Position numbers and translations under genes: made by a program | Shown: positions 1 to 64,000 of the stretch, in pieces | Position numbering within the stretch: the first letter of the stretch is position 1 | Layout of the letters: each line of letters opens with the position of its first letter | Notes under the pieces: model-generated | What the model was told of the DNA's origin: nothing | Seen by the model: the letters and a program-made list of their open reading frames with translations, nothing else | Database searches by the model: none | Sequence record: MH675927.1 | Length of the DNA stretch: 64,000 nt | Strand: one strand, 5' to 3' | DNA from: Escherichia phage vB_vPM_PD114

Positions 1-1234
1 CCGCAAAGAACATATAAATACGTCCTGTCTCTGCTCTTTGTGTAATAATTTCTGCCAGAAGATCTCGTGCTTTTACAAACTTCTTCTTAATACGTTTGCG
101 ACTAACTTTTTCATATACTTCTTCAAACTCTTCCTCGCTTTTATAAAGCGCCTCATAGAGTTCTGGTGCTTCGTCATAACTAACTAGCATCCAATCTTTA
201 CCTTTTGCTGCACGGCGCAGGAAAGCATTGTTTACTACGATAGAGTAATCAAGTTTATCTACTCGTTTTTCACTAACAGTAGTTGGGTTTTTCAAACGTA
301 CCAAATCTTCAAAATCAGGTTCTAATATTGTAAACGTTACTGTTGCACTTCCACCACGACTTGCTTGTTTTGATGCTCCAACACTTGTCTCCATCCATTT
401 CAGATATGGTAAAAGACCACCGTGAACGATACGGTTGTTCTTAACACCTTGTCCTGTGGCACGGGTTTGAAGGTTAACACCAATACCTGCATTATTCAAT
501 GTATATTCATGCGCAAGATAGTTAGCAATTGCTAAAGATTCTGCTGTATCATCTGCTCTAAACAGACAACAAGAAGCACTACCTTTAATCTTAGTACGCA
601 AAGTTGTTAAATAAGGCGATGGTAAATTAATCTTAAGATCACTTACGTAGGTATATAGACGTTTAATGTCTTCTACTCTGCGATCTTTTGGTTGGATTTC
701 CATTACCTTCATTGCTACACCAATGAATAAAAACTGTGGTGATTCAAAAACAACATCATTGATCGCATCTTTCACAAGATACTTATCAACCATCTGGCGC
801 AGTACGGAATAACCATAAGTTAGGTTTTTATCGTGATTGACAATTTTACCAATCTCAATAATTTCTTCTTCTGTATAATCCATTTTTCCCCAATAGCCTT
901 TACTTACAGACATATTGTAGAAATCCAGGAGGGAGGGGATATTATGATATCCCCCATGAGCCTGTTTATAAATCATACCAAGAAGTAACCGACCTGCCAT
1001 ATCACTATATGCCTGATCTTTCTTATCAATACATGCTGCTATCATAGCTTTATGTAAATCACGAGTAGGCACACCGTCGTAACAACGTTTAACAGCTTCA
1101 AGTTCAATTTCAGACCAATTTAATTTACCAGCAGCAAACTCTGACCATTTACGAAGTTTTTCTGGATTAAATTCTTCTTTCTTGCCGTTTGTTTTTGTTA
1201 CATAACGGATAGATTTGCTTAGATACTGAGTCAC
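1..1234 (-). CDS. nrdA: Ribonucleotide reductase class Ia alpha subunit (NrdA-like), N-terminal ~410 aa; C-terminal part lies beyond the left window edge
   Basis: Own minus-strand translation: VTQYLSKSIRYVTKTNGKKEEFNPEKLRKW... (ATP-cone-like) then ...YTEEEIIEIGKIVNHDKNLTYGYSVLRQMVDKYLVKD...FESPQFLFIGVAM..., colinear with E. coli NrdA N-terminus. GTG start at 1234 preceded by AGGAG. Frame stays open to position 1. Confidence 0.6.
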   Translation of the reverse strand, partial: MTQYLSKSIRYVTKTNGKKEEFNPEKLRKWSEFAAGKLNWSEIELEAVKRCYDGVPTRDLHKAMIAACIDKKDQAYSDMAGRLLLGMIYKQAHGGYHNIPSLLDFYNMSVSKGYWGKMDYTEEEIIEIGKIVNHDKNLTYGYSVLRQMVDKYLVKDAINDVVFESPQFLFIGVAMKVMEIQPKDRRVEDIKRLYTYVSDLKINLPSPYLTTLRTKIKGSASCCLFRADDTAESLAIANYLAHEYTLNNAGIGVNLQTRATGQGVKNNRIVHGGLLPYLKWMETSVGASKQASRGGSATVTFTILEPDFEDLVRLKNPTTVSEKRVDKLDYSIVVNNAFLRRAAKGKDWMLVSYDEAPELYEALYKSEEEFEEVYEKVSRKRIKKKFVKARDLLAEIITQRAETGRIYMFFA

Positions 1235-1245
1235 TTCCTCTCCTA

Positions 1246-1506
1246 TTAATTGTGCATGTTTAGAACATCTACATCATAACCGCCACGCATCTCATTATAT
1301 AAGCCATTTGCGTATAGAAAACCTTCAAAATGATCTATACCTTCAAAACCTTTTGCCTTTGCTTTGCGGTCTGCTTCTTGTCTTTTTGGGGATAATCTTT
1401 TAGATGTATCAAGGATAACTGTTACATTGCAACCTAATGTTTCATCAAAATAGACTTCAATTTCACAGCCTTCATATTTATTACTTTCTGTCATTTGGCC
1501 TCTCAA
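1246..1506 (-). CDS. hypothetical protein (86 aa)
   Basis: ORF track; tightly packed in minus-strand operon; no recognisable motif. Confidence 0.35.
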   Translation of the reverse strand: MRGQMTESNKYEGCEIEVYFDETLGCNVTVILDTSKRLSPKRQEADRKAKAKGFEGIDHFEGFLYANGLYNEMRGGYDVDVLNMHN

Positions 1507-1917
1507 TTAGAATTCAGAATCATCATCTCGTGATGGATCATGTTCATTTCCGAAGTCTTCCATTTTGATATGAGAGCTACCCCAACCTGTAAAATCTTCT
1601 TCTCCAAAGTGCAAAATATCTACACCTTGATAGATTCGCTTATATTTATAGTCTTGTCGAACTGGGAAAGTATACAATGTAGTATTTGCAAACACCACAC
1701 GTCGATTGTTGTTACTACGAATATTAACACCACGTTCTACTGTATAATGTCCATCGGTAGACATACCAAGCATTACTAATGCTGCTCGCAATGTAGTGTT
1801 ATGATACTCGTGAGGAATTTTTCCTCCGTGTTTTTTAGCCATTTCTTTCCAGATCGGTGTAGCCTTAATGGTAGACATACTTACGGTCGCCCAAATGGTT
1901 GTATTAATTAGTGACAT
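1507..1917 (-). CDS. hypothetical protein (136 aa), acidic C-terminus
   Basis: ORF track; abuts downstream ORF; hairpin GGAGAGC-ata-GCTCTCC lies just upstream at ~1931-1950. Confidence 0.35.
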   Translation of the reverse strand: MSLINTTIWATVSMSTIKATPIWKEMAKKHGGKIPHEYHNTTLRAALVMLGMSTDGHYTVERGVNIRSNNNRRVVFANTTLYTFPVRQDYKYKRIYQGVDILHFGEEDFTGWGSSHIKMEDFGNEHDPSRDDDSEF

Positions 1918-2014
1918 AAATTCTCCTTCTCTCTTTTAAGGAGAGCATAGCTCTCCTAACGTTAGCCTATACTACACGAATCTCAATTAAAAGTCAACTA
2001 TAATTTTAAGTTGA

Positions 2015-2986
2015 TCACCATTTTGTATGGTTAGTCAAAAGTTGACGATGTTGAATCCAACCACAGAAGTTTCCACTCCATAAACGATGTTTACGATCCA
2101 TATGTGTAATACCTTCTTCCCAAGAAGTAGGGAACGGAGGAATATTAATACCACCTTTCTGTTGTTTTAATCCTGACAAATCCATTTCTTTCATTGGTGT
2201 TGCCTGGTGTTCAAACGGGGATGCATGTACCTTTTGTCCAGACAGCAAACGAGAATAGATATCCAATGCTTTATCTTTAGTATCATTCAACTTACGATAA
2301 CTTACCTGAGCGCAACAAGAAGCTGAAATAGCTTTTGCTTCATCTTCTGTCAACATTTTCTCGTTGGAGAAGGTTTCACCCAAGAAATAACGGATCATAC
2401 CAGTTTCTGGATCTCGATCACGATTAACGTAAGGTGTATGCCATTCTCCTGGGAAAAGAAGATATGGTTCAGAAGATTCATACAGTTTTTTAATTTCTTT
2501 AGCAAGAGCCTCAATAGTAGGATCTGCATCAGCATCTACGCGCAACCACAAGAAGTTTTCTAGCTCTGTAGTGGTTACTACAGTCTTCATACGCTGAAAT
2601 GGTTCTAGTAGTCGGTTTGCAACCTGTTTATGATAACCAGCAAGGGCAAACTCTTCTGCAAAACGTGCAGCACTTAGCGCAGCCAAGTCCCACCATTCTT
2701 TTGCAGTATAACCTGCATCAATCAGGGCATCGTGATCTGTGCCTTTATCTTGCATACCTGGTTGGTTAGCACCAAAGCGATAAGGACGTGCTGGAGATTG
2801 CCGTACCATTTCAATTAGAGTTTTAACAGGGATAGCTCGACTTGATGCGGCATTACGAGAAAACAAACGATGCGTCATCAATTCAGAGTGAATGATTCGA
2901 GGATATTCAAGTTCAAAGGTAACAATATCCTTACCTTCGGATGTTTGAGAGTGTGCAATAATTTTTGCTGAAATAGAATTTGTCAT
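2015..2986 (-). CDS. flavin-dependent thymidylate synthase (ThyX)-like protein
   Basis: Motif ...THRLFSRNAASSR... resembles the ThyX signature (RHRxxSxNxxSxR); no ThyA motifs; sits beside thymidine kinase. Assignment tentative. Confidence 0.45.
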   Translation of the reverse strand: MTNSISAKIIAHSQTSEGKDIVTFELEYPRIIHSELMTHRLFSRNAASSRAIPVKTLIEMVRQSPARPYRFGANQPGMQDKGTDHDALIDAGYTAKEWWDLAALSAARFAEEFALAGYHKQVANRLLEPFQRMKTVVTTTELENFLWLRVDADADPTIEALAKEIKKLYESSEPYLLFPGEWHTPYVNRDRDPETGMIRYFLGETFSNEKMLTEDEAKAISASCCAQVSYRKLNDTKDKALDIYSRLLSGQKVHASPFEHQATPMKEMDLSGLKQQKGGINIPPFPTSWEEGITHMDRKHRLWSGNFCGWIQHRQLLTNHTKW

Positions 2987-2995
2987 TATTTCTCC

Positions 2996-3586
2996 TTAAG
3001 GTAGTAAAATACTTTCAATTTCTTCCCACTGATTATCTAAACCAGTGATAATTACATTAGGAAGTTTCTTTAACTCTTCCAAATATGGATCTTCGTAAAT
3101 AGTGTTGAAATATATTTTCAACGTTTCATCTGGAAACAGGACAAGATTTTCAGCCCTATCGTCAATAGTTACATCGCAAGGTAATAAGTATTTTTCTTTT
3201 GTTGCGAAAAAACCATTACCAGATGTTCTACTAAAATCCACTTTATCTAAAGATCGTGTTACGTGTCTATATTTAGAACTAAGGTGTCCACCCTTAGTGT
3301 GGCTTGCTATAGATATATTAGCTCCATTTGCAATTATACGATGAACAACATCTGTACTATTAGGTACTACTCCCATAGTATCATATAGATGTTGGTTATC
3401 CCAAAAAGAGTAAGGATCTACACCAAATTGCTTTTTAAAATCAGGGAAATATTTCGTAATATCATAGTGCACAGTTTTATGTGTCTTATCAAATTTGATA
3501 TTAGATCTACTTACCGCATTTAACCAATTTAACCATTCTATATCCGCTGGAGCTATTACTAAATCCCAATCACATACTAGACGCAT
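2996..3586 (-). CDS. hypothetical protein (start moved to internal ATG with AGGAG RBS; track ORF 2996-3700 would overlap tdk by 131 nt)
   Basis: Minus-strand sequence AGGAGAAATA-ATG at 3586; ORF track. Confidence 0.4.
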   Translation of the reverse strand: MRLVCDWDLVIAPADIEWLNWLNAVSRSNIKFDKTHKTVHYDITKYFPDFKKQFGVDPYSFWDNQHLYDTMGVVPNSTDVVHRIIANGANISIASHTKGGHLSSKYRHVTRSLDKVDFSRTSGNGFFATKEKYLLPCDVTIDDRAENLVLFPDETLKIYFNTIYEDPYLEELKKLPNVIITGLDNQWEEIESILLP

Positions 3587-4133
3587 TATTTCTCCTGTTA
3601 TAACATTTTCTACACATTGTTTCGTAAATGTCTTCTCCTCCAATAACAATCTGTTCTTTAGAGTCGATAAGTCTAGCATTGAAAATAGCTTTTCTTCCAC
3701 ATTTACAAATGCTTTTCAATTCTGTAATTGAATCTGCTATGGCTAATAACCGTTCAGAACCTTCAAACAATTCTGTAGCAAAATCTGTTTTAAGTCCATA
3801 GCAGAATACAGGAATATCGTAATTATCTACCACATCTCCAAGAATGTCAACCATATCTTTAGTTAGGAATTGTGATTCGTCCACAAATACTGCATCTACT
3901 GGATTTTCTTTAAGTTGTGTATAAATTTCCAGCATATCTTCTTTTGTTTTAACTGGTTTTGCTTCCTCTTTAATACCTATCCTGGAAGCAATAGCACCAC
4001 CAGATCTGGTATCTAAAGCTGAAGTTAAAAGAAGAACTTTCATATTTCTTTCTTTATAGTTCCAAGCTGTTTGTAGCAGATGTGTGCTTTTACCACTGTT
4101 CATTGGACTATATCGGAAATAAAGTTTAGCCAT
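3570..4133 (-). CDS. tdk: thymidine kinase
   Basis: MAKLYFRYSPMNSGKSTHLLQ (P-loop), VFVDESQFL, CYGLKTDF, CKCGRKA...CRKCY; near-colinear with E. coli Tdk. Confidence 0.85.
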   Translation of the reverse strand: MAKLYFRYSPMNSGKSTHLLQTAWNYKERNMKVLLLTSALDTRSGGAIASRIGIKEEAKPVKTKEDMLEIYTQLKENPVDAVFVDESQFLTKDMVDILGDVVDNYDIPVFCYGLKTDFATELFEGSERLLAIADSITELKSICKCGRKAIFNARLIDSKEQIVIGGEDIYETMCRKCYNRRNNASSM

Positions 4134-4178
4134 ATTTTCTCCTCTAACGCTCCCATTTGTGGGAGCGATAATACTTTA

Positions 4179-4754
4179 TTATTTTTCTTCATCAAGAAGA
4201 ATTTTTACTATTTGTTTTCTTCGCTTACTTACTGTACTTTCTGGTGAAATTCCGCGCTTCGTTAGCCAATTTTTATCCTTTTTAGACTGGCATAAAGCTA
4301 TCGCTTCCTTCTCCGCTTTTGCTTCCCTGAATGTCATATCGTGCTTGTCAGCATAAGCTAGGATAGCGTTACACTGCTTACAAACTACACGCAGGTCGTC
4401 TTCTGTTACATACAATAGGCGTAAAACAAAACTTGGGATATCTTCATAACAGGTTAATGTACCTGCTGCATTAATATGGTCTACTTGAAAGTCTTTCATA
4501 CCTCCTGTATGTCCACACAATTCACATTTACAATTCCAAACCTGTTTCGGTTTGCCTGTTTTCTTATCTAAAACTACATTGCCATCTTTGTCCAACCTAT
4601 CGGCTTTAAATCGTACAGATTGGATCTTTTTTATCTTATTCGGGTGTCTCACCCATGCTTTCCTTAAGCAACCCCTTAAATATGTATAAAAGGCTGCTTG
4701 AGTTTTCCAAGGTGTTCCATCTCCCCAAATAATTTTAGGTTCTTTATTTTCCAA
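4179..4754 (-). CDS. HNH endonuclease
   Basis: CKCELCGHTG...DFQVDHINAAG...CKQCNAILAYADKH: Cys pairs flanking a His-Asn-His-type core. Confidence 0.6.
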   Translation of the reverse strand: MENKEPKIIWGDGTPWKTQAAFYTYLRGCLRKAWVRHPNKIKKIQSVRFKADRLDKDGNVVLDKKTGKPKQVWNCKCELCGHTGGMKDFQVDHINAAGTLTCYEDIPSFVLRLLYVTEDDLRVVCKQCNAILAYADKHDMTFREAKAEKEAIALCQSKKDKNWLTKRGISPESTVSKRRKQIVKILLDEEK

Positions 4755-4938
4755 TAGTGCTCACCTTTTTAGCTACATAATCTCCAGGTGGAATGTTATA
4801 TTTAAAGAAAAGCATACGGTCTAAACCAGCCTTACACATGTTTTCTGGGATTGTGATTGTATATAGGAGTTTATCTCCACGTTTATTGTATATTTTATAT
4901 ACTTCACCCTCTCCGTATTGTTTACCGTGAGAAGCCAT
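4744..4938 (-). CDS. hypothetical protein (64 aa)
   Basis: ORF track; overlaps neighbours by a few nt (coupled). Confidence 0.3.
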   Translation of the reverse strand: MASHGKQYGEGEVYKIYNKRGDKLLYTITIPENMCKAGLDRMLFFKYNIPPGDYVAKKVSTIGK

Positions 4939-5323
4939 CTACACTCTCCTTCAATTGTTCAATAGCATCTGCTGCTTCAATATACTTACCTTTATACATT
5001 GCTTTTAAAGCCTTACGAACAAGATTATCGTCTGTGTATAAATCAATTAGCTGATTAGCTAACTCAATTTTTACAGGATTTTTTAAGTTAGGGTAGGCTT
5101 CATACAACATATTGTAATATTTATCACTCAATTCTTTTTCAATATGAATAACGTGAATCGCTTTGTTTAGGTTGATCACACGATCACCTTTGTTTCGACA
5201 AGCATACTTAGCTAACTTAGTGAAACAAGGAGTTGCACCAATTAGATATGCAAGTTCCAAAGGTTGCATACGCATACGTTTGTAGTGATCACCATCAATT
5301 TGAATATCCAGTGCTGTAGTCAT
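4922..5323 (-). CDS. hypothetical protein (133 aa)
   Basis: ORF track. Confidence 0.35.
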   Translation of the reverse strand: MTTALDIQIDGDHYKRMRMQPLELAYLIGATPCFTKLAKYACRNKGDRVINLNKAIHVIHIEKELSDKYYNMLYEAYPNLKNPVKIELANQLIDLYTDDNLVRKALKAMYKGKYIEAADAIEQLKESVDGFSR

Positions 5324-5332
5324 AAATCCTCC

Positions 5333-5364
5333 AAAAATAAAGGGGCTTTCGCCCCTTTTTATTA
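5333..5364. terminator. hairpin AAGGGGC-TTTC-GCCCCTT flanked by A/T runs (bidirectional terminator/attenuator candidate)
   Basis: Perfect 7-bp GC-rich stem with TTTC loop followed by TTTTTATT; same hairpin sequence recurs at 58522. Confidence 0.45.
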
Positions 5365-6324
5365 AATTCCAATAACAGTGTTTACACGCTTCTCTTTGCT
5401 ACGCAAATTAACACGTCCACGAGACAGGCTATTACATGATGTGCATCTTAGCACTTGGAATGTACTAACCGCTGTTGTGTAAACCTTACCAGGAACAACT
5501 TCAAGGTGCTCTTTACCGCAACGAGGACAACGAAGTTTTTCATCGTCATAGAATGCAGATACGTTAGGATGTTGTGGAATCCACGCACGAAGTTTGATGT
5601 AAAGATCTCTAAGAGAAACAACATCACCATCGTTGTATGTTTGCATACGGAAGAAGGCGTGTCTGTCTCCTTCACAACATGCTTTCCACAAAGGAAAACC
5701 TTCATTATCAAGTTTAAAGTTTTCTGTATCAAAATACAAACACATTTCTTTAAGCGCATTAGAAGGTAGTGCAAACTGCTTCTTAGCTGCCTTGAGTGTA
5801 TCAATCACAACATAGTGTGATGGTGGCTCCATACCGTGAAAAGCAAAACGTTGGTTAATATAAGCCTTATCAAACTTAATACCGTTGTGTGCGATCACAA
5901 TATCTGCATCGTCAAGCAAGTGCCACAGATCTTGACATAATTCCCAATCATCTGTATGATCTATGTCAAACAGAGGATAATTGCTAAGGTTCTTACCTTC
6001 TACTTCTCCTGTTTCTAAATCAGCAGATGAATAGGAAAGCAAGTAACCTCGACGAATAACTTGTTCAGGTGCAATAAAGGCTTTGAAACGTGAGAAGCTA
6101 TACACAATCTCCGGTGCTGTCTCTACGTCAATAATTTTAATTACTGGCCCACCTTTATCTTGGGGAGCACCGCGATGTGGTGAATTTACACGAGCTAAGT
6201 AATCATTTACTGTGCTCTTCTTAGTAGAACTTCCCAACACCTCTTGTGCAATCTTACGCGAAGAATAACCTTGTGCTTTCATAGATACAATCAAGGCTTT
6301 CTGTTCGTCTGTTAATTTACTCAA
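5362..6324 (-). CDS. DEDD-type 3'-5' exonuclease (DnaQ-like) with N-terminal HTH and C-terminal zinc ribbon
   Basis: IIDVETAP (Exo I), HNGIKFD (Exo II), YNDGDV (Exo III); N-terminal SSRKIAQEV...STVNDYL; C-terminal CPRCG...CTSC. Confidence 0.5.
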   Translation of the reverse strand: MSKLTDEQKALIVSMKAQGYSSRKIAQEVLGSSTKKSTVNDYLARVNSPHRGAPQDKGGPVIKIIDVETAPEIVYSFSRFKAFIAPEQVIRRGYLLSYSSADLETGEVEGKNLSNYPLFDIDHTDDWELCQDLWHLLDDADIVIAHNGIKFDKAYINQRFAFHGMEPPSHYVVIDTLKAAKKQFALPSNALKEMCLYFDTENFKLDNEGFPLWKACCEGDRHAFFRMQTYNDGDVVSLRDLYIKLRAWIPQHPNVSAFYDDEKLRCPRCGKEHLEVVPGKVYTTAVSTFQVLRCTSCNSLSRGRVNLRSKEKRVNTVIGI

Positions 6325-7355
6325 TGTTCCTCCTGCTCTGAAATATATGCTTGTAGCATACTTTCAAAAGTTGTTTCATCATTCGCCCAACGTTTCATAT
6401 ATACCAACTGAAAAATTGTCTCTATCCATTCATCAGTTGTCATCTCTACTTCTTCACCATCCCAAGAAGTAAATTTAACGCCATCTGGGAACCATTCATA
6501 ATACTGATCTTTAACTGTCTGAAAAAGTTCAGCCTGTGTTTTACATTTGGAAATAAGATTAAAGCAAGTAATATCTCCAAACTTAACATCGAAATCTTGG
6601 TAAGGTCGAATACTATCTGTCTTATCGCCCATTAGCATTTGATAAGCTAACCAGTAACTACCCCAACCCTTAATTTCTTTTTTCTTACCTTTTTCTACGA
6701 TCCAGATATCGCCAATAGATTCATCAATCAGAATAATACAAGGATTTTTATAAACACCATCCTCTTTATAAAAGTTAAAGAGTAAACTTGGTGTGTGCAA
6801 GCTATCTTTGTCGATAGATGCTACAATATGAGAAAACTTACCAGTTTCCTTGTAGGCTTTATACCCTGCATATCCATAGATTTCTAAAGCATCATCTGCC
6901 TCAATACCAGTAACAACGTCACCGTTATGTTTTTCAACTAGATAATCTTTAGTATCTGATAAATGGATTGGTCTTAAATCTGATCGTTCTGATTTATATT
7001 CTTTTGGCATTTTGAAAGAATGCCGGAAGGTTTTTCCTACCCCGATGACACCGCAATACTTTTGAAGTTTTAGGTGATCCATCATCTGGGTTATTTTTGT
7101 CTTTGCAGCTTGAAACGTAAAAGAAATATTATCTGGGACTATTTGAACATCTTTTATTTCAAAATCTTCTCTAGAGAACAACTTTTTACCAGCAGCTTCG
7201 CGTTGCGCGTTAAGTGCTCCTAACCATCCTCCAATATTTTTTGAAGATTTACCCCAAAAATCTGTTCTTGTTTCAAACTCTTTTACATTACCGGAAGCCT
7301 TGTGTACAGCGTGGATTTTTCTTTGTTCTAAAGCTGAAGACGCTTGGAACGCCAC
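6321..7355 (-). CDS. putative 5'-3' exonuclease / flap endonuclease-like protein
   Basis: GIEADDALEIYGY resembles the EADD metal-binding motif of T5 D15 / T4 RNase H family; weak. Confidence 0.3.
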   Translation of the reverse strand: MAFQASSALEQRKIHAVHKASGNVKEFETRTDFWGKSSKNIGGWLGALNAQREAAGKKLFSREDFEIKDVQIVPDNISFTFQAAKTKITQMMDHLKLQKYCGVIGVGKTFRHSFKMPKEYKSERSDLRPIHLSDTKDYLVEKHNGDVVTGIEADDALEIYGYAGYKAYKETGKFSHIVASIDKDSLHTPSLLFNFYKEDGVYKNPCIILIDESIGDIWIVEKGKKKEIKGWGSYWLAYQMLMGDKTDSIRPYQDFDVKFGDITCFNLISKCKTQAELFQTVKDQYYEWFPDGVKFTSWDGEEVEMTTDEWIETIFQLVYMKRWANDETTFESMLQAYISEQEEH

Positions 7356-7447
7356 TTGATCGTAGTCTATTGCAAGAATTGTGTTCTCGTCAACATATTT
7401 GTGCAGGTCTTCCGGTTGGATTAAAATGTAACCGCTAATATTACCTC

Positions 7448-7660
7448 CTATTCATCATCTGAACTCTCTGTTGAGAATGTTCGTGTGTAGGGACACTGAC
7501 GACTTGCAGAAACCTCTATAACCTTGTCGTACATACCGTTAGAGTAAAAACAGTATTTTGTACTTCCAGAAACTTGTTCTCCAGAATTAATTAAAGTTAT
7601 TTGACCAGCATAAGAATAAGAACTGATTACTAAAAGTAAACCGACAAGAAGTTTTTTCAT
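7448..7660 (-). CDS. small secreted protein (signal peptide, 70 aa)
   Basis: MKKLLVGLLLVISSYSYA|GQ... classic Sec signal; two Cys in mature part. Confidence 0.4.
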   Translation of the reverse strand: MKKLLVGLLLVISSYSYAGQITLINSGEQVSGSTKYCFYSNGMYDKVIEVSASRQCPYTRTFSTESSDDE

Positions 7661-7734
7661 GGTGTGTCTCCTTAAAAGCCCACCTAACTAAGTAGGTAGG
7701 CATATTAACACATATTAAATTAGTAAGTCAAGTA

Positions 7735-8619
7735 TTATTTTTGAATAGTTGACTTGATAAGGTCTTGCATAATACCACGGATTTCGTTAAAGCACAGAAG
7801 GACAGATGCTTCAAAAGATCCTTCTTCATCATTAAAGTATTTAGGGAATTTAATACCACTCAACTTAAATTCTTTATCAACAATAAAGTTAACGAAACCG
7901 TCATATTCCAGGCCAATGGCAACAACGTGCTTACCATCTTCCATAAGTTCTACTGCACGAGATTCATAAAGGGACTCTTTACTCCATACAACCACACCTT
8001 CCGAATCTTCAAGTTTAATATAATTACCCAGGGTCAGTCGTTCAGCCTCATGTTCTTCTAAGATGGTATCAAAACCTTTAATAATGGCTTCTTCGTGTAC
8101 ACTAAACGGCAGAACTGGGAAAGTACCCAACACCTCACGAAGAAATACAGCAATATCTTCACTAATTTTCTTAGTACCATTAAGAACATAGGTAATACTG
8201 TTTTCAGTGTCTACAACAACATAGTTATAGAAATCATCTGCCTCTGTTTCTGGGAGCAGAGAAAACACAATATCAGCCTCAATTGCTTTTTTGCTTTCTT
8301 TGTCCAAGAAGAACTCTTTAGTAGGATTTGCAGCAATAAACTCTTGTTCCATCTCCTGGAGTTTTTCATTAAGAATGCGTTTAACTTTCTTCTTATTAAC
8401 TTTCTTAACAGACTGCCCTACTTTAATAACCTCTAAACCAGAGAACACTTTTACATAGGAACCATCATCTTCAAAACGAACAAGACCAATGGTATGTGCT
8501 TGTTGCCCCTGTGCCACAACAAAATCCAGCGGTTTGTCTGTTACTGTGTTCAGTGCTGAAATAGACAGACCATCACCAGAAATCAGGGTTACGCAAGATT
8601 TGAAATTTTTAGCAAACAT
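7735..8619 (-). CDS. hypothetical protein (294 aa; start set at ATG after GAGGAG, track start is TTG)
   Basis: Minus-strand GAGGAGAAAACT-ATG at 8619; ORF track. Confidence 0.4.
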   Translation of the reverse strand: MFAKNFKSCVTLISGDGLSISALNTVTDKPLDFVVAQGQQAHTIGLVRFEDDGSYVKVFSGLEVIKVGQSVKKVNKKKVKRILNEKLQEMEQEFIAANPTKEFFLDKESKKAIEADIVFSLLPETEADDFYNYVVVDTENSITYVLNGTKKISEDIAVFLREVLGTFPVLPFSVHEEAIIKGFDTILEEHEAERLTLGNYIKLEDSEGVVVWSKESLYESRAVELMEDGKHVVAIGLEYDGFVNFIVDKEFKLSGIKFPKYFNDEEGSFEASVLLCFNEIRGIMQDLIKSTIQK

Positions 8620-8629
8620 AGTTTTCTCC

Positions 8630-8908
8630 TCAAATAACAACTACAAAATATTTTACACCATCATATTCGACAATATGATCAGGATATTTAAATCCTTTAT
8701 AAGATTTACCAAACAGACTAACAGCTTCATTAGCTTTGTTTTGCGGATTACTCAACCACTGTTCTTCTGTGTAAAACTTAAATTCTGTTCTCTTACCTTC
8801 TTTTTCTAAACCAACAATTTCCTGTGTGATATCTTCAATACCTGCATTCTTCAAGGATTTGATCACCTGACGCAAACCGTGTTTAAAGATATCTTCTGCT
8901 GTTAACAT
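8630..8908 (-). CDS. hypothetical protein (92 aa)
   Basis: ATG preceded by GGAGG (spacing 5); ORF track. Confidence 0.4.
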   Translation of the reverse strand: MLTAEDIFKHGLRQVIKSLKNAGIEDITQEIVGLEKEGKRTEFKFYTEEQWLSNPQNKANEAVSLFGKSYKGFKYPDHIVEYDGVKYFVVVI

Positions 8909-8944
8909 AATACCTCCAATAAGCCCCCGAAGGGGCTTTATTTC

Positions 8945-9667
8945 TTAAGCAATGATTGCTGCGATATTAGGTTTAACAAAGGTAGATGGCTTCATAATTT
9001 TACCTTTGTCATCAAAGAATACGTATACCTTTTGAACTTCGTTATATACAGCATGTACTCCAGTATAAGAACCTTCTGCACGATCTTTGCTTCGCATCTC
9101 GATAGCATCACACTCTTTTTCAAGAGCTTCAACAATATCCTTAGTTTCCCAAATAGCCAGGAGTTGCTTCTTGGTAGGATACTTGGACTCATTGCTATTC
9201 AACACTTCACGCATAACCTTCTTCTCGTTATAAACAGAACGCACCAAAGTATCTCGTGCCATACGTGTAAGTGTAAGAGACATTAGGGCAAATTGCAAGT
9301 CATTTTCTACCATTTTATCAAATTCAATGATAACATCGTAAATGTTTTCTGCCAGAACATCTCCTGTCGGCATTTCCAGGGCTTTATCAACACCTTCTTT
9401 ACCAAAGAACATAAATGCCAGGTAGGATGCTACCACAAAAATATCTGCTGCTGCATCAAGTAATTCAACGTGATCATTTTCCTGTGCTGCTGCTTGGAAC
9501 TCTTTTAGTTCTTCTCGTACAAAAGAAAGTTGAGCTTCAAACATCTCTTGAGTAAATTCTGGGGTTACGCCACCACGTGCCTTAGCATTCCAAGCAACAA
9601 TTTGATCGGCAGCTTTGATAAAGAAGCTATTGTCCACTTTTACTTGTTTGAAAAAATTCTCGATCAT
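8945..9667 (-). CDS. MazG-like nucleoside triphosphate pyrophosphohydrolase (putative)
   Basis: EELKEFQAAAQENDHVELLDAAADIFVVASYLA resembles the MazG/all-alpha NTP-PPase EExxE...D motif; RBS GGAGAAACA-ATG. Confidence 0.4.
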   Translation of the reverse strand: MIENFFKQVKVDNSFFIKAADQIVAWNAKARGGVTPEFTQEMFEAQLSFVREELKEFQAAAQENDHVELLDAAADIFVVASYLAFMFFGKEGVDKALEMPTGDVLAENIYDVIIEFDKMVENDLQFALMSLTLTRMARDTLVRSVYNEKKVMREVLNSNESKYPTKKQLLAIWETKDIVEALEKECDAIEMRSKDRAEGSYTGVHAVYNEVQKVYVFFDDKGKIMKPSTFVKPNIAAIIA

Positions 9668-9676
9668 TGTTTCTCC

Positions 9677-9856
9677 TTATTTAAAATATTGTTCTAACAA
9701 AACACTAATGCGAACTACCGATTCGCCCATATACGCCCCAGCACAGAGGAAAACAACAAATCTACAAAAATTGCAGTACCATTTGTTCACTGGAAACGAG
9801 GCTAACATTATAATTGCAATAGCAATTAACATCATAAGAACTGTTACTAATACCAT
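9677..9856 (-). CDS. small hydrophobic membrane protein (59 aa), not in ORF track
   Basis: Own translation MVLVTVLMMLIAIAIIMLASFPVNKWYCNFCRFVVFLCAGAYMGESVVRISVLLEQYFK; RBS AGAGG upstream; stop overlaps RBS of next gene. Confidence 0.35.
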   Translation of the reverse strand: MVLVTVLMMLIAIAIIMLASFPVNKWYCNFCRFVVFLCAGAYMGESVVRISVLLEQYFK

Positions 9857-9865
9857 ATTTACCTC

Positions 9866-10981
9866 TTACTCTGCTGGTTCCCAAGTACCTGGAATCATCT
9901 TACGTACACGTACCCCAACAGGCTTGGTAGGAATACCTTCGTCTGAAAATTCTTCGTACTCAATTTCAACAAATTGACCAATAAGTGTCAAAGCATTTTC
10001 TTCTTTACGATAGTTAATGGTTTCATCTGAATCCTTACGCATCAGGAATTCGACTACTTTACCATTTTCCATCTCGCCTGTCAATACCCCGTCACCATTT
10101 TTATCACGCTTTGCACTTACCACCTTAACTTCAAGCGTCTGCCGTGGTTTACGTTTAATAACATCATAAGAACGTTTATCAAACTCGTAAACACCTTGTG
10201 CATTACGATACACCACACCTTCCGCTTTCTCACGCAGAGCTTTTGCATAGAATTCATCAAACTGCTCTTGGTTTTCAATGTACTCTGTATGTACTACACA
10301 AATAAGTTCGTCTAAACCTTTATCTTGAACAACTTCTTTTAGAGCAGCCAAAACTTCAACCCTCTTCTCAAATGGTACAGATGGCACAGGAACATCATAT
10401 ACATAGTATTTAAGAAGCGGAGTGTTAGCATTATGCTTTTTCCACGCACTATTAATTTGTTGAAGGCTAAGAACACCCAAACCAGCAAAAACTTCACCGT
10501 CAAGAGGATGACCAACTACTTCTTTAATGAAGGTTGGAATTTCTTTCCAGTGAGGTGGAAGTTTATATACTTCCCCAGCTTTAGATAAGCATTCACCTTG
10601 CATGTTAATCATTGAACGTAGACCATTCAATTTATACTGTGCATAACCTGGAAACAAAACACGATCAGCATAATCTTTATAATCCTGACATTTCATGGGT
10701 GTGGAAGGAACATGGTTTTCAGCTTCCTCTTTTGTTTTATAATACCCATTCTTAAGTTGCTTTGTCCATTTGGCAAGAGCTTCTATTTCAGCTTGTTCTT
10801 CTGCTGTTGTTTCATTTGAGCGACCAATATTTTTAGGTTCTGCTGTATAAGATTTGCTAGTAATCTTTCCACCTAATTGACCATGAGTAACAGTTACAAC
10901 ACTACCTTCGGTATAGACTGACCACTGTTTAATTTTACCTGTAGAAGTTTTACCATACAATGTAGGATTAGTTTGTTTCAT
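9866..10981 (-). CDS. ATP-dependent ligase-family nucleotidyltransferase (probable DNA ligase)
   Basis: Motif I-like KLNGLR, motif III-like DGEVF, motif IV-like EGVVYR, basic KRKP region and C-terminal OB-like domain; start set at ATG after GGAGG (track start 11029 lies 16 codons upstream). Confidence 0.45.
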   Translation of the reverse strand: MKQTNPTLYGKTSTGKIKQWSVYTEGSVVTVTHGQLGGKITSKSYTAEPKNIGRSNETTAEEQAEIEALAKWTKQLKNGYYKTKEEAENHVPSTPMKCQDYKDYADRVLFPGYAQYKLNGLRSMINMQGECLSKAGEVYKLPPHWKEIPTFIKEVVGHPLDGEVFAGLGVLSLQQINSAWKKHNANTPLLKYYVYDVPVPSVPFEKRVEVLAALKEVVQDKGLDELICVVHTEYIENQEQFDEFYAKALREKAEGVVYRNAQGVYEFDKRSYDVIKRKPRQTLEVKVVSAKRDKNGDGVLTGEMENGKVVEFLMRKDSDETINYRKEENALTLIGQFVEIEYEEFSDEGIPTKPVGVRVRKMIPGTWEPAE

Positions 10982-11171
10982 CTTTAACCTCCAGTTGCGA
11001 AAGAACCCATTTAGCCATTTCAATTTCACCGTGTAGTCTGCCTAGTTCATAGGCATCATCAATATTACCACCAGTGTAATCATCCACCATAAAGTAAGGA
11101 TCTTCGCTACTGTTAGGTGCGTTTGCAATTCTCGTTAGTTCTTCAATAAATGTCATAGTTACCCTTACCAA
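10968..11171 (-). CDS. hypothetical protein (67 aa)
   Basis: ORF track. Confidence 0.3.
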   Translation of the reverse strand: MVRVTMTFIEELTRIANAPNSSEDPYFMVDDYTGGNIDDAYELGRLHGEIEMAKWVLSQLEVKDETN

Positions 11172-11389
11172 TTATACACAAGAGTTTGAATCTCTTCCAT
11201 CAAATCTTCAAGATCTGTATCAACGTATTCAGAAGATGTTGCCATAAAGTATGTAATCATTGTGAACCCTTCCGAAGAAAGAGCATCAAGGATATCATTA
11301 AACATATCTTCCATTTCAGTATTCTCACCAAATGAGAATAACATTTGTTGGTCTTCGCTTACACCTTTAACATAGATAGCTGTACTCAT
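11165..11389 (-). CDS. hypothetical acidic protein (74 aa)
   Basis: ORF track. Confidence 0.3.
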   Translation of the reverse strand: MSTAIYVKGVSEDQQMLFSFGENTEMEDMFNDILDALSSEGFTMITYFMATSSEYVDTDLEDLMEEIQTLVYNW

Positions 11390-11392
11390 ATA

Positions 11393-11713
11393 TTAATCCT
11401 TAAGACGTTCATTTAAATCTGCAATAACATCACCTAAATCTTCACATTCCAGTGTTAACTCTGAAACTTGTTCATTCAAACAAGAAACTTCTTCGTTTAG
11501 ATCTGAAATAATGTTTTCTAATGAATCTACTTGGTCATCATATGAACGTTTTGTTTCTTCAAGTTCTTCCGTAAGATCATTAATCAAACGGAGCAAAGAT
11601 AAGATATAGCCGTCTCCTGTCTCGTTCCTCCACTCACTTCCGTAGCGATAAATAATAATTTCACCATTATCGACTACTGTAAAATACTTACCTTCACCAG
11701 AATAAATTTCCAT
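11393..11713 (-). CDS. hypothetical coiled-coil protein (106 aa)
   Basis: ORF track; heptad-like LxxEL repeats. Confidence 0.3.
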   Translation of the reverse strand: MEIYSGEGKYFTVVDNGEIIIYRYGSEWRNETGDGYILSLLRLINDLTEELEETKRSYDDQVDSLENIISDLNEEVSCLNEQVSELTLECEDLGDVIADLNERLKD

Positions 11714-11722
11714 ACACTCTCC

Positions 11723-12127
11723 TTATTGTAGCTTAAGTGAACTGCGAAGACGTTTCTCTTGCTGATCACGAATATGTTGTGGAACCTCATGAATTGAGTC
11801 GTTACCGTGCCTATTTTCAACAACTAAAGAGATAACTTGATAACCAAACTCTTCAGCAAGAGTAAAATAAGGTTTAAGTTCTTTCTCTGTGGTTGAAGTG
11901 TTAGAGACAATAATCTTTTTAATATTAGATGCCATAGCATCACGAACAATACTCTGACACCATGCGTGTGCTTTACCTACATTTTCTGGCTTCCAATCGT
12001 AAACACCACTTTCTGTGTAATGATATTGATCTGCCTCACAGATAGGCCAATAACCTTCAGAAATAATTTCTGCTACTGTAGATTTACCTGCACCTGAAAC
12101 ACCACGTAAAATGATAAGTTGTTTCAT
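11723..12127 (-). CDS. polynucleotide 5'-kinase (T4 Pnk kinase-domain-like)
   Basis: MKQLIILRGVSGAGKST (P-loop) and IIVSNTSTTEKELKPYFTLAEEFGYQV, colinear with the kinase domain of T4 polynucleotide kinase; no HAD phosphatase domain. Confidence 0.6.
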   Translation of the reverse strand: MKQLIILRGVSGAGKSTVAEIISEGYWPICEADQYHYTESGVYDWKPENVGKAHAWCQSIVRDAMASNIKKIIVSNTSTTEKELKPYFTLAEEFGYQVISLVVENRHGNDSIHEVPQHIRDQQEKRLRSSLKLQ

Positions 12128-13060
12128 TTAGCCTCCAAAGAAGTTTTCTATTTCTTTACGTCGCTCTTGTGGATCTAAAGCAGCCCATTGAGTCTTGGTA
12201 AAGTTGTTTCGAAGCCATTCTAGCAAAGTATAATATTCTTCGTCAACAATTTGTTTAGCATTTTTTGGGTTGTCCCAAATCATATCCCACTTCTTATTGC
12301 CACCACGCATAAGGAATTTCTTAGCAAGATAGTATGGTGACTTAATCTTTAACAGCAAGTTAAACGGATAGTTTGTTTCACGAACTACAAACCCTTCGTG
12401 CTTACATTGTTTAGACATTTCAACAACATCTGAAAATTTAATCATCTGATAAACTTCAGGACGTTTAAATTTTGTAACAGATGCAATCCCATCGAGCACA
12501 CCTTCAGGTAGCATGAAACTTGTCCCATCATCATTTTGAATTCTTGCTCCGATTAAGTATGCACCTGGTTCTTCTTCAACAATATGTGGATCAGAAGGAT
12601 CACAGATTTCAAAAAGGAAAGTTGCTTTTGCACTTTCTGTCCACTTAATGAAATATTCTATGTCATCACACTCGGAAACAATATGGTTCTTGGCAAGAGT
12701 TGCAAAATCTGACTCTAGGCTCCCTGTTGTTGATACAATAAGTTGCCCTTTGTACACACCTACAGATGCCATAAAACCGTTTACTTTACGGACAGCATCT
12801 ACAAGTTGGTCTGCTGGAAGATCTGTACCATTCTCAAAACGATTAAAGATTTTAGTAAAAGGCCAAATAACAACATTGTCTTCTGAGTCAACAACCAACC
12901 CACGACAATCTAGAAGTCGTTTGTCAACGTTCCACAAGTTATCCCAGAATACATTGTTTTTGTATTTAAGTACAGCAAGACCAGCATACTCTCCAGATTT
13001 AACTTCTTTTTTATGCACTAAACCTTTTGCAATCAGGTCATCACAATTGAACTTAGCCAC
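12128..13060 (-). CDS. RNA-ligase-like nucleotidyltransferase (putative RNA ligase)
   Basis: KVNGF (KxNG motif I-like), EGFVVR (motif IV-like), KIKSPYY (motif V-like); lies between phosphoesterase and kinase genes. Confidence 0.45.
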   Translation of the reverse strand: MAKFNCDDLIAKGLVHKKEVKSGEYAGLAVLKYKNNVFWDNLWNVDKRLLDCRGLVVDSEDNVVIWPFTKIFNRFENGTDLPADQLVDAVRKVNGFMASVGVYKGQLIVSTTGSLESDFATLAKNHIVSECDDIEYFIKWTESAKATFLFEICDPSDPHIVEEEPGAYLIGARIQNDDGTSFMLPEGVLDGIASVTKFKRPEVYQMIKFSDVVEMSKQCKHEGFVVRETNYPFNLLLKIKSPYYLAKKFLMRGGNKKWDMIWDNPKNAKQIVDEEYYTLLEWLRNNFTKTQWAALDPQERRKEIENFFGG

Positions 13061-13061
13061 C

Positions 13062-13613
13062 TTAATCTCCTTTGATTATCTTATGATGGTCTACAACAAC
13101 AATATCACGCTTATCCATAATAGAGATGATTTCGTCAAAATGCAAGATTTTTCCGTGTGCGTCCCAACCAACGTCCAACATTTTCCCATACAAATGATCA
13201 GGGAATGATCCGTGAGAGTGCCCGTGTAGCATGATTGATCCATGCCCTTGTTTATTCCAGGAAGCCATAGGGTAATGACTTAAGACGAAGAACAGTTTCT
13301 GATATTTCACTTCGTCATAATACACCACCTCGCCATATTCTGCAAGCACTTCTCGGTGTTTGCTGTAATCATGGTTCCCAACACAGTAAGTGATATCACC
13401 TTGAAGACGTGAAGCAATTTTACGGGTATCTTCTTCAGTCCCGAAACAGAAGTCGCCCAAGTGCCACATCTTGACACCAGGACTCGTAGCACATTTATTC
13501 CATGCTTCAATCAGTGCTTCTGTCATATGATCCATATCTTCCCACGGGCGATATTCAGGAGCAAACTCTCGAATACGTTTGTGCATAAAATGCAAATCAC
13601 TTGTAATAAACAT
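13062..13613 (-). CDS. calcineurin-like metallophosphoesterase
   Basis: GDFCFG...(x)GNHDY...HGHSH metallophosphatase signature; 1-nt gap to downstream gene. Confidence 0.6.
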   Translation of the reverse strand: MFITSDLHFMHKRIREFAPEYRPWEDMDHMTEALIEAWNKCATSPGVKMWHLGDFCFGTEEDTRKIASRLQGDITYCVGNHDYSKHREVLAEYGEVVYYDEVKYQKLFFVLSHYPMASWNKQGHGSIMLHGHSHGSFPDHLYGKMLDVGWDAHGKILHFDEIISIMDKRDIVVVDHHKIIKGD

Positions 13614-13975
13614 TAGTATAATCCCTCGCTGAATAGTTCACTGTCGTGACCATTTCTTTCATAGTTAATTTGTTTGGCGTTATCTGCAATGATATAAGCA
13701 TCTTTGCGACTCCACCAATTATAATACTGATCAATAAACCCTTGATTATCAGGTAAGCAAAACAGCTTATCAATCAATCCTGCATCTTTTAAAACATTAA
13801 GTTGTGCAGATAGTACAGGATTTGCATGCCTAACACAAAGAATAATCAATTCTTCGCCATTGTTGAGAATATACTTATTCGCAGCGCATACTATAACACG
13901 TTGAGCATAGTGATCCTCACCAATCCAAGTAAGAGGTTGGTAACAAATATCATGTTGATTAGTAGCGCACATCAA
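13613..13975 (-). CDS. hypothetical protein (120 aa)
   Basis: ORF track. Confidence 0.35.
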   Translation of the reverse strand: MMCATNQHDICYQPLTWIGEDHYAQRVIVCAANKYILNNGEELIILCVRHANPVLSAQLNVLKDAGLIDKLFCLPDNQGFIDQYYNWWSRKDAYIIADNAKQINYERNGHDSELFSEGLY

Positions 13976-14130
13976 TTTTCTCCGTACTCTTTTAATCTAT
14001 CAGCGAAAAAACTGTAATCAGGAAGTAAAAGATCATTACTCGTATCGTTACAGTTTTCTTCATCTTTATAGATAAAACGCCCTTCATCCTCTTCTTGCTC
14101 TGACCAAACTGAGTAATGCATAATACCTAC

Positions 14131-14505
14131 TTAATAGTTAACACGTTTAATTTCAACACCATAGGATGAAATAAAATTTTCCTTAGCTAACATATATTTA
14201 CCGGCAGCAGAAGGATTTGATGTATGAACATAGATAGTTTTAAGAGCATCCCATTCACCAGCGTACAACATACATTCTACGTCTAAGAACGCATGATATC
14301 CTTCTTGATCTTCTCCAAGATCATTATCGAAGTGTATCTCTGAGATATTATTGAAATTATCTTCATCTGAAACAAAAGATAACCAATCCTCAAAAGATTT
14401 TAACCAAATGGCATCCTCATAACCATAATCTTTAGGATCTCTTAAATCGTCTAACCAAAGAATTTTAGCCACTATCAACCCCCTTCCTGTTTCTCTTCTT
14501 TCCAA
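14131..14505 (-). CDS. hypothetical protein (124 aa)
   Basis: ORF track. Confidence 0.35.
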   Translation of the reverse strand: MERRETGRGLIVAKILWLDDLRDPKDYGYEDAIWLKSFEDWLSFVSDEDNFNNISEIHFDNDLGEDQEGYHAFLDVECMLYAGEWDALKTIYVHTSNPSAAGKYMLAKENFISSYGVEIKRVNY

Positions 14506-14666
14506 GTTTTACCATTATCTACCAACTTCTTAGAAACAGCAAATCTTTCTCCATTGATATAAAACAAATAAAGAATAAAGGATTTTCCTATAGTTACAGT
14601 ATCTACTACTTTTACACGCTTCACACCTTGCATGTATTTGGCTTTACCTGAATAAATAAGGAACAT
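14475..14666 (-). CDS. hypothetical protein (63 aa)
   Basis: ORF track. Confidence 0.3.
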   Translation of the reverse strand: MFLIYSGKAKYMQGVKRVKVVDTVTIGKSFILYLFYINGERFAVSKKLVDNGKTWKEEKQEGG

Positions 14667-14944
14667 TACTTATTCCTTTTGTTGTTGATCACATCTAAAG
14701 CTGTGTAAGGTTTGTTTGTACCGCTGTATTCAAGAATAATTGGTACATATTCATAGACCAACTCAAAAGTACCATACATAGAATCTGCAACTGAAATAAG
14801 CATTTCAGTGCCTTTGTCGTTCTTAATTAATGAAAATCTTGCCCCTGGTTTATTGAGCACTTCATATTTCTTACCTGCTGTCAGCAAACCTGAATACCAT
14901 TCATTTTGCACAACAGACAAACACTTCAGATAAGTTTTTCTCAT
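14666..14944 (-). CDS. hypothetical protein (92 aa)
   Basis: ORF track. Confidence 0.3.
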   Translation of the reverse strand: MRKTYLKCLSVVQNEWYSGLLTAGKKYEVLNKPGARFSLIKNDKGTEMLISVADSMYGTFELVYEYVPIILEYSGTNKPYTALDVINNKRNK

Positions 14945-15282
14945 TTCTTTTTGCTCCTTCTTTTAGGTTTCTCGTATAAACCTAACACAGCCGATTCTTT
15001 TGCGCAAATAGGAACTGACTTCATTCCTCGTTTTTTAGCTTCTGGTAGATTCAAAACCCACCAGCCAAACCAGTACAATTCATCTTCTGTGAAAGGATCT
15101 GCCATAGGATCTGCATCACGTTCCTCAAATTTAGCAAGAGCTTCTTCTATCTTTTCTATTGGAGTATCAAAGACAAAAGCCTCTGTGTCAAATTTTTGTT
15201 TCTTAGGAGCGGCTTTTGCCGCCCCATCTTTAGATGCGCGCTTTGTTACGGATCGCTTCTTCGGTGTTTTCGCCATCAACAA
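14941..15282 (-). CDS. hypothetical lysine-rich protein (113 aa)
   Basis: ORF track; basic N- and C-termini (KKRSVTKRASK..., KPKRRSKKK). Confidence 0.35.
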   Translation of the reverse strand: MLMAKTPKKRSVTKRASKDGAAKAAPKKQKFDTEAFVFDTPIEKIEEALAKFEERDADPMADPFTEDELYWFGWWVLNLPEAKKRGMKSVPICAKESAVLGLYEKPKRRSKKK

Positions 15283-15469
15283 CCTCCATGCGGTGTAAGA
15301 AATCTTGCTGGAATCGCCAATACTGTTGACCAGTCCTTACATCTTCGTAGATCACAACAGGATCAAATACTTTAGATACACCCGCTGGTTTAGGAAAGCC
15401 AACTACACGATATAAACCGCCTTTGCTAATACAAGAATATGTTACATCAGTTAAAATTTCTTTTTTCAT
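15230..15469 (-). CDS. hypothetical protein (79 aa)
   Basis: ORF track. Confidence 0.3.
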   Translation of the reverse strand: MKKEILTDVTYSCISKGGLYRVVGFPKPAGVSKVFDPVVIYEDVRTGQQYWRFQQDFLHRMEVVDGENTEEAIRNKARI

Positions 15470-15663
15470 TTCTTAATAAACTCCAATACAGGTACGTGAT
15501 CAGCAGTTAAAGTTACACAATTGTAACTTACCTTTTCAACTTCAGAGAATGCTTCAACCCATAGCAAGAAATTCTCTTTAGCTTCTTCATAATTCAATGT
15601 TGACTTAACAACATGGAACTCACCAAGGATTACTCTATAGATTGTTTGCATAGTTTGATTCAT
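15466..15663 (-). CDS. hypothetical protein (65 aa)
   Basis: ORF track. Confidence 0.3.
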   Translation of the reverse strand: MNQTMQTIYRVILGEFHVVKSTLNYEEAKENFLLWVEAFSEVEKVSYNCVTLTADHVPVLEFIKK

Positions 15664-15729
15664 TTATTTTTCCTTTGTTTAAAATGTGTTAAACAATCGC
15701 AAATGCTTGTGACGCACTTTGTGATCCCA

Positions 15730-16137
15730 CTAATTAACGTCAGCACTATGATTGTTGAGAGTATAGGATACTCCATCGCCCAAGTCAACATGAATCTCAA
15801 CTCCTAATTGTCTTTCTAATGGTAAACGTTTTGAGAATTGATAATTACAAAGTTTACAGTCTAAGTCAAGCAACTCATGTTTGCTTAAACCTGCAACGAT
15901 AACTTTGCTTCCTACTGTCCACTCAATACCTTCAAAGTTATCTCTTCTTTTCAAAATGTCAAGTAAGAAGATGATTTGTTGCCATTCCGTAGACAAGTCT
16001 TCTTCATAGAATGCAGAACAAAAAGTTTTATCATCGTAGAAAGCATACATTATGCCTCCATCTATTGTTTCACTTCTAACGTAACGTGTGACCCTCATTA
16101 TTCCCTCCTGTATGGCTCTGTAACGAGCTAATAGCAC
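15730..16137 (-). CDS. hypothetical protein (135 aa), first gene of the minus-strand block
   Basis: ATG preceded by CAGGAGGG; ORF track. Confidence 0.4.
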   Translation of the reverse strand: MLLARYRAIQEGIMRVTRYVRSETIDGGIMYAFYDDKTFCSAFYEEDLSTEWQQIIFLLDILKRRDNFEGIEWTVGSKVIVAGLSKHELLDLDCKLCNYQFSKRLPLERQLGVEIHVDLGDGVSYTLNNHSADVN

Positions 16138-16228
16138 CTAAGATATGCAATCACCTTACCTCACAGTAAAACTCGTTACAATCGTTTTTAGGAGGTTCAG
16201 GTTGTACTTAAAAATAATCTAAAAGGTG

Positions 16229-16257
16229 TTGACAAACGCAAAAAAGTATGCTACCCT
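16229..16257 (+). promoter_or_regulatory. sigma70-like promoter TTGACA-N17-TACCCT
   Basis: Read directly; followed by GC-rich inverted repeat CCCCCG...CGAGGGGG. Confidence 0.35.
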
Positions 16258-16437
16258 AACCCCCGAAAAACGCCGAGCGCAGCGAGGGGGTGTTATCTAA
16301 TCTTGTGATACATGATCTAACAGACAACTGAGTAGTCTACATATAGCACTATGTTATGTCTATAATACTAACATACATGCTCTATACTAACAATAGATTA
16401 TTTATTAATTTTATTATTAATTAAATAATAAATATCT

Positions 16438-16466
16438 ATTGACTTTAGATCTATCTGTATGTAGAG
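16438..16466 (+). promoter_or_regulatory. sigma70-like promoter TTGACT-N17-TAGAGT with AT-rich UP-like element upstream
   Basis: Read directly; ~40 nt before the Prs-like gene start. Confidence 0.5.
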
Positions 16467-16506
16467 TAGAGAACATAAAGTCCTAACGCAACTAAGGAGA
16501 TAAAGA

Positions 16507-17400
16507 ATGAAAGTTAGTATTCTGCATGGTGTTGACTGTTATGTTACTGATGTAGACGTTAAAGTGTTTACATTCTCTGGTGGAGAACAACATGTTCAAT
16601 TAGATACGAATCTATCAGGTTTCAATCATGCTACAGACAGAATCTTACTCACTTTAGAAGTAAGATCTGCTAAAGACTTGATGACTTTGGTTATGACTAA
16701 GAATGCATTGGACAATATGCTATATCATAAACCATATTGTGTTGATTTACTCATGTTGTATGTGCCGTATGCACGACAAGACAGAGTGTGTGAGCCTGGG
16801 GAAGCATTCGGAGTTAAAGCATTTGCTTCTATAATTAATTCATTAAATTTCTCACGTGTTATCGTTGCTGATCCGCATAGTGATGTTACTCCAGCAGTGT
16901 TTGACAGACTCTGTGTAATACCTCAAGAGGAGATTGCTTACGAAACTTTAAAGTGGAAGTTACGTATGGAGAATTTTGCTCTTGTTAGCCCTGATGGTGG
17001 TGCTCTTAAGAAAATATTTAAATTATCTAAGAAAATGTCTTTAGATGTGTTCTGTGCAGAGAAGGTTAGAGATACCGCAACAGGTGCTATTGTTCGTACA
17101 GACATTTCTGTACAGGATTTCAATAAGCGTAACCTGATGATCGTAGATGATATCTGTGATGGTGGTAGAACTTTTATTGAATTGGCTAAAGTGCTACGTG
17201 CTCGTAACGCAGGTAAGATTGAGTTATATGTTACACACGGTATCTTCTCTAAAGGTCTTAAAGAGTTGAGTGAACACTTTGACTGCATTCATTCTCTTAA
17301 TGTGTGGGAAGATAACATCCAAGAAGATTCCGGTGTTCTTGTTAAGAATCAGTCAGATTTGCAACAACAAATTGTATCTCCATACGTGTGGAATTTTTAA
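16507..17400 (+). CDS. PRPP-synthetase-family pyrophosphokinase; candidate ADP-ribose pyrophosphokinase (Adps) of NARP1
   Basis: PYARQDR, LVSPDGGALKK, LMIVDDICDGGRTF, VTHGIFSKG align with Prs motifs (PYFGYARQDRR, VVSPDIGG, VLVDDMIDTGGT, ATHPIFSG); RBS AGGAG; followed by NAMPT-like gene. Confidence 0.7.
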   Translation: MKVSILHGVDCYVTDVDVKVFTFSGGEQHVQLDTNLSGFNHATDRILLTLEVRSAKDLMTLVMTKNALDNMLYHKPYCVDLLMLYVPYARQDRVCEPGEAFGVKAFASIINSLNFSRVIVADPHSDVTPAVFDRLCVIPQEEIAYETLKWKLRMENFALVSPDGGALKKIFKLSKKMSLDVFCAEKVRDTATGAIVRTDISVQDFNKRNLMIVDDICDGGRTFIELAKVLRARNAGKIELYVTHGIFSKGLKELSEHFDCIHSLNVWEDNIQEDSGVLVKNQSDLQQQIVSPYVWNF

Positions 17401-17410
17401 ATAATAAGTG

Positions 17411-17439
17411 TTGACAATAGGGAGTATGCTTAGTAAGAT
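17411..17439 (+). promoter_or_regulatory. sigma70-like promoter TTGACA-N17-TAAGAT overlapping inverted repeat GGGAGTAT/ATACTCCC
   Basis: Read directly. Confidence 0.4.
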
Positions 17440-17471
17440 ACTCCCACATTAACAAACAAGGAGACATAACT

Positions 17472-19205
17472 ATGAATATTTTTGCACCTTTTGCTACTGA
17501 TTGGTACAAACCTGGTCACAAGCAGATGTACAATCAAAATACAAAACTCATTTTCTCTAATTTAACTCCTCGTAATGATAAAAACTTTGCACACTATGCA
17601 GATCGTGAAGCACGTGGTGTGATTGTTTTAGGTATTCGTCGAGCAGTCACTGATGCTCTTGTAACTATGTGGGATAGCTTCTTTAAAATGTCTCGTAGTG
17701 CAGCAGTAAATAAATTTTATCGTATGTCTAAAAATGCATTAGGTGCTTCTGCTCCTTCTGCTGAATGTTGGGGAGAATTGCACGATTTAGGTTATCTTCC
17801 GCTGGAAGTTCGATCTCTGCCAGAAGGTGTTTTGTGTCCTATTGGTGTTCCTGTGTTTACTGTGCATAATACTTTAGAAAAATTCTTTTGGTTAACTAAC
17901 TATGTGGAAACACTGTTGTCAGATGAAACTTGGAAGACAATGACTAATGCCACAGCAGCTTTTCAGTATAAGCGTATCGCTATGGCATATGCGATGGCAA
18001 CGTGTGATAATATTGATCACGTTAACTTCCAGTGTCATGACTTTAGCCTACGTGGTTTAAGTAATATCGAAGATGGTTATAAGAGTGGTATCGCTCACTT
18101 GGCATCGTTCACAGGAACAGATAATATTCTGGCTATTGAAACTGTGCATGACTATTATGGTATTGATTATGATCAGTTTGTTGCAGGTTCTATTCCGGCA
18201 ACAGAACATTCAGTAGCAACGACTAACATTGGAGCTATTGTTGAAGATCTGAAGAAACATTTCCCACATCTTAAAGATGATGTAGATGGGCTTCGTTATG
18301 TAGCAGAAAAAGAGTTTCTTCGTCGTTATATCGAAGAAATTGTTCCAGAAGGTTTTTGTTCATATGTAGCAGACTCTTATGACTATTGGGCTGTATTGAC
18401 TCGCATTCTGGTAGAATTGAAAGATTCCATTATGTCACGAAATGGTCGTCTTGTTATTCGTCCAGATTCAGGAGATCCGGTTAAAGTTGTTGCAGGATAC
18501 AATGTTGAATCTTTTGATAACTATGAAGACCTCTTAAATAATGGTATTGCGACAGCCACTGAAGTAGTTCATTTGGCTGATGTTAATAAGTATTACAATG
18601 TTCTTCAGGATTGCAGTGTTGCTGACTGTATTGATGAAACTTATGAGATTCCTTATTGTGAAGCAGTAGGTTCTATTCAAATCCTTTGGGAAGTGTTTGG
18701 TGGTACTATCAACCGAAAAGGCTACAAGGTTCTTGATCAGCATATCGGTATGATTTATGGTGATTCTATTACTGTTGAACGAGAACACGAGATCTTACGC
18801 CGACTGAAGAAGAAAGGTTTTGCAGCTTCCAATATTGTATTTGGTGTTGGTAGTTATACTTATCAGTTCAATACACGAGATACTTTTGGTTTTGCTGTTA
18901 AAGCAACAGGTAGTATTATCGGTGAACACGAAATTTTGGTAAGTAAGGAGCCTAAAACTGATCCTGGTAAACGCTCTGCAAAAGGTTTTATTAAGGTTGT
19001 TAAGGATACCAATGGTAATCTGTCTCTTGTAGATAATCTTTCTTTTAAAGATATCCAGGATGAAGACAATGAGTTACAAGTTATCTTCAAGGATGGTAAG
19101 GTTATTACACCACAAGTAGAAGGCCGTGATGAAACATTCACTGATATCCGCAACCGTGTTGACGTAGAGGTTCTTCGTACTATGGGAACCATCCAGGTTG
19201 ACTAA
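17472..19205 (+). CDS. nicotinamide phosphoribosyltransferase-family protein; candidate nicotinamide ADPR transferase (Namat) of NARP1
   Basis: 577 aa, NAMPT/NadV-like length and motifs (e.g. SIPATEHSVATT, GDSITVE); RBS AAGGAG; immediately downstream of the Prs-like gene. Confidence 0.7.
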   Translation: MNIFAPFATDWYKPGHKQMYNQNTKLIFSNLTPRNDKNFAHYADREARGVIVLGIRRAVTDALVTMWDSFFKMSRSAAVNKFYRMSKNALGASAPSAECWGELHDLGYLPLEVRSLPEGVLCPIGVPVFTVHNTLEKFFWLTNYVETLLSDETWKTMTNATAAFQYKRIAMAYAMATCDNIDHVNFQCHDFSLRGLSNIEDGYKSGIAHLASFTGTDNILAIETVHDYYGIDYDQFVAGSIPATEHSVATTNIGAIVEDLKKHFPHLKDDVDGLRYVAEKEFLRRYIEEIVPEGFCSYVADSYDYWAVLTRILVELKDSIMSRNGRLVIRPDSGDPVKVVAGYNVESFDNYEDLLNNGIATATEVVHLADVNKYYNVLQDCSVADCIDETYEIPYCEAVGSIQILWEVFGGTINRKGYKVLDQHIGMIYGDSITVEREHEILRRLKKKGFAASNIVFGVGSYTYQFNTRDTFGFAVKATGSIIGEHEILVSKEPKTDPGKRSAKGFIKVVKDTNGNLSLVDNLSFKDIQDEDNELQVIFKDGKVITPQVEGRDETFTDIRNRVDVEVLRTMGTIQVD

Positions 19206-19276
19206 ATAAAAACTTCGTGATAAGATTAAGGTAAGGAGAGCCTACAACTGCCCTGGATGGGCTTCACGAAGGATTT

Positions 19277-19498
19277 ATGAAACAACATAATTTTTATTTT
19301 CGTTGCCGAGCCTGTAACAGACACTTGACTAATCATTCCCGTAGAGACAGGAATGGTAATATTCAAGAGTCGGATCTATGCTCGATTTGTACAAGTTTGG
19401 CATTCGATGACAGTCCCGAAAGGGTTTATCAACATCAAAGTGTAACTGATCTTCTTCTAAATTACACAACACCAGAGGAGGAATTAGATTTCACATAA
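19277..19498 (+). CDS. hypothetical zinc-ribbon-like protein (73 aa)
   Basis: CRACNRH ... CSIC Cys pairs; ORF track. Confidence 0.35.
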   Translation: MKQHNFYFRCRACNRHLTNHSRRDRNGNIQESDLCSICTSLAFDDSPERVYQHQSVTDLLLNYTTPEEELDFT

Positions 19499-19511
19499 TT
19501 AAGGAAACAGT

Positions 19512-19622
19512 ATGTCTACAGAAATTATTTTTGGCTTATCTGTTTTTATTGCTATTGTATCTTTTGTATGCGGTTATACACTAGGTTACAGATCAAGAAA
19601 AAATATTGTAAAAACTAGTTGA
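19512..19622 (+). CDS. very small hydrophobic peptide (36 aa), not in ORF track
   Basis: AAGGAAACAGT-ATG; MSTEIIFGLSVFIAIVSFVCGYTLGYRSRKNIVKTS. Confidence 0.25.
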   Translation: MSTEIIFGLSVFIAIVSFVCGYTLGYRSRKNIVKTS

Positions 19623-19648
19623 CAACATAGCTAGTTATTTGCTAAGAT
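19619..19648 (+). promoter_or_regulatory. sigma70-like promoter TTGACA-N18-TAAGAT
   Basis: Read directly. Confidence 0.4.
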
Positions 19649-19678
19649 AAGCACAAGTTAAACAAAAAGGAGAAAACT

Positions 19679-19945
19679 ATGACAGAACGTACTTATGGTA
19701 AAGAATTGATTGAGAAGCACGTATTGATTGATAATAAAGGTGGAGCAATCTTTATTTTTGAACCTGAATCAGTTCTTACTGAAAACGAAAATGGTAGCGT
19801 TAGCCTTAAAACAGAAAGTTTGGTAATTGACTTCCTTGCTCTTCTGGATGAAATGGGGCTTCCGCACGAAGAAGAAGCAGCTATTGCTTTGATTACAGTT
19901 CTTCTGGAGAAACGCGAAGCTGGTGAAATGACCCAGTATGCTTAA
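19679..19945 (+). CDS. hypothetical protein (88 aa)
   Basis: AAAGGAGAAAACT-ATG; ORF track. Confidence 0.4.
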   Translation: MTERTYGKELIEKHVLIDNKGGAIFIFEPESVLTENENGSVSLKTESLVIDFLALLDEMGLPHEEEAAIALITVLLEKREAGEMTQYA

Positions 19946-19952
19946 TATTCAA

Positions 19953-20028
19953 GGTTCCATAGCTCACTGACGAGAGCGCACACCTCATAAGTGTCGAGGG
20001 CAGGGATTGTAACCCTGGGGAACCACCA
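19953..20028 (+). tRNA. tRNA-Met(CAT)-like, atypical T-loop
   Basis: Acceptor GGTTCC/GGAACC (position 7 mismatched), D-stem GCTC/GAGC, anticodon loop CTCATAA, T-arm CAGGG-ATTGTAA-CCCTG, encoded CCA. Hand-folded. Confidence 0.4.
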
Positions 20029-20059
20029 TTTAAAAGGAGATGCTATGCATCTCCTATAT

Positions 20060-20145
20060 GCAAGTGTGGTGGAATTGGTGATACACATTGTGCTTAAAAC
20101 GCAACGCTTAAATGATTGAGGGTTCGAATCCCTCCACTTGCACCA
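20060..20145 (+). tRNA. tRNA-Leu(TAA), class II
   Basis: Acceptor GCAAGTG/CACTTGC, anticodon loop CTTAAAA, long variable arm, T-arm GAGGG-TTCGAAT-CCCTC, discriminator A, CCA encoded. Confidence 0.6.
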
Positions 20146-20147
20146 AC

Positions 20148-20253
20148 GCCTAGTAGGGTATTTGGTAATTCCGAGGCCATCAAAGCCTGAAAAATATGTT
20201 AGACCGCTTTGTCTAACTAAATACGAAATATGGTTCGATTCCATAACTAGGCT
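20148..20253 (+). tRNA. tRNA-like element, unusually long (106 nt); possible pseudo-tRNA or tRNA with insertion
   Basis: Perfect acceptor pairing GCCTAGT/ACTAGGC and T-arm TATGG-TTCGATT-CCATA, but 74 nt between them with internal 7-bp hairpin GTTAGAC/GTCTAAC. Confidence 0.25.
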
Positions 20254-20285
20254 TCAATTTAAATAATAATTTTAGTAAAAATATC

Positions 20286-20314
20286 TTGACATTCACTTAG
20301 TTTTTTGTTATAGT
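20286..20314 (+). promoter_or_regulatory. sigma70-like promoter TTGACA-N17-TATAGT
   Basis: Read directly; ~12 nt upstream of next tRNA. Confidence 0.5.
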
Positions 20315-20325
20315 TACTGTGAAAA

Positions 20326-20407
20326 CGGGGTGTATCTCACCTGACTTCTAATCAGGCGTTAACCGAGTAATTGGAGTATGCAGGTTCGAATCCTGTCACC
20401 CCGACCA
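20326..20407 (+). tRNA. tRNA-like with Arg(TCT)-type anticodon arm, atypical D region
   Basis: Acceptor CGGGGTG/CACCCCG, T-arm GCAGG-TTCGAAT-CCTGT, CCA encoded; hairpin CCTGA-CTTCTAA-TCAGG only 7 nt after acceptor, no D-arm found by hand. Confidence 0.4.
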
Positions 20408-20425
20408 AAAAGTTTTAAAAACTAC

Positions 20426-20455
20426 TTGACAAGCAAGATAGTTTTATGTTAGATT
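20426..20455 (+). promoter_or_regulatory. sigma70-like promoter TTGACA-N18-TAGATT
   Basis: Read directly. Confidence 0.4.
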
Positions 20456-20470
20456 TAAAGTATGATAACG

Positions 20471-20560
20471 GGAAGGTAGGGCGCAGCGGTGCGCAACCAG
20501 GTTTGAACCCTGGCCCATTGTAGCGATACGGTGATGGTTCGACTCCATTATCTTCCTCCA
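20471..20560 (+). tRNA. tRNA-Ser(TGA), class II
   Basis: Acceptor GGAAGGT/ATCTTCC (one G-U), anticodon arm CCAGG-TTTGAAC-CCTGG, long variable arm, T-arm GATGG-TTCGACT-CCATT, CCA encoded. Confidence 0.55.
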
Positions 20561-20578
20561 AATTCAACTAGGAGCTTT

Positions 20579-20731
20579 ATGAATTATAAAACTATTGGAC
20601 AGGTTGTTACCGGAGTTAAGATTGTAGATAATAAAGTTGTTTATGAGTATTCTAATCTTCAACAATCTGAAGATGGTAAAAATATTCGTATGGTAAAAGC
20701 AGAACAAAAAGATTCCGGTTGTTTTGAATAA
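20579..20731 (+). CDS. hypothetical small protein (50 aa; track ORF 20531-20731 trimmed to avoid tRNA overlap)
   Basis: TAGGAGC...ATG at 20579 right after tRNA-Ser. Confidence 0.3.
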   Translation: MNYKTIGQVVTGVKIVDNKVVYEYSNLQQSEDGKNIRMVKAEQKDSGCFE

Positions 20732-20739
20732 TTAAGAAC

Positions 20740-20825
20740 GGTAGATTGGTGAAATGGTAGCCACAACAGTTTGCTAAACTGTCGTCGGAAACGGCGTGTA
20801 GGTTCAAGTCCTACATCTACCGCCA
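20740..20825 (+). tRNA. tRNA-Ser(GCT), class II
   Basis: Acceptor GGTAGAT/ATCTACC, anticodon arm ACAGT-TTGCTAA-ACTGT, long variable arm, T-arm GTAGG-TTCAAGT-CCTAC, discriminator G, CCA encoded. Confidence 0.6.
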
Positions 20826-20845
20826 AATTTATGCGAGGAGGATGT

Positions 20846-21226
20846 ATGCCAAGCAATGATTATATGCGGGAATACATGAAAACTCGGTGGCAGAAGCGAA
20901 GAGCTTCCGCAATCCTCCAGCTTGGAGGTAAATGTGTTAATTGTGGGTCTGTAGATGACTTGGAATTTGATCATAAAGATTCAAGCGAGAAGAAGTTTTA
21001 TATTAGTCGAATGAGTTCATGCTCTGAGGCTAAATGGCAGGAAGAACTTGCCAAATGTCAACTTTTGTGCCATGACTGTCACATGAAGAAGACAAGAATA
21101 TCCCAAGACATGGGAAACAGAATTAGAACAACGGTGTGTGTTTGCGGGGCAGTATTTTATAGTACAAAGGCTTATGCTGGACATACACGGTGGTGTAAAG
21201 AGTATGCATCGTTAGCCAAGCGGTAA
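20846..21226 (+). CDS. HNH endonuclease (free-standing, inside tRNA cluster)
   Basis: CVNCGSVDDLEFDHKD...CQLLCHDCHMKK...C-terminal Cys/His cluster; RBS GAGGAGG; last ~7 codons overlap the 5' end of the following tRNA. Confidence 0.55.
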   Translation: MPSNDYMREYMKTRWQKRRASAILQLGGKCVNCGSVDDLEFDHKDSSEKKFYISRMSSCSEAKWQEELAKCQLLCHDCHMKKTRISQDMGNRIRTTVCVCGAVFYSTKAYAGHTRWCKEYASLAKR

Positions 21227-21280
21227 GGCACTTGACTTTTAATCAAGGGAGCGAAGGTTCGAATCCTTCACGATGTACCA
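21206..21280 (+). tRNA. tRNA-Lys(TTT)
   Basis: Acceptor GCATCGT/ACGATGT (G1-U72), D-stem GCC/GGC, anticodon arm CTTGA-CTTTTAA-TCAAG, T-arm GAAGG-TTCGAAT-CCTTC, CCA encoded. Confidence 0.55.
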
Positions 21281-21285
21281 AACAC

Positions 21286-21372
21286 GTAGGTATCGCATAG
21301 CGGCAATTGCTGGAGACTGTAAATCTCCTGCCCTTCGGGGCTTCGTTGGTTCGAGTCCAACTACCTGCACCA
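21286..21372 (+). tRNA. tRNA-Tyr(GTA), class II
   Basis: Acceptor GTAGGTA/TACCTGC, anticodon arm GGAGA-CTGTAAA-TCTCC, long variable arm, T-arm GTTGG-TTCGAGT-CCAAC, discriminator A, CCA. Confidence 0.55.
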
Positions 21373-21379
21373 AATTAAA

Positions 21380-21464
21380 GATGGATTGGCCTAGTGGTTG
21401 GGCGACGGACTGTTAATCCGTGAACGAAAGTTCTAGCAAGGTTCAAATCCTTGATCCATCGCCA
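21380..21464 (+). tRNA. class II (Ser-like architecture) tRNA with GTT anticodon
   Basis: Acceptor GATGGAT/ATCCATC, 3-bp D-stem GCC/GGC, anticodon arm ACGGA-CTGTTAA-TCCGT, 15-nt variable hairpin GAAC-GAAA-GTTC, T-arm CAAGG-TTCAAAT-CCTTG, discriminator G, CCA. Confidence 0.45.
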
Positions 21465-21471
21465 GAATTAT

Positions 21472-21548
21472 GGACTTGTAGAGTTAAGGTAAACCCTCAG
21501 TCGCAAAGAGGCTTCTGGAATTGCAGGTATCGAATCCTGCCGAGTCCA
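21472..21548 (+). tRNA. tRNA, anticodon unresolved
   Basis: Acceptor GGACTTG/CGAGTCC, T-arm GCAGG-(T)ATCGAAT-CCTGC with 8-nt loop; anticodon arm could not be folded unambiguously (possible loop GTCGCAA). Confidence 0.35.
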
Positions 21549-21554
21549 ATTATT

Positions 21555-21629
21555 GCTCCTATCGTATAACGGCTATTACGGTTGCCTTGTAAGCAACTTA
21601 TCAGGGTTCGAGTCCTTGTGGGAGCACCA
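21555..21629 (+). tRNA. tRNA-Thr(TGT)
   Basis: Acceptor GCTCCTA/TGGGAGC, anticodon arm GTTGC-CTTGTAA-GCAAC, T-arm CAGGG-TTCGAGT-CCTTG, CCA encoded. Confidence 0.55.
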
Positions 21630-21652
21630 ATTTTAACTCTAAAGGAGTGTAT

Positions 21653-21976
21653 GTGACAGAAAAAGAGTTAGAGAAATATTTTAATATCAATGTTTTCGAT
21701 GGTTTTGATGATATTGAAGATGTTGAAAGATATTATGAAGTAGAGTTAGATAAGGATAACATTGTAATTCTTTCTGCCACTTATGATTGTGCATATTATG
21801 AAGGTGAATCTCACGTTTATTTTTATGATATGAAAACATCTTTGTTTTATGAAGTACACGCATATCATTGTTCTTGTTATGGTTTAGAAGGTCAGTGGGA
21901 ACCTGAAGAAATAGGTGATTTGAGCTTTACGGTTGCATATCTAAACAGACGTGGTGCATCTACTATTTTAAAATAA
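21653..21976 (+). CDS. hypothetical acidic protein (107 aa) inside tRNA cluster
   Basis: AGGAG then GTG at 21653 (track start 21647 overlaps the RBS); ORF track. Confidence 0.4.
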   Translation: MTEKELEKYFNINVFDGFDDIEDVERYYEVELDKDNIVILSATYDCAYYEGESHVYFYDMKTSLFYEVHAYHCSCYGLEGQWEPEEIGDLSFTVAYLNRRGASTILK

Positions 21977-21990
21977 ATATTAAAAGCCTC

Positions 21991-22020
21991 TTGACAAAGG
22001 GGCTAATAATATGTTAGAGT
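21991..22020 (+). promoter_or_regulatory. sigma70-like promoter TTGACA-N18-TAGAGT
   Basis: Read directly; precedes tRNA-Gly. Confidence 0.45.
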
Positions 22021-22031
22021 AATATTGTTAA

Positions 22032-22106
22032 GCGGGTATAGTGTTAATGGTAGCATATGAGGTTTCCACCCTCCAGGTGCAGGTTCAAGTCCTGTTACTC
22101 GCTCCA
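22032..22106 (+). tRNA. tRNA-Gly(TCC)
   Basis: Acceptor GCGGGTA/TACTCGC, anticodon loop TTTCCAC, T-arm GCAGG-TTCAAGT-CCTGT, CCA encoded. Confidence 0.5.
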
Positions 22107-22537
22107 AGATTATTTAAATGGAATCGCTAGAGAAAATTTCTCTTTTCGCTCATGGTTTTCTCCTTCAAACTCTAGCGGTTCTTTTTAAGTGATTTTTTAG
22201 TTTATTGGAGATTCACTGCCTTAGTGTGAGCTAAAATCGAGGAGCCATCGAACTGTCTGATTAATGATTTGCGAATCATTATAGTTTTAAGACCCCGGCA
22301 GTTTTATGGTGTACCTCTTGAATGTGAATGATGACGGGTTTATGGTTATCCTGGTCGTTAAATATCCAAAAACCTATGTTCCCCTTGAGGGCTTGCGCAG
22401 GCAATGCCAATAAGTCCTGCATTTTCATTTAAAAGAGAATTTATAATGGAAAAAGATGAACTTAAGTATGCTAAGCCTCTGGCTTCTGCTGCACGAAAAG
22501 CAGTTCGTCACTTTGTGGTAACACTGAAGTAATTTAT

Positions 22538-22612
22538 TGGAGATTAGCCTAGTGGGAAGGCAACGGCCTTTGAAGTCGTGATGACTAGGTTCGATTCCTA
22601 GATCTCCAGCCA
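22538..22612 (+). tRNA. tRNA-Gln(TTG)
   Basis: Acceptor TGGAGAT/ATCTCCA, D-stem GCC/GGC, anticodon arm ACGGC-CTTTGAA-GTCGT, T-arm CTAGG-TTCGATT-CCTAG, CCA. Confidence 0.5.
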
Positions 22613-22619
22613 AGATTTA

Positions 22620-22695
22620 CAGTGCGTAGCGCAGTTGGTAGCGTGGGAGCCTTGGACGCTTCAGGTCGCAGGTTCGAGTCCTGCCGCACTGACCA
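22620..22695 (+). tRNA. tRNA-Pro(TGG)
   Basis: Acceptor CAGTGCG/CGCACTG (C1-G72), anticodon arm GGAGC-CTTGGAC-GCTTC, T-arm GCAGG-TTCGAGT-CCTGC, CCA. Confidence 0.55.
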
Positions 22696-22700
22696 AATTT

Positions 22701-22775
22701 GCAGAGATAGCTGAGACGGATTAGTGCTACCCTGAAAAGGTAGAAAGGATGGATCGTTACCATCTCTCTGCACCA
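22701..22775 (+). tRNA. tRNA-Phe(GAA)
   Basis: Acceptor GCAGAGA/TCTCTGC, anticodon arm CTACC-CTGAAAA-GGTAG, T-arm GATGG-ATCGTTA-CCATC (atypical loop), CCA. Confidence 0.5.
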
Positions 22776-22852
22776 AATAACACCATCCAAGGAGTAGACT
22801 TGGTTAACTGTCAATAGCACATTGAGGCTTCTTACAGTGGTGTACTTATTAT

Positions 22853-22937
22853 GGCTAAGTGGTGGAATGGTATACACGATACGCTTAGAACGTATTGCCC
22901 CAAGGGATTGTGAGTTCGAGTCTCACCTTAGCTACCA
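22853..22937 (+). tRNA. tRNA-Leu(TAG), class II
   Basis: Acceptor GGCTAAG/CTTAGCT, anticodon arm ATACG-CTTAGAA-CGTAT, long variable arm, T-arm GTGAG-TTCGAGT-CTCAC, discriminator A, CCA. Confidence 0.55.
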
Positions 22938-22952
22938 AATTATTACAGATTG

Positions 22953-23031
22953 CGCGGGATAGAGGAGTCTGGTCGTCCTCGCCAGTTTCATATGCTGGAG
23001 ATCATCGGTTCAAATCCGATTCCCGCCTCCA
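22953..23031 (+). tRNA. tRNA with CAT anticodon (Met, or Ile2 if lysidine-modified), C1:C72 mismatch
   Basis: Acceptor CGCGGGA/TCCCGCC with unpaired 1:72, D-stem GAGG/CCTC, anticodon arm CCAGT-TTCATAT-GCTGG, T-arm ATCGG-TTCAAAT-CCGAT, CCA. Confidence 0.45.
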
Positions 23032-23089
23032 CTAAATACCTCCCTTCTGGTGTAATGATTAAATTACATTGACACCTCAAGGAACTCAT

Positions 23090-23172
23090 AGCTGGGTAGA
23101 TTTAAAAGAGTATGGTACTCAATATGGCTCCAAACCATAGATCAAGGGGTTCGATTCCTCACCTTGCTGCCA
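23090..23172 (+). tRNA. tRNA-Trp(CCA)-like, boundaries uncertain
   Basis: Anticodon arm TATGG-CTCCAAA-CCATA, T-loop TTCGATT, 3' CCTTGCT-G-CCA; acceptor pairing has a mismatch, D region long. Confidence 0.3.
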
Positions 23173-23177
23173 ATTAT

Positions 23178-23253
23178 TGTGGTATCGTACAGATGGTTAG
23201 TACACTCGACCGATAATCGAGAAACAACGGTTCGACTCCGTTTACCACGACCA
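23178..23253 (+). tRNA. tRNA-Ile(GAT)
   Basis: Acceptor TGTGGTA/TACCACG, D-stem GTAC/GTAC, anticodon arm CTCGA-CCGATAA-TCGAG, T-arm AACGG-TTCGACT-CCGTT, CCA. Confidence 0.45.
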
Positions 23254-23366
23254 AACTCCGTGCCAGCGGTGTCTTCGAAGAACAAGCCTAGTTCCTTCTG
23301 AGATGGAGGGGTGCGACTCCTTAACGCACAATTCTAATAAAGCATTTCAACTTAACAGTATTTATT

Positions 23367-23391
23367 AGCCTCCTTATTGGAGGCTTTTTGC
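23367..23391 (+). terminator. rho-independent terminator AGCCTCC-TTATT-GGAGGCT + TTTTTG at end of tRNA array
   Basis: Perfect 7-bp stem followed by T-run. Confidence 0.6.
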
Positions 23392-23457
23392 TATTTATTG
23401 AATAAAACTTGACTTATTATTTTTTATATGTTATCCTTAAGTAAGGAGGTGCATATT

Positions 23458-23748
23458 ATGCCTAAATTGAAAAGAGGTCGAGGTAGACCTACAGCCGAAA
23501 TGCAACAGATTTATGCTATGGATGCTGCACAGGCGCAAGTAAAAGAAATTTTTGCTGGTCGTTATTTAGATGCTATGCGTTACATTGCAGATCTTGTTGT
23601 AGATGAAAAGGCTTCTGCTAATATTAAGTTGACTGCTTCTAAGATCATCAAAGAACAAGTAGAAGAATGGCTGGAAGAACATTATGAATCTATGGAAGAA
23701 GAAGATATTCTTCCAGAAAATTCTCCCCCTCAAAAAATCGTTATCTAA
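23458..23748 (+). CDS. hypothetical DNA-binding protein with AT-hook-like KRGRGRP (possible small terminase; speculative)
   Basis: AAGGAGG-N8-ATG at 23458 (track ORF starts at 23428); basic N-terminus, acidic C-terminus. Confidence 0.35.
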   Translation: MPKLKRGRGRPTAEMQQIYAMDAAQAQVKEIFAGRYLDAMRYIADLVVDEKASANIKLTASKIIKEQVEEWLEEHYESMEEEDILPENSPPQKIVI

Positions 23749-23886
23749 TTCTCCTCTCTTGGGAACTTTGTTCCCCCCTCTCCTTGTTAATTAACACCCC
23801 TTTCCGAAAGGTTAGGGGGTTTTTTATTTATACCTATTGCTTTTATATATGTTTTTATGATATGATTAATACAGGAGGACTATAAA

Positions 23887-24060
23887 ATGAGAAACTATGT
23901 AGCTAAACACGATTTCAATAGGGCTTCTTATCACAGAGATAAGAAGAACAGTTATTCGCGTAAATGGGATCTGGAGGAAGAATTAGATTATGATTACAGA
24001 AGAACAATGGAAGGAGATTTTGGAGAATGCACAACCGATGGTAGTGAAGAAGATAGTTAA
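23887..24060 (+). CDS. small acidic protein (57 aa), not in ORF track
   Basis: AGGAGG-N8-ATG; MRNYVAKHDFNRASYHRDKKNSYSRKWDLEEELDYDYRRTMEGDFGECTTDGSEEDS. Confidence 0.3.
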   Translation: MRNYVAKHDFNRASYHRDKKNSYSRKWDLEEELDYDYRRTMEGDFGECTTDGSEEDS

Positions 24061-24095
24061 TAATTCACCAAGTCTCCCTAAAGTAAAATTTAAAG

Positions 24096-24527
24096 ATGAT
24101 GATACTGATTATGTTAATAAACCTACTGAAGAATAAATGGGTTAGGTATTTTGTTCTTATTATAGCATTGTTTGGTGGTTTGTATATTGGTTTAAACAAA
24201 TTACACGATGATGTGTATGCACAAGGCTACAACGCAGGTGTTGCTAAACAAGAACAAATATTACAACAAAACCAAATTAAAGCAAAACAGCAATTCGATA
24301 TTTTACAAGCAAAAGCAGATTCAGAAAGATCTAAATTGAATGAAAAAATTCATTCATTAACGAAAGAAAAAAATGATCTTCTTATACAATTGGATAAGAA
24401 GAGTAATAACATAACACAAGAGAGAATAGATTATGCGAAAACATCTTCTGGCGCTATGTCTTGTTTTAGCCCTAATGATGACGGGTTGCGCATCATCAAC
24501 AACAGCTTCCCAGCCTCTACTGATTGA
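24096..24527 (+). CDS. i-spanin-like protein (N-terminal TM helix + coiled coil)
   Basis: TM segment VRYFVLIIALFGGLYIGL followed by Q/K-rich coiled coil; 3' end overlapped by a lipoprotein ORF in another frame. Confidence 0.4.
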   Translation: MMILIMLINLLKNKWVRYFVLIIALFGGLYIGLNKLHDDVYAQGYNAGVAKQEQILQQNQIKAKQQFDILQAKADSERSKLNEKIHSLTKEKNDLLIQLDKKSNNITQERIDYAKTSSGAMSCFSPNDDGLRIINNSFPASTD

Positions 24528-24762
24528 GCAGTGTAAAGCTGTAGCAACACAACAAATAAAAGCCCCTGATTCTGTTAGTATGGAGAAACCATCTACCCCT
24601 GTTTTATATACTCCTAATCAAATAAAGAAAGGAGTTACAAGATCAGAGGTAGTTGATAATCAAACTTTAAACAACGCTTTGTGGGAAAAAGATAGGATAA
24701 AACTTATCAGTTTGCAAAACTATATTAAAACATTACAAAGCGAAGGAATAATTTCTAATTAG
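24433..24762 (+). CDS. o-spanin-like outer-membrane lipoprotein, overlapping the i-spanin-like gene
   Basis: MRKHLLALCLVLALMMTGC lipoprotein signal/lipobox-like; starts within the 3' part of the previous ORF in a different frame. Confidence 0.4.
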   Translation: MRKHLLALCLVLALMMTGCASSTTASQPLLIEQCKAVATQQIKAPDSVSMEKPSTPVLYTPNQIKKGVTRSEVVDNQTLNNALWEKDRIKLISLQNYIKTLQSEGIISN

Positions 24763-24770
24763 GAGGAGAT

Positions 24771-26009
24771 GTGGCAAGGAAACCTGTCAAACAATCTTTT
24801 GAAAATGTAGATATTGAAGTTAAAGCCCAACCTGGCAAACAAACACTAGCTATGGATCTTATGCCTGAAGTAATGATTTATGGTGGTGCGGCAGGTTGTG
24901 TTTCAGCAGAAACAGAATACTTAACAAGAGACGGTTGGAAACAAATAAGTGAATATGATGGTGAGGATATTTATCAATACAATCCAAGAAACAAACGTCT
25001 TGAATTAGTTACACCATCTTTTGTAGAATATGATGCTAAAGATAATCTGTATTGTATTACAAACGGAGTAGGTGTCTTCCAAGAATTAAGTATGGAACAT
25101 CGCTTTGTTTTCTACAAGAAGAAAAAATCCAAAAAACATTTTGAAATTCTTGTTGGGGATCTTATTGCACTACAGCAAGCAGGACACCCATTACGAGGAT
25201 ATATTGAAAATCCTTTTGGTAAACGTGTTCCGTTTAACATTCAAGGTAAACCTAGCACATATCTAAAAATTCATGAGGTAATGACAAGTGATGATAAGAA
25301 ATATTGCTTTGAAACTCCAAGCAGTTATGTCGTGTTTAGACGTGGCGATCACATCTTCGTTACTGGGAATAGCGGCAAAAGCCGTCTGCTACTTCTAAAA
25401 GCACTTAAATACGCATATAAAGATCCACTGTTTGGTGGTATTCTTTTCCGTAAAAATACAACAGCTTTACGTAAATCTGGTGGTTTGTTTACTGAAGCTA
25501 AAAAACTTTATCTACCATTAAAGCCTCACGTAAGAGAACAGGCTATGGAGATGGAGTTCAGAGCCACAAAAGGTGGCACACTTAAATTTGACCATCTTGA
25601 AAATGATAACGTAACTGCTGAAACTAACCATCAAGGTACACAGTATTCGATGGTAGGGTTTGACGAACTTACACATTTTACACAATATGAAATGCTGTAT
25701 CTGTTAGGGCGTATGCGTTCTGAATCAGAAACATCTTTTATGCTGTGTACTTGTAACCCTGATGCTGACAGTTGGGTGTTGAAATGGGTACTTCCTTATT
25801 TGGATGAAGCTGGTTATCCACGGGAAGATATGTGTGGCAAACAGCTATACTTTCTTATTGTGCAAGATGAACCAGTATTTGCTGAAACAGCAGAAGAGTT
25901 GAAAGAAAAGTATCCTGAAAACTGTTTTATGCAAAACCCAAACACAGGTGAAACAGTGGTTATTGAACCACAAACATTTGTGTTCATTGGTGGAACCATT
26001 AATCAATAG
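24771..26009 (+). CDS. terminase large subunit, ATPase domain (contains mini-intein in Walker A)
   Basis: GTG start after AGGAGG; YGGAAG|C...intein...N|SGKS reconstitutes P-loop GGAAGSGKS; Walker B SMVGFDELTHF; followed by portal gene downstream. Confidence 0.7.
   Translation: MARKPVKQSFENVDIEVKAQPGKQTLAMDLMPEVMIYGGAAGCVSAETEYLTRDGWKQISEYDGEDIYQYNPRNKRLELVTPSFVEYDAKDNLYCITNGVGVFQELSMEHRFVFYKKKKSKKHFEILVGDLIALQQAGHPLRGYIENPFGKRVPFNIQGKPSTYLKIHEVMTSDDKKYCFETPSSYVVFRRGDHIFVTGNSGKSRLLLLKALKYAYKDPLFGGILFRKNTTALRKSGGLFTEAKKLYLPLKPHVREQAMEMEFRATKGGTLKFDHLENDNVTAETNHQGTQYSMVGFDELTHFTQYEMLYLLGRMRSESETSFMLCTCNPDADSWVLKWVLPYLDEAGYPREDMCGKQLYFLIVQDEPVFAETAEELKEKYPENCFMQNPNTGETVVIEPQTFVFIGGTINQ
24897..25370 (+). 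mobile_element. mini-intein (158 aa) inserted in the terminase Walker A motif
   Basis: Starts CVSAETEYLTRDGW (block A-like, Cys1), ends ...DHIFVTGN followed by Ser (+1); flanking extein residues join to a canonical P-loop. Confidence 0.6.
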
Positions 26010-26063
26010 TGGCTTTGTGCAGCGATGCACATCGAATAACTTTGTTAATTGCTGGGAAGTCTA

Positions 26064-26092
26064 TTGACAAATAGATAATCAGCAGCTATAAT
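26064..26092 (+). promoter_or_regulatory. consensus sigma70 promoter TTGACA-N17-TATAAT driving the HNH endonuclease gene
   Basis: Exact -35 and -10 consensus hexamers, 17-nt spacer. Confidence 0.55.
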
Positions 26093-26124
26093 CACTTCTC
26101 CAAAAATATTAGTAGGAGAGTAAA

Positions 26125-26805
26125 ATGAAAAACTTAGATTTCATCGGATACCCGCATTATTGCGCCACATACGATGGTCGTATTTTTAGTTTATACACCC
26201 AAAAATTCCTAAGCGAAAATAAGATGCTTGGAGATTACAAGGGAGTAACCATTTGTGAAAATGGTAACAGGATAGAAGAATTACAGCACAGGTTGATAGC
26301 AAAAGCATTTGTGCCTAACCCTGAAAATAAGCCTTTTGTTAATCACAAAGATGGCAACAAACTTAATAATTGTGCAGACAATCTTGAGTGGACAACAGAA
26401 CAAGAGAATACTCTTCACGCTATGTCCACAGGGTTAAGACGAACAGAAGTCATAAATGACTACAGACCTATTCCAGACACTGTTGCTGTGGAAATTTGCA
26501 AACTGTTAGAGCAAGGATCACGTAACAAAGATATCTGTCAGATGTATAATGTGGCACAATCTGTTGTTAGTGATATAAAAGCTGGCAGAACATATAAAGA
26601 CATTTCACAAGACTTTAACTTTAGAAAAATACCCTCTTCCAACAGAATAAGTGAAGATAAAGTCTTAGGGATTTGTGAAAAGCTGCAAGAAAATATTCTA
26701 TCAATAAATAAAATAGCTAAAAAATACGGCGTAAGTTTTAATGTAGTTAAGAGTATTAAAGATAGGAAAACCTATACGTACTTATCTAATAACTACAATT
26801 GGTGA
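26125..26805 (+). CDS. HNH homing endonuclease (HNH_3-type with C-terminal DNA-binding region) inserted within the terminase gene
   Basis: VNHKDGNKLNNCADNLEWTTEQEN core motif; RBS GGAGAG; located between the two terminase reading frames. Confidence 0.65.
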   Translation: MKNLDFIGYPHYCATYDGRIFSLYTQKFLSENKMLGDYKGVTICENGNRIEELQHRLIAKAFVPNPENKPFVNHKDGNKLNNCADNLEWTTEQENTLHAMSTGLRRTEVINDYRPIPDTVAVEICKLLEQGSRNKDICQMYNVAQSVVSDIKAGRTYKDISQDFNFRKIPSSNRISEDKVLGICEKLQENILSINKIAKKYGVSFNVVKSIKDRKTYTYLSNNYNW

Positions 26806-27017
26806 TGTAGTTCAACGACTATCCCGAAAGGGAGTAGGGCAGAAGCAAATGCTGCTCGAAAAGCAAAGCATCTCTTAGGAGATGATGATATAGTCTATTC
26901 TGCACAGTGATGTGCAGCAGTTCATAAGAGAACGTGGAGTAGAGTTGCGACTACTCCAGAATAAAAAGATTTGATAACCCTGAACTAATAAGACTTAACC
27001 CTAAATACTTAGCTTCT

Positions 27018-27824
27018 TTGAAGGCTCAAACCGCCGTTAAGAGAGCACAGCTTTTAGATGGTTGTTGGTTTGCTCGTGCGCAAGAAGAGAGTTTCTTTAA
27101 CAGAGAATGGTTACACGTTATCAAGTTTAAAGATTTACCAAACAATCTTAAATATATGCGAGCGTGGGATAAAGCAGTATCTGTTCCAACAGAATCTTAT
27201 CGTTATCCTGACTACACAACATCTGTTAAAATGGCTAAAGACTCTGATGGAAATTATTACATTTTTGGTGATTATGATTATGATGCTCACGATGAAGGTA
27301 GTAAAATTTTTGGTAGATTCAGAAGACTACCAGGTGATCGAGATAATTTAATTCTAAACCAATGTAAGATTGATGGAGATGAAGTTACAGTTGTATTGCC
27401 AAAAGATCCTTCTGGTGCTGGTTTGATTGAATATACAGAATCAGCTAAAAAACTAATTGCTGAAGGGTTTGTTGTTAAACCAGACGCTATGCCTGGTAAC
27501 AAGAAAAAGTTACAACGCTTTATGCCATTTAGTAGTGCTTGTCAAAATGGTTTTGTTTATATTGTAGAAGAATCTTTCCCTAATAAAGAAACTCTTGATC
27601 ATTTCTATAAAGAGATGGAGTCGTTTAATGGAGAAAGATCTACAGCAACATTAAAAGATGATATTCCAGATGCTGCTGCATCTTGCTTTAATACTTTGTC
27701 AAAAGAACAGATGTTTAAAGCAGTAGCAATACCTTCTGCAACAAATGCATTAACAGGGTATGGTAAGATGGGTGGAAGATCAAGAAACTCTTTATCTTCT
27801 CCATATAGTATCAGAGGAAGATAA
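27018..27824 (+). CDS. terminase large subunit, C-terminal (nuclease-domain) part; true 5' end uncertain
   Basis: In the same frame as the N-terminal terminase ORF; frame open from 26943; track start is TTG; position between ATPase part and portal. Confidence 0.45.
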   Translation: MKAQTAVKRAQLLDGCWFARAQEESFFNREWLHVIKFKDLPNNLKYMRAWDKAVSVPTESYRYPDYTTSVKMAKDSDGNYYIFGDYDYDAHDEGSKIFGRFRRLPGDRDNLILNQCKIDGDEVTVVLPKDPSGAGLIEYTESAKKLIAEGFVVKPDAMPGNKKKLQRFMPFSSACQNGFVYIVEESFPNKETLDHFYKEMESFNGERSTATLKDDIPDAAASCFNTLSKEQMFKAVAIPSATNALTGYGKMGGRSRNSLSSPYSIRGR

Positions 27825-27827
27825 ATC

Positions 27828-27857
27828 TTGACAAAACTATTTAAAATATGTTAAAGT
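27828..27857 (+). promoter_or_regulatory. sigma70-like promoter TTGACA-N18-TAAAGT
   Basis: Read directly; upstream of portal gene. Confidence 0.4.
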
Positions 27858-27921
27858 AGCATTATATGTCTACCCCTTCAATGGGGTAGAGTCATTTGTC
27901 CAGCATTAGCGGAGGTTCTGA

Positions 27922-29490
27922 GTGTCTACAGGTAAGCGTAAGTACACTAAAAGATCGGATTACTGGAACAAAGGCTCAACTGAAAAAGCTGCACTGTCTC
28001 CAACACAAAGTGCAACTAAAGAGAAGAACTTGGTACTTTCACCAGAAATAGGTACTATTGGTCTTAATTCGATTAAAGCCTTTACGAACTTCATGCAACC
28101 GTATGAAACTCGCTTCCCAGAAAACATCCGAACATACAAAGAAATGGGAGAAGACCCTGACGTAGCTACTGCTCTTGATGCTACGTATATCTTTGTAGAT
28201 AGAGCATTCTTTGATTTTAAAATAAAATACAATGTTAGTTCAGCTAAGTCAAGACGTGCTGCAAAGTTTGTAGACTACACACTTCGCAACATGAATGCAC
28301 CACTAAGACAGTATGTACGCTCCTTGCTAACATATAAGCAATTTGGGTTTGCATTTGCAGAAAAGGTGTATGAACTTGATGAAGATCCAAAAAGCCCGTA
28401 TTTTGGTTATTACCGTCTTGTTAAATTGGCGTTTAGACCCCAGGATACAATTGATTTGGCACAACCTTTCACCTATTCTGATGACGGTCGCACTATTCTT
28501 ACGGTAAACCAAAACATTACTAATGCAATGGTAAGCCCCGGTACTAACGCAACTCTGATAGGAAGAAAAGAAATTCCTATGGAGAAAGTTATTTACGTAG
28601 GGAGCAACATTACAGAGAATAATCCATTAGGTGTAAGCCCACTTCTTGCAGTATATAGAAGTTGGCGTGAAAAATCTCTGATTCAAGAATACGAAGTTGT
28701 TGGTGTTTCGAAAGACTTAGGCGGTATGCCAGTGTTGATGGTTCCAAGTGATATTCTCAACAGGGCATCACTAAACCCAAGCGGGGATGAAGCACAATCT
28801 TTACGTGTTCTGCAAGCAAATATCGCTAACTTACACGCAGGTGAACAATCTTATATGGTGTTACCTTCTGATGTTTATGAAGGTACTGTTATGCGCCAGT
28901 ATGATCTTGTATTCCAAGGTGTTGAGGGTAGTGGTAAGCAATTCGATACACAGGCTCTAATAAAACAACGTAAATTAGATATCTACAACAGATTTGGTGC
29001 AGGTGTTCTGATTATGGGTGATGGAGAAGGTGGTAGTTACTCTTTGTCAGATAACAAACAAACCCTTCTTTCACATTTTATTGAGCGTGATGTAGATATT
29101 ATTACAGAAGCACTAAATACTCAAGTAATTCCCCAACTTCTACGTTTGAACGGTATTTTCTTATCTCAAGAAGATATGCCTAAATTTGTTAGTGACGATA
29201 TTGGTGATCCTGATATTGAAGTTAATGCTAAGGCAATCCAACAAATCGTAGCTGCTGGTGCAATACCATTAACGCCAGAAGTAATTAATGAATTCTTCGA
29301 ACGTTTAGGTTTCAATTATAGAATACCTGATGATATTGTTGCTGATCCAGATAAGTTCCAAGAGTTCCTTGAGACTTTTATGCCAGATAAGACTTCAAGA
29401 TCTGGTGATGGTTTAGCGGCTGGTGCTGGTAATGGAACGTCAACATCTCCTGCTGCATTAGATACATCGGCAGCAAATTTGGCAAATTAA
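27922..29490 (+). CDS. portal protein (putative)
   Basis: 522 aa ORF immediately after terminase; GTG start after GCGGAGG; size and position typical. Confidence 0.55.
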   Translation: MSTGKRKYTKRSDYWNKGSTEKAALSPTQSATKEKNLVLSPEIGTIGLNSIKAFTNFMQPYETRFPENIRTYKEMGEDPDVATALDATYIFVDRAFFDFKIKYNVSSAKSRRAAKFVDYTLRNMNAPLRQYVRSLLTYKQFGFAFAEKVYELDEDPKSPYFGYYRLVKLAFRPQDTIDLAQPFTYSDDGRTILTVNQNITNAMVSPGTNATLIGRKEIPMEKVIYVGSNITENNPLGVSPLLAVYRSWREKSLIQEYEVVGVSKDLGGMPVLMVPSDILNRASLNPSGDEAQSLRVLQANIANLHAGEQSYMVLPSDVYEGTVMRQYDLVFQGVEGSGKQFDTQALIKQRKLDIYNRFGAGVLIMGDGEGGSYSLSDNKQTLLSHFIERDVDIITEALNTQVIPQLLRLNGIFLSQEDMPKFVSDDIGDPDIEVNAKAIQQIVAAGAIPLTPEVINEFFERLGFNYRIPDDIVADPDKFQEFLETFMPDKTSRSGDGLAAGAGNGTSTSPAALDTSAANLAN

Positions 29491-29521
29491 AAATATTTTT
29501 AAAAATTTTTTAATTTAGGTA

Positions 29522-29550
29522 TTGACAAATAAGCAAATATCCTGTAGACT
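29522..29550 (+). promoter_or_regulatory. sigma70-like promoter TTGACA-N17-TAGACT
   Basis: Read directly. Confidence 0.4.
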
Positions 29551-29586
29551 AAGATTTATGGGATATTTGTTTTTATGAGGAACCGT

Positions 29587-30066
29587 ATGGAACTTAATAA
29601 AGACACGCTTTGGGAACTCTATAAAACGTTCAGTGGAACGAAAGAGAAAAAGCAAACCCAACAAAATTCCACTCCAGAAGAAACACCTGCTACTATCGTC
29701 AAACAAAATAAATTTGACGAAGAAAAAATGCAAGTGATTGAAGTGATGTATTGTCCACCAGAACACGATGACCTCCACGGTGAACGTATGTCTGAAATTG
29801 AAATCAGAAAGATGGTTGACAACTTCAACGCAAATATTACTAACGTAAGTGGTAATCTTGGTCATATCAAAAACACCGATAAATTTAAACCAGTTAAGGC
29901 TTGGGTTAATGAAGTCGATTGTTATATTGGTGACGAGTTTGTTGTTGAAGGAACACCACTCGTTAAAATTCAATTCTATGATCCTGAACTGTATGAAGCA
30001 AGAAAGAACGGCGTTCTTAAAGGTTTAAGCATTGGTGCAGTAGGATGTAAAGTGAAGAAGGATTAA
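29587..30066 (+). CDS. head morphogenesis protein (possible prohead protease)
   Basis: Position between portal and scaffold; start moved to ATG after GAGG (track 29575). Confidence 0.3.
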   Translation: MELNKDTLWELYKTFSGTKEKKQTQQNSTPEETPATIVKQNKFDEEKMQVIEVMYCPPEHDDLHGERMSEIEIRKMVDNFNANITNVSGNLGHIKNTDKFKPVKAWVNEVDCYIGDEFVVEGTPLVKIQFYDPELYEARKNGVLKGLSIGAVGCKVKKD

Positions 30067-30068
30067 TT

Positions 30069-31184
30069 GTGGCACATACATATCTAGCTGACGTAGACTT
30101 TTCGGGTAAAGCTACGGAAGATTCTTGCGGAGCACACATTGCTTACACCTTCGAATTTCAAGGTGGTGCTGCTTCTGGCTTTAATACCCCTCTACTTTTT
30201 AAATCTGGCGACAACCCAGACATTAGCTTCACTAAATTAGAAGCTCTAGAAAAAATGGGTGAAGACGTTACTGAATTACGTAAATCATATATGAACCAAC
30301 TTATGGGATCATTATCTGATGCCGTTCGTGAAAAATACGAATCTGGTTGGGATTGGGTTTATGTAGTCGATGCCGATTTTGATAATGGCATTGTTATTTT
30401 CTGTTCTGACTATGGAATGTTCTCTACTGATTTTACCATTAACGGACTTCTTGTTGAAGTTGGTGATGTTGCAAAACCAGTAGTACAAACAACGGACTAT
30501 GAAGTAGTAGACGGTGATGTTTTAGTTTCCCTGGATTTCTTTGATAACTTGATTGATGATGCTCTAGGTGATTTAGTTAAGAGCGCAATTAAGTTTGATC
30601 ACGTAAAAGATTATTTAGTAAAAGCTCACGAAGCTCGTACTAATAAAGACTCTGTGATTGCAGAGGATAATCCAGCAGATCTTGAATCTGCAAACACAAC
30701 CGATATAAATAAAGGAGATACCCCTTTGGAAAATATTAACAAAGAAGAATTCCTGAAATCTGCTGAGGTGCAAGACCTTATTAAAGCACAGATTGCAGAA
30801 GCGGTAGAAAAAGCTGCTGCTGAAGCTCGTGCAGAGGCAGAAGCTAAAGCACAGGAAGAAATCAACAAAGCTAAGGCAGAAGCCGAAGAACTTCGTAAAG
30901 CAGAAATTGCTCGTATCGAAGAAGACTATACCAATGTAATTAAGTCTTATGGCTATGTTGAAGAAGACAAAGTTGAAGCACTTGTTAAATACCTAGTAGA
31001 TAACAAAGAAATTGCTGAAACTGTTGTTACTGCATTTGAAAAAGCTCGCGAAGAAGTTGAAACAGTTAAGAAAGAATTTGGCAAAGAAGTAGGTGTTGAT
31101 GTTGAAAACAAAGAACCTGTTGCTAAATCTGCTTCTGAACTGATTCGTCAAAAAGCTGCTGAACTTAAAAAAGCCCAGAAATAA
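30069..31184 (+). CDS. scaffolding protein (putative)
   Basis: Ala/Glu/Lys-rich coiled-coil C-terminal half (AEAVEKAAAEARAEAEAKAQEEINKAKAEAEELRKAEIARIEE); precedes capsid gene. Confidence 0.5.
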   Translation: MAHTYLADVDFSGKATEDSCGAHIAYTFEFQGGAASGFNTPLLFKSGDNPDISFTKLEALEKMGEDVTELRKSYMNQLMGSLSDAVREKYESGWDWVYVVDADFDNGIVIFCSDYGMFSTDFTINGLLVEVGDVAKPVVQTTDYEVVDGDVLVSLDFFDNLIDDALGDLVKSAIKFDHVKDYLVKAHEARTNKDSVIAEDNPADLESANTTDINKGDTPLENINKEEFLKSAEVQDLIKAQIAEAVEKAAAEARAEAEAKAQEEINKAKAEAEELRKAEIARIEEDYTNVIKSYGYVEEDKVEALVKYLVDNKEIAETVVTAFEKAREEVETVKKEFGKEVGVDVENKEPVAKSASELIRQKAAELKKAQK

Positions 31185-31202
31185 TCTAAGGAGATTTAAT
31201 TA

Positions 31203-31595
31203 ATGGCAACTGGAATTTCTTTATCAAACTACCGCCAGGAATTTGGACACCTTGTTCTGGGTGGAGTATTTAGTTCTGACCTAGGTCACTGTGTTCGTGA
31301 AGTGAACCTGGTTAAAACTGCAACCATGAAAATTGGTTCTGTACTGAAAGCTGACAACACAGAAGCTGCTTCTGCTGGTGAAGCTGTTAAAGTTCTGCTG
31401 TGGACTGACGCACTGTTCGGGATCGATGATGTTGCAGTAGGTGACACTTTCACCGCAGTTGTTGGTGTACGTGACCTGACTCTCAACCGTTATGCAGTTT
31501 ACTACAAGAGTGGTGATCTGATTGATGACGCTGGCGTTGCAGCACTGGAAACTCACGATCTGAAACTGACTGAAAAAGTTGTTTTCACTTCTTAA
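31203..31595 (+). CDS. head decoration / minor capsid protein (putative)
   Basis: 130 aa ORF between scaffold and major capsid gene; high-expression-style codon usage. Confidence 0.3.
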   Translation: MATGISLSNYRQEFGHLVLGGVFSSDLGHCVREVNLVKTATMKIGSVLKADNTEAASAGEAVKVLLWTDALFGIDDVAVGDTFTAVVGVRDLTLNRYAVYYKSGDLIDDAGVAALETHDLKLTEKVVFTS

Positions 31596-31616
31596 TTTTT
31601 AATAGGAGATTTATAC

Positions 31617-32618
31617 ATGCCAGCTATTATCTTAGATCAGGTTGTTGACTTTAGCCCAATGATTGAGCTACAAGAAACTCCTGATACACTTATCGCAAGT
31701 CTGAACCTGTTTGATGTTCAGTATCATGCTACCACTGCTATCGAAATTGGCAGACAGAAAAATGCAGATGGTCTGATCCCAGCACGTGAACGTGGTGGTG
31801 AGCGTAACTTCCTGACTATGGACGCTCCAAGCGTTAAAGTCTTCCGTATTCCGTTCTTCCCTCTGGATAAGAACATTAAGGCACAGGATATTCAATCCTT
31901 CCGTAGCTTCGCTATGGGTGGCATCAATGATAACCTGCGTACCGAAGCGGAAGTTGTTAACCGCTATATGACTCAAATCCTGCGTGATGTTGCAAAAACT
32001 AAAGAAAAAATCTTTGCAGAAGCAGTAATGGGTCGTGCATACAATGGTGTTGGTGGTGCAGCTAACTCTGCATACAACTGGTACACCGAATGGGGTGCTA
32101 CCCAGAAATCAGTATCTGTAGATTTCTCTTCTACTACTGTTTCTCCGGCTGCTACCATTGAGAAAGAAGCTCGTGCATACATCATCGATCAGAAACAAGA
32201 CGGTTCTACCGCTACTCGTATCGTTGCTCTGTGCTCTCGTGAGTTCTTTGCTTCTCTGGTTAACTCTCCGTTTGTTCGCCAGGCTTATCAATACTTCCAA
32301 GGTACTCCTAACCTTCTGCGTGACCGCCTAAGCGGTAATATGGACGTTCAAGTATTCGAATGGAATGGTGTAACCTACATCGAAGATATCCACGGTAACA
32401 TTCCTGCTGGTGAAGCGTTTGTTCTGCCAATGGGTATTCCAGATATGTTCCAGGCGCACTATGCTCCAGCGGATACTCCAGAACTGGCTAACACTGTTGC
32501 TCGTGATCTGTATACCTTTATGGTATCTGAACACCGCACTGTACAGCTACAGTCTGAATTCTCCTTGCTGGCGGTTAATACCCGTCCAGAACTGGTAGTT
32601 AAACTGACTACTGCTTAA
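31617..32618 (+). CDS. major capsid protein (putative)
   Basis: 333 aa; strong RBS AGGAG; codon usage biased toward ctg/cgt/ggt; strong terminator follows. Confidence 0.55.
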   Translation: MPAIILDQVVDFSPMIELQETPDTLIASLNLFDVQYHATTAIEIGRQKNADGLIPARERGGERNFLTMDAPSVKVFRIPFFPLDKNIKAQDIQSFRSFAMGGINDNLRTEAEVVNRYMTQILRDVAKTKEKIFAEAVMGRAYNGVGGAANSAYNWYTEWGATQKSVSVDFSSTTVSPAATIEKEARAYIIDQKQDGSTATRIVALCSREFFASLVNSPFVRQAYQYFQGTPNLLRDRLSGNMDVQVFEWNGVTYIEDIHGNIPAGEAFVLPMGIPDMFQAHYAPADTPELANTVARDLYTFMVSEHRTVQLQSEFSLLAVNTRPELVVKLTTA

Positions 32619-32639
32619 TCCTTAACGGGATTCTAAAAA

Positions 32640-32666
32640 GCCTGCCCCTTGCGGGTGGGCTTTTTT
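32640..32666 (+). terminator. rho-independent terminator GCCTGCCC-CTTGC-GGGTGGGC + TTTTTT
   Basis: 8-bp stem (two G-U) followed by T6. Confidence 0.55.
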
Positions 32667-32685
32667 ATTATGTGTCCCACTAACA

Positions 32686-33054
32686 ATGAGAGGAAACACG
32701 ATTATGGGTAACGCTGTACTGAAAACATATTTTAGCTACCATGAAATGATTATGGATTTTGCTTCACTATCTCCTGCCTTAGATGCAGGTAAGACACTTA
32801 GTGTTGCTCCACCTATGTCATTCTATACTACAGATGGTAGAGTAGCCCTTGGCGGTAACTTTATTCACTTCTTAGTTCGTCTACGTGAAGAGACAGGGAT
32901 TCAGGTTCATCCTTTCGGAAGTGAAGAACATCCTGGCTACTATCTCGTTAGCTATGAAGATTATGCCCCTGTAGAATTAAAAACGCAAGATAAAATTGAA
33001 GTTAAAGCAGTAGACACACCAGCAAAGAAACGTGCACAGCGCACTAAAAAGTAA
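32686..33054 (+). CDS. hypothetical structural protein (start possibly at 32703)
   Basis: ORF track. Confidence 0.35.
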   Translation: MRGNTIMGNAVLKTYFSYHEMIMDFASLSPALDAGKTLSVAPPMSFYTTDGRVALGGNFIHFLVRLREETGIQVHPFGSEEHPGYYLVSYEDYAPVELKTQDKIEVKAVDTPAKKRAQRTKK

Positions 33055-33066
33055 CAGGAGGTTTAC

Positions 33067-33615
33067 ATGCTTGTAGCTAGTGACCTTGTACCTATGATCC
33101 GCATATTGGTGTTTAATCCTTCACAAGAAACACTTCCTGATGCAATGATTGAACAAATCATTCAAACGTGGATAGATGTGCTAGGAAATGATGATGCCAA
33201 TAAATGTGCCGTATTGTGGAACAGTCTGATCTCTGTACTTGAATACTTGTGGAATACAGACGTACTAAATCATAATACACAGACAGGTGGTGCTCTTTCT
33301 AGAAAAGAGAAAGTTGGCGAAGTACAGGTTGAAGTAACCTTTGGTACTGGACAGACAGAATACATCTCACCTTGGGAAAATATCTATAAAGGATATCTTG
33401 ATGGTGATATGATGATACCTGGTTGTACTTCTGGCAGAGGTGTAACGAGTAAAGTATTAGTTGGTGGTGTTGATGCTCGTGAAATTGATCGTGTCAACAG
33501 TGATCCTAATTCAGTAAATGGTTTAGGTGGTGTTGGCAGTGTAGATCGACATACGAGAAATATCAAGTATGCCAGAAACTATGGCCCCATTGGTTACTAC
33601 AGAAGGGATAAATAA
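33067..33615 (+). CDS. head-tail joining/structural protein (putative)
   Basis: ACAGGAGG...ATG; ORF track; stop overlaps next start (TAATG). Confidence 0.35.
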   Translation: MLVASDLVPMIRILVFNPSQETLPDAMIEQIIQTWIDVLGNDDANKCAVLWNSLISVLEYLWNTDVLNHNTQTGGALSRKEKVGEVQVEVTFGTGQTEYISPWENIYKGYLDGDMMIPGCTSGRGVTSKVLVGGVDAREIDRVNSDPNSVNGLGGVGSVDRHTRNIKYARNYGPIGYYRRDK

Positions 33616-34103
33616 TGAAATGTGAGATCAAACGTGGCGATGATATGTCGTTAGATGAATATTTTAGTAAAATGCTGGCTCTGGATAATATAGAAATAGA
33701 TGCTGGTTTTCTTACTGCTGTTCGCCATCCAGAATCAGATCTCACTATCCCTGCAATTGCTGCCATACAACAGTTTGGTAATGAAACAAACAATACTCCT
33801 GCACGTCCGTTTTTAACGGATGGTGCAGTCCACGCCAGCAAAGAAATACCTAAACATTTTGATGAAGTGTTTAGAGATTATTTACTTCGTGGAAGGGGTT
33901 TAGCTGCCTTTGAACCTATTGCAAAAGTTTCACGAGAATCTATTGCTAAAGCGATTGCTCTGCAACGTTATAGACCACTATCTCCTGTGACTATCAAAAT
34001 CCGTAGAGATAAAGGTAACTACTCTTCTCATATTCTTATTGATACTGGACACTTAATTAACAGTATTGAATCAGAAATCAAGAAGGGTCGTTCTAAAAAA
34101 TAA
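33615..34103 (+). CDS. structural protein (putative)
   Basis: Translationally coupled (TAATG); ORF track. Confidence 0.35.
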   Translation: MKCEIKRGDDMSLDEYFSKMLALDNIEIDAGFLTAVRHPESDLTIPAIAAIQQFGNETNNTPARPFLTDGAVHASKEIPKHFDEVFRDYLLRGRGLAAFEPIAKVSRESIAKAIALQRYRPLSPVTIKIRRDKGNYSSHILIDTGHLINSIESEIKKGRSKK

Positions 34104-34147
34104 CTTGCAATAAGTCTGTTTTTGATGTATACTAAAAAGGAGATACA

Positions 34148-34564
34148 ATGCTATTAGACCAATTTACTCTCCTTGATCTTACAACGTATCAGGGTCGTAA
34201 AAGAACCTATGTTCAAGATCCTGATTCGCCAATTTCCAATATGGGTAATACAGTAGCATACGAAGACTTTACAATAGAGGCTGCAAGTTTGCAACCAATA
34301 TCAGGTAGAACACTTCAAGCACTGCCAGAAGGATACAGATCTAAGGCACAATATAGCTTCTGGACAAAAACAGAAATCAGAGGCATTCAGCAAGGATCAG
34401 ATCAATTATCTGACCAAATACTAATAGATGGACAATGGTTTTCCATTTATTCTTTGAAAGATTGGACAAGAACATCTTTCTTAATACACACACATTGTGT
34501 TGCTATTCTAGATGACCAGAATAACACCTATTCTTATTCTGAGGAGGGTGGTAATTTTGGCTAA
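34148..34564 (+). CDS. structural protein (putative)
   Basis: AAGGAG...ATG; ORF track. Confidence 0.35.
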   Translation: MLLDQFTLLDLTTYQGRKRTYVQDPDSPISNMGNTVAYEDFTIEAASLQPISGRTLQALPEGYRSKAQYSFWTKTEIRGIQQGSDQLSDQILIDGQWFSIYSLKDWTRTSFLIHTHCVAILDDQNNTYSYSEEGGNFG

Positions 34565-35213
34565 TATCTACGAACAAATTGAATTGTATGAAAATACGAT
34601 ATTATTAAATATCGCTAAGTTCTTACAAAGACTCGTGGGGCTTCCGGTTTATGTTATGGATAAGCCATTTGTTAAACCAACAACCCCATATCTGACATTA
34701 CGTATTGTATCATCTGATGATTCAGGTGGTTGGTCACAAAAATATTCTTTTAGTGAAGATGCGTTTTCATATCTAATGGACAATAAGTATGAAATAGAAC
34801 TTATGGCTTTTAGAGGAAGACCAATGACACTTTTAAGTTATGTTCTTGCGGCACTTCGTGGTGCAGATGAATTAAAATACCAGTATCTTTATTCCAAAGG
34901 TATTAGCTTCTTGTCTGCAACAAATGTTGCACAGGCTAACACTGTTCTGGATGGAGATAAAACTGAACAAAGAGCGAGAATATTTCTTACATTCAATACT
35001 ACGATGGTTATTGAGGATTTAGTAACTACCGAAATTGAAGCAATTAATATGAACATTCATTCGTTCAGAGATGATTACGATGATCCTACTCCAATAGATC
35101 TTCCTTTGGATAAGATTTACATTGTTGCTCACAGAAGTAAAACTTATTACTTTACGACGACTGATGATGGATCATTAATTAAGTATATCCCAACGGATAA
35201 TTCATTGGAATAA
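34557..35213 (+). CDS. structural protein (putative); start set at TTG after GGAGGG
   Basis: Track ORF 34512-35213 trimmed to the start with an RBS. Confidence 0.3.
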   Translation: MANIYEQIELYENTILLNIAKFLQRLVGLPVYVMDKPFVKPTTPYLTLRIVSSDDSGGWSQKYSFSEDAFSYLMDNKYEIELMAFRGRPMTLLSYVLAALRGADELKYQYLYSKGISFLSATNVAQANTVLDGDKTEQRARIFLTFNTTMVIEDLVTTEIEAINMNIHSFRDDYDDPTPIDLPLDKIYIVAHRSKTYYFTTTDDGSLIKYIPTDNSLE

Positions 35214-35233
35214 AGTTTCTAACAGGAGCATAA

Positions 35234-36640
35234 ATGGCAACTTTTCGTGATAAGGTAGTTTCCGTAACCCTTACCTACGGTGCTACTTCAATTAGTGAAA
35301 CACAGTTTGATATCCCTCTAATTCTTACAGGGCATAACGTTACTGGCAATCTTGTAGATTATTTCACTTCTTCAGACGCACTTCTGCAAGCAGGTTTTGG
35401 CACTGCCGATCCAGCTTATAAAATGGCAAAACTACTATTTGACGGTCTGTTCGCACCAGAACAAGTTATCGTCGGTAAGCGTGATGTTTCTAAAACAACT
35501 CTAACTCCAGTAGTTGAAGATAGTGCAACTTACGTTATCACTATTAAAGCAAATTCAAAAAGCAAGGACTTCAAGTTTGTTGCCGATGATACTGCAACTG
35601 CTCAAGAGATTGTTGTTGGTTTAACAGAAATGATCAACGCAGACATGGTGTATAAAGAATTCTTCACTGTGTCAAACGATGGTAGTGTTATCACTGTAAC
35701 CCCAGTTGCAGGTAAATACGCTACTATGGATAGTTCAGGATTCACAACTAAAGTAGAATATGCAAATGATATCTTAGAAGATATTGCTAAAATTGCAGAT
35801 TATGAAAACAGTTGGTTCTGGTTACTATCTGATTCTCACGCAGAACAAGATATTATCGATCTAGCAGGTTATGTAGAAGAGCACGATAAAGTGTATTTCT
35901 TCTCTACCTCGCAACCAGGTGTTCTAACTAAACAAGAAGATAACATTCTAGAACGCTTAGGTGATATGGGCTACAATAACACTTGTATGGCATTGTGGAT
36001 GACTAACGCTGATACAGTGTTCCCAGAAGCTGCTGTAGTTGGTTCTATCTGCTCTGCAACACCAGGTACTACTACCCTGCATGGTAAAACCCTTGTTGGT
36101 ATCGAGATTGAAAAACTTGGTCAGACAGCAGAAAACTTTATCGTTCAACAGAATGGTAATATTTACCGTAAAGAACACGGTGTTCTGTTCTACCGTGATG
36201 GTTTCATGGTTAGTGGTTTCTATGTTGACTATGTGGTACACGCTCTGTGGTTCAAAGCTCGTGTAGAAGAATCTCTGTTCGCTCTATTTAAACAGCAATC
36301 TATGCTTGGTAGTGGTGTTAGAGCAACTTCTGCTGGTCTTGCTTTGATTCGTCAGGCTGTTACTGCAAACCCAATCCAAGTAGGTATTAACAATGGTTCT
36401 ATTGCCAATGAGGTAGTAACTTCAGAGGAAACAGGACTTCTGGTAAGCCTTAAACCTACTATCTATATCCCATCTCGTGCAGATATGACTGATGCTCAAA
36501 TCAATGCACGTTTGGTTGATGGTATGGTTATTGAATACGTATATGCTGGATTCTTCCACTATGTTAAAGTGCAGGTAAACGTTCTGACGAACCGCACTGC
36601 AAATAGCCAGAATTCCAATAGCTCTACTGTATCTTCATAA
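35234..36640 (+). CDS. tail sheath protein (putative)
   Basis: 468 aa ORF directly upstream of a ~160 aa tube-like ORF and tape measure; order and sizes typical of contractile tails. Confidence 0.5.
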   Translation: MATFRDKVVSVTLTYGATSISETQFDIPLILTGHNVTGNLVDYFTSSDALLQAGFGTADPAYKMAKLLFDGLFAPEQVIVGKRDVSKTTLTPVVEDSATYVITIKANSKSKDFKFVADDTATAQEIVVGLTEMINADMVYKEFFTVSNDGSVITVTPVAGKYATMDSSGFTTKVEYANDILEDIAKIADYENSWFWLLSDSHAEQDIIDLAGYVEEHDKVYFFSTSQPGVLTKQEDNILERLGDMGYNNTCMALWMTNADTVFPEAAVVGSICSATPGTTTLHGKTLVGIEIEKLGQTAENFIVQQNGNIYRKEHGVLFYRDGFMVSGFYVDYVVHALWFKARVEESLFALFKQQSMLGSGVRATSAGLALIRQAVTANPIQVGINNGSIANEVVTSEETGLLVSLKPTIYIPSRADMTDAQINARLVDGMVIEYVYAGFFHYVKVQVNVLTNRTANSQNSNSSTVSS

Positions 36641-36698
36641 TTAAAAGCAGCGGGGGAAACCCCGCTTATATGAAAAGTAGTATAAAAGGAGATCCACT

Positions 36699-37178
36699 TT
36701 GGATAAAATGCTTACTGGCGTAATGGCCTATGATCCTTCTCAAGTAATCCTGTCTTTGGGTGGTTGGGAACCTTGGGGTTTCGCCGCAGATACCAAAATT
36801 GTTATTAACAAAACTAACGATATCATCAACCCATATTCAGGTACTGATGGTGACGTTTCCTTGGCGCTTAGTCGTAACCGTTTAGGTACGCTAACAATGT
36901 CACTGCAACGTACTTCTCCAGCAAACGAAGTTCTTGCTGCTTATGCACAAACGATGTATTCTACTCGTCAAGTAGCATTTAGCGTATATCTGGAAGACCC
37001 TCGCGGATATTATATCAGCACAATTGGTTGGATTCAAAGCCAACCGGACGACACTATTGGTGAAACTATTCAAGAAAACCAATGGGTAATTGGTCTTAAA
37101 GATGCAAGCCTACTTCGTTCTACTGTAGGTGTTGGTGTTAACGCACTTAACTCTATTAGTGCTCTAACTATTCAGTAA
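36699..37178 (+). CDS. tail tube protein (putative)
   Basis: 159 aa ORF after sheath; strong RBS AAAGGAG; terminator hairpin follows. Confidence 0.45.
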   Translation: MDKMLTGVMAYDPSQVILSLGGWEPWGFAADTKIVINKTNDIINPYSGTDGDVSLALSRNRLGTLTMSLQRTSPANEVLAAYAQTMYSTRQVAFSVYLEDPRGYYISTIGWIQSQPDDTIGETIQENQWVIGLKDASLLRSTVGVGVNALNSISALTIQ

Positions 37179-37183
37179 TAAAA

Positions 37184-37206
37184 AGGGCAGAAATGCCCTT
37201 TATTTT
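37184..37206 (+). terminator. hairpin AGGGCA-GAAA-TGCCCT + T-rich tail
   Basis: Read directly. Confidence 0.45.
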
Positions 37207-37221
37207 TAAAGAGAGGAAATA

Positions 37222-37704
37222 ATGGAACAACAAAAAGATAATACTATTGCAAAATTTGCTCGTCCAGAAGTAATGGTTGAAATTGATCTGGATGAAGGAC
37301 GCAGTGTAAAATTTAGAGTTCTCAAGTGGAGTCCGACTAAAGTTTTTGAAAGGATTCCAGAACTAGGTAGTGTACTGGCTGTTCCTATGACAATGTATAA
37401 TACTGCTCTTATGTCAGCAGACGAAGATCTAGAAGCTCGTATTGCTATGGCACTGATCCAATTATTCAGTGGTCTGGAAGAAAAAAACTTAGCTGCATTC
37501 TTACGTAAAATTTTAGATGAAGTTTACACAGAAGCAGGACACAGTGTTTCCGATAATTTTGATGAATTGTTTTTTGCTCACCCAGAATTAGTTGTTGACT
37601 TAGCTGCAAAAGTTCTTGAGGTGAACTATGCCCCTTTTTTCAAACGAGGTTTCGGAAAACTGTTGACCCAATTTCAAGGAATAGAGACTCTAGCGAAGAG
37701 TTAA
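37222..37704 (+). CDS. tail assembly chaperone (putative)
   Basis: Acidic 160 aa ORF between tube and tape measure. Confidence 0.35.
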   Translation: MEQQKDNTIAKFARPEVMVEIDLDEGRSVKFRVLKWSPTKVFERIPELGSVLAVPMTMYNTALMSADEDLEARIAMALIQLFSGLEEKNLAAFLRKILDEVYTEAGHSVSDNFDELFFAHPELVVDLAAKVLEVNYAPFFKRGFGKLLTQFQGIETLAKS

Positions 37705-37751
37705 GTCCGGCAATTAAATCAGCAATTGAAATTGCCTCACAAACCCTTAGC

Positions 37752-37979
37752 TTGACATGGTATGAAGTAATTCTTTGTAAGGTAATTAAGAATACCTCCG
37801 AAACCTTGTCCTCGTTAGATAATTATGGTGTAGATTATCTACTTAAAATTTATGAATATTTAACATTTGAAGACTATGTACAAGATCTTCACGTTAAAGA
37901 TGCGGATATTAAACGTGGTCAACAGAGAACAATAAGAGAACTGGATACGGCTATGAAAAAATTAATTCCAGATTCATAA
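37752..37979 (+). CDS. hypothetical protein (75 aa) upstream of tape measure
   Basis: ORF track. Confidence 0.3.
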   Translation: MTWYEVILCKVIKNTSETLSSLDNYGVDYLLKIYEYLTFEDYVQDLHVKDADIKRGQQRTIRELDTAMKKLIPDS

Positions 37980-37998
37980 GTAATACGGAGGATTACCC

Positions 37999-39978
37999 TT
38001 GTTAGAAATTAACACTTCCAAGATTAAGAATACAGTAACGTTTACTGTAGATAAAGACAGTTTAAAAAATACTAAAGACGCAATTAAAAACCTTAAAACT
38101 TTTACAGAATCTATTGAACCATCTTTAAATATGACTAAAATGCGTCGTCAGTTTAAAAGTATGGAAGAGTATGCTAAAAGAATAAGGCAGCAAATGTCAG
38201 GTCTTGGCGGCGGTAATCCTCCACCAATCCCACCAACCGGAGGTTCAAGTGGTGGTGGAAAAGGAGGAAGTGGTAGAGGTGGTTCTGGATCTTCTGGAGG
38301 ACGTAAAACACCAGAAGAAAGAGCCGCAGAAGCCGCCGCTAAACGTGCAGCACTTGCTAATATGAAGCAAGACGATTTTAGTTTTAAAGCTATGCCTTTT
38401 ACAAAAGCAGACAGCAGAATTCTAGAAAAATCTAAAAAGATTGTAGAAGAAACTATTGAACTTTATCGTAAAGGTGTGATCACTAGCCAACAAATGAATA
38501 ATACTTTGGCTAGACAGTTAGAAGAACTACGCAGATCTCATAAAGAGAAGAATGCACAACTTCTTGATGAAGAGAGAGCTAGACGTAGAATTGCCCGTCT
38601 GCAAGAAGCAGAAGATAAAAGAAGACAGCGTATCCGAGAAAGAGAAAGAAAGGATTTCGAACGTCAGCAAAGAAGAGAAAAAGAAGCAAGACAACGCGAC
38701 AGACAACGTAAGCTATCTGGTGTAGGTAATGCTGCTATTGCTCTTAACCCTGCTATGTTTGGTGCTGCTCTTTTAGGTGCTGGTTTATATCAAGGTATAA
38801 GCAAAATAGCTGAAAGTATCACAACTGCGGCAGAACGTATTAATATGGTTAGTAAAGGTGGTCAGAACGTACAGGTAAACCCTAACGCAATTTTAACAAT
38901 GCGTACTTGGGGTGAAATGAACGGTGTAGACTCTGCCAGCATTATTAAAGCCATTGACAATATTAAAGACGTTCGTGAACGTTTAGGTAATACTGTACTC
39001 CACTCTGAATTTGATGAAAAATCAGGTAAATGGAAAGGTGGAGACAGTGGTATTAATGAAATCATGAACCAATTTGGTTGGTCGAAAGAAGATGTTGCTA
39101 AATTCCAGAACAGACCTCTAGACTTTGTTCAAGCACTTGTTAATGAAGGTCAAAAAAGAGGAATGAACTCCGCGCAAATTGGTCGTTTGATGGAAAACCT
39201 TGGTGATGACTTAATGCACTACCAACGTATGTTTTTGGATAACGGTAAAGAGTACATGAAAGTCTTGGATATGTTAAAAAATTCAGGAGCAACTCTTAAC
39301 GATGAAAACATCAAAGCAGCACAAGATTTTGTTAAACTAAGAGCACAAATTAGTGCAGCAGGAGAAGGTTTTACCAATAACTTACTTGTAGGGTTTATGG
39401 ATGGTTTAAAATCTGCACCAGATTTTGCAGAAAATATGAAAACTTTCCAAGAAGCTGCTCGTGGTCTTGGTGAAATGTCTGGTAGTATTGTAAGTAGCCT
39501 TGCAAAAATTGCAAAATATTTCCTTGATTTTTCCAATAAGGTTGGGCCAAAAAACAATACTAAAGAAGCTGTAAGAGATTATTATAATGGTACGCAGTAT
39601 GGGTACGATGCACAGGTTGGTGGTAATCCTTGGGCTTATTGGCCTATTGGAAGAGATCAACATAAACCTGAAAATCAACCTTTAGGTGACTTTGATAGTA
39701 GTTTCTTAACTAGCGCCTTAAATCCAAGTGCTTCTAGTATTGGTTACAATAGACCTGATTTAACAGCATCTATGCTAACACCACGCCAAGGTGTTCCAGT
39801 ACCGTTAAGTCTAGAGAATACGGTTGTTATCCCAGACAACGCATTCCAGATTAATGTTATTCCAGATGGTTATGGTTTTAGTAATTATCTAGATGCGACA
39901 ATGAATACCAGTTTTAGTAACTTCTCACAAGGTTTAACTCTTCAGTTAAGCAGTGGACAATCTTCTACTGGTGGTTAA
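37999..39978 (+). CDS. tail tape measure protein (putative)
   Basis: 659 aa; Gly-rich low-complexity stretch (GGGNPPPIPPTGGSSGGGKGGSGRGGSGSSGG), R/E-rich coiled coil, hydrophobic segment; TTG start after GGAGGA. Confidence 0.55.
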   Translation: MLEINTSKIKNTVTFTVDKDSLKNTKDAIKNLKTFTESIEPSLNMTKMRRQFKSMEEYAKRIRQQMSGLGGGNPPPIPPTGGSSGGGKGGSGRGGSGSSGGRKTPEERAAEAAAKRAALANMKQDDFSFKAMPFTKADSRILEKSKKIVEETIELYRKGVITSQQMNNTLARQLEELRRSHKEKNAQLLDEERARRRIARLQEAEDKRRQRIRERERKDFERQQRREKEARQRDRQRKLSGVGNAAIALNPAMFGAALLGAGLYQGISKIAESITTAAERINMVSKGGQNVQVNPNAILTMRTWGEMNGVDSASIIKAIDNIKDVRERLGNTVLHSEFDEKSGKWKGGDSGINEIMNQFGWSKEDVAKFQNRPLDFVQALVNEGQKRGMNSAQIGRLMENLGDDLMHYQRMFLDNGKEYMKVLDMLKNSGATLNDENIKAAQDFVKLRAQISAAGEGFTNNLLVGFMDGLKSAPDFAENMKTFQEAARGLGEMSGSIVSSLAKIAKYFLDFSNKVGPKNNTKEAVRDYYNGTQYGYDAQVGGNPWAYWPIGRDQHKPENQPLGDFDSSFLTSALNPSASSIGYNRPDLTASMLTPRQGVPVPLSLENTVVIPDNAFQINVIPDGYGFSNYLDATMNTSFSNFSQGLTLQLSSGQSSTGG

Positions 39979-39984
39979 TGCATA

Positions 39985-40012
39985 AAGCCTCGCTTCGGCG
40001 GGGCTTTTTATT
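39985..40012 (+). terminator. rho-independent terminator AGCCTCGC-TTCG-GCGGGGCT + TTTTTATTT
   Basis: Read directly. Confidence 0.55.
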
Positions 40013-40016
40013 TGTC

Positions 40017-40046
40017 TTGACAAAGAGTTGTTTTTCGTGATAAAAT
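40017..40046 (+). promoter_or_regulatory. sigma70-like promoter TTGACA-N18-TAAAAT with TG extended -10
   Basis: Read directly. Confidence 0.45.
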
Positions 40047-40093
40047 GAGTGATAAGGGAGAATGTTTCTTATCACATTAAGAGGTAAAATTAT

Positions 40094-40804
40094 ATGGCAG
40101 CAAACACTCCAGAACAACACGTTCAAGCGGTTTATAAAGCGGAACAAGATATAAATTCTACAAAAAACACAAATAACTCTGCCTCTACTGTGAAAGGGGA
40201 GAATGGTTTTTGTATTTTAGCAAGTGTTTACAATAGTGCAAGTGATCAATATATTCAAAACTACCAGGCTATAGTTTTTGATGCTGTGCCAAATATCGGT
40301 GTAAAACGTCAAGCAGATGTAACTAGTTATCCTGTAGAAAATGGTGCTAATGTATCGGATCACGTTCAAGTTAAGAATAATACTTTCTCTTTATCAGGAA
40401 TGATTACAGAGACACCTGTAAGATTAATGCGAGATATGCTATATAGTGCTGGTGTTAACGGTACTCGTATCAGTCAAGCAATTACTTACTTAGATAAAAT
40501 ATTTGATGAAAGACAGCCTATCATTTTAATAACAGAACATAAGGTGTATGAGAATGTTATTTTGAAAGGCATATCATATGAATATCAAACAGAGTATGCA
40601 ATGCAATTTGACTTGGAATTTGAACAAGTAAGATTAGTTTCCTACGGGGAAACAAATGCTATTGCACTTAAGACAAAACCAAATAAGAATACAGGTGTTA
40701 AAAACAAGAAAGGTACTAGTCCAGATGCTGATTTGGATGCAAGAACAGGGAAAGCAACTGGTACAGAACATCTTAGTGATCACAGTGCAGATGGTAAAAA
40801 ATAA
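40094..40804 (+). CDS. tail/baseplate structural protein (putative)
   Basis: ORF track; position. Confidence 0.35.
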   Translation: MAANTPEQHVQAVYKAEQDINSTKNTNNSASTVKGENGFCILASVYNSASDQYIQNYQAIVFDAVPNIGVKRQADVTSYPVENGANVSDHVQVKNNTFSLSGMITETPVRLMRDMLYSAGVNGTRISQAITYLDKIFDERQPIILITEHKVYENVILKGISYEYQTEYAMQFDLEFEQVRLVSYGETNAIALKTKPNKNTGVKNKKGTSPDADLDARTGKATGTEHLSDHSADGKK

Positions 40805-40815
40805 GGAGAAAATTT

Positions 40816-41235
40816 TTGGCTATTTCATCTTATTCAAAGATCAGTAGAAGCACATCTAATAGTGGCTACAATGCAGTATTTATTGATCGAAATTTAGGTT
40901 ATTATTCTTGGTACTTACCTACAGAACAGTACCCAGACCAAACATATACGGTAACTCTCGATGGAGTAGATTATGATATACGTTTGAGATGGAATACAAG
41001 AGATCAAGCGTGGCAAATGCAATTAGGATTATCAGGAGACAACCCTAGTGTAACTTTTAAAGTAACCAATGGTTTAGATCTTCTAGAACCATATAAGTAT
41101 ATAGAATCTGTGCCGGATGGTCAACTCTATTTGGTAGATACTGTTAAAATAAACGGTAGACCTAATTACTATGACACAGGTGTAGATAAAAGATTTGCTT
41201 TGGTTTATATCGACGCTCTTCCATATCAAGCATGA
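40816..41235 (+). CDS. tail/baseplate structural protein (putative)
   Basis: ORF track. Confidence 0.35.
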   Translation: MAISSYSKISRSTSNSGYNAVFIDRNLGYYSWYLPTEQYPDQTYTVTLDGVDYDIRLRWNTRDQAWQMQLGLSGDNPSVTFKVTNGLDLLEPYKYIESVPDGQLYLVDTVKINGRPNYYDTGVDKRFALVYIDALPYQA

Positions 41236-41251
41236 TAAAAGGAGTTTTTAA

Positions 41252-42262
41252 ATGGCAGAAGAAAGAAATTACACAAAAGCTCCTGCACCCAATCTAAACA
41301 GAGCATACAAACTGTTAATAGGTACAGCTACTAATACTAAAGAAAAAAGGACAAAAAATTCCTCTTTCAAATCTACAGTAGACTTAGATACTAAACTAGG
41401 GGATGCTAAAAAATCAACCCCTAATTTGTATGTTATTACGGAGCACCAAATATCTTTCACAATAAGAAAAGATAATAATAAAGATCCTAATCAAGCCGAG
41501 ATAACTATTTATAACCTAAGTGATGATACTGTTAATTATATTAACAAAGGTATTCGTAACAACTTGGCTGTTGCTTTGGCAGTAGGTTATGAAGGTCAAG
41601 AGTTAATTATGATCTTTAAGGGAACGGTGCAGTGGGTGAGTGATACCTTTAACAATACAGACAGACGTACAGTGTTACATTGTCTGGATGGTGGTATTAA
41701 CATCTCCGAAGCAAGGACAAGCAGAAGTTATCCGAAAGGTACAAAAGTAAGTAAGGTTGTTAAAGATTTAGTTAAAGATTTAGGTACTACAGAAGGTAAT
41801 ATTCACGTAGATACAGAGAAAACTTTATCATCTGCAACAGCTATGTGTGGGAACACATCACATTACTTAGAAAGTATCTGTAAAGGTATTGATCATAATG
41901 TGTCAATACAAGACGGATCTGTTTACGTAACACCAAGATCACAAATGTCTAGTGCAAGATGCGCATATATTAGTGCAGAAACAGGTTTAATTGGTAGTCC
42001 AGAACCTTTCCACAACGATATTAAACCGACACAAAAAGTAACTAAATCTTCTAAGAAAGCTAAAAAGCCTACAGATGGTGTTAAGTTCAGATGTGAAATG
42101 AACGGTGCTATCTTACCAGAAAAAACTGTTTGGCTCAAGAGCCATAATTACGATGGTGGTTTTAAGGTAGTATCTGTTGTTCATACAGGAGATAGGGAAG
42201 GTAAAGACTGGACAACTGAAGTAGAGTCTGTATCTGTATCTGCAATTATTAAGAAGGGCTAG
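41252..42262 (+). CDS. baseplate hub-like protein (putative)
   Basis: ORF track; position before spike-like gene. Confidence 0.3.
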   Translation: MAEERNYTKAPAPNLNRAYKLLIGTATNTKEKRTKNSSFKSTVDLDTKLGDAKKSTPNLYVITEHQISFTIRKDNNKDPNQAEITIYNLSDDTVNYINKGIRNNLAVALAVGYEGQELIMIFKGTVQWVSDTFNNTDRRTVLHCLDGGINISEARTSRSYPKGTKVSKVVKDLVKDLGTTEGNIHVDTEKTLSSATAMCGNTSHYLESICKGIDHNVSIQDGSVYVTPRSQMSSARCAYISAETGLIGSPEPFHNDIKPTQKVTKSSKKAKKPTDGVKFRCEMNGAILPEKTVWLKSHNYDGGFKVVSVVHTGDREGKDWTTEVESVSVSAIIKKG

Positions 42263-42264
42263 AA

Positions 42265-43002
42265 ATGGATGCTTTAAATTTTGTAACAGCAATCCGTGGA
42301 TTAATCAACGAGCAAGTTGCGGAAGTACATACATCTTTACCTGTAAGGGTAATTGGTGTAGATTATGGATCTAAGACAGTAACTTTAGAATCTATCGTAA
42401 AAAATACCAGATCGACTGAAGATGAAATAGATTATCCAACATTCCACGATGTTCCTTTTATGGTAAATGGTGGTGGTACAGGTAGAATTTCATTTCCAAT
42501 TAAAGCAGGAGATATTGGTGTTGTTGTTTTTTCAGAAAGAGATCCGTCGAATGCTTTCCAGACAGACGGAGATACAGCCAGCAGCGGAACATTAATTCAA
42601 CCTTGTGGTTTGTATCCAGCCTGTTTTATTCCTAAGATAGCAACAGCTACAGATTCTTCTGAAGAAGTAGATTCTGAAAAAGTTGTTATCTCAAATAATA
42701 AGCAAACTTACGCTTCGTTTGATCCTAACGGTAATATATCTGTGTACAACACACAAGGTATGAAAATAGATATGACACCAAACAGTATCGTTCTTACTGA
42801 TGCAGGAGGAGGAAAACTTACACTGCAAGGCGGGACTATGACATATAAAGGTGGTACTGTAAATTTAAACGGTTTAACAATCACACCTGACGGTCGTATG
42901 AAAGATAGTGGTGGCATTGGTTTACACACACATACACACCCTGTACGCGGTGTTGAAACTGGTGGTAGCACTGTTACTTCCGACAAACCAAATGGAGGTT
43001 AA
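42265..43002 (+). CDS. baseplate spike protein (gpV-like, putative)
   Basis: N-terminal ...LPVRVIGVDYGSKTVTLESIV... reminiscent of P2 gpV OB-fold N-terminus; Gly-rich C-terminus. Confidence 0.4.
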   Translation: MDALNFVTAIRGLINEQVAEVHTSLPVRVIGVDYGSKTVTLESIVKNTRSTEDEIDYPTFHDVPFMVNGGGTGRISFPIKAGDIGVVVFSERDPSNAFQTDGDTASSGTLIQPCGLYPACFIPKIATATDSSEEVDSEKVVISNNKQTYASFDPNGNISVYNTQGMKIDMTPNSIVLTDAGGGKLTLQGGTMTYKGGTVNLNGLTITPDGRMKDSGGIGLHTHTHPVRGVETGGSTVTSDKPNGG

Positions 43003-43005
43003 CAG

Positions 43006-43641
43006 ATGGGAATACCATTTGATTTAAAACTTGATGGTTCTAACGATTTAATAATGGTGGATGGTGATTTAACACTAACCACAACTAAAAGTGAAATTGC
43101 AGCACAGACGCTTGGAATAACACTTAGAACTTTCCGTGGAGAATGGTTCCTCAATTCTAATTTTGGGGTTCCATATCTACAAGAGATTATTGGTGTTGCC
43201 AAGAAGAAAGAGATTGTTGATCGCATTTTCTTATCAACTATCGCAAGTAATGTTTATATAGATAATATCAATTCCTATACATCCTCTTATGATAGAGATG
43301 ATAGGTATTACTCAATGAACGTTACTGTTACAGTTGGTGAACAAGTTGTTAGTGCTCTATTCAGTACACAGCCGTCTGAAGAATATATCTATCCAGAAGC
43401 TGGTGATGATAATGCAGCAATCACTTGTGAAGCATTTGAAATTGTTGAATCTGCAAATAGACTCTATCGCTTTATTAACATTGTTGGTCTTCCTAAAGAT
43501 ACTTATTCTACTTGGTGGAATGAGTGGTCTAACGAGGCATTGCTTGAAAAATACCTTGTTAACGAAGCCAATAAAGGTCTTGCAACCAATTACAATTATG
43601 CTATAACAGCAACAATGGGAGCTACAAATAATAATGGCTGA
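43006..43641 (+). CDS. baseplate protein with gp25/GPW-like N-terminal motif (putative)
   Basis: SEIAAQTLGITLRTFRGEWFLNSNFGVPY resembles the GPW/gp25 motif. Confidence 0.35.
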   Translation: MGIPFDLKLDGSNDLIMVDGDLTLTTTKSEIAAQTLGITLRTFRGEWFLNSNFGVPYLQEIIGVAKKKEIVDRIFLSTIASNVYIDNINSYTSSYDRDDRYYSMNVTVTVGEQVVSALFSTQPSEEYIYPEAGDDNAAITCEAFEIVESANRLYRFINIVGLPKDTYSTWWNEWSNEALLEKYLVNEANKGLATNYNYAITATMGATNNNG

Positions 43642-44107
43642 TTTAACTACAATCAAGGTGTCTGATCTACCTGTAACAACATCTGTTTCAGACACAGATT
43701 ATTTTGTAACAGATCAATCAGGCATCACTAAGAAAACATCATTACGTGTTCTTCTTGCGGGTGCTGGTGTTACACGAAATCGTCTTTCTGCAAGGGGTAC
43801 TGTCACAAATACCCTAGCTTTAGATATTAGCACGGCAGAGTATTTCTCTGCCACTTTATCTAGCCCAACTTGCAGTATTTCATTTAGTAATGTTCCAGTT
43901 ACAACTAACATTGTTCAAAACTTTACTCTATCCCTACGTCAAGGCAGTGGAGCAAATAAAGTAACGTGGCCTCAATCTGTTAAATGGAGTTTTGGTCGCG
44001 CTCCTGTTTTGAGTTATAAACAGGGAGCTACAGATATTTTTGAATTTGTTAGTTATGATAATGGAGCTACCTGGATAGGTAGTTTAGTGATGGCAGGAGT
44101 GATTTAA
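43634..44107 (+). CDS. tail protein with fibre-type N-terminal motif (putative)
   Basis: N-terminal LP...DY.VTDQ motif shared with the 49160 fibre; overlaps neighbours. Confidence 0.35.
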   Translation: MADLTTIKVSDLPVTTSVSDTDYFVTDQSGITKKTSLRVLLAGAGVTRNRLSARGTVTNTLALDISTAEYFSATLSSPTCSISFSNVPVTTNIVQNFTLSLRQGSGANKVTWPQSVKWSFGRAPVLSYKQGATDIFEFVSYDNGATWIGSLVMAGVI

Positions 44108-46983
44108 TGTCAAGAATTAAGCACAGAATTGACAATGTTTTTCAACTGATCGATGGACATATTCAGTTCTTAGATCGTAATACAGGTTTAACTGTAGATC
44201 CTACAGTGCAACACTATGTATTAAACCCACAAAACGTTCTAGCTAATAACAGACACTTTATAAACTGGACTGCTCAAGAAGGGCAACCAAACGGGGATGC
44301 TACAACAGAAGGTCAATCCGTGCTTATTCTTGGTTGCGCTTATGCATACCTGGCTTCCGGCGATACAAAGTATTTAGACTCTGCTAAAAAATATTGGCAA
44401 GCCTATATAGATTACTTCTTTGGTGGTCAACCTATCCCAGATCCGCCAGCAAAATATCGCCCTAACTGGATTATTAACGGTAAAGAACCACGTCTTGCAC
44501 ACTATCCTCTTACAGATGATGGCTACCCTACACACGGAGGTTTTAAGGGTAGCTTAATGACGTGGACTAACGGTAGAACAGTTATTCCTCATGGTGCTCC
44601 TCATTGGGGAGAATACCTTGACAAAGCATGGTTTGCTTTTAATGGTAATCTAGGATGGAACTCTGTAAACGCTACAGTATATGCTGTTAATGCAGATGGT
44701 ACAACAGATTGGTCTAAGAATGGAGATCAATGGGATGTTGATTGGATCATTGATCGTCTAGGACGTAAAGTTGATTGGGATGGAAATATCTTAGAAGAAG
44801 GTTTTCCAACATCTCAATACGGAACAGTTCAACTAAAAAATACTTCTGTAAACGGTACATATAAATTTAACTACGCGACTTGTAACCCTGTTGAACACGG
44901 TGGTTATTTAATGGAGCGTAACACTATGTGGCATAACAGACCAGTTAACGTTCCGGTAGAAATGGGCTTTCAGGATAATGCGTCAGATGCTGAAACTTGG
45001 TGGTGTGATGCTAATTACCTGATGTACCAAATTACAGGAGAAAGAAAATATTGGCTATGCTGGCAGTCTTCACTGTTAGTGTGTCAAGATTACTCAAACA
45101 TTGATATGTTTGATAAATTCTTCCGTAAGTCTACATATGCAACTATCCCGTTTACAGATGGCATCTCTTACGATTATTCGTATCCATCTACAGCAATACC
45201 TAAATATTCAAGAGATACTTTAGGTTATATTGTTATTAGACAAGATGTTGCTGCTCAAACAACATTAGAACAGCAAGCCATTTGGTTTAAAGTTGATCAG
45301 AACTCTAAGTTACGAGTTCAGTTCCAAGGTGTAGATGACGTAGGACATGGTATCCTTTTCCGTCCAGAATTGGAGCTAAGTAAGACCAAAGATGAAAATA
45401 ACACAGTAACTTACCGTTGTGGTTTACCACTAGGTACAGCTAATATGACAAGCATGGATATTCCATTATCCAGCTTTATGAGAAGTACCCCTCCGAATGG
45501 TGGAACATATATTATCGCAGACCCGCGAATTATTGTTGACTGGGGTGACAATACTGTGGTACAATATAAGTATGTAACAGGTATTGCTGGAACTAATAAT
45601 GACCAGATTGTTACTGCATCAATGGATACGGATGGTGGTGTTACTGTTGGTTTTTGGTTAACTCCTACATCAAAAGCTAATGTTAAGTCTATCACATATA
45701 GAACATATGAAGATGACTTTAACATGACTATCACGGATGCTCAAGGTTGGAGATGGTGGGCTATGCTGCCTAAAACGCAAGGGGCATGGAGTACGAAGAC
45801 TTTATCAGCCTCTGCTTTTAAGTTAAGTGCTTACCAGCCTAATCATCCAGAAACAGATCCTAAACCTTCAGCAATAAATCTTACTGCGGTAGATCAGGTA
45901 AATTTAGTTCTGGATACGGCTCCTGTCAATGGTTTAACAGGAACAATAGATTTCTATTGTATTAACGATGTACCTGAAAGATATTCATCATCTTCTGGTG
46001 ATGATTATACCATGTACTTCCGTATCACTGTACAGGCTTCAAGTTCTCATACTGCTAAGTTAGGTGATTGTACTATTATTGACTATAAGTTAAATAGTCT
46101 TAATTACACACCAGGAATAATTCCATTCTCTAATATCAGTGACCCAAACACTGCATTATACGATGGATGGCGTGGTATTCCATACCCAGGATACCAGTAT
46201 CCTTCCTTATACTGTTTCGCAGGTAGGGATATTGATTGGACACGTTTAAACAACAGTATTGATTTCTTGTATGATGCTCAAATGTGGTTTTATAACACGT
46301 TTGATCCTGTGATGCCTGGGCCTATGGCACAAGCATATGTGTGGGATCGTTGGGATGCAAGAAAATACGGTGAACCTAATACGTTTACAATGAAACACTG
46401 GAATGAAAAAGCGTGGGATGGTTATGAAGCTCGTGCATTCTACTGTGCTTGTCATGCTGTATACGAACTTGTACAAAGAGGAGAAACACCTCCTGAAAAA
46501 CTAGTAACTGTTTGTAAAAATTGGATCAACTACCTTAAATGGTTCCAAGACAATAATGATGGAAGAACACCAACTATCTTTAACCCAGATGGTACAGTTC
46601 TTGCACCTATAGATGACTTTACTAGTCATATGTCTGCACTGTTTATGGCGGGTTGTTCAATCATGGGTTTGGCAGGTTATGATTCACAAATTCCAAACAT
46701 TGGTATTGTAGCAGACAGATGTTTTGATCTGATTCAGCAAAACTATATTGTGCTTTCCCCTAACCATCCGATGAATGGTTCCTGGAGTGTTGCACCACGC
46801 CCAGATTCAGATAACGGAATGTTCTTTGGTTTCCATGCTGGAGAACTATTACGTGGTTTTGGTTTATATGCCTTGTATCGTAAACTAAACCCTCAAAACG
46901 CTTTACCAATTTTGGATAATAGTAACATACCAACACTAACTGTTCTAACTATGAATGATATTAGTGTTGATGTAACCAAATAA
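44107..46983 (+). CDS. large baseplate/tail structural protein (958 aa)
   Basis: ORF track; start overlaps previous stop (TAATG). Confidence 0.4.
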   Translation: MSRIKHRIDNVFQLIDGHIQFLDRNTGLTVDPTVQHYVLNPQNVLANNRHFINWTAQEGQPNGDATTEGQSVLILGCAYAYLASGDTKYLDSAKKYWQAYIDYFFGGQPIPDPPAKYRPNWIINGKEPRLAHYPLTDDGYPTHGGFKGSLMTWTNGRTVIPHGAPHWGEYLDKAWFAFNGNLGWNSVNATVYAVNADGTTDWSKNGDQWDVDWIIDRLGRKVDWDGNILEEGFPTSQYGTVQLKNTSVNGTYKFNYATCNPVEHGGYLMERNTMWHNRPVNVPVEMGFQDNASDAETWWCDANYLMYQITGERKYWLCWQSSLLVCQDYSNIDMFDKFFRKSTYATIPFTDGISYDYSYPSTAIPKYSRDTLGYIVIRQDVAAQTTLEQQAIWFKVDQNSKLRVQFQGVDDVGHGILFRPELELSKTKDENNTVTYRCGLPLGTANMTSMDIPLSSFMRSTPPNGGTYIIADPRIIVDWGDNTVVQYKYVTGIAGTNNDQIVTASMDTDGGVTVGFWLTPTSKANVKSITYRTYEDDFNMTITDAQGWRWWAMLPKTQGAWSTKTLSASAFKLSAYQPNHPETDPKPSAINLTAVDQVNLVLDTAPVNGLTGTIDFYCINDVPERYSSSSGDDYTMYFRITVQASSSHTAKLGDCTIIDYKLNSLNYTPGIIPFSNISDPNTALYDGWRGIPYPGYQYPSLYCFAGRDIDWTRLNNSIDFLYDAQMWFYNTFDPVMPGPMAQAYVWDRWDARKYGEPNTFTMKHWNEKAWDGYEARAFYCACHAVYELVQRGETPPEKLVTVCKNWINYLKWFQDNNDGRTPTIFNPDGTVLAPIDDFTSHMSALFMAGCSIMGLAGYDSQIPNIGIVADRCFDLIQQNYIVLSPNHPMNGSWSVAPRPDSDNGMFFGFHAGELLRGFGLYALYRKLNPQNALPILDNSNIPTLTVLTMNDISVDVTK

Positions 46984-46991
46984 GGAAAATA

Positions 46992-49151
46992 ATGAAACAG
47001 GCTATTTTTACTGTAACTCGAAATACGAGAGTAAATGCCAGTTCATTCAGCTATAAGACCGTCGATGGAACGGCGGTCGCTGGTAGAGATTATGTAGCTA
47101 AACAGGGAACAGTAACGTTCCCTTCTGATGCAGATTCTGCTACTGTAGTGGTTGATGTATATGAACGTCCGGCAAACTCTTTAGATCTTTATTTTACTCT
47201 TGAGATTACTAGCATAAGTCAAAATAACATGATGATCAATGAAGAAATTCGTTGTGTTATTACGACTAATCAATCGAATACAACCCCGCTAACTTGGCCT
47301 GTTGTGAAGTCTAGAATGTTTGATCCTAAGTTTTGGACAATAGATTCTCAAGCAACAGAAAGTTGTTCTATTATCTCTAATGGTGATTCTTTCACAGCAA
47401 GAATGGTTAATAGGACAGTGGCTGGTCTTGCTGGGATTATTTGGTCAACTTACGATAAATATGATCACAAAGGATTAGGCTACCAAGAACATTCTGACTT
47501 AAGTAAAGAGAAACTTTGGTTTAAAATGGAACTTAGTCAAGGTGTTCCTGGATTAAAAGAAGAAAAATTATTGCCATCCTTAACAGTGACACTGAAGGAT
47601 GAAACAGTTCATTATGTATCTCTAAACTTTTATGCAGAAGAAGTTTCAGAGGATGGTAAAACAGCAACAATCAAATTAGATTTCTCAAATTTAAAATCTG
47701 GGCCAGAAAATAATATTGTTGTTGACACTACACAGGTAGATAATATGTTCTTCTCCTTGATCTCCACAAGGTATCAAGAAATTGAAGATATTATTCCTGT
47801 AGAGAATGAGGATCTTTCCTTTAAGTTTACCATACTGGAACCTGATACGGGTTATAGTATGATGAATATGGGTAATTTAAATGTTCCAGCACACACCATA
47901 AGAATGTGTACATCTTATGATGATATGTATAACCTTACCCCAGAGCGAGTTATTTCTAACACCTACAGATTAGGTTATAGGGATATGATTAACCACTATA
48001 ATGGTATGTCACACTATTATCAATTTAGTTGGGACGCTGGCTCTAATAAATGGGCTTTGAACAGAACAGAATATTTAAACCCAGCAACAGAAGCCTGGTT
48101 TGATAACTTCCACGCTAATGCAAAAGCTATGGGCTACACAGTAATGAACTCCTTAAGTTTTGAACTTATGAGTACAGTGTGTCCTGTAGAATGGGTACAA
48201 CATACTTGGAATGATGATCTGGCTGCTACAGGTTATGAGCCACCAAGTTATGTTTTATCTCCTTCAATTGACGAAGGGATGAATTATTTACAAGGTGTAA
48301 TAAATAAGATAGCTTCTATATCCGCTGCTAATGATCTTCCGGTTATTATTCAGGTTGGTGAACCGTGGTGGTGGTATAACACAGCTACCAATGTACCGTG
48401 TATTTATGATTATACAACCAAAGTTGCATTTAATAATGAAACTGGATTATATGCACAAGATGTTGGTACAGTTAAAAATTATAAAACTGGTACACCATAT
48501 GATGAATATTATGCATTCCTATCTAAAACATTAGGACTGCGTGTTGCTAAATTTGCAACAGATACCAGATTAGCATACCCTGGAGCGAAAGTTACATTGT
48601 TACCATTTGTACCATCCATCTTAGGTAATGGTATGATGGAGTTTGTTAACTTCCCTAAAGATTATTATATCCCAGAAAACTTTGACTTTTATTGTTCAGA
48701 ATGTTATGACTGGTTGTTGGAAGGTAAAATGGAAAGATCTTTCGACGCTATCACAATACCTAATGAGCAACTAGGTTTTAGTTACGATAAGATACATTAT
48801 CTTGCAGGGTTTGTTCCAGATGCAACTCTAGCACCATTATATGGCTTTGATCCTGAATCAAACTATAGAACATATTTGTGGAAAATGATTATAGGCAATA
48901 TTGTATTGAATGACCAGAAGTTTGTTGGTTTATATCAATACATATGGGCTTACCCACAAATAATGCATGATTCAATAACTGTTCTTAATTCAAAATCCCA
49001 AGTGTTTTATATGGGTAATGTGCCTTTGAATTGCTACTTGCAAGATATCACTCTTAAACAGGTAAATGTTGAGATTGCCACTATAAGTGGAATTACATTA
49101 GCCACTAAATCTGGAGAAGATTTAGTAACAACACAAAAATTTTATATATAG
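46992..49151 (+). CDS. baseplate/tail structural protein (719 aa)
   Basis: ORF track. Confidence 0.4.
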   Translation: MKQAIFTVTRNTRVNASSFSYKTVDGTAVAGRDYVAKQGTVTFPSDADSATVVVDVYERPANSLDLYFTLEITSISQNNMMINEEIRCVITTNQSNTTPLTWPVVKSRMFDPKFWTIDSQATESCSIISNGDSFTARMVNRTVAGLAGIIWSTYDKYDHKGLGYQEHSDLSKEKLWFKMELSQGVPGLKEEKLLPSLTVTLKDETVHYVSLNFYAEEVSEDGKTATIKLDFSNLKSGPENNIVVDTTQVDNMFFSLISTRYQEIEDIIPVENEDLSFKFTILEPDTGYSMMNMGNLNVPAHTIRMCTSYDDMYNLTPERVISNTYRLGYRDMINHYNGMSHYYQFSWDAGSNKWALNRTEYLNPATEAWFDNFHANAKAMGYTVMNSLSFELMSTVCPVEWVQHTWNDDLAATGYEPPSYVLSPSIDEGMNYLQGVINKIASISAANDLPVIIQVGEPWWWYNTATNVPCIYDYTTKVAFNNETGLYAQDVGTVKNYKTGTPYDEYYAFLSKTLGLRVAKFATDTRLAYPGAKVTLLPFVPSILGNGMMEFVNFPKDYYIPENFDFYCSECYDWLLEGKMERSFDAITIPNEQLGFSYDKIHYLAGFVPDATLAPLYGFDPESNYRTYLWKMIIGNIVLNDQKFVGLYQYIWAYPQIMHDSITVLNSKSQVFYMGNVPLNCYLQDITLKQVNVEIATISGITLATKSGEDLVTTQKFYI

Positions 49152-49159
49152 GAGTAAAA

Positions 49160-51277
49160 ATGTCAACTACAATTACTAATTTACCCGAAACATCAAAAGT
49201 TAATGGTTCTGATTACCTGGTTTTAGACCAACCTGATAAGACTGTTAAAAGCACAGTTTCCAACTTTCTTGCTGACACTGGGGTGGTTTTAGCCACCCAG
49301 TTGAAAGATACAGATGGAGCAGATTTAATACAATCCTCAAATGGTAATACTGTTCAGGAAGAGTTGAATAACAATCTTCTTAATGATCGTGAACAGTGGC
49401 GTCGTAGTCTTGCTGAAGCGGGGTTAACACTTGTTGATGGTAGCTTTGAGGATGGTGCTACATTAAATAATAATACTGATGCTGTTTGGTATATTGCAGG
49501 TGGACAGTGCTATACATGGGGTGGTGCTTTCCCTAAAGCTGTTCCCGCTGACTCAACCCCTACATCAACCGGTGGTGTTGGTCCTAGTGCGTGGGCTAGT
49601 GTTGGTGATGCCACCCTGAGGGGTGATTTAAATAAAACAAATGGCTTGTCTTATATAGGAACTGCATCATCAGTTTCTGAGTTATCATCAATATCAGGAT
49701 CAATTGGTGATTCCATAATACTTGATTCGTATGTGAGCGGTTTTAACTTTGGTGGTGGTATTATGGTAGCTGTTAGCGCGGATACAGCTATAGACAATAT
49801 TGTTACCTTCCCCGGAAACGGTGTGGTATGGAAAAGAAAATTCTTCAATGGTTCCGTGGATGTGTATGATGCTGGTTATACTGGAACCGAAGATTTGGCG
49901 GTATTCATCAACACAATAAACGCTGCCGGGTTTGACTGTGTAGTCCCTGTTTCAGGAGAGATAACAACACCAATTATTTTCGACATAGCAAAAGGCGCAC
50001 TTATTGGAAAAAATAAATGTACTTTAACAGAATCTTCATCTGTAACCGGTGACTACTACCTAACCATCATTAATACAGGCGCTGATTACACTAACAGAGA
50101 TGCAATTAACGCAACTTCTTTGATTAGTGGTGTGTCATTCGTCGGGAAAGGTTCCAGGAAATTGGCTATCGGTGGTTCTACCAGTGGTGAAGTATCAGAG
50201 TTAAGAATCTCTAATAGTGGGTTTATCTCAACTGCCGGGATTGAGTTTCTTGATAATGCATATCGTATTCTTTTTGATAAATGTGCGTTGTCCAGAAGTT
50301 TTACAAATTCTGTTATTTTCAATTCACCAGCAAATTCCGGTGAAGTTATAAGATTTAATCATTGTTGGATGGTTGACAACGGTGGACCTTTCACATTTGT
50401 TAATGGTCAATTTATATTCGATGGCTGCTCTCTGCCAGCAGGTAAAAAATCAGGATATTTTGACCCTGCTGTTGCGCTATCTGATAACGCAACAGTGGTT
50501 TTCACAAACGGTAACATTGAGTACCAACCTGGTCAGAGTTTCGTTGGGTTTACTGTGGAGGGCAGTTCACGATTAACCGTCAGTAATTCGACGATACTAC
50601 TCCCAGACGGGTATACCAGTGTACCTATTGTTAGCAACGGCGATGGGGTTGTTAGCCTAAATAATTGCTCGTTATCCCTCTATGGGAATACAACGATTGC
50701 TACTGGATTTCCCACAAGACAGTTGATAGGTGGCGCGAGCAAAAAAGTAATGTCCAGAGGGTGCTATCCACGGGCAGGATTTATCACAAGTAACTGGAAT
50801 TTAGGGAGCATTGTAAGCCCTTATATTAATAGCATCAGTAATGGCTCAGGACAGTTTTTAAACACATCTAACTGGACACTATCGCAAACTGGAACAGGAG
50901 TTGTCACTGCTACTACAGCAAACGATGTTCCTAATGATTTAATGTTTTCAACTTCTTTTGTTTTATCTGTACCATCAGCTGAGGCAGCAGCTAATTTCAC
51001 CCAAACAATCATTGATTGTGAGCCTGGTCGTTATTTTCAGCTTGGTTTTTGGGCTAAAAATCTAACAACAACCCTGGCGTCAATTAGATTCCTGGACCAG
51101 CAAGGAAATGCTGTTGCGGATTCCATAGGGTATAACATCCCAGTAGGCGACACATTCAATTTTTATGCTTTAGTGGATTCAGTCCCTCAAGGAGCATACA
51201 AGGCTGAGGTGAATTTTAATGTTGGGAACTCGATTGGCAGTTTAACAATACACAATGTAGTGTATGGTTTAATATAA
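49160..51277 (+). CDS. tail fibre / tail spike protein (putative)
   Basis: N-terminal fibre-anchor-like motif; shares YTWGG..PKAVPADSTPTSTGG module with the 58558 ORF. Confidence 0.45.
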   Translation: MSTTITNLPETSKVNGSDYLVLDQPDKTVKSTVSNFLADTGVVLATQLKDTDGADLIQSSNGNTVQEELNNNLLNDREQWRRSLAEAGLTLVDGSFEDGATLNNNTDAVWYIAGGQCYTWGGAFPKAVPADSTPTSTGGVGPSAWASVGDATLRGDLNKTNGLSYIGTASSVSELSSISGSIGDSIILDSYVSGFNFGGGIMVAVSADTAIDNIVTFPGNGVVWKRKFFNGSVDVYDAGYTGTEDLAVFINTINAAGFDCVVPVSGEITTPIIFDIAKGALIGKNKCTLTESSSVTGDYYLTIINTGADYTNRDAINATSLISGVSFVGKGSRKLAIGGSTSGEVSELRISNSGFISTAGIEFLDNAYRILFDKCALSRSFTNSVIFNSPANSGEVIRFNHCWMVDNGGPFTFVNGQFIFDGCSLPAGKKSGYFDPAVALSDNATVVFTNGNIEYQPGQSFVGFTVEGSSRLTVSNSTILLPDGYTSVPIVSNGDGVVSLNNCSLSLYGNTTIATGFPTRQLIGGASKKVMSRGCYPRAGFITSNWNLGSIVSPYINSISNGSGQFLNTSNWTLSQTGTGVVTATTANDVPNDLMFSTSFVLSVPSAEAAANFTQTIIDCEPGRYFQLGFWAKNLTTTLASIRFLDQQGNAVADSIGYNIPVGDTFNFYALVDSVPQGAYKAEVNFNVGNSIGSLTIHNVVYGLI

Positions 51278-51524
51278 AACCCCGCTTCGGCGGGGGAAAT
51301 GAATACTTACTTATTGATGACAAGAGGCCAAAAATGGCATTCCGCACAACCCATACAAACTATGTCCTGCAAGCGCATGTCATCGCCATGTGATAAAATG
51401 ATGAAAACATATCGTAGCAGGGTTAATCTTGTCTTTAGTTACTATCGTACTAACTCAAAGTGTTGTCACTACCACTGCAAGCCCCTCCAAAGAGGGGCTT
51501 ACTTAGAAAAACAAAGAGGTTGTT

Positions 51525-51833
51525 ATGAACGAAATGTTCTCCCAAGGTGGTAAAGGTTCAACCGGAATCTTAACCAATAAACAAGCAGTAGCCCGTCACT
51601 TTGGAGTTAAACAATCTGAGGTTGTTTACTTCTCAGTTGGTGTGGATTTGGGTGGGTATAAGGTTATCTATGATAAGGAGACGCAAAGGGCGTATTCCCT
51701 ACCTGCTGATATTGCCCCAGGTACTACTGCCATTAGTCTTAGTGCTGCTGTACTTGTGCATTCAGCGGGTTCTGTAGACCTTGGGGAATTAGCTGTATAT
51801 CGTGATTTAAAAAGTAATGAGAACGCACCATGA
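51525..51833 (+). CDS. hypothetical protein (102 aa)
   Basis: ORF track. Confidence 0.35.
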   Translation: MNEMFSQGGKGSTGILTNKQAVARHFGVKQSEVVYFSVGVDLGGYKVIYDKETQRAYSLPADIAPGTTAISLSAAVLVHSAGSVDLGELAVYRDLKSNENAP

Positions 51834-52075
51834 GAAAATTTTTAATAGGTATGTTTTGTACATATCCTGATAATAAAGTCAGTTCTACTAAAGTTTGGAA
51901 TGCTATTGGTATGATTGTTATGTCCAGTATGTTTATTTATTTGGGAATTGATAAAGAAATTCCTGAATGGATGGGCTGGGCTTTTGTTTTTATGATCACA
52001 CCATCCAGACTAATGAAGAATTTAATAGATTTACGTTGGGGCAGATCACCTGCCCCTGATAAGGAGGATAATTAA
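51830..52075 (+). CDS. small two-TM membrane protein (holin-like topology; function unproven)
   Basis: Hydrophobic segments VWNAIGMIVMSSMFIYLGI and WMGWAFVFMITP; ATGA overlap with upstream ORF. Confidence 0.3.
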   Translation: MRKFLIGMFCTYPDNKVSSTKVWNAIGMIVMSSMFIYLGIDKEIPEWMGWAFVFMITPSRLMKNLIDLRWGRSPAPDKEDN

Positions 52076-53562
52076 TGGCAGATTATGGTTTAACAGATGC
52101 TGGTTTTGTAATTCCAACGTTTGATGATATTTTAAATAATTATATGACAGCATTGAAAAACACTTTCGGTGCAGATACAGCTACATCTGAAGATACTGTC
52201 TTTGGTCAACTGTTCCGTATTATTGCATACACAGATTACACCCTTTGGGAAGGTATGCAAGGTGTTTACAATACCCAAACCTTAGATGGTGCAGAAGGTA
52301 TTTACCTTGATGAAATCTTCTCTAAAAGAGGTTTTTATCGTAAAGCTGCTTCTGCTGGTAGTGGTCATGCTTATGTTAAATCTAACAATAAGGCAGCTTG
52401 GACTTATGAGCTAAGCACAGATGTTTATTTTAATGCCGATAACGATTTGACATATTATGTCAGTGCACCAACAATGTTGAATGCTAAGATTGGAGCATAC
52501 ACCATTTCTAAAGCAAACGCAACAGCTTCTGGTGAAACTTCTATTACTTTCTACATTCAAAGTGCTATTGATGGTGGTCTTAACAGTAAAACATTAAGTC
52601 CTAGCAATACAAACTTTATTTTAGATCTCACGAATTTCATTAAAGCTAACGTATCAACAACAGATCGTGCTTTAGTATGGAATGATGCTAGTAATGTTTA
52701 TATGGGTTATAATCCAGAAGATAATGTTAACCCAATAGGTCTAGTAACACCAGTGAAATTTTACGCATCTATTGCAATTGGTACAAAATGGAGTGAAATT
52801 CCAGTTACGTGTTCAGACGTTGGTTATAATCCAGTAGGTACAGAAAGTATTACAGGTATTTCTTCAACGTTTACAGGCTTTTTAGATACAGGTAACTTCT
52901 ATCCATTCTCTCCAGGTACGGATGTTGAAACAGATGCAGAATTCCGCTCTCGTTTCAATGATAATATGGATGAAGCTAATGCTGCTACTCGTGCTGCTAT
53001 TGTTAAAGCTCTACTACTGACAGATGGTGTGACAAAGGTTAAGATTTATGATAACCCTACACTACATGATCAGGAACATGCTCCAGCTATGACATTCCAG
53101 ACTATTGTGTATGGTGGTACAGCAGAAGAAGTTGCACAGGTTATTTATAATACTAAGCCTATTAACACCTTAACCTATGGTACAACAGCAATTACTATCA
53201 TAACAGAAGATGGTGGTCAAGAAGTAATTCGTTTTTCTCCTGGGGATAATGCGGAATACTCGCTTAAACTGGTGTATCAAACTGGCAATGGTAGTGTGTT
53301 AAGTACAACAGAAAGGGAAAATATTGTTTCTGCTCTTGCAAACTTACAGGCTTATTTTGAATTAGGGTCAACAGTAACTAACGATCAGATAAAAGGTGTA
53401 ATTTATTCTGCACTTGCGTTCGGACGCTTGACTTCTCTCCGTGTTTATGTTAAACTTAATACTGAGGATGACAGTAAATATAATGAGGGAGATATTACTC
53501 CAGCGTACAATGTTGTACCATCCTTTGACCTTGATAATATTTCCTACGAGTACGGAGTCTAA
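52075..53562 (+). CDS. baseplate/tail structural protein (495 aa)
   Basis: ORF track; TAATG coupling. Confidence 0.35.
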   Translation: MADYGLTDAGFVIPTFDDILNNYMTALKNTFGADTATSEDTVFGQLFRIIAYTDYTLWEGMQGVYNTQTLDGAEGIYLDEIFSKRGFYRKAASAGSGHAYVKSNNKAAWTYELSTDVYFNADNDLTYYVSAPTMLNAKIGAYTISKANATASGETSITFYIQSAIDGGLNSKTLSPSNTNFILDLTNFIKANVSTTDRALVWNDASNVYMGYNPEDNVNPIGLVTPVKFYASIAIGTKWSEIPVTCSDVGYNPVGTESITGISSTFTGFLDTGNFYPFSPGTDVETDAEFRSRFNDNMDEANAATRAAIVKALLLTDGVTKVKIYDNPTLHDQEHAPAMTFQTIVYGGTAEEVAQVIYNTKPINTLTYGTTAITIITEDGGQEVIRFSPGDNAEYSLKLVYQTGNGSVLSTTERENIVSALANLQAYFELGSTVTNDQIKGVIYSALAFGRLTSLRVYVKLNTEDDSKYNEGDITPAYNVVPSFDLDNISYEYGV

Positions 53563-53564
53563 AA

Positions 53565-54194
53565 ATGGCAGTGAGTGTTGACCATGTGACAACGTGGGAT
53601 AGTATCAATGAAGATGTTAAAGACCTACTGATTGAAGATTTTAAATCTTCTCCGAACATTGTCAAACTACTCTATATCATTTCTAGCGAAAAACAAAAGA
53701 TAGATCAGGCAATGATCTATCTTGCCAAACACCGCTTAATCTCTACTGCAACTGGTAAGTATTTAGATCTTATTGGTGAAGAAATGGGAATGGAAAGAAA
53801 TGGTGCTACAGATGAAGAGTATCGTACAATATTAAAAATCAGGGCTTATCGTGTTGCGTCTTCTGGTACGCGAGATGATATCATTGATATGTTCGCTCGT
53901 TTTACAGGAACAGAAAAAGAAACGATTAATACATACGTTGGATTAAATAAAACATTCGACGTATTCTTTTATAATTTGTGTCTACAATCCGATCAGGCAG
54001 TAGCACAGTTACTTAACGTTTTCCCGATCCTAAGTAGTTATCGCTTAGGTGCGAAAGCGGGTTCAGCCTTTGGTTTCACTTCCTATTATGCCACAAATCC
54101 ACCTCATGGTATAGGTGGTTTAGGTTCTCTTTACACAGAGGCTGAAGGAGATGATACAGGGCGAATGACTATGCTGATAGCTCAAATAGAATAA
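53565..54194 (+). CDS. tail structural protein (209 aa)
   Basis: ORF track. Confidence 0.35.
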   Translation: MAVSVDHVTTWDSINEDVKDLLIEDFKSSPNIVKLLYIISSEKQKIDQAMIYLAKHRLISTATGKYLDLIGEEMGMERNGATDEEYRTILKIRAYRVASSGTRDDIIDMFARFTGTEKETINTYVGLNKTFDVFFYNLCLQSDQAVAQLLNVFPILSSYRLGAKAGSAFGFTSYYATNPPHGIGGLGSLYTEAEGDDTGRMTMLIAQIE

Positions 54195-54207
54195 GGAGTT
54201 ACCCTTA

Positions 54208-55191
54208 ATGGCAAAGCCACAATACTACCCTGACTGGGCGACACAAACAGTAACCCTCCCAGGAACGGGAAACACAAACAAGATTAGACCAAAAGAAACC
54301 ATCCGTAATGTCGGTATGGACTTTGGTCAGATTATGACTTGTGAAGAAATGAACTGGATCTTAAACAATATTGGGTCTTGGATTCGCTATATGCAAGATG
54401 AATTCTTCCCAACATTGCCTACGACATATCTTCCTATAGTCGGTACTAAAATTACAATGGCAGGTGATGCTACAGGTGAAGTTACATGGAATGGTAATGC
54501 TGCTGTAACATTATCTATTCAAGTCGTAGATAACAGTCACAATCACTTATCAGCTAACATTACAGACGCAACATCAAGCCAAGTTGTAGGGAATGTCCTT
54601 GTTAAGCGTGATAATGGTGGTGCTATCTATGCAGGTGATATTTACACTTGTGGTACAGGTGCTACAGATCCTGCAACATTATTTTTTAGAAACTATAATG
54701 GACAAACAGTAGGCAATATGTCTTCTGAACCAGGTGCAGGTGATCAACTCTATATTTATAGAATAAATCCATCTACTGGAGGAACATCTTGTGGAGTCCG
54801 TTTGTATGATGCAGGTTATGTTTTAATAGACAATCCTCGTTCTAATTCTGGTCAAGATACTGGCAATGGTAATGCTCTTGTAAGATTAGATTATCTTAAC
54901 TCAAGACTAAACTCATTGCAAAGTACACTGCAAAATAATATTAACAACGTTAATAGCAACTTGCAAGGCCAAATTAATAACATTAACAATAGAGTTTCTT
55001 CTGTTGTGTCTTCTATCCGTCTAGGAGCACGTATCCAAGCTGGTGTGTCCGAGTCTCGTTTCTATGCTGGTCACGTGATCACAGGTTGGGGCTTTGGTGA
55101 TAAGAAAGAACTTCGTGGTGCTTGGTATTGGTCAGCCCCGCTACAATATTATATTAATGGTAGCTGGATAACAGTAACCAACGTTTCATAA
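54208..55191 (+). CDS. tail fibre-like protein (327 aa)
   Basis: N/Q-rich coiled segment LQSTLQNNINNVNSNLQGQINNINNR; ORF track. Confidence 0.35.
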   Translation: MAKPQYYPDWATQTVTLPGTGNTNKIRPKETIRNVGMDFGQIMTCEEMNWILNNIGSWIRYMQDEFFPTLPTTYLPIVGTKITMAGDATGEVTWNGNAAVTLSIQVVDNSHNHLSANITDATSSQVVGNVLVKRDNGGAIYAGDIYTCGTGATDPATLFFRNYNGQTVGNMSSEPGAGDQLYIYRINPSTGGTSCGVRLYDAGYVLIDNPRSNSGQDTGNGNALVRLDYLNSRLNSLQSTLQNNINNVNSNLQGQINNINNRVSSVVSSIRLGARIQAGVSESRFYAGHVITGWGFGDKKELRGAWYWSAPLQYYINGSWITVTNVS

Positions 55192-55200
55192 GGAGAGTCT

Positions 55201-55752
55201 ATGAAAAAAGATGTTATTTTTACAGGTTTTGAATTGTACGAACCGGAATTAACAGAGGAGAACATTCTTTATCTTTCTGTTGGCGGTGGTTTTTTGCAAG
55301 ACAAGGATGGTAATGATTGGTATCAACTTCAAAAAACTTTGATGGCTGAATATCCCGACGCTTATTTCATTACCTTAGATGATAATAATATTGTACGTGG
55401 TGCTACTAAAGATGTTACTACCTATTTCCCTGCCGGACAATCTATTTTAGTTACATATAATGCACCAGATAAAATAGAAGATGAAAGTAATATTGGCTCT
55501 TGGCAATATGTTGAAGGTAAATTTGTTCCTCACAATAGTCTTGCTATTGAAGATGCTACTCTTAAGTTAGAAAAGGAGTTAACTTGGGCTACGAATCAAG
55601 TGTCTGCGATTCAAGATTTAGAGGAATTACAAGGTTTATCTCAAGAACAAAAAGATTGGTTAGGAAAAGTTAAACTATATCGTGCAACACTGATTCAAAT
55701 TAACGTTGAAGATGCACCTAATATAACTTGGCCTACAAGACCTAAGAAATAG
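55201..55752 (+). CDS. tail fibre assembly/chaperone-like protein (putative)
   Basis: 183 aa ORF immediately after a fibre-like gene. Confidence 0.3.
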   Translation: MKKDVIFTGFELYEPELTEENILYLSVGGGFLQDKDGNDWYQLQKTLMAEYPDAYFITLDDNNIVRGATKDVTTYFPAGQSILVTYNAPDKIEDESNIGSWQYVEGKFVPHNSLAIEDATLKLEKELTWATNQVSAIQDLEELQGLSQEQKDWLGKVKLYRATLIQINVEDAPNITWPTRPKK

Positions 55753-55761
55753 GGGTAATGT

Positions 55762-56103
55762 ATGGAGCTAACAGAAGTATGGGATATCGCTAAAGAGGCG
55801 ATTATCCCTCTTATTGGTGTAATCTGGGTGGTCTTCAAACAGAAGATAGATGATATGGCAAGTGATTTGGACAAAATGGAAGAGAAATACCGTGAACTAG
55901 AAAAGAAGTTGGTGTTTGTTGAATCCACTTATGCTACCAAAGCAGAACTTGCTCAAATGCTTAACCAGATCAACTCTACATTAATGGCAAATAATACTGC
56001 CTTAGAACAGAAGATTGAAAAAATAATGGATTTAAAAAATGCTCCTGTTCAATTAATGCTAGAGGAGATTACGAAGCGCACACAAAGTAAGGACAAAAAT
56101 TAA
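55762..56103 (+). CDS. hypothetical coiled-coil protein (113 aa)
   Basis: ORF track. Confidence 0.3.
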   Translation: MELTEVWDIAKEAIIPLIGVIWVVFKQKIDDMASDLDKMEEKYRELEKKLVFVESTYATKAELAQMLNQINSTLMANNTALEQKIEKIMDLKNAPVQLMLEEITKRTQSKDKN

Positions 56104-58517
56104 TGGCGAATTTTCCAACATATCCTGCTACGACACTAGAACAAGGTGTTGATCTGGTTATATTCTCGTCTAACCAGATGCATGATGTTATTAACGGGGA
56201 TGCTACAGCAACTGTAGAAACCGAAACAGGTTTAATACCTACACTGCGTAAAGCACTTGTTGATAACTTCTTCTTTAAGAGTCCTGTTGCTTGGTCAGCA
56301 GGATCAACTGAAACTGTATTTAACCAGTTACGTTATTTTGAAAACGGCATCTTGAGTGGGTACTACTATGCCCCATCTGCCACTACTGCGAACCCTGTAC
56401 CTATGCAGGGTACACCTGTAGGAGACAGTAACTGGACTCTGTACGCTCTTAAAACTGAACAGTTAGCTTCAGATGTGTATCCTTGGTATTTTAAAGGTGC
56501 TACAGGATATGAAACAGAAATCAGTCCTCCTTATATCTTTGATAATGCTATTGTCACCATTAACGGTGTAATTCAGATTCAAGGTGAAGCATTTACTATC
56601 AAAGATAGTAAAATTATTCTGGCAGAACCATTAGGTTTAGATCCGTCTACTGGTCTACCTAACAAATTGTTTGCTTTTATTGGTAAAACAACAGCCTCTA
56701 CTTCTTATGTAGAGAAAAACCTTTTGTCATCTACCACTGGTGCAGCAATGGTTGGTCTTCCATCTGGAGGCAACCTGTTACAAGCTCAATACTTTGTAAC
56801 GCCTGAACAGTTTGGTGCAATTGGTGATGGAGTTACCGATGATACTCAAGCAATTCTAAAAACCATTACTTTCGCTAACACGAATAACATTCAAGTACGT
56901 GCAGATAAGAATTATAGATTCACAAGCTCAATTGCTATGTCTGGTATTCGTTGGTATGGTGGTACATTCACTGGTAACGGTGGAACAATGATTTCTACTG
57001 TGTCCTGTTGGATTGAAAACGTTCGCTTTGAAAAATGTTATGTTAAGATGTTAGGTGGTGATTGTCGATTCTATCGTAATATCTTCTCCAACGCAACATC
57101 TACAGCAGCATTTTTAATGCAAGCAATGACAAGTGAAGGTACGTTGGACTTCAGTTACAACGAAATGTATGGTTGTAAATATGCGATCCTGCAACAAGGT
57201 ACTGGAGAAGTAATGACCTATGGGCGTTACTCTAACAACTACATTCACGATATCAAAGGTGATGCTATTGAACTTAACGTAGTTCAAAGACACTACACTG
57301 AAGGTTTGATCATCGAGAATAACCACATTGCTAACGTAGATGCTTCTGGACAAGGTGCAAACTGGGGTATTGGTATTGGTGTAGCAGGTAGTGGCCCATA
57401 TGGTGTTGATGCTCCTGATTCACAATATGTACGTAACTTCAGTATCGTTGGAAATAGGGTTTACAATTGCCGTCAATGTCTACACGTTGAAATGGGTAAA
57501 AACTTCACAATACGTGATAACGAAGTTTATCCTAACACAGCAGTTTCAACAGGTACAGGTTTAACTACTTGTGGTGTTGCATTATACGGATGCCAAGACT
57601 TTGAAGTTGATGGTTTAACTGGTTATCTGCTTAATGATCCGTCTGTTTCAACACGCATGGTCTTTATTGACTGGGGTGTTAACGGTGGAAGATATGCGGG
57701 GCCACCAATTAACTTTACAATTAAGAATTTGGATATTCCAGAATCTTCGATTGAGATTGCAACTGCTGGATCAGACGACTGGGAAAACTCTACAATTGTT
57801 AGTAACATCAATTGTAATGATTTTAAATGGCGTGGGCTACCATCTAGCTCTACTTTTAATAATATTCGTTGCCGTAGTATTGACTTTATTGGTCAACACG
57901 GAAGCGGAGAAGGAAGTGGTGGCGGTTTCTATGCTCGCAGCCAATTCACGTATATGAAGTGGGTAGGATGTACAGCACTTAGCGGAGATGAAACAACAGT
58001 TTCTTTTGCTAAAATCTACACGGATCGTTGCGATCAGGTTGGAAATAACTTTGGTGTTCCAACTGCTGTTGATGGTACAGGTCATCGTGGGCCAGTCTTA
58101 ACCACTATTTCTGAACAATATTTTACAGATTATGATGAATTCCCAGGTGGGCGTGACTTCCCTACTGGAACAGTTATTCATTGTGCAAGCGGTAAAAAAC
58201 ACGTTGTTACAGCAGGTGGTGCTTTCTTTAGTGATAATGAGAAAATAAAAGCAACTGTTACAGGTCAAACCTATCTACAGTCTAATGCTTTAAACTGGGC
58301 TAGTAATGGCTACGCTAAAGCAGCAGGTACTAAGATTGTTATTCCAGGTGCAGGAGCAAATGGTGGCGATCTTGTGACAACTATAGCACGTGCTACATAT
58401 GTGACAAATAGTTTGTACACAATAGATATTGCAGATCCAATTGTAACACCTACAGCAGAGAATACACAAATTAAAGCTCTGAACCCTGTTACTTTTGTTA
58501 CTGTCAATAATGCTTAA
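56103..58517 (+). CDS. tail spike protein (804 aa; beta-helix/pectate-lyase-like fold suspected)
   Basis: Large ORF with repetitive G/N/T-rich segments typical of beta-helix tailspikes; terminator follows. Fold not verified. Confidence 0.4.
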   Translation: MANFPTYPATTLEQGVDLVIFSSNQMHDVINGDATATVETETGLIPTLRKALVDNFFFKSPVAWSAGSTETVFNQLRYFENGILSGYYYAPSATTANPVPMQGTPVGDSNWTLYALKTEQLASDVYPWYFKGATGYETEISPPYIFDNAIVTINGVIQIQGEAFTIKDSKIILAEPLGLDPSTGLPNKLFAFIGKTTASTSYVEKNLLSSTTGAAMVGLPSGGNLLQAQYFVTPEQFGAIGDGVTDDTQAILKTITFANTNNIQVRADKNYRFTSSIAMSGIRWYGGTFTGNGGTMISTVSCWIENVRFEKCYVKMLGGDCRFYRNIFSNATSTAAFLMQAMTSEGTLDFSYNEMYGCKYAILQQGTGEVMTYGRYSNNYIHDIKGDAIELNVVQRHYTEGLIIENNHIANVDASGQGANWGIGIGVAGSGPYGVDAPDSQYVRNFSIVGNRVYNCRQCLHVEMGKNFTIRDNEVYPNTAVSTGTGLTTCGVALYGCQDFEVDGLTGYLLNDPSVSTRMVFIDWGVNGGRYAGPPINFTIKNLDIPESSIEIATAGSDDWENSTIVSNINCNDFKWRGLPSSSTFNNIRCRSIDFIGQHGSGEGSGGGFYARSQFTYMKWVGCTALSGDETTVSFAKIYTDRCDQVGNNFGVPTAVDGTGHRGPVLTTISEQYFTDYDEFPGGRDFPTGTVIHCASGKKHVVTAGGAFFSDNEKIKATVTGQTYLQSNALNWASNGYAKAAGTKIVIPGAGANGGDLVTTIARATYVTNSLYTIDIADPIVTPTAENTQIKALNPVTFVTVNNA

Positions 58518-58520
58518 TTA

Positions 58521-58543
58521 AAAGGGGCTTTCGCCCCTTTATA
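58521..58543 (+). terminator. hairpin AAGGGGC-TTTC-GCCCCTT (same sequence as at 5341)
   Basis: Read directly. Confidence 0.45.
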
Positions 58544-58557
58544 AAAGGAGTAGTAAA

Positions 58558-60519
58558 GTGATTTTAACACGTCCAAATAGTGCCATTGCAGACATGGTAG
58601 AGTCTCGCTATAGAAAGCGTAGAAGTTTTGCAAGTGGTTTTACCTTAAGAGATGCTCGTGAAGCATTGCTCTTTGAAGCTGACGGTAACTACTATCAGTG
58701 GAAAGGTTCTCTACCTAAAGTTGTACCTGCTAACTCTACTCCTACATCTACTGGAGGGATTTCAGATACAGCTTGGAAAAATGTGGGTAATGCAGATGAC
58801 ATTGCTCAAATAGAATCAGAATTAGATGCTATTGAAGCTGAAATTGAAGATCTTAGAGAATCCATCCCAGAAGCTGGTAAATCAGCTTACCAGATGGCCG
58901 TAGACAATGGTTTCCAAGGTACTGAGACACAGTGGTTGGCTTCTTTAAAAGGTGATCCAGGTGCTCCATTAAAGCTATTAGGGACACTATCTAATACCAA
59001 CCAATTACCTACAAGTGGAAACAATGCAGGGGATGCATGGATTGTAGGCGAGAATATGTATGCTTGGGATGGTACTGCTTGGAGAAAAGTAAACTCACAG
59101 GGGCCAGAAGGTAAATCTGCTTATGAAGTATGGCTTGCAGCAGGAAACGAAGGTACAGAACTAGATTATCTTGCCGCAATTAAAGGTGATAAAGGGGAGC
59201 CTGGCCCAGAGGGGCCACAAGGTGTGCCAGGTAACAATGCTAATGGTTTTGATTACCAAGGTGCAGCTAATTCCGTTTCAGATCTTCCTTCTGCATCTCA
59301 TGGAAACACATCTCAAGCATGGAGTGTTGGTACATATCTATACGTGTCAAACGGTGTAGAATGGATCAATATGGGCGCTATAGTGGGGCCAAAAGGAGAT
59401 AAAGGCGACAAAGGAGATAAGGGTAACACTGGTGATTCAGCTTATCAAGTCTGGTTAAATGCTGGTAACGTTGGTACTATTGACGAATATATTGCCTCTC
59501 TGAAAGGAGAAAAAGGTGATAAGGGAGACAAGGGTGATCAAGGTGAACAGGGTATACAAGGCTTGACGGGGCCAACTGGTGCAGGGTTGACCATTATTGA
59601 CATTCTGACTAGCACTTCTGAACTGCCACAAACTGGAGAAGAGGGTGATGGTTATCTGATCAATAATGAACTTTGGGTCTGGTTGCAAGGAGCCACAGAG
59701 TGGACAAATGTTGGTCGTTTAGCTGGTACTCCAATCACTGCAAAAGGACACGTTGCGTCTGCAAGTGCACTTCCTCCTACAGCTAATTACGGTGATGCTT
59801 ATCTGACGGAAGATACAGGTCATCTTTACATTTACACCTATGATGAACAAACTCAAACTGCTGAATATGTAGATATGGGTAGTTTGAAAGGTGATAAGGG
59901 TGAAAAAGGTGACGCTGGTACTAACGGTACAGACGGTGCAACTTGGATTGTTAAAACAACAGATCCAATCTCTAGTGATGGTAAACAAGGTGATTATGCC
60001 TTTAATATCTCCACTGGCGAGGTGTTCTTAAAAACATCTGCAACTGTCTGGACTTCTCAAGGTACACTACCTAGTATCACAGATGCACCTAGTGATGGTA
60101 AGACTTATGCTCGTAAAGATGGAGCATGGGAAGAACTCACTAGTTCTGTAGATGGTCAAGATATAGTTCCAACAAAAGTAACAACTAATTTTATAGAGGT
60201 TACAGCATATACCAACAATTCTGTTACAGGGGACTGGACACCTCCAGGAACACATAACATGAATGTGTTGAATCTTACTGGTAACTCTACTATAAAAGCA
60301 TGGCCTGGTGTCGAAGATAGCACAAAACCTAAACCATTCTCTGCAATAGTTTATCTTATCCAAGATGCCACTGGAGGTCATACTGTTACTTTAGATCCAT
60401 CTTACAAAGTAATTGGTTCTAGTGATATTAATACAGATCCTAACGGAGTAACAATACTACAACTAACATATTGTGGTGTTGGCGATTACGTGGATGCTAT
60501 TGTTGCTAAACGCACATAA
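58558..60519 (+). CDS. tail fibre protein with collagen-like Gly-X-Y repeats
   Basis: GDKGEPGPEGPQGVPG, GPKGDKGDKGDKGNTGD, GEKGDKGDKGDQGEQGIQGLTGPTG, GDKGEKGDAGTNGTDG; GTG start after AAGGAG. Confidence 0.55.
   Translation: MILTRPNSAIADMVESRYRKRRSFASGFTLRDAREALLFEADGNYYQWKGSLPKVVPANSTPTSTGGISDTAWKNVGNADDIAQIESELDAIEAEIEDLRESIPEAGKSAYQMAVDNGFQGTETQWLASLKGDPGAPLKLLGTLSNTNQLPTSGNNAGDAWIVGENMYAWDGTAWRKVNSQGPEGKSAYEVWLAAGNEGTELDYLAAIKGDKGEPGPEGPQGVPGNNANGFDYQGAANSVSDLPSASHGNTSQAWSVGTYLYVSNGVEWINMGAIVGPKGDKGDKGDKGNTGDSAYQVWLNAGNVGTIDEYIASLKGEKGDKGDKGDQGEQGIQGLTGPTGAGLTIIDILTSTSELPQTGEEGDGYLINNELWVWLQGATEWTNVGRLAGTPITAKGHVASASALPPTANYGDAYLTEDTGHLYIYTYDEQTQTAEYVDMGSLKGDKGEKGDAGTNGTDGATWIVKTTDPISSDGKQGDYAFNISTGEVFLKTSATVWTSQGTLPSITDAPSDGKTYARKDGAWEELTSSVDGQDIVPTKVTTNFIEVTAYTNNSVTGDWTPPGTHNMNVLNLTGNSTIKAWPGVEDSTKPKPFSAIVYLIQDATGGHTVTLDPSYKVIGSSDINTDPNGVTILQLTYCGVGDYVDAIVAKRT
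59390..59580 (+). repeat. collagen-like triplet-repeat coding region (GGN-GAN-AAR periodicity)
   Basis: Nucleotide-level 9-nt periodic repeats ggagataaaggcgacaaaggagataagggt... Confidence 0.5.
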
Positions 60520-60522
60520 TCA

Positions 60523-60547
60523 AAGCCCCTTCGGGGGCTTATTATTT
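60523..60547 (+). terminator. rho-independent terminator AAGCCCC-TTCG-GGGGCTT + TTATTATTT
   Basis: Read directly. Confidence 0.5.
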
Positions 60548-60558
60548 AAGGAGATTAA

Positions 60559-62445
60559 ATGTATCCTATTCCTTTATTTATGTCAACAACATCAGCTTCA
60601 GTAGTAACAGCTACGTCTATAACCACTTCCTCTATTGGTATTGCAATAGTTGGTAGTAAAAAGCAACTGACATACACAGTTTCACCAGAAGATGGTGCGT
60701 TATTTGATATAGCTTTTTCATCTTCAGATAATACCAAAATGGTTATAGATAATAACGGTATGATGGAGTTTGTTGCTGAAGGCGGTTTTGATGCAATAAT
60801 GACAGCTAAAAATAATTTAGGTGCTGTCTTAACTGATCAATCTGGTGGCTATGCTTCAGAATTAAGTGTGTACACTGAAAGTCTGTCTGCTATGGATGCA
60901 GGAACTACTCAACAATTGGTTGCTACAATCAGTCCAGAAGGTGCTAAAGACCTTCCAGACATGGTAATTACGTACACCACAACAGATCCAGAAGTAGCTA
61001 CTGTAAGCCCTACAGGATTAATAACTGCTCTTAAAGATGGCAGTTGCCGTATAGGTTGTACTGCAACTTATCAAGGAACAGTGGTGGCCTCTGATAGTTC
61101 TTATTTAGGTGTTAATGCTATTCCTGTTATTTCTAATGTAACAGCCGTGGCAAACAGCTATGGAGACATTCGTGTTGCTTGGGATGTAGCTGATCCGCTA
61201 GATGGTGATACTTATACTGTAGAAGTATTAGATTTAAGTAATAACAGTGTCCAGTGGACTACAACAACCACGAATACTTACGCTTACTTTGATATCTCTG
61301 ACTCTATTCCTCTTTATGGGTTTGCTCCAACATACCTTAAAATTAGCGTTAAGAGCACCAAAGCAGCACCCGTTATCTTTAATAACTCAATAGCTACAGA
61401 TGATTCATTCATTAAAGAAGTTATTGTCTTTGCTGGACAAGATAACGTAAATGCACACTTTACAGAATTATCTGGTGCAAATAAAGCAGCAATGAGTAGC
61501 ACAACAGCCCGTAACGCATATGCTACGCAACGTGGTTTAGCAAATGCTGAAGTTCTTCCGTTAAATGCAGCTTCTGGATCATCAGCAGCAGATAAATATG
61601 CAGATGATAAAGCCGGAACAGGTACACCAGACAACTACTGGTATGATCTGGATAACGCAGCAGATGGGCCATGCTTAACTAATTTTATCACTAAAGTCAC
61701 ACCTTATGCAAGTAAGGTTAAAGCAATTATTTGGGGACAAGGTGAAAACGATGCTGTATCAGCATCTTCGACTGTTGCAGGTAGGTACAGTAACACTACA
61801 CGTTACCATGATGCTACGATAGCTATCTTTGATAAGATGCGTACAATAGTTCCTGCTTCTCAAGCAAAAATTGTTTGGCAGATCCTAGGACGTTCTTATC
61901 TATATGGTGTAGAAGTTAATGGTGTGGATTGGCAGAAATACAGAAATGTACAAAGAACCATCTCTACAGCACGTGACGATGTTATCATTGGTTCTTGGGT
62001 GGATGGTGCTGAACGCTACAGTGGTTATGTTTATGAAGAAGGTATTGATGGTCGTATCCATTATGTTTCTTCTGTATATCAAACAGCAGCTACAAAACTT
62101 GCTAAATCAGCAGCAGACGGTACAGACTTAACATCAACACCGCCTGTTTGGGTTGATATGTCTGTTCCAACAGGAGGAGCCGCTGTAAGACAAGCTAACC
62201 AAGATGCAATTATTTCTTGGGAACCAGCAGGATATACCAAACATTACTTCCGAAATGTAAACGTCCTCACAGCAGCAATTCTTACAGAACAAACTCTTGA
62301 TACTAACACTTACACATTTACTTATGCAGATCAGGTTGAACAATACGGGTTTGCAGCAGGTACAACAGTGTTTGATGTTGCACACTATGATGCTGATAAT
62401 GACGTGTTATCACCTCTTGTCAGATTTACAGTTAATATTACATAA
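60559..62445 (+). CDS. tail protein with Ig-like (Big_2-type) domains and SGNH/SASA-like esterase domain
   Basis: N-terminal Ig-like repeats (TYTVSPEDGALFDIAFSSSDNTKMV...); C-terminal AIIWGQGENDA motif typical of sialate O-acetylesterase/SGNH hydrolases. Confidence 0.45.
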   Translation: MYPIPLFMSTTSASVVTATSITTSSIGIAIVGSKKQLTYTVSPEDGALFDIAFSSSDNTKMVIDNNGMMEFVAEGGFDAIMTAKNNLGAVLTDQSGGYASELSVYTESLSAMDAGTTQQLVATISPEGAKDLPDMVITYTTTDPEVATVSPTGLITALKDGSCRIGCTATYQGTVVASDSSYLGVNAIPVISNVTAVANSYGDIRVAWDVADPLDGDTYTVEVLDLSNNSVQWTTTTTNTYAYFDISDSIPLYGFAPTYLKISVKSTKAAPVIFNNSIATDDSFIKEVIVFAGQDNVNAHFTELSGANKAAMSSTTARNAYATQRGLANAEVLPLNAASGSSAADKYADDKAGTGTPDNYWYDLDNAADGPCLTNFITKVTPYASKVKAIIWGQGENDAVSASSTVAGRYSNTTRYHDATIAIFDKMRTIVPASQAKIVWQILGRSYLYGVEVNGVDWQKYRNVQRTISTARDDVIIGSWVDGAERYSGYVYEEGIDGRIHYVSSVYQTAATKLAKSAADGTDLTSTPPVWVDMSVPTGGAAVRQANQDAIISWEPAGYTKHYFRNVNVLTAAILTEQTLDTNTYTFTYADQVEQYGFAAGTTVFDVAHYDADNDVLSPLVRFTVNIT

Positions 62446-62450
62446 ACAAA

Positions 62451-62477
62451 AAGGAGCCATTAGGCTCCTTTTCTTTT
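62451..62477. terminator. bidirectional terminator AAGGAGCC-ATTA-GGCTCCTT between convergent genes
   Basis: A-run upstream and T-run downstream of a perfect 8-bp stem; near-identical hairpin at 63621. Confidence 0.55.
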
Positions 62478-62480
62478 ATC

Positions 62481-62912
62481 TTAATCAGTGAAAATTACGC
62501 TTACATCTTCTTTAGAGAAGAGTTTATGATCTTCACCTTTTGTCTCAAGAGTTTCATACAGGTTAAGAAGTTCTGAAACATCTTTCTCTACTAGTTTCTT
62601 CAATGTTGCAATTTTCTGTTTGCGATTTTTAATACGTTCAGCTACAACCTTACGTTGGTATCCAGCAGTACGATAACCTGAGAAAGTTACACCAGTAAGA
62701 CTTGCAGTTACAGGATCGTAGTGACGTTCAATCTGAAATTTATTAAAAGGTACAGCGTCATCACGAATAATCTTACCGCCATTACTTACTTGACGAAGAC
62801 CAGTAACTTGTTCCAGTCGTGCCATAGAAATCTTTGGAGACAGACCAGAGTCCAGGTTCATACCGTTGTTAATCAGTGCTTTCAGGGTGATTTTGCTGTT
62901 CAGTGTACTCAT
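62481..62912 (-). CDS. hypothetical protein (143 aa)
   Basis: ORF track; GGAGG upstream of ATG. Confidence 0.35.
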   Translation of the reverse strand: MSTLNSKITLKALINNGMNLDSGLSPKISMARLEQVTGLRQVSNGGKIIRDDAVPFNKFQIERHYDPVTASLTGVTFSGYRTAGYQRKVVAERIKNRKQKIATLKKLVEKDVSELLNLYETLETKGEDHKLFSKEDVSVIFTD

Positions 62913-63600
62913 TTAGTCGTTCCTCCGCTTGCTTAAAAATATTTACATCGGCTTCACAGCCTAAGTATTCTCTACCTGTTAAAAGTGCCGCAACTTGTGT
63001 TGTTGCACTTCCAGAGAAGAAGTCTAAGACTACATCTCCTTCGTTGGTATGTATATTAATAAGGTCACAAAACAAAGTCAAGTGTTTTTGTGTTGGATGA
63101 AAACGATCTGCTCCTTGATAGATAGGATACTCAAACACACCCTTATGGTAGGAAGCATTGAAGGTTGGCTTCGAACCTTTAACACAAACAATAGCCATCT
63201 CTTTAGCGTTACTAAGGTAGTTAACACCACTGTTGATGGGTACAGGGTTTGTTTTAATCCATTCAATAGTACGGAACATACGAAAACCAAGTGGTTCAAG
63301 GATCTCACGTAGCTCCTGGATCTTCCAGATATCATACCAAACTATGCAAGTACCACCTTTTCTAAGCACCCTATAGGCTTCTTTGAATACTTCTTTAAAG
63401 TAAGGAATATCTACAACATCCCAGTCACCAAAGTTGTAAGATACACGGAATCTATCCGTATCTTTTCCAGTAGGCTCTCCAGATTGAAAATTTGTGTCAC
63501 GAGAAATAGCATATGGTGGGTCAGTAAGAATCAAATCTACACTATTGCTTTCGAGGGTTTGCAGGTAGTTTAATGCAGTGTTGTTTACAAATTCGCTCAT
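62869..63600 (-). CDS. DNA methyltransferase (DPPY motif; probably N6-adenine)
   Basis: VDLILTDPPY (motif IV) and C-terminal VLDFFSGSATT (SAM-binding motif I); RBS GAAGGAG. Confidence 0.7.
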   Translation of the reverse strand: MSEFVNNTALNYLQTLESNSVDLILTDPPYAISRDTNFQSGEPTGKDTDRFRVSYNFGDWDVVDIPYFKEVFKEAYRVLRKGGTCIVWYDIWKIQELREILEPLGFRMFRTIEWIKTNPVPINSGVNYLSNAKEMAIVCVKGSKPTFNASYHKGVFEYPIYQGADRFHPTQKHLTLFCDLINIHTNEGDVVLDFFSGSATTQVAALLTGREYLGCEADVNIFKQAEERLNEYTEQQNHPESTD

Positions 63601-63611
63601 TATATCTCCTT

Positions 63612-63638
63612 CAAAGAAAAGGAGCCGTTAGGCTCCTT
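63612..63638 (-). terminator. rho-independent terminator GGAGCC-TAAC-GGCTCC + TTTTCTTTG (minus strand)
   Basis: Read directly. Confidence 0.5.
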
Positions 63639-63660
63639 ATATTCACACAATATTTAATTA

Positions 63661-64000
63661 TTAGAAACAGTGCAGGAAGTTTCGACCATATTGCAAACCA
63701 ATAGGAGCAAATGGGATATCATCATCGAAATCTTGAACAACAGGTTCTGGTTCTTTCGGTGCTGGCTCTTTCTTCTCTACTTTTTTAGTTTCTTTCTTAA
63801 CTTCTTGTACTGGAATAGACATTCCACGGATAGCAGCAGCTACTTTATCAGACAAAGCAAGAACTTCACGAGCAGCTTCAATAATCTCTTCTGCCGTTAC
63901 AGTTTTACCTGTATGATCACGACAAGCGTTAAGAATTGCGTGTCCAACTGAAGCACCAAGATCATAGTCAGTCACATCAACGCCACGATCTTTAGCAATT
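63661..64000 (-). CDS. partial ORF (N-terminus beyond right window edge) carrying an SSB-C-terminal-tip-like motif DFDDDIPF
   Basis: Frame is open from 63975 to the window end (no stop); Lys/Glu/Pro-rich linker then ...EPVVQDFDDDIPF followed by 18 more residues. Confidence 0.4.
   Translation of the reverse strand, partial: IAKDRGVDVTDYDLGASVGHAILNACRDHTGKTVTAEEIIEAAREVLALSDKVAAAIRGMSIPVQEVKKETKKVEKKEPAPKEPEPVVQDFDDDIPFAPIGLQYGRNFLHCF

Follow-up and report, generated by a model that had tools for sequence, protein, structure and literature searches.

One of the closest described counterparts of the locus analyzed here is the multivalent adsorption apparatus of phage phi92 (Stephanstirmvirinae, Justusliebigvirus; Schwarzer et al., 2012, J Virol 86:10384), and the locus is already known as a multivalent "Swiss-army-knife" tail-fibre locus. 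In the 2026 cryo-EM study of phi92, the gp147-type short fibre was placed as fibre III, fibres I and II were not resolved and the density of gp143 was not discernible (PMC13450770). Other described systems are the tailspikes TSP1-TSP4 of the Kuttervirus CBA120 (Plattner et al., 2019; PDB 4OJ5, 5W6F, 5W6H), among which TSP4 recognises O78 (PMC11414711, PMC10408124), and the gp63.1-type RBP2 (PDB 4QNL) of G7C-like Gamaleyavirus, a podovirus that has the tandem domains TD1 and TD2 together with the receptor-binding body in a single polypeptide, which presumably docks on gp66. In both types of tailspike, TD2 is a small neck domain directly ahead of the receptor-binding body. The modular design and one tailspike gene of this locus have already been published; Pas et al. 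(2023; PMC10408124) give the gene product as an O78 receptor-binding protein gained by horizontal transfer, and their Table S1 has it as "PD06_RBP, O78, HGT, anchor 151".

The tail-fibre locus

The window, namely the whole stretch of 64,000 nt that was analyzed, shares 99.1% DNA identity over 19.5 kb with vB_vPM_PD06, a phi92-like Justusliebigvirus, and its gene order is syntenic with phi92 gp134-gp153. By its sequence, the region can be assigned to a phi92-like myovirus of Justusliebigvirus, being in essence the tail-fibre locus of vB_vPM_PD06. Between the tape measure gene and the final fibre gene, the order is that of phi92, the backbones have 97-98% DNA identity, and homologues of phi92 gp140, gp141, gp142, gp147, gp150 (colanidase) and gp151 (collagen-like) are all present. 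The ORF coordinates given by an earlier sequence-only reading proved correct.

43634..44107, + strand: small fibre or adaptor protein of 157 aa, like phi92 gp140; an N-terminal anchor motif precedes a beta-sandwich C-terminal domain
44107..46983, + strand: conserved tail protein of 958 aa, like phi92 gp141 (99.5% identical in aa to that of PaulScherrer)
46992..49151, + strand: phi92 gp142-like protein, carrying "non-contractile tail sheath" domains of the N4 gp65 type (Pfam)
49160..51277, + strand: chimeric tailspike in the phi92 gp143 slot, 705 aa (PD06 orthologue YP_009984702.1)
54208..55191, + strand: short tail fibre, phi92 gp147-like, conserved
56103..58517, + strand: homologue of the phi92 gp150 colanidase tailspike; its N-terminal module is a different one
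58558..60519, + strand: collagen-like fibre, phi92 gp151 homologue, 653 aa (phrog_15437 over the full length)
60559..62445, + strand: last fibre gene, 628 aa, Big_2 domain (Pfam), variable 3' end

The gp141-like protein has neither a Pfam nor a PDB sequence match, and the gp142-like protein contains PF23845 (E=1e-81), PF23844 (E=7e-21) and Calx-beta (E=2e-9). In the colanidase tailspike, aa 180-804 match PDB 6E0V (phi92 gp150, E=0) and the N-terminus (aa 9-116) matches phrog_4549; its similarity to the gp143-slot tailspike is not significant. In comparison with PaulScherrer, the remaining fibre genes are 98-99% conserved, except for the last one, which is 94% identical and shorter, the PaulScherrer orthologue (939 aa) being identical over aa 1-628 only. 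Instead of this single 628-aa ORF, phi92 has two, gp152 and gp153. The collagen-like fibre and the other fibres are conserved parts of the apparatus. In slot 143, the window has an O78-type beta-helix tailspike with TD2 and phi92 the endosialidase EndoN92, the common part being limited to aa 1-54.

Shared N-terminal modules and the tailspike in the gp143 slot

43658..43771, + strand: first copy of the N-terminal anchor motif, gp140-like protein, aa 9-46 (BLASTP against the tailspike, HMM test)
49160..49321, + strand: N-terminal anchor, copy 2, aa 1-54, putative genus-specific attachment module (96% identity to phi92 gp143)
49436..49609, + strand: TD2/PF18668 Tail_spike_N, copy 1, aa 93-150, where left-hand recombination junctions lie (Pfam E=3.9e-18)
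49613..51277, + strand: O78-type receptor-binding and enzymatic module, aa 152-705 (by similarity to TSP4)
51280..51295, strand not assigned: GC-rich hairpin CCCCGC-TTCG-GCGGGG, 3 nt past the tailspike stop codon (phiHAO78-1 homology reaches 51296)
58588..58788, + strand: TD2/PF18668, copy 2, aa 11-77, extreme N-terminus of the collagen-like fibre (Pfam E=4.3e-21)

The motif L-P-x-T-x-x-V-x-x-x-D-Y-x-V-x-D-Q, which the sequence-only reading had picked out in the gp140-like protein and the tailspike, is literally found in both, and these are exactly the two ORFs of the window that carry it; their N-termini have 15 of 38 residues in common (BLASTP, E=2e-5). An HMM built only from N-termini of the gp140-like type has the tailspike as its sole other match in the window (E=0.016, domain E=0.003; runner-up E=2), aligned at the extreme N-terminus. 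The first 54 residues of the tailspike are 96% identical to those of the phi92 endosialidase gp143, after which the proteins are unrelated. In fact, the first 42-54 residues show 90-96% identity in relatives whose downstream parts are unrelated, including the phi92 endosialidase; the same pattern is found in ECO340P2 and AV126, and DNA homology (blastn) stops at 49288 for alia and at 49310 for SD2, corresponding to aa 43-50. Furthermore, the small proteins P0020, P0021 and P0023 and the family phrog_7760 unite the anchor with TD2-region sequence and the C-terminal domain of gp140. This module of about 45-54 residues (module A) would be the N-terminal anchor of the gp140-like protein and of the tailspike, and may fix both trimers to the baseplate.

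A second block is common to the tailspike (aa 95-151) and the collagen-like fibre (aa 23-79), with 57 residues aligned without gaps at 51% identity. The sequence-only reading had named it a "PxxVPAxSTPTSTGG module"; the common block is real, although it is not new, since it is the known domain PF18668 Tail_spike_N, the second tandem domain (TD2/D2) of CBA120-type tailspikes, which is seen in 1,683 phage records from many genera. Copy 1 has PDB matches to TSP1, TSP3, TSP4 and 4QNL; the domain matches TSP1 (4OJ5) residues 99-171 and residues 85-144 of the TSP4 fragment, and in the collagen-like fibre the PDB matches are confined to this block.

It is scarcely conceivable that fibre proteins rich in Ser, Thr and Gly match here by chance or through low complexity, even though the block holds a stretch of that composition (STPTSTGG): the protein alignment is significant with composition-based statistics (BLASTP, E=3e-13), the two blocks score 65.7 and 75.2 bits, 2.6-3 times the PF18668 gathering cut-off of 25 bits, and a phmmer search with the collagen-like fibre block against the 574 six-frame ORF segments of the window retrieves only the tailspike (E=2.4e-15; next E=1.5), so that this explanation is already refuted. 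The presence of two TD2 and two anchor copies on the same strand within 15 kb could recall duplication or gene conversion between the fibre genes of this genome. However, this is very improbable and already contradicted at the DNA level, where the TD2 copies are 60% identical and share exact runs of at most 8 nt, the anchor copies are 54% identical, and each TD2 copy is nearer to those of other phages than to its neighbour, copy 1 being 82% identical to Kuttervirus Liang dang 541 over 49517-49630. Because the TD2 copies have diverged to this extent and the other fibre genes are so conserved with respect to PaulScherrer, the exchange is horizontal, between phages at one hot slot, and not among paralogous fibre genes. 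The domain shuffling proposed by the sequence-only reading is in this respect seen directly, as a constant anchor with unrelated downstream parts and a TSP4-like body, but it does not take place between paralogues.

The tailspike is in fact a chimera of the genus anchor (residues 1-54), TD2 and a TSP4-like part. Its aa 92-705 are 81.9% identical to aa 425-1036 of CBA120 TSP4, and the O78-type module matches PDB 5W6H (TSP4, the O78-specific tailspike) over its full length (phmmer, E=0). TD2 and the whole receptor-binding body are common to TSP4, and the order TD2, receptor-binding body, intergenic region and TD1 is colinear with the CBA120 TSP4-TSP3 junction. Unlike CBA120, the tailspike of the window has a phi92-type anchor motif instead of the TSP4 anchor, no gp10-like XD domains were detected in it by sequence, and TD1 is a separate truncated downstream ORF rather than being fused to TD2. 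Among the Gamaleyavirus, PhAPEC7_70 (PhAPEC7 gp70) has a TD1-TD2-O78 body with 77% protein identity to aa 94-705. The DNA of the module recurs at 75-94% identity in Kuttervirus, Gamaleyavirus, Nonanavirus PJ16, phiHAO78-1 and ASO78B, several of them with O78 hosts. It is found at DNA level in at least five unrelated phage groups, and the O78-strain phages that carry it include myo-, sipho- and podoviruses. The cassette would be the O78 O-antigen-specific module that TSP4 also has, with its O78 specificity suggested by 82% identity to a characterised enzyme, and the hairpin past its stop codon is possibly the conserved downstream terminator "motif three" of PMC10408124. With respect to the PD06 receptor-binding protein (YP_009984702.1; 99.7% DNA identity), nothing substantive is different.

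Cassette junctions and the free-standing TD1 stub

49612..51575, + strand: cassette differing from Justusliebigvirus PaulScherrer, flanks 95-98% identical (blastn)
51525..51833, + strand: free-standing TD1 stub, 102 aa, corresponding to the N-terminal domain of CBA120/G7C-type tailspikes and truncated behind "LAV"; right-hand junction zone

In blastn comparisons with relatives, the left junctions fall at 49288-49311 or at 49575-49611. Those in the TD2 zone are the ends of DE16 (49575) and PaulScherrer (49611) homology, the latter coinciding with the anchor boundary given for PD06_RBP, residue 151, in the PMC10408124 entry, and Kuttervirus and Gamaleyavirus homology begins at 49517, inside the TD2 block. 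The right junctions are at 51504 (DE16), 51576 (PaulScherrer), 51673 (SD2), 51710 (alia) and 51835 (phi92, which lacks the stub). Stub aa 1-94 match CBA120 TSP1 (4OJ5) residues 1-95 (E=3.7e-49) and 4QNL residues 1-94, at the protein level the stub is 95.8% identical to the N-terminus of a Kuttervirus tailspike, and in the DNA the stub region is 80% identical to the first 275 nt of PhAPEC7 gp70 together with the 43 nt that precede them. No description of this ORF was found in the literature searched, and the accessible parts of PMC10408124 contain no mention of the stub, of the anchor common to gp140 or of TD2 in the collagen-like fibre.

We propose that TD2, being conserved in many unrelated lytic phages, may serve as a left-hand homology arm for recombination and the stub downstream of the spike as the right-hand arm, so that the receptor-binding cassette would be swapped between them; for the stub, this role is suggested by the junction positions in six relatives only. 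The stub might instead function as a protein, perhaps in assembly or as a docking-site cap, and not be a remnant whose sole contribution is homology. This is improbable, but the ORF is intact, identical in BME3 and preceded by a purine-rich, Shine-Dalgarno-like AGAGG sequence, and over its aa 1-72 all 23 codon changes relative to a Kuttervirus tailspike gene are synonymous. This synonymous-only divergence, however, could predate the transfer, having arisen in functional donor tailspike genes, and in the last 39 codons the Stephanstirmvirinae copies show 2-3.5 non-synonymous vs. 0-0.5 synonymous changes in 9 of 10 pairs (small numbers), the SD2-alia pair having one synonymous change only. Moreover, the stub is dispensable, being absent from phi92 and reduced in SD2 (64 aa) and alia (49 aa), which weighs against both readings.

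The collagen-like fibre and a possible role of TD2

59185..59238, + strand: Gly-X-Y block 1, 6 triplets, aa 210-227
59386..59439, + strand: Gly-X-Y block 2, 6 triplets, aa 277-294 (2 extra triplets in ESCO5)
59506..59586, + strand: Gly-X-Y block 3, 9 triplets, aa 317-343 (Pfam Collagen at aa 317-341)
59890..59943, + strand: Gly-X-Y block 4, 6 triplets, aa 445-462 (extra triplets, always in register: 1 in PD06, 5 in ESCO5)
60061..60144, + strand: weak foldon-like motif (DAPSDGKTYARKDGAWEEL; Pfam Fibritin_C E=0.0014, 19.2 bits, under the cut-off of 21)
60145..60516, + strand: C-terminal tip domain (phrog_4549, E=6e-39)
60523..60540, + strand: hairpin AAGCCCC-TTCG-GGGGCTT, directly past the stop codon

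The four Gly-X-Y blocks pointed out from the sequence are present in register, and Pfam Collagen scores 32.4 bits (cut-off 27.2). As in other collagen-like phage tail fibres (PF01391), the runs are uninterrupted and vary between relatives by whole triplets only; unlike them, they are short (6-9 triplets) and alternate with two further repeats, "SAY..W..GN.GT...Y.A..KG" and "LP..G..GD.W..G..LY.W.G..W". Identity of the protein is 97-99% among the Justusliebigvirus records sampled and drops to about 60% in Phapecoctavirus. Its tip domain is about 50% identical to the rV5 gp28 C-terminus and 46% to an Erwinia jumbo-phage protein, and its similarity to the gp140 C-terminal domain is only suggestive (hhalign E=2.9e-4, probability 40%).

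TD2 lies behind the anchor in the tailspike and at the very N-terminus in the collagen-like fibre, and it may have an attachment role; in slot 143, attachment does not need it, because TD2 is entirely missing from phi92 gp143. A less favoured possibility is that TD2 is mainly a docking domain plugging fibre into fibre, like TD1 into the gp10-like XD3 in CBA120, with the collagen-like fibre carried by another protein, such as the gp9/gp10-like gp140 homologue, in a branched complex. Consistent with this, the collagen-like fibre starts with TD2 at aa 11 and the anchor motif is absent from it, the gp140 model resembles the TSP4 anchor-XD region and T4-type gp9, and in phi92 fibre II, still unassigned, joins the base of fibre I (PMC13450770).

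Taken as a whole, what had been read from the sequence was real, correctly interpreted and already known. The homologies, the junction positions and the sharing across families being direct observations, we consider it highly probable that anchor A and TD2 are shared modules, that an O78-type receptor-binding cassette has been exchanged between TD2 and the stub, and that the other fibres are conserved; with equally high probability, the locus would encode several co-expressed receptor-binding proteins assembled from a small vocabulary of modules.

Modules shared by the spike and fibre genes

Nucleotide identity of the region 43000-62500 is 99.1% to Escherichia phage vB_vPM_PD06 over 19.5 kb and 97-98% to many further genomes of the genus Justusliebigvirus (phi92-like, Stephanstirmvirinae). 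The genes of the region, from the tape measure to the final fibre gene, follow the order of phi92 gp134-gp153. Identity to phi92 outside the cassette, which is the stretch exchanged in slot 143 (the position of gp143, an endosialidase in phi92), is 97-98%.

ORFs of the locus, named by their start coordinate, and their phi92 counterparts
43634: gp140 counterpart (gp140-like protein, 157 aa)
44107: gp141 counterpart
46992-49151: gp142 counterpart, with N4 gp65-type domains
49160-51277: gp143 slot (tailspike, 705 aa)
54208: gp147 counterpart, short fibre
56103: gp150 counterpart, colanidase (PDB 6E0V)
58558-60519: gp151 counterpart (collagen-like fibre, 653 aa)

The sequence-only reading had pointed to a block common to ORFs 49160 and 58558, and the similarity is real and significant when the block is properly aligned (57 aligned residues, 51% identity, E=3e-13); among the 574 six-frame segments of the window it is found in these two ORFs only. 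The block corresponds to the Pfam family PF18668, 'Tail spike TSP1/Gp66 receptor binding N-terminal domain', detected at aa 93-150 of ORF 49160 (65.7 bits, E=4e-18) and at aa 11-77 of ORF 58558 (75.2 bits, E=4e-21), both above the curated gathering cut-off of 25 bits. It matches CBA120 TSP1 (4OJ5, residues 99-171), TSP3 (98-209) and the TSP4 fragment 5W6H (85-144), and also the structure 4QNL of G7C gp63.1. In CBA120-type tailspikes, in which two tandem domains (TD1 and TD2) are distinguished, TD1 was placed at TSP1 residues 1-96 and TSP4 residues 344-421 by Sørensen et al. (PMC8432352); since a free-standing ORF beyond the spike gene, termed here the stub, matches TSP1 1-95, the block shared by the two ORFs is TD2 (D2).

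TD2 occurs in 1,683 phage records, among them Kuttervirus, Gamaleyavirus, Kayfunavirus, Kagunavirus, Klebsiella podoviruses and Jerseyvirus-like siphoviruses. In ORF 49160 it lies directly upstream of a TSP4-like receptor-binding body, as in 5W6H and 4OJ5, and in ORF 58558 upstream of a coiled coil and a collagen shaft rather than a receptor-binding body. DNA identity between the two coding blocks is 60%, and exact runs do not exceed 8 nt; judged from these sequences, the module shuffling is horizontal and not intragenomic.

A second module, the anchor (an N-terminal, putative attachment module of about 45-54 residues), is common to ORFs 43634 and 49160. The N-terminal motif that had been noticed in this pair holds in pairwise comparison (E=2e-5), and an HMM built from gp140-type N-termini only found, as its sole other match in the window, the extreme N-terminus of ORF 49160 (E=0.016; next E=2). 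The anchor coding blocks are 54% identical in DNA, and this type of anchor is also present at the N-termini of a few more distant representative-search matches, e.g. MAKKISQLPAASSIADTDELELNQAGTSRKGT.

The modules pointed out by the sequence-only reading are recombined in other arrangements elsewhere. In particular, the anchor, the TD2 region and the gp140 C-terminal domain come together in three small proteins of 220-224 aa (P0020, P0021 and P0023); for P0020 and P0021, the presence of PF18668 or of the TD2 motif was confirmed. The PHROG family phrog_7760 matches both aa 4-183 of ORF 49160 and aa 54-157 of gp140. The gp140 C-terminal domain (43769-44104), a beta-sandwich of about 100 aa, has no Pfam family match and is found in 8,108 representative clusters at E≤0.001, mostly in C-terminal position; some proteins, up to about 2,000 aa long, contain as many as 6 copies. 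The AF2 model of gp140 reached a pLDDT of 90.5 with 78 diverse sequences, versus 42.8 with 20 close homologues. It resembles several solved structures; in a Foldseek search of the PDB, no hit reached E≤0.001, and 24qj came closest (E=3e-3). The model is compatible with a baseplate-anchored adaptor or mini-fibre.

The exchanged cassette and its junctions

ORF 49160 is, on the following alignments, a chimera. Its N-terminus is a phi92-type anchor, and its residues 92-705 are 81.9% identical to residues 425-1036 of CBA120 TSP4 over 614 aa without large gaps, spanning the whole crystallised catalytic fragment 5W6H. The anchor of TSP4 and its gp10-like XD1-XD3 branching domains were not found in ORF 49160, the homology starting only at residue 425 of TSP4. 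Among the CBA120 spikes, TSP4 is the one specific for O78 (Plattner et al., cited in PMC11414711 and PMC10408124). At the DNA level, the receptor-binding module is found in Kutterviruses (86%, from nt 357-388 of the gene), in the Gamaleyaviruses PhAPEC5 and PhAPEC7 (76-80%), in the Nonanavirus PJ16 (94%) and in phiHAO78-1 and ASO78B (84-86%). Several phages carrying related module DNA were isolated on O78 strains, and the hosts of these relatives indirectly support a spike that would bind or cleave the E. coli O78 O-antigen. Further indirect support comes from Pas et al. (2023), who attribute O78 to horizontal transfer, with the entry 'PD06_RBP, YP_009984702.1, O78, HGT, anchor 151' (PMC10408124).

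On the left side, homology to the Justusliebigvirus and Phapecoctavirus relatives is confined to the 5' 450-462 nt of the ORF 49160 gene (93-97%), and other relatives, phi92 included, share only residues 1-42 to 1-54. The shared part thus ends at two places, defining two nested left boundaries, one after the anchor (aa 43-54) and one at the end of TD2 (aa 139-154). The phi92 gp143 has the anchor and lacks TD2, so that on this comparison the attachment of this spike must rest on the first ~54 residues, and TD2, to judge from the junctions, moves with cassettes from TD-bearing phages.

On the right side, the junctions lie in or just before the stub, and the point at which homology resumes differs from relative to relative.

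Window positions at which homology resumes to the right of the cassette
51352: ZCKP1, ukendt and podovirus U1G (96-99%)
51504: DE16
51576: PaulScherrer
51673: SD2
51710: alia
51835: phi92

The stub (51525-51833, + strand, 102 aa) matches, with its residues 1-94, the TD1 of CBA120 TSP1 (4OJ5 1-95, E=3.7e-49), a domain of the TSP1 / G7C gp63.1 type that is cut off here after about 94 residues, and is 95.8% identical to the N-terminus of a Kuttervirus tailspike. It is not the N-terminus of a full-length tailspike, as it stops after 102 aa and the next gene encodes a membrane protein. Its length is 64 aa in SD2 and 49 aa in alia; it is absent in phi92, and there are also relatives in which it is full length. 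TD2, receptor-binding body, intergenic region and TD1 follow each other as they do across the TSP4-TSP3 junction of CBA120, and the stub contains 'GTTAISL', the counterpart of 'GTTAVSL', which has been proposed as a recombination site (Sørensen et al., PMC8432352). We infer that an ancestor acquired a fragment reaching from the TD2 of one tailspike gene to the TD1 of the next, and that its two ends now serve as homology arms for head replacement by double crossover. Pas et al. propose as recombination hotspots two elements, including a terminator motif, conserved across Justusliebig-, Kutter- and Gamaleyaviruses (PMC10408124), and the hairpin at 51280-51295 may correspond to this motif. A 102-aa CDS adjoining the spike is mentioned in the BME3 paper, where it is interpreted as belonging to the tail spike; no description of the stub as a TD1 relic or junction zone was found in the literature searched on this locus.

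A codon comparison of the stub with the Kuttervirus gene over residues 1-72 shows 23 synonymous and 0 non-synonymous changes. This pattern could reflect selection on the stub; it could equally have arisen in functional donor genes. The few 3'-end differences among the Stephanstirmvirinae copies are mostly non-synonymous.

The 180 nt upstream of the stub (51352-51530) are 96% identical to the G7C-like podovirus U1G (MZ394712, 63795-63973; 73 kb) and 98-99% identical to several Stephanstirmvirinae, which points to a very recent DNA exchange between the large myovirus lineage and N4-like podoviruses. ORF 51299-51553 (84 aa), lying between the hairpin and the stub, was taken as spurious, being unannotated in PD06 and of odd Cys/Lys/Arg-rich composition.

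Conserved fibres and the second variable site

In comparison with PaulScherrer, all of the fibre genes but the last are 98-99% identical in protein, the collagen-like fibre included; similarity breaks off in just two places, at the cassette (49612-51575) and at the 3' end of the last fibre gene. In the colanidase, ORF 56103, residues 180-804 match PDB 6E0V (phi92 gp150; E=0, 1413 bits); this ORF has no significant similarity to ORF 49160 and so has a different N-terminal module.

The four Gly-X-Y runs that the sequence-only reading had seen in ORF 58558 are borne out, with 6, 6, 9 and 6 uninterrupted triplets, and the Pfam Collagen family (PF01391) scores 32.4 bits against a cut-off of 27.2 bits.

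Architecture of ORF 58558
aa 11-77: TD2
aa ~80-108: probable coiled coil
three modules of the type 'SAY...KG', with a Gly-X-Y run after each
five modules of the type 'LP..G..GD.W...W'
weak foldon-like motif (Fibritin_C, E=0.0014, under the cut-off)
aa 530-653: C-terminal tip

The tip is about 50% identical to rV5 gp28 and 46% identical to a jumbo-phage protein, these homologues being taken from tblastn of phage records, as a word-index search with the C-terminal 139 aa gave no matches. Length differences among the Gly-X-Y runs (59185-59943) are whole triplets (+1 in PD06; +2, +1 and +5 in ESCO5), which fits a triple helix in a collagen-like fibre and would agree with slippage on GDK/GEK repeats constrained by the triple-helix register. 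The fibre is 97-99% conserved in the sampled Justusliebigvirus records, and is therefore a fixed component that is not swapped. The phi92 record already describes the N-terminal domain of gp151 as similar to a potential 'capsid binding domain'. A further module combination of other phages is represented by phrog_4549 (tail fibre, 869 positions), which matches the colanidase N-terminus (aa 9-116; 56103-56450) and the collagen-like fibre tip (aa 526-653; 60133-60516).

The last fibre gene (60559-62445, + strand) is the second variable site of the locus: it encodes 628 aa here versus 939 aa in PaulScherrer (~311 extra C-terminal residues), with a junction near 62442, and phi92 has two genes here, gp152 and gp153, and differs by 226 nt (61148-61374). 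The family phrog_15324 (tail sheath and receptor binding protein) matches ORF 46992 with profile positions 358-415 and ORF 60559-62445 with positions 910-1084. ORF 46992 also has Pfam non-contractile tail sheath domains, presumably modelled on N4 gp65, and the modules of an N4 gp65-like protein may be spread over two genes, 46992-49151 and 60559-62445. Two genes converge here, one ending at 62445 (+) and the other at 62481 (-). Between them lies a perfect hairpin of 10-11 bp (62448-62473) that has T-runs on both strands and probably serves, at the end of the structural module, to terminate transcription from either side. Elsewhere in the window, at about 16000, the GC skew turns from negative to positive, probably reflecting a change in the transcription direction of gene blocks.

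Possible origin of the cassette and implications

Tentatively, and with the balance tilted slightly against the combined proposal, slot 143 may be described as a cassette on a two-armed landing pad, together with a gp140-like protein acting as a minimal gp9/gp10-type adaptor. The left arm would be the TD2 inside the spike gene, and the right arm the decaying, free-standing TD1 stub, a remnant of an array of tandem tailspikes from a Kuttervirus- or Gamaleyavirus-like donor. Through double crossovers in these arms the myovirus could repeatedly gain receptor-binding heads from unrelated phage families, each exchange trimming or refreshing the stub. The TD2-headed collagen fibre might dock on the gp140-like protein; if true, this would bear on fibre II of phi92.

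The observation of shared modules is confirmed and its interpretation supported. Such biology is usual in this group of phages, and for this very gene it has been published before; as both the principle and this O78 spike are in the literature, the finding confirms and does not extend what is known. The phi92 locus has been described as a 'nanosized Swiss army knife', a multivalent adsorption apparatus, discussed further in PMC8594841, PMC11984140 and PMC13450770, the last reporting several fibre types co-assembled on one baseplate by cryo-EM; from its gene content, the phage studied here would likewise assemble several fibre types on one baseplate. The host ranges of phi92-like phages are among the broadest of coliphages because several receptor-binding proteins are carried at once. 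The exchangeable head of this spike starts where TD2 ends, after residue 151, and the right-hand limit of the cassette lies within the stub downstream; such exact limits help in predicting the host serogroup from sequence and in engineering host range. The minor additions made here, namely the stub ORF as the right-hand junction zone and the small proteins combining anchor, TD2 and gp140 domain, could guide the design of cassette swaps and the assignment of fibres I and II in phi92.

Follow-up and report, generated by a model that had tools for sequence, protein, structure and literature searches.

An SGNH-fold domain with aspartate in place of the nucleophile serine in a mosaic tail protein of a phi92-like coliphage: a candidate glycan-binding module homologous to N4 gp65

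A very broad host range makes the phi92-like phages (Justusliebigvirus) valuable, and their receptor is the NGR glycan, as it is for phage N4; dependence on NGR was reported both for Justusliebigvirus phages and for N4 (PMC8669472, PMC11990801). In Justusliebigvirus and Vequintavirus, gp142 was named as the NGR-glycan binder, a proposal that rests on a patch of 59-76 aa common to gp65 of N4 (bioRxiv 10.64898/2026.04.02.716166). The coliphage N4 depends on NGR, and its tail protein gp65 is both the non-contractile tail sheath and the receptor-binding protein (PDB 9lc0, 9yf4, 9yf5). Gp65 is 1382 aa long, with an NCTSP_N head, further repeats for binding of the tail plug, and gp64 as its partner, and it contains two SASA-like copies, the first with a GESQ motif that includes a Ser and the second fully degenerate. 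A homologous protein, ORF69, is present in the Achromobacter podophage phiAxp-3, of which the fragment 795-1195 was experimentally sufficient for receptor (LPS) binding (PMC5862860).

The soluble SASA/CE6 esterases CAC0529 (1zmb), At4g34215 (2apj) and E. coli NanS (3pt5) have a Ser nucleophile in a GQSNM or GQSNA motif. Block I (GQSNM) holds this Ser, and the adjacent Gln lies in the oxyanion hole; Block II has a Gly, Block III reads (H)QGE.D and Block V reads D-x-(L/I)-H (PMC10792757, PMC9487903). The Gln of Block I and Block III form an inverted oxyanion hole, and NanS is active despite having no Block V Asp (PMC9487903). Two SGNH systems outside this group are relevant to pockets that have another use. 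CE2 (2w9x) has a cellulose-binding function in its active site, which is a precedent for an SGNH pocket that binds a ligand, and in the OSK domain, a non-enzyme, Block I reads GDDFM with Asp in place of Ser (PMC10792757). Among phage tail proteins, gp63.1 of G7C (4qnl) belongs to another SGNH branch; this tailspike is trimeric, has its Ser intact and comes with a dedicated adaptor.

The window, a stretch of 64,000 nucleotides, is from Escherichia phage vB_vPM_PD114 (sequence record MH675927.1), a Justusliebigvirus (phi92-like) E. coli myophage. The last structural gene on the plus strand encodes a protein of 628 aa, exactly at the position of the original prediction, and is situated as follows:

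56103-58517, plus strand, upstream neighbour, homologue of the colanidase tailspike gp150 of phi92
58558-60519, plus strand, upstream neighbour, homologue of phi92 gp151 with Tail_spike_N, collagen-like repeats and a fibritin-C-like end
60523-60540, plus strand, terminator-like hairpin (stem of 7 bp, 5 of them GC, then a T-rich tail)
60548-60553, plus strand, ribosome binding site AAGGAG, 5 nt before the ATG
60559-62445, plus strand, gene of the 628-aa mosaic tail protein, short allele (ORF list)
62448-62473, both strands, bidirectional terminator, common to the convergent minus-strand gene

The hairpin separates the gene from the upstream tail fibre gene (the gp151 homologue), and an AGGAG ribosome binding site is likewise annotated for gp152 of phi92. 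The slot is identical in PD06 (colanidase, tail fibre, a gene of the 628-aa type and then a strand switch). In total 55 phage records matched the gene at 90-99% nucleotide identity. Four of the matching records, MG065639, MG065645, MG065656 and MG065689, are named "Campylobacter phage" (host C. jejuni) and are approximately 97% identical to the Justusliebigvirus gene; these are probably mislabelled or contaminant assemblies. Public labels of the gene and its homologues are "tail protein", "lateral tail fiber protein" and "tail carbohydrate esterase", the last given in one GenBank record among the phage matches, to a homologue of 939 aa. Judging from gene position, annotation and homology, the protein is probably located in the virion; a literature search found no virion proteomics covering the protein, and the gene is absent from the text of the BME3 paper.

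From N- to C-terminus, two Ig-like domains are followed by a beta-repeat domain, a SASA-fold domain and a second beta-repeat domain:

60616-61119, plus strand, two Big_2 Ig-like domains, residues ~20-100 and 103-187 (Pfam, PHROG)
61126-61383, plus strand, first gp65-type beta-repeat domain, residues 190-275 (aligns to N4 gp65 from ~621)
61384-62148, plus strand, SASA-type SGNH-fold domain, residues 276-530 (family profile, AF2 model)
62161-62442, plus strand, second gp65-type beta-repeat domain, residues 535-628, up to the protein end (matches three gp65 repeats)

The N-terminal Ig-like repeats noted at first were confirmed by Pfam Big_2 (PF02368), with 47.1 bits against a gathering threshold of 22.8, in two stretches of which residues 113-170 matched best. 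PHROG Ig-domain families matched residues 10-86 and 103-170, and proteins of Phapecoctavirus share the Ig part at 62-72% identity. The two beta-repeat domains are homologous to each other and to the repeats of N4 gp65. The first, probably of an FN3/Ig-like fold, is of a type that recurs beside SASA-like domains throughout the family. No attachment domain was identified in the 628-aa protein, of which the Ig-like and beta-repeat parts gave no confident model, and an NCBIfam search of the protein gave no match.

An SGNH domain resembling sialate-O-acetylesterases had been proposed from the motif AIIWGQGENDA. Pfam SASA (PF03629) matched around this motif with scores (15.0 and 16.8 bits) below the gathering threshold of 24.8. 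A word-indexed homologue search with residues 270-628 found only 2 proteins and was replaced by an exhaustive search of residues 270-538 against 1.84 billion representative proteins, which gave 79 proteins at E<=1e-3. Of 19 members of this family, 14 matched Pfam SASA, the best at E 1.6e-13. The profile of the family matched the crystal structures 1zmb and 2apj (E 4-6e-4). The AF2 model on the family alignment (pLDDT 92.2, pTM 0.90) has the three-layer alpha/beta/alpha, flavodoxin-like SGNH fold, in which Block I sits where strand 1 turns into helix 1, and so bears out the domain assignment; a single-sequence AF2 model of the whole protein (pLDDT 33.6) was unusable. The domain differs from the soluble SASA/CE6 enzymes in that its Pfam SASA score falls short of the cutoff, it is part of a phage tail protein, and an Asp occupies the position of the nucleophile. 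To G7C gp63.1 there is no close sequence relationship, and the protein is not an intact-Ser trimeric tailspike of that type.

The catalytic blocks are located at:

61435-61446, plus strand, Block I, G293-Q294-D295-N296, with Asp for the nucleophile Ser (Asp codon GAT at 61441-61443)
61576-61578, plus strand, Block II glycine G340 (Gly in 71 aligned copies)
61732-61752, plus strand, Block III, W392-G-Q-G-E-N-D398, the SASA (H)QGE.D within AIIWGQGENDA (alignment, family profile)
62059-62061, plus strand, Block V histidine H501, in DGRIHY (alignment)

Block I is aGQSNa.gH in the alignment of the family, where 52 of the 68 aligned copies have the Ser; here it reads GQDN. All 36 orthologues have Asp at this position, although they fall in two clades that are only ~41% identical overall: 32 read FAGQDNVNAHF and 4, from the Avunavirus-type clade, FAGGDNAAAHF. 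A sequencing error was rejected as explanation, because every one of the 36 orthologues has the Asp and the GAT codon is two changes away from AGY and not one step from any Ser codon. Other lineages of the family have Ala, Met, Val or Glu instead of Ser, and the alignment indicates that Ser was lost several times independently within this family of tail proteins. Among fully aligned copies the combination of Ser, QGE and His was found in 22, and that of Asp, QGE and His only in the lineage of the 628-aa protein. Q294 and Q394-G395-E396-N397-D398, the putative oxyanion-hole residues of the SASA type, are kept. The Block II Gly is replaced by Ile in Av-05-type orthologues (P0035), so that one clade is without it. 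In Block V the residue three positions before His501 is Gly498, hence there is no acid at that position. Asp497, four positions before the His, was considered as triad acid and rejected, as its spacing is wrong and orthologues differ here (GIAGRIHY, with Ala, in 4). The Block V His is kept even in copies with degenerate Blocks I and III, and its retention is therefore no proof of catalysis.

It had been suggested that the domain could deacetylate O-antigen or capsule with a Ser-His-Asp triad, of which only the His (His501) was found. The fold and the Block III motif fit a canonical SGNH esterase, and one record carries the esterase label mentioned above. Given that the nucleophile Ser is present in none of the 36 orthologues and that no acid precedes His501 at the required distance, a canonical Ser-His(-Asp) esterase is very unlikely from the sequence, and we give this reading hardly any credence. 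Judged by the refuting condition that came with the proposal, the deacetylase activity thus fails at the sequence level, and the public label "tail carbohydrate esterase" should not be trusted at face value.

The domain shows no sign of decay. dN/dS values were calculated by the Nei-Gojobori method against four relatives (alia, PaulScherrer, Eryne and PD06). For the whole gene they ranged from 0.07 to 0.17, and for the SASA-like domain from 0.035 to 0.064 against alia, PaulScherrer and Eryne, which was the lowest in the gene in these three of the four comparisons; against PD06, which is near-identical and differs by far fewer substitutions, the value of the domain was 0.135. Such strong purifying selection indicates that the domain has a function, which is maintained rather than decaying.

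One such function could be that of a working deacetylase with an unconventional centre, in which Asp295 and His501 would activate water, or Asp would act as nucleophile, with Gln294 and QGE as the oxyanion hole. It would remove O-acetyl groups from capsule, O-antigen, colanic acid or NGR. All SASA signatures except Ser are retained (Gln294, Gly340, QGE and His501), the Asp has remained fixed over deep divergence without drifting to various residues, and within the gene dN/dS reaches its minimum in this domain. Furthermore, the full Ser set is present in most close relatives, which are probably active enzymes, and the activity of NanS (PMC9487903) is a precedent for a missing Block V Asp. Against this, the nucleophile is always Ser in the competent SGNH families that were tabulated, the sole Ser-to-Asp case in those reviews, OSK, is a non-enzyme (PMC10792757, PMC9487903), and the His is kept even in clearly dead copies. 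Overall we regard such an enzyme as improbable, at about one chance in five. An active Asp variant would be an unusual catalytic solution for the SGNH fold; we know of no SGNH hydrolase with an Asp nucleophile.

The closest solved relative of the protein is N4 gp65 (phmmer E 1.2e-25; profile E 1e-61; TM 0.75-0.77). Residues 194-618 aligned to gp65 621-1067, and residues 278-438 aligned a second time, to gp65 429-592. Both proteins therefore contain a homologous core, a module of beta-repeat, SASA-fold and beta-repeat domains, of which no mention was found in the accessible literature for the ~430 aa involved. The differences are considerable: the 628-aa protein has a single SASA-like copy with Asp, where gp65 has two, it has an Ig-like N-terminus and belongs to a contractile-tailed phage, and NCTSP_N (PF23844) and the GMSHY TIM-barrel segment are absent from it, the NCTSP_N/TIM part being encoded by a separate gene.

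For the phiAxp-3 homologue the binding fragment can be placed on this module. ORF69 795-1195 corresponds to residues ~338-628 of the 628-aa protein; its first residue lies beyond Block I in the second of the SASA-like copies (727-998), and it extends through the beta-repeats. As the fragment lacks Block I and still binds, the module in a studied homologue binds its receptor without the nucleophile motif. The comparison is one at ~23% identity, with an Achromobacter podophage whose ligand is the LPS of another genus.

We consider it about an even bet that the SASA-fold domain has no catalytic activity and binds a surface polysaccharide in the manner of a lectin. The domain descends from genuine carbohydrate O-acetylesterases but has lost the nucleophile (Ser to Asp295) and is without the Block V acid; the old active-site pocket would hold the polysaccharide without hydrolysing it. 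OSK has the same Ser-to-Asp replacement and CE2 the same use of a pocket, but their lineages and ligands are unrelated and both serve as analogy only. What counts against a binder is that the pocket is otherwise unusually intact (Gln294, QGE, His501), as one would expect of a modified enzyme too. Because the core is the same module as the receptor-binding middle of N4 gp65, our best guess is that the ligand is the NGR glycan, as for N4, or else some other exopolysaccharide that is acetylated. The module is not a universal determinant of NGR use, since Vequintavirus and Phapecoctavirus phages that were reported to be NGR-dependent do not have the SASA-like/beta-repeat module. The broken copy in phi92 likewise counts against an NGR-specific role. 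With ~430 aa of homology to gp65, compared to the 59-76 aa on which the gp142 proposal rests, the 628-aa protein can be put to the test as another candidate, besides gp142, for how NGR-targeting myophages recognise glycans.

The gp142 homologue of this phage is encoded 11 kb upstream:

46992-49151, plus strand, homologue of phi92 gp142 with Calx-beta, NCTSP_N and TIM-barrel_NCTSP (Pfam E 1.2e-81 and 7.1e-21)
48003-48017, plus strand, GMSHY motif of the gp142 homologue, residue 338, within ORF 46992-49151

This ORF matched N4 Gp64 (E 1.8e-27) and gp65 (E 1.5e-11). It has an N-terminal Calx-beta domain and a full TIM-barrel_NCTSP, and corresponds to gp65 aa 55-416 (including GMSHY) joined to gp64 aa 107-408; in N4 the TIM barrel is apparently divided between gp65 and gp64. 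A single chain with NCTSP_N, TIM-barrel_NCTSP, beta-repeat, SASA-like domain and beta-repeat was found in 16-17 of 80 family proteins, which are metagenomic and include most of the nearest relatives of the 628-aa protein; none was found among the cultured phages of the collection searched. Genomes with two separate matches are those of Justusliebigvirus and of the Av-05/TH18 group.

Based on these architectures, the 628-aa protein may act alongside the gp142 homologue. In a stronger form, the two would be a split receptor-binding protein of the N4 sheath type, which is one chain in the metagenomic relatives and is cut elsewhere, into gp65 and gp64, in N4; the Asp295 pocket would then be either the NGR site or the first serine-less SGNH deacetylase. 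We hold this form to be a speculative option, with odds well below even.

A further division may exist within N4 itself. The C-terminal third of the SASA-like profile, including the Block V His, weakly matched N4 Gp64 14-77 (E 0.069), and the first SASA-like copy of gp65 ends at profile position 164. An SGNH domain may be completed in trans across the gp64/gp65 heterodimer, although the signal is weak.

The gene occurs in two allelic forms. The short allele (628 aa) is present here and in Eryne; the long allele (939 aa), with 311 aa added after residue 628, occurs in numerous relatives, among them alia and Bas60/PaulScherrer. Comparison of 62443-62480 with positions 4885-5820 of the alia locus shows a short stretch of microhomology at which the two forms come together again, immediately 5' of the shared terminator (62448-62473), which in alia is kept after the long allele. 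The short ORF is not an assembly truncation, as the same stop codon and terminator are present in many independent genomes. In the last beta-domain (62149-62442) dS was 1.18 against alia and PaulScherrer, compared to ~0.1 in the rest of the gene, which indicates a recombination breakpoint near residue 530. A simple deletion from an alia-type long allele was rejected on the basis of this dS of the last domain; the short allele more probably derives from a long allele of another type (P0001-type, 936 aa, 97% identical across the last domain).

The type phage phi92 has no intact copy. Its copy (5411-7073 of the phi92 locus analysed), annotated as gp152 and gp153, is degraded by a deletion of 224 nt, which removes residues ~199-272 and with them the first beta-repeat domain, and by a second frameshift. 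The protein is therefore dispensable, at least for phi92 on its hosts. In the syntenic gene of Phapecoctavirus ESCO5 the Ig part is shared and the other modules differ, other Phapecoctavirus-type proteins with the same Ig part carry RCC1-type Pfam domains, and the syntenic gene of Avunavirus Av-05 has the same Asp-bearing layout. The locus thus behaves as a mosaic, exchangeable host-recognition cassette that is not essential in every phage, and the original link to host recognition was judged to be right.

These rearrangements also bear on the possibility that the protein is a structural or decorative spacer without a specific ligand, a dispensable remnant of a larger receptor-binding protein whose working part is the C-terminal module still present in the 939-aa alleles. 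The short allele is without this distal module of 311 aa, phi92 carries the deletion and the second frameshift, and Ig-like and FN3-like domains are often passive decorations. Intact short alleles in dozens of independent isolates, strong purifying selection that is greatest on the SASA-like domain, and the conserved pocket residues all speak against it, and a mere spacer seems to us a doubtful proposition, with roughly one chance in seven. A binding module remains our preferred reading of the protein.

The short allele of Eryne is 98.4% identical over residues 186-628. Eryne is reported to make poor use of NGR on K-12 without O-antigen, and the long-allele phages Bas60-62 use NGR well (PMC11984140). 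An association of the short allele with poor NGR use is unsupported, since muut and outra, which also carry the short allele, came from isolations on K-12. The extra module of 311 aa, for which Pfam gave no match, is also present in tail proteins of Phapecoctavirus and in tail-tip proteins of Kagunavirus, and in the Bas60 record the long form is annotated with "intimin and glycosidase domains".

What the first reader, a model, noticed from the sequence alone, without database searches (positions are those of the whole stretch)
63661..64000. Partial ORF with an SSB C-terminal tip motif (DFDDDIPF) that is not at the C-terminus
The minus-strand frame is open to the window edge and ends ...KKEPAPKEPEPVVQDFDDDIPFAPIGLQYGRNFLHCF. 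DFDDDIPF is identical to the E. coli SSB C-terminal tip that recruits many replication/repair proteins, preceded by an SSB-like disordered linker. Here it is followed by 18 extra residues. This could be a phage SSB with an extended tail, or a protein that mimics or masks the SSB tip to hijack or block host SSB-interacting enzymes.
Basis: partly seen in the sequence, partly recalled or inferred. Interest (0 to 1): 0.5.

Follow-up and report, generated by a model that had tools for sequence, protein, structure and literature searches.

The report
Phage SSB tip capped by conserved tail
This is the end of a phi92-type phage's single-stranded-DNA-binding protein, whose host-like DFDDDIPF docking tip is followed by a strongly conserved 15-residue tail; the same tail recurs after the tip on many unrelated phage replication proteins and I found no description of it.

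Summary
The ORF is the last 112 codons of a 315-aa protein of a phi92-like myophage (Justusliebigvirus). The full protein, read from 98-99% identical genomes, has four parts: an OB fold, a four-helix domain, a disordered linker, then DFDDDIPF plus APIGLQYGRNFLHCF. It belongs to PHROG 4477. This is the family of Bas52_0087, described in a 2026 preprint as the "SSB-like" trigger of the DRT10 defence, and that protein ends at a free tip.

The tail is neither a frameshift nor junk. It shows 0 non-synonymous and 4 synonymous changes between genera. It holds 3 of the family's 18 invariant columns. The same module (A-P-[IV]-G-L-[QP]-[YF]-x-[RK]-x-[AF]-[IL]-[HY]-[AC]-[ILM]) follows the tip on canonical SSBs, other SSB families and a DnaB-type helicase.

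All 43 genuine C-terminal APIGLQY occurrences in viral contigs follow an IPF tip. About 25% of viral FDDDIPF ORFs carry some post-tip tail. Close relatives switch the tail on or off.

AF2 predicts the tail to be disordered and not self-docking. The best reading is a trans-acting linear motif that removes the tip's free carboxylate and changes what the tip binds. The partner is unknown.

The parts
63823..63999 (-). C-terminal part (residues 204-262 of 315) of the four-helix middle domain of the SSB-like protein. The gene continues beyond the window edge.
   Evidence: Translation. The full-length gene in KKP_3264/Eryne is at L002/L001:3393-4340. AF2 predicts helices 163-262 with pLDDT >90. The fragment matches PHROG 4477 at E 1e-25.
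63733..63822 (-). Disordered Lys/Glu/Pro-rich linker (residues 263-292).
   Evidence: AF2 pLDDT is 46-60 with no secondary structure. It is the least conserved region, with 18 of 30 codons non-synonymous versus ECO340P2.
63709..63732 (-). SSB-type acidic tip DFDDDIPF (residues 293-300), internal rather than C-terminal.
   Evidence: Identical to the E. coli SSB C-terminus. 0 of 8 codons are non-synonymous between genera. D293, D295, D297, P299 and F300 are invariant in tail-bearing homologues. The PHROG 4477 profile ends exactly at F300.
63664..63708 (-). Post-tip tail APIGLQYGRNFLHCF (residues 301-315), a conserved portable 15-residue extension.
   Evidence: 0 non-synonymous and 4 synonymous changes in 15 codons versus ECO340P2. 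G304, L305 and Y307 are invariant. The same module occurs on unrelated carriers. It is always preceded by the tip. AF2 predicts it disordered and not self-docking.
63661..63663 (-). Stop codon TAA, followed immediately by a second TAA.
   Evidence: Sequence.
63619..63638 (-). Terminator-like hairpin AAGGAGCC-TAAC-GGCTCCTT followed by a T run, between the SSB-like gene and the methyltransferase gene.
62869..63600 (-). Downstream gene (context only): N6/N4 DNA methyltransferase.
   Evidence: Pfam PF01555, E 1.9e-30.

Best explanation
The ORF is the 3' end of the gene for the phage's SSB-like protein. Its domains are an N-terminal OB fold, a four-helix domain and a disordered linker, and it sits in the replication-gene cluster. 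Its C-terminus is a two-part short linear motif: the host-type SSB tip DFDDDIPF, fused directly to a conserved 15-residue post-tip extension. Shown: the extension is under strong purifying selection. It is always attached directly to an IPF tip. It travels with the tip between unrelated replication proteins. It is switched on or off between close relatives by small mutations. It is predicted to be disordered. Inferred: the extension acts in trans as a docking peptide. By burying the terminal Phe carboxylate, it should weaken the canonical carboxylate-anchored docking to the general host SSB interactome. At the same time it would add a new conserved surface ending in a new hydrophobic C-terminus ([IL]-[HY]-[AC]-[ILMF]-COOH). 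The net effect would be to redirect the phage SSB (and, in Mydovirus, the replicative helicase) to a narrower, still unidentified partner, most likely a host protein.
For: Identity and architecture:
- The window is 98-99% identical to phi92-like phages.
- The full-length protein is 315 aa and matches PHROG 4477 at E 3e-101.
- BLASTP to the DRT10 trigger Bas52_0087 gives 7e-15 and 1e-13.
- Neighbouring genes include a DNA polymerase and a nucleotidyltransferase.

Selection on the tail:
- Tip plus tail show 0 of 23 non-synonymous codons, against 53 of 124 in the OB domain.
- 8 of the 18 invariant columns in tail-bearing homologues lie in the tip and tail.

Portability:
- The same module is found on canonical PF00436 SSBs, DUF669 and other PHROG SSB families, PHROG 2544, 3284 and 32668, and a DnaB_C primase/helicase.
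- Every family or curated SSB profile ends at the IPF.

Coupling to the tip:
- All 43 C-terminal APIGLQY matches in viral contigs directly follow [IVT]PF. The 31 matches without a tip are spurious frames or internal.

Prevalence:
- 30 of 119 sampled viral FDDDIPF ORFs carry 8-20-residue tails.
- 194 of 756 phage records and 126 of 864 plasmid records carry a tail.
- One allele occurs in at least 169 of 5,426 complete E. coli genomes.

On/off switching:
- In Phapecoctavirus, a 1-nt change creates TGA right after IPF, with a decayed tail remnant in the 3' UTR.
- Vequintavirus alleles about 98% identical exist with and without the tail.

No self-docking:
- Tail pLDDT is 43-56 with no secondary structure in two AF2 runs, including one with a tail-only alignment.

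Literature:
- In DnaG-C the carboxylate contacts R452/K518 (PMC5872125).
- HK620 SSB uses its last six residues to recruit its cognate recombinase Sak4 (PMC5928155).
Against: - No partner was identified. No neighbouring gene family co-occurs with the tail (best uncorrected p = 0.013, present in at most 12 of 65 loci).
- No other protein in the phi92-like genome carries the motif.
- The loss of canonical docking is inferred from structures of other complexes, not measured for this peptide.
- The IPF stays invariant although it is internal. This would also fit a model in which the tail is removed to expose the tip.
- Part of the tail's identity between genera could reflect recombination rather than selection alone: 73% of its codons are identical, against about 40-48% in the folded domains.
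- ssDNA binding by this family has not been demonstrated biochemically.
Confidence: 0.55

Rival explanations
1. Removable or displaceable cap (pro-tip). The tail keeps the tip inactive until a protease trims it at or near F300, or until ssDNA binding or a partner displaces it. This would time or localise the exposure of a canonical free DDDIPF end.
For: The IPF and acidic residues stay invariant even though they are internal. Evolution readily converts tail-bearing alleles into free-tip alleles that are evidently viable. Canonical docking needs the free carboxylate (PMC3152348).
Against: AF2 gives no sign of the tail docking on the protein's own domains. The residues after F vary between tail classes (AP, LG, MG, MR, DN), so there is no conserved cleavage site. 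A simple cap would not need 15 strongly conserved residues. No protease candidate emerged.
Confidence: 0.15
2. C-terminal degron. The hydrophobic end ([RK]-x-A-I-[HY]-A-I-COOH and variants), placed after a long disordered linker, targets the protein to ClpXP, Lon or FtsH and sets its lifetime.
For: The tail sits at the extreme C-terminus, is disordered, and ends in non-polar residues. From my own knowledge, it loosely resembles the MuA-type ClpX signal (RRKKAI) and the non-polar tails recognised by FtsH. This resemblance was not tested.
Against: A degron does not explain the obligate junction with an IPF tip (43 of 43). It also does not explain the invariant G-L-x-Y in the N-terminal half of the tail. 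No match to the known degron consensus was tested or shown.
Confidence: 0.1
3. Selectively neutral read-through, or a passenger of mobile DNA (for example co-converted with a homing endonuclease gene), with no function of its own.
For: In Vequintavirus the tail-bearing alleles are those followed by an overlapping homing-endonuclease gene. Loss of the tail is tolerated.
Against: There are 0 non-synonymous against 4 synonymous changes between genera, and invariant residues persist across homologues only 31% identical. The same motif occurs on at least 8 unrelated scaffolds without any homing endonuclease nearby. Once lost, the remnant decays quickly.
Confidence: 0.04
4. Sequencing or assembly frameshift that hides a normal stop after IPF.
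For: None beyond the oddity itself. One metagenomic SSB (L052) does have a 1-nt deletion at this junction.
Against: The same frame and tail are present in dozens of independent genomes and in 86 cluster members. There is no stop after TTT in any frame-preserving reading.
Confidence: 0.01

Closest known systems
E. coli SSB C-terminal tip (SSB-Ct, ...PPMDFDDDIPF-COOH) and its interactome (ExoI, RecO, PriA, RecQ, chi, DnaG and others)
   Same: The 8-residue sequence DFDDDIPF is identical. It is preceded by a disordered linker and an OB-fold domain.
   Different: Here the Phe is not terminal, because 15 conserved residues follow it. The alpha-carboxylate that RecO Arg132 and DnaG-C R452/K518 contact is therefore absent. 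The OB domain does not match PF00436, and there is an extra four-helix domain.
Bas52_0087 of Vequintavirus RudolfGeigy, the 'SSB-like' trigger of the DRT10/UG17 defence (bioRxiv 10.64898/2026.04.29.721553)
   Same: Homologous over both the OB and the helical domains (BLASTP 7e-15 and 1e-13) and in the same PHROG 4477 family. The escape-mutation residue D252 aligns with the nearly invariant D161. DRT10 also restricts Stephanstirmvirinae, the subfamily of this window.
   Different: Bas52_0087 is 408 aa, has a second inserted domain, and ends at a free ...SFDDDIPF. The passages I read from the preprint do not mention any post-tip extension.
T7 gp2.5 (SSB) and gp4 (helicase-primase) acidic C-terminal tails ending in Phe, which bind T7 DNA polymerase (own knowledge; T7 SSB-polymerase-helicase interaction cited in 10.1101/2022.08.27.505566)
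   Same: An SSB and a replicative helicase of the same phage group carry the same kind of C-terminal docking peptide. Here the tip-plus-tail is on the SSB-like protein and, in Mydovirus KpS8, on the DnaB-type primase/helicase.
Phage HK620 SSB and Sak4 (PMC5928155)
   Same: A phage-encoded SSB whose C-terminal hexapeptide recruits a specific partner. This is a precedent for phage SSB tails having their own specificity.
   Different: HK620 SSB ends in a free NDYPPF with no post-tip extension.

Membership tests
PHROG 4477 (Bas52_0087-type phage SSB-like proteins) | Significant full-length profile match | tested here: met
   E 2.6e-101 for the full-length relative and 1e-25 for the window fragment. 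About 100 homologues were found.
PHROG 4477 (Bas52_0087-type phage SSB-like proteins) | OB-fold N-terminal domain, helical domain, disordered C-terminus with acidic IPF tip | tested here: met
PHROG 4477 (Bas52_0087-type phage SSB-like proteins) | Triggers DRT10 during infection | not testable with these tools
   Only reported for Bas52_0087. DRT10 restricts Stephanstirmvirinae at subfamily level.
Canonical bacterial SSB (Pfam PF00436 / TIGR00621) | Sequence match to the SSB OB-domain model | tested here: not met
   No Pfam family at E <= 1, no NCBIfam family, no PDB sequence match.
Canonical bacterial SSB (Pfam PF00436 / TIGR00621) | OB fold | tested here: met
Canonical bacterial SSB (Pfam PF00436 / TIGR00621) | Binds ssDNA; homotetramer | not testable with these tools
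   No biochemical data.
SSB-Ct tip as a canonical docking motif | Sequence D-F-D-D-D-I-P-F | tested here: met
   Identical to E. coli SSB residues 171-178.
SSB-Ct tip as a canonical docking motif | Phe is the C-terminal residue with a free alpha-carboxylate | tested here: not met
   15 residues follow the Phe. The role of the carboxylate is taken from PMC3152348 and PMC5872125.
T7 gp2.5-type phage SSB | Fold similarity to gp2.5 (PDB 1JE5) | tested here: inconclusive

The most novel reading that the evidence does not exclude
Post-tip extensions are an unrecognised class of short linear motif in phage replication proteins. They would convert the universal SSB tip from a general hub ligand into a selective one. 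That could mean recruiting one particular host factor, or acting as a high-affinity blocker of a host nuclease or helicase that normally reads SSB tips. Phages would switch the extension on and off by single-nucleotide changes, in an arms race with defences that monitor SSB and ssDNA metabolism (DRT10, Retron-Eco8 and others). The host-specific tail classes (Enterobacterales/Vibrio, Pseudomonas, Burkholderia-type) would then reflect co-evolution with a host target.
Probability: 0.3. Interest if true: 0.8.

Novelty: new variant of a known kind. Interest (0 to 1): 0.6.

Why it matters
In the SSB literature I read, and to my knowledge in general, the tip works as a terminal peptide: the free carboxylate of the last Phe anchors it in partner pockets. 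Here roughly a quarter of sampled phage-encoded tips are not terminal, and they carry conserved, host-group-specific extensions that annotation labels simply "ssb".

If the extension changes partner choice, it would give a simple handle on two questions. One is how phages separate their own ssDNA transactions from the host SSB interactome. The other is why several defence systems that sense phage SSBs see some phages and not others. It could also matter for recombineering, where compatibility between the SSB tail and the recombinase limits portability.

The idea is directly testable with peptides and with one-codon phage edits. Natural near-isogenic pairs already exist in the BASEL collection: Bas50 (with tail) versus Bas48, Bas52 and Bas57 (without).

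Tried and rejected
- **Sequencing frameshift:** rejected.
- **Other tip- or tail-bearing proteins in the same phage:** none in the window or in the whole KKP_3264 genome.
- **Self-docking of the tail:** two AF2 runs, the second with a tail-only alignment, both show a disordered tail.
- **Solved structures containing a tail:** none. PDB SSB chains match only up to the IPF, and phiEB49-type SSB has no PDB relative.
- **Literature:** motif strings returned 0 papers. Descriptive searches found the DRT10 preprint, the HK620 SSB paper and ETfinder, none of which describes a post-tip extension. The library holds open-access papers only, so a prior description elsewhere cannot be excluded.
- **Adjacent partner gene:** neighbour enrichment over 65 tail-bearing and 80 free-tip loci was negative.
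- **Beta-clamp-binding motif (QL[SD]LF / QLxLxL):** considered by eye and rejected. The Gln is often Pro or Met, and the spacing of the hydrophobic residues does not fit.
- **LexA-type Ala-Gly self-cleavage site:** absent.
- **Profile search with a short query in the 5.8-billion-protein index:** returned only short fragments. These were useful for tail variants but not for a census of carriers.
- **Tail as evasion of DRT10:** not supported at subfamily level, because DRT10 restricts Stephanstirmvirinae, which carry the tail. Per-phage data are in a figure I could not read.

Full report
**1. The observation**

The minus strand from 63999 to 63664 is an open frame that runs off the window edge. 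It ends ...KKEPAPKEPEPVVQDFDDDIPFAPIGLQYGRNFLHCF, followed by TAA TAA. DFDDDIPF (63732-63709) equals the last eight residues of E. coli SSB, as seen in PDB chain 1eqq_A ending ...PPMDFDDDIPF at residue 178.

**2. What the gene is**

The last 1.6 kb of the window is 98-99% identical to about 65 phage genomes of the phi92 group (Justusliebigvirus, Stephanstirmvirinae), for example Serratia phage KKP_3264 and phi92 itself. In these genomes the gene is complete and encodes 315 aa. The window holds residues 204-315.

The gene lies downstream of a DNA polymerase gene, a nucleotidyltransferase gene and a small ORF. It is followed by a terminator-like hairpin, a DNA methyltransferase gene (PF01555, E 2e-30) and another ORF. 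After these come convergently transcribed tail-fibre genes.

Pfam, NCBIfam and PDB sequence searches find nothing for this protein. PHROG 4477 ("unknown function") matches at E 3e-101, and its profile ends exactly at F300.

AlphaFold2 with a 57-sequence family alignment gives:
- a confident beta-barrel at residues 1-130
- a disordered stretch at 131-160
- a confident four-helix domain at 163-262
- a disordered C-terminus at 263-315

A 2026 preprint describes the Vequintavirus homologue Bas52_0087 as an "SSB-like" protein with an FDDDIPF "C-tip". Mutations in it let the phage escape the DRT10 reverse-transcriptase defence. I fetched that gene. It is 408 aa, homologous to the window protein over both domains (BLASTP 7e-15 and 1e-13), and ends at a free ...SFDDDIPF.

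So the family and its tip are known. The extended form is not discussed in the passages I read.

**3. The tail is real, selected and portable**

Of 100 homologues, about three quarters end exactly at ...IPF. About twenty, scattered over the family, continue with AP[IV]GLQY-x4-[IL]-[HY]-[AC]-h.

*Selection.* I compared the phi92-type gene with that of ECO340P2, which is in a different genus and 63% identical overall:
- the tail has 0 non-synonymous and 4 synonymous differences in 15 codons
- the tip has 0 non-synonymous differences in 8 codons
- the OB domain has 53 non-synonymous differences in 124 codons
- the preceding linker has 18 in 30

In an alignment of 19 tail-bearing members (31-98% identity), only 18 columns of the whole protein are invariant. 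Eight of them are in the tip and tail: D293, D295, D297, P299, F300, G304, L305, Y307.

*Portability.* The same module follows an IPF tip on unrelated scaffolds:
- canonical PF00436 SSBs of lambdoid and other phages, such as mEp235, mEp013 and JK004
- the small Drexlerviridae/Vibrio-phage SSB type (phiEB49 gp26, K433)
- DUF669-type SSBs
- PHROG 2544, 3284 and 32668 proteins
- the DnaB-type primase/helicase of Mydovirus KpS8, which ends ...DDDTPFAPIGLQYAKHAIYVI

Wherever a family or curated SSB model matched a carrier's C-terminus, the match stopped at the IPF.

*Coupling to the tip.* A scan of viral contigs for back-translated APIGLQY gave 74 matches. Of these, 43 lie 7-9 codons before the stop of a long ORF, and all 43 are immediately preceded by [IVT]PF. 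The other 31 are in short spurious frames or deep inside large ORFs. The tail is therefore obligately coupled to the tip.

*Consensus.* From 65 distinct 15/16-mers the pattern is A-P-[IV]-G-L-[QPM]-[YF]-x-[RKN]-x-[AFL]-[IL]-[HY]-[AVC]-[ILM]. There is also a 14-mer variant, APIGLQYPxLLNCM.

**4. How common it is**

- In GenBank phages, 194 of 756 records with a tip hit include the tail.
- On plasmids the figure is 126 of 864, many of them 85-95 kb and non-mobilizable.
- The mEp235-type allele alone is present in at least 169 of 5,426 complete E. coli genomes, where it is annotated just "ssb".

Other tail classes exist. APLHHLAGA-type 9-mers are found in Pseudomonas phages. The ...RGADVCWRAM and ...NPYRGAxALIV types are nearest a Burkholderia phage. 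So tail classes follow host groups. That fits a host-side partner, but it also fits gene exchange that is limited by host range.

**5. Evolutionary switching**

Within Phapecoctavirus, ECO340P2 has the tail, while Schickermooser and phiWec179 do not. Their genes read CCA TTC TGA where the tail-bearing gene reads CCA TTT GCT. The next ~20 nt of their 3' UTR still resemble the tail codons (12 of the first 15 identical). This looks like loss by a single-nucleotide event that restores a free IPF end.

Within Vequintavirus, rV5, phiWec189 and DrSchubert (Bas50) carry the tail. In rV5 and DrSchubert an overlapping homing-endonuclease gene follows it. About 98% identical relatives (Bas48, Bas52, Bas57, FV3, Murica) end at IPF, followed in the two I inspected (Bas48, Bas57) by a terminator.

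Every Justusliebigvirus listed in the search carries the tail.

**6. Mechanism**

*Shown:*
- The tail is predicted to be disordered and does not dock on the protein's own domains. This held even when AF2 was given only tail-bearing sequences (tail pLDDT 43-56).
- No adjacent gene family co-occurs with the tail.
- No other protein of the phage carries the tail.

*From the literature:*
- Canonical tip docking uses the terminal carboxylate. RecO Arg132 anchors it, and R132A is among the strongest binding-loss mutants. In DnaG-C, R452 and K518 contact it.
- A phage SSB can use its own terminal hexapeptide to recruit a cognate phage protein (HK620 SSB and Sak4).

*Inferred:* the tip plus tail is one composite, trans-acting linear motif. 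The extension should weaken carboxylate-dependent docking to the general host SSB interactome. It also provides a new conserved surface and a new hydrophobic C-terminus. Together these would redirect the phage SSB (and, in Mydovirus, the helicase) to a narrower partner.

The partner is probably host-encoded. The same tail occurs both in phages with their own polymerase (phi92-like and rV5-like) and in phages without one (lambdoid, T1-like).

Sharing one tail between an SSB and a helicase recalls T7 gp2.5 and gp4. That is an analogy only, taken from my own knowledge.

I give this reading about 0.55. The identity of the protein as the phage SSB-like factor I put at about 0.9.

**7. Rival explanations**

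- A removable or displaceable cap would explain why the IPF stays invariant. It lacks a conserved cleavage context and would not need 15 conserved residues.
- A degron would fit a disordered hydrophobic C-terminus. It does not explain the obligate junction with IPF or the invariant G-L-x-Y.
- Neutral read-through or hitch-hiking with a homing endonuclease is contradicted by the substitution pattern and by the many carriers with no endonuclease nearby.
- A sequencing frameshift is excluded.

**8. Novelty and limits**

The protein family, its OB fold and its tip are known. The post-tip extension as a conserved, portable, switchable module appears undescribed in the searchable open-access literature, in Pfam, NCBIfam and PHROG models, and in the PDB. 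A description in subscription-only papers cannot be excluded.

No partner or phenotype is established here. I rate it a new variant of a known kind, with interest 0.6.

Noticed in passing
L086:2012-3931 (IMGVR_UViG_3300020046_003745): A complete SU10-type portal protein (PF23899, E 2e-178; 634 aa) has an SSB-like Gln-rich linker, tip and tail fused to its C-terminus (...EFDDKIPFAPIGLQYRSILNCM). It could be a real gene fusion or a chimeric metagenomic assembly.
   Followed up: partly
L052:~780-900 (IMGVR_UViG_2905715590_000001): A canonical SSB has a 1-nt deletion exactly at the CCATT(C)GCG tip/tail junction. It reads ...DDDIPSRPSACSTLLY* and leaves an intact APIGLQYPALLMCM out of frame. This is either a natural frameshift allele or a homopolymer sequencing error.
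   Followed up: partly
L005:3044-3667 (rV5 ORF213) and L019:891-1316 (DrSchubert bas50_0089): In Vequintavirus the tail-bearing alleles are followed by a homing endonuclease / endonuclease VII gene whose start overlaps the last ~9 codons of the tail. The tail-less alleles lack this gene. Homing with co-conversion may be one route by which tails spread.
   Followed up: partly
window 62451-62470 and 63619-63638: Two terminator-like hairpins share the same 8-bp stem (AAGGAGCC-N4-GGCTCCTT), where 0 such matches are expected by chance. One is bidirectional, between convergent gene blocks. ECO340P2 has the same stem after its SSB-like gene.
   Followed up: partly
window 58558-60519 (+): A 653-aa tail-fibre ORF has collagen-like G-x-x runs (GDKGDKGDKGNTGDS..., GEKGDKGDKGDQGEQGIQGLTGPTG). 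Relatives annotate it as a tail fiber protein.
   Followed up: no
one search hit list (MG065639, MG065645, MG065656, MG065689): Several GenBank records named 'Campylobacter phage' (host C. jejuni, ~146 kb) are 98.3% identical over the 1.6-kb query to these E. coli phi92-like phages. Others match rV5-like phages. The host labels look doubtful.
   Followed up: no
H176-H187 (complete E. coli chromosomes) and plasmid hits H147-H160: Tail-bearing prophage and phage-plasmid SSBs are annotated simply as 'ssb: single-stranded DNA-binding protein', so the extension is invisible in annotation. Curated SSB models end at the tip.
   Followed up: yes
P0222, P0261, P0259, P0264 (metagenomic proteins): Small proteins with no recognisable OB domain also end in tip plus tail. 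They include an Ead/Ea22-like N-terminus, a TraI_2-like N-terminal fragment, and proteins of 86-98 aa. Some may be fragments or recombinants.
   Followed up: no
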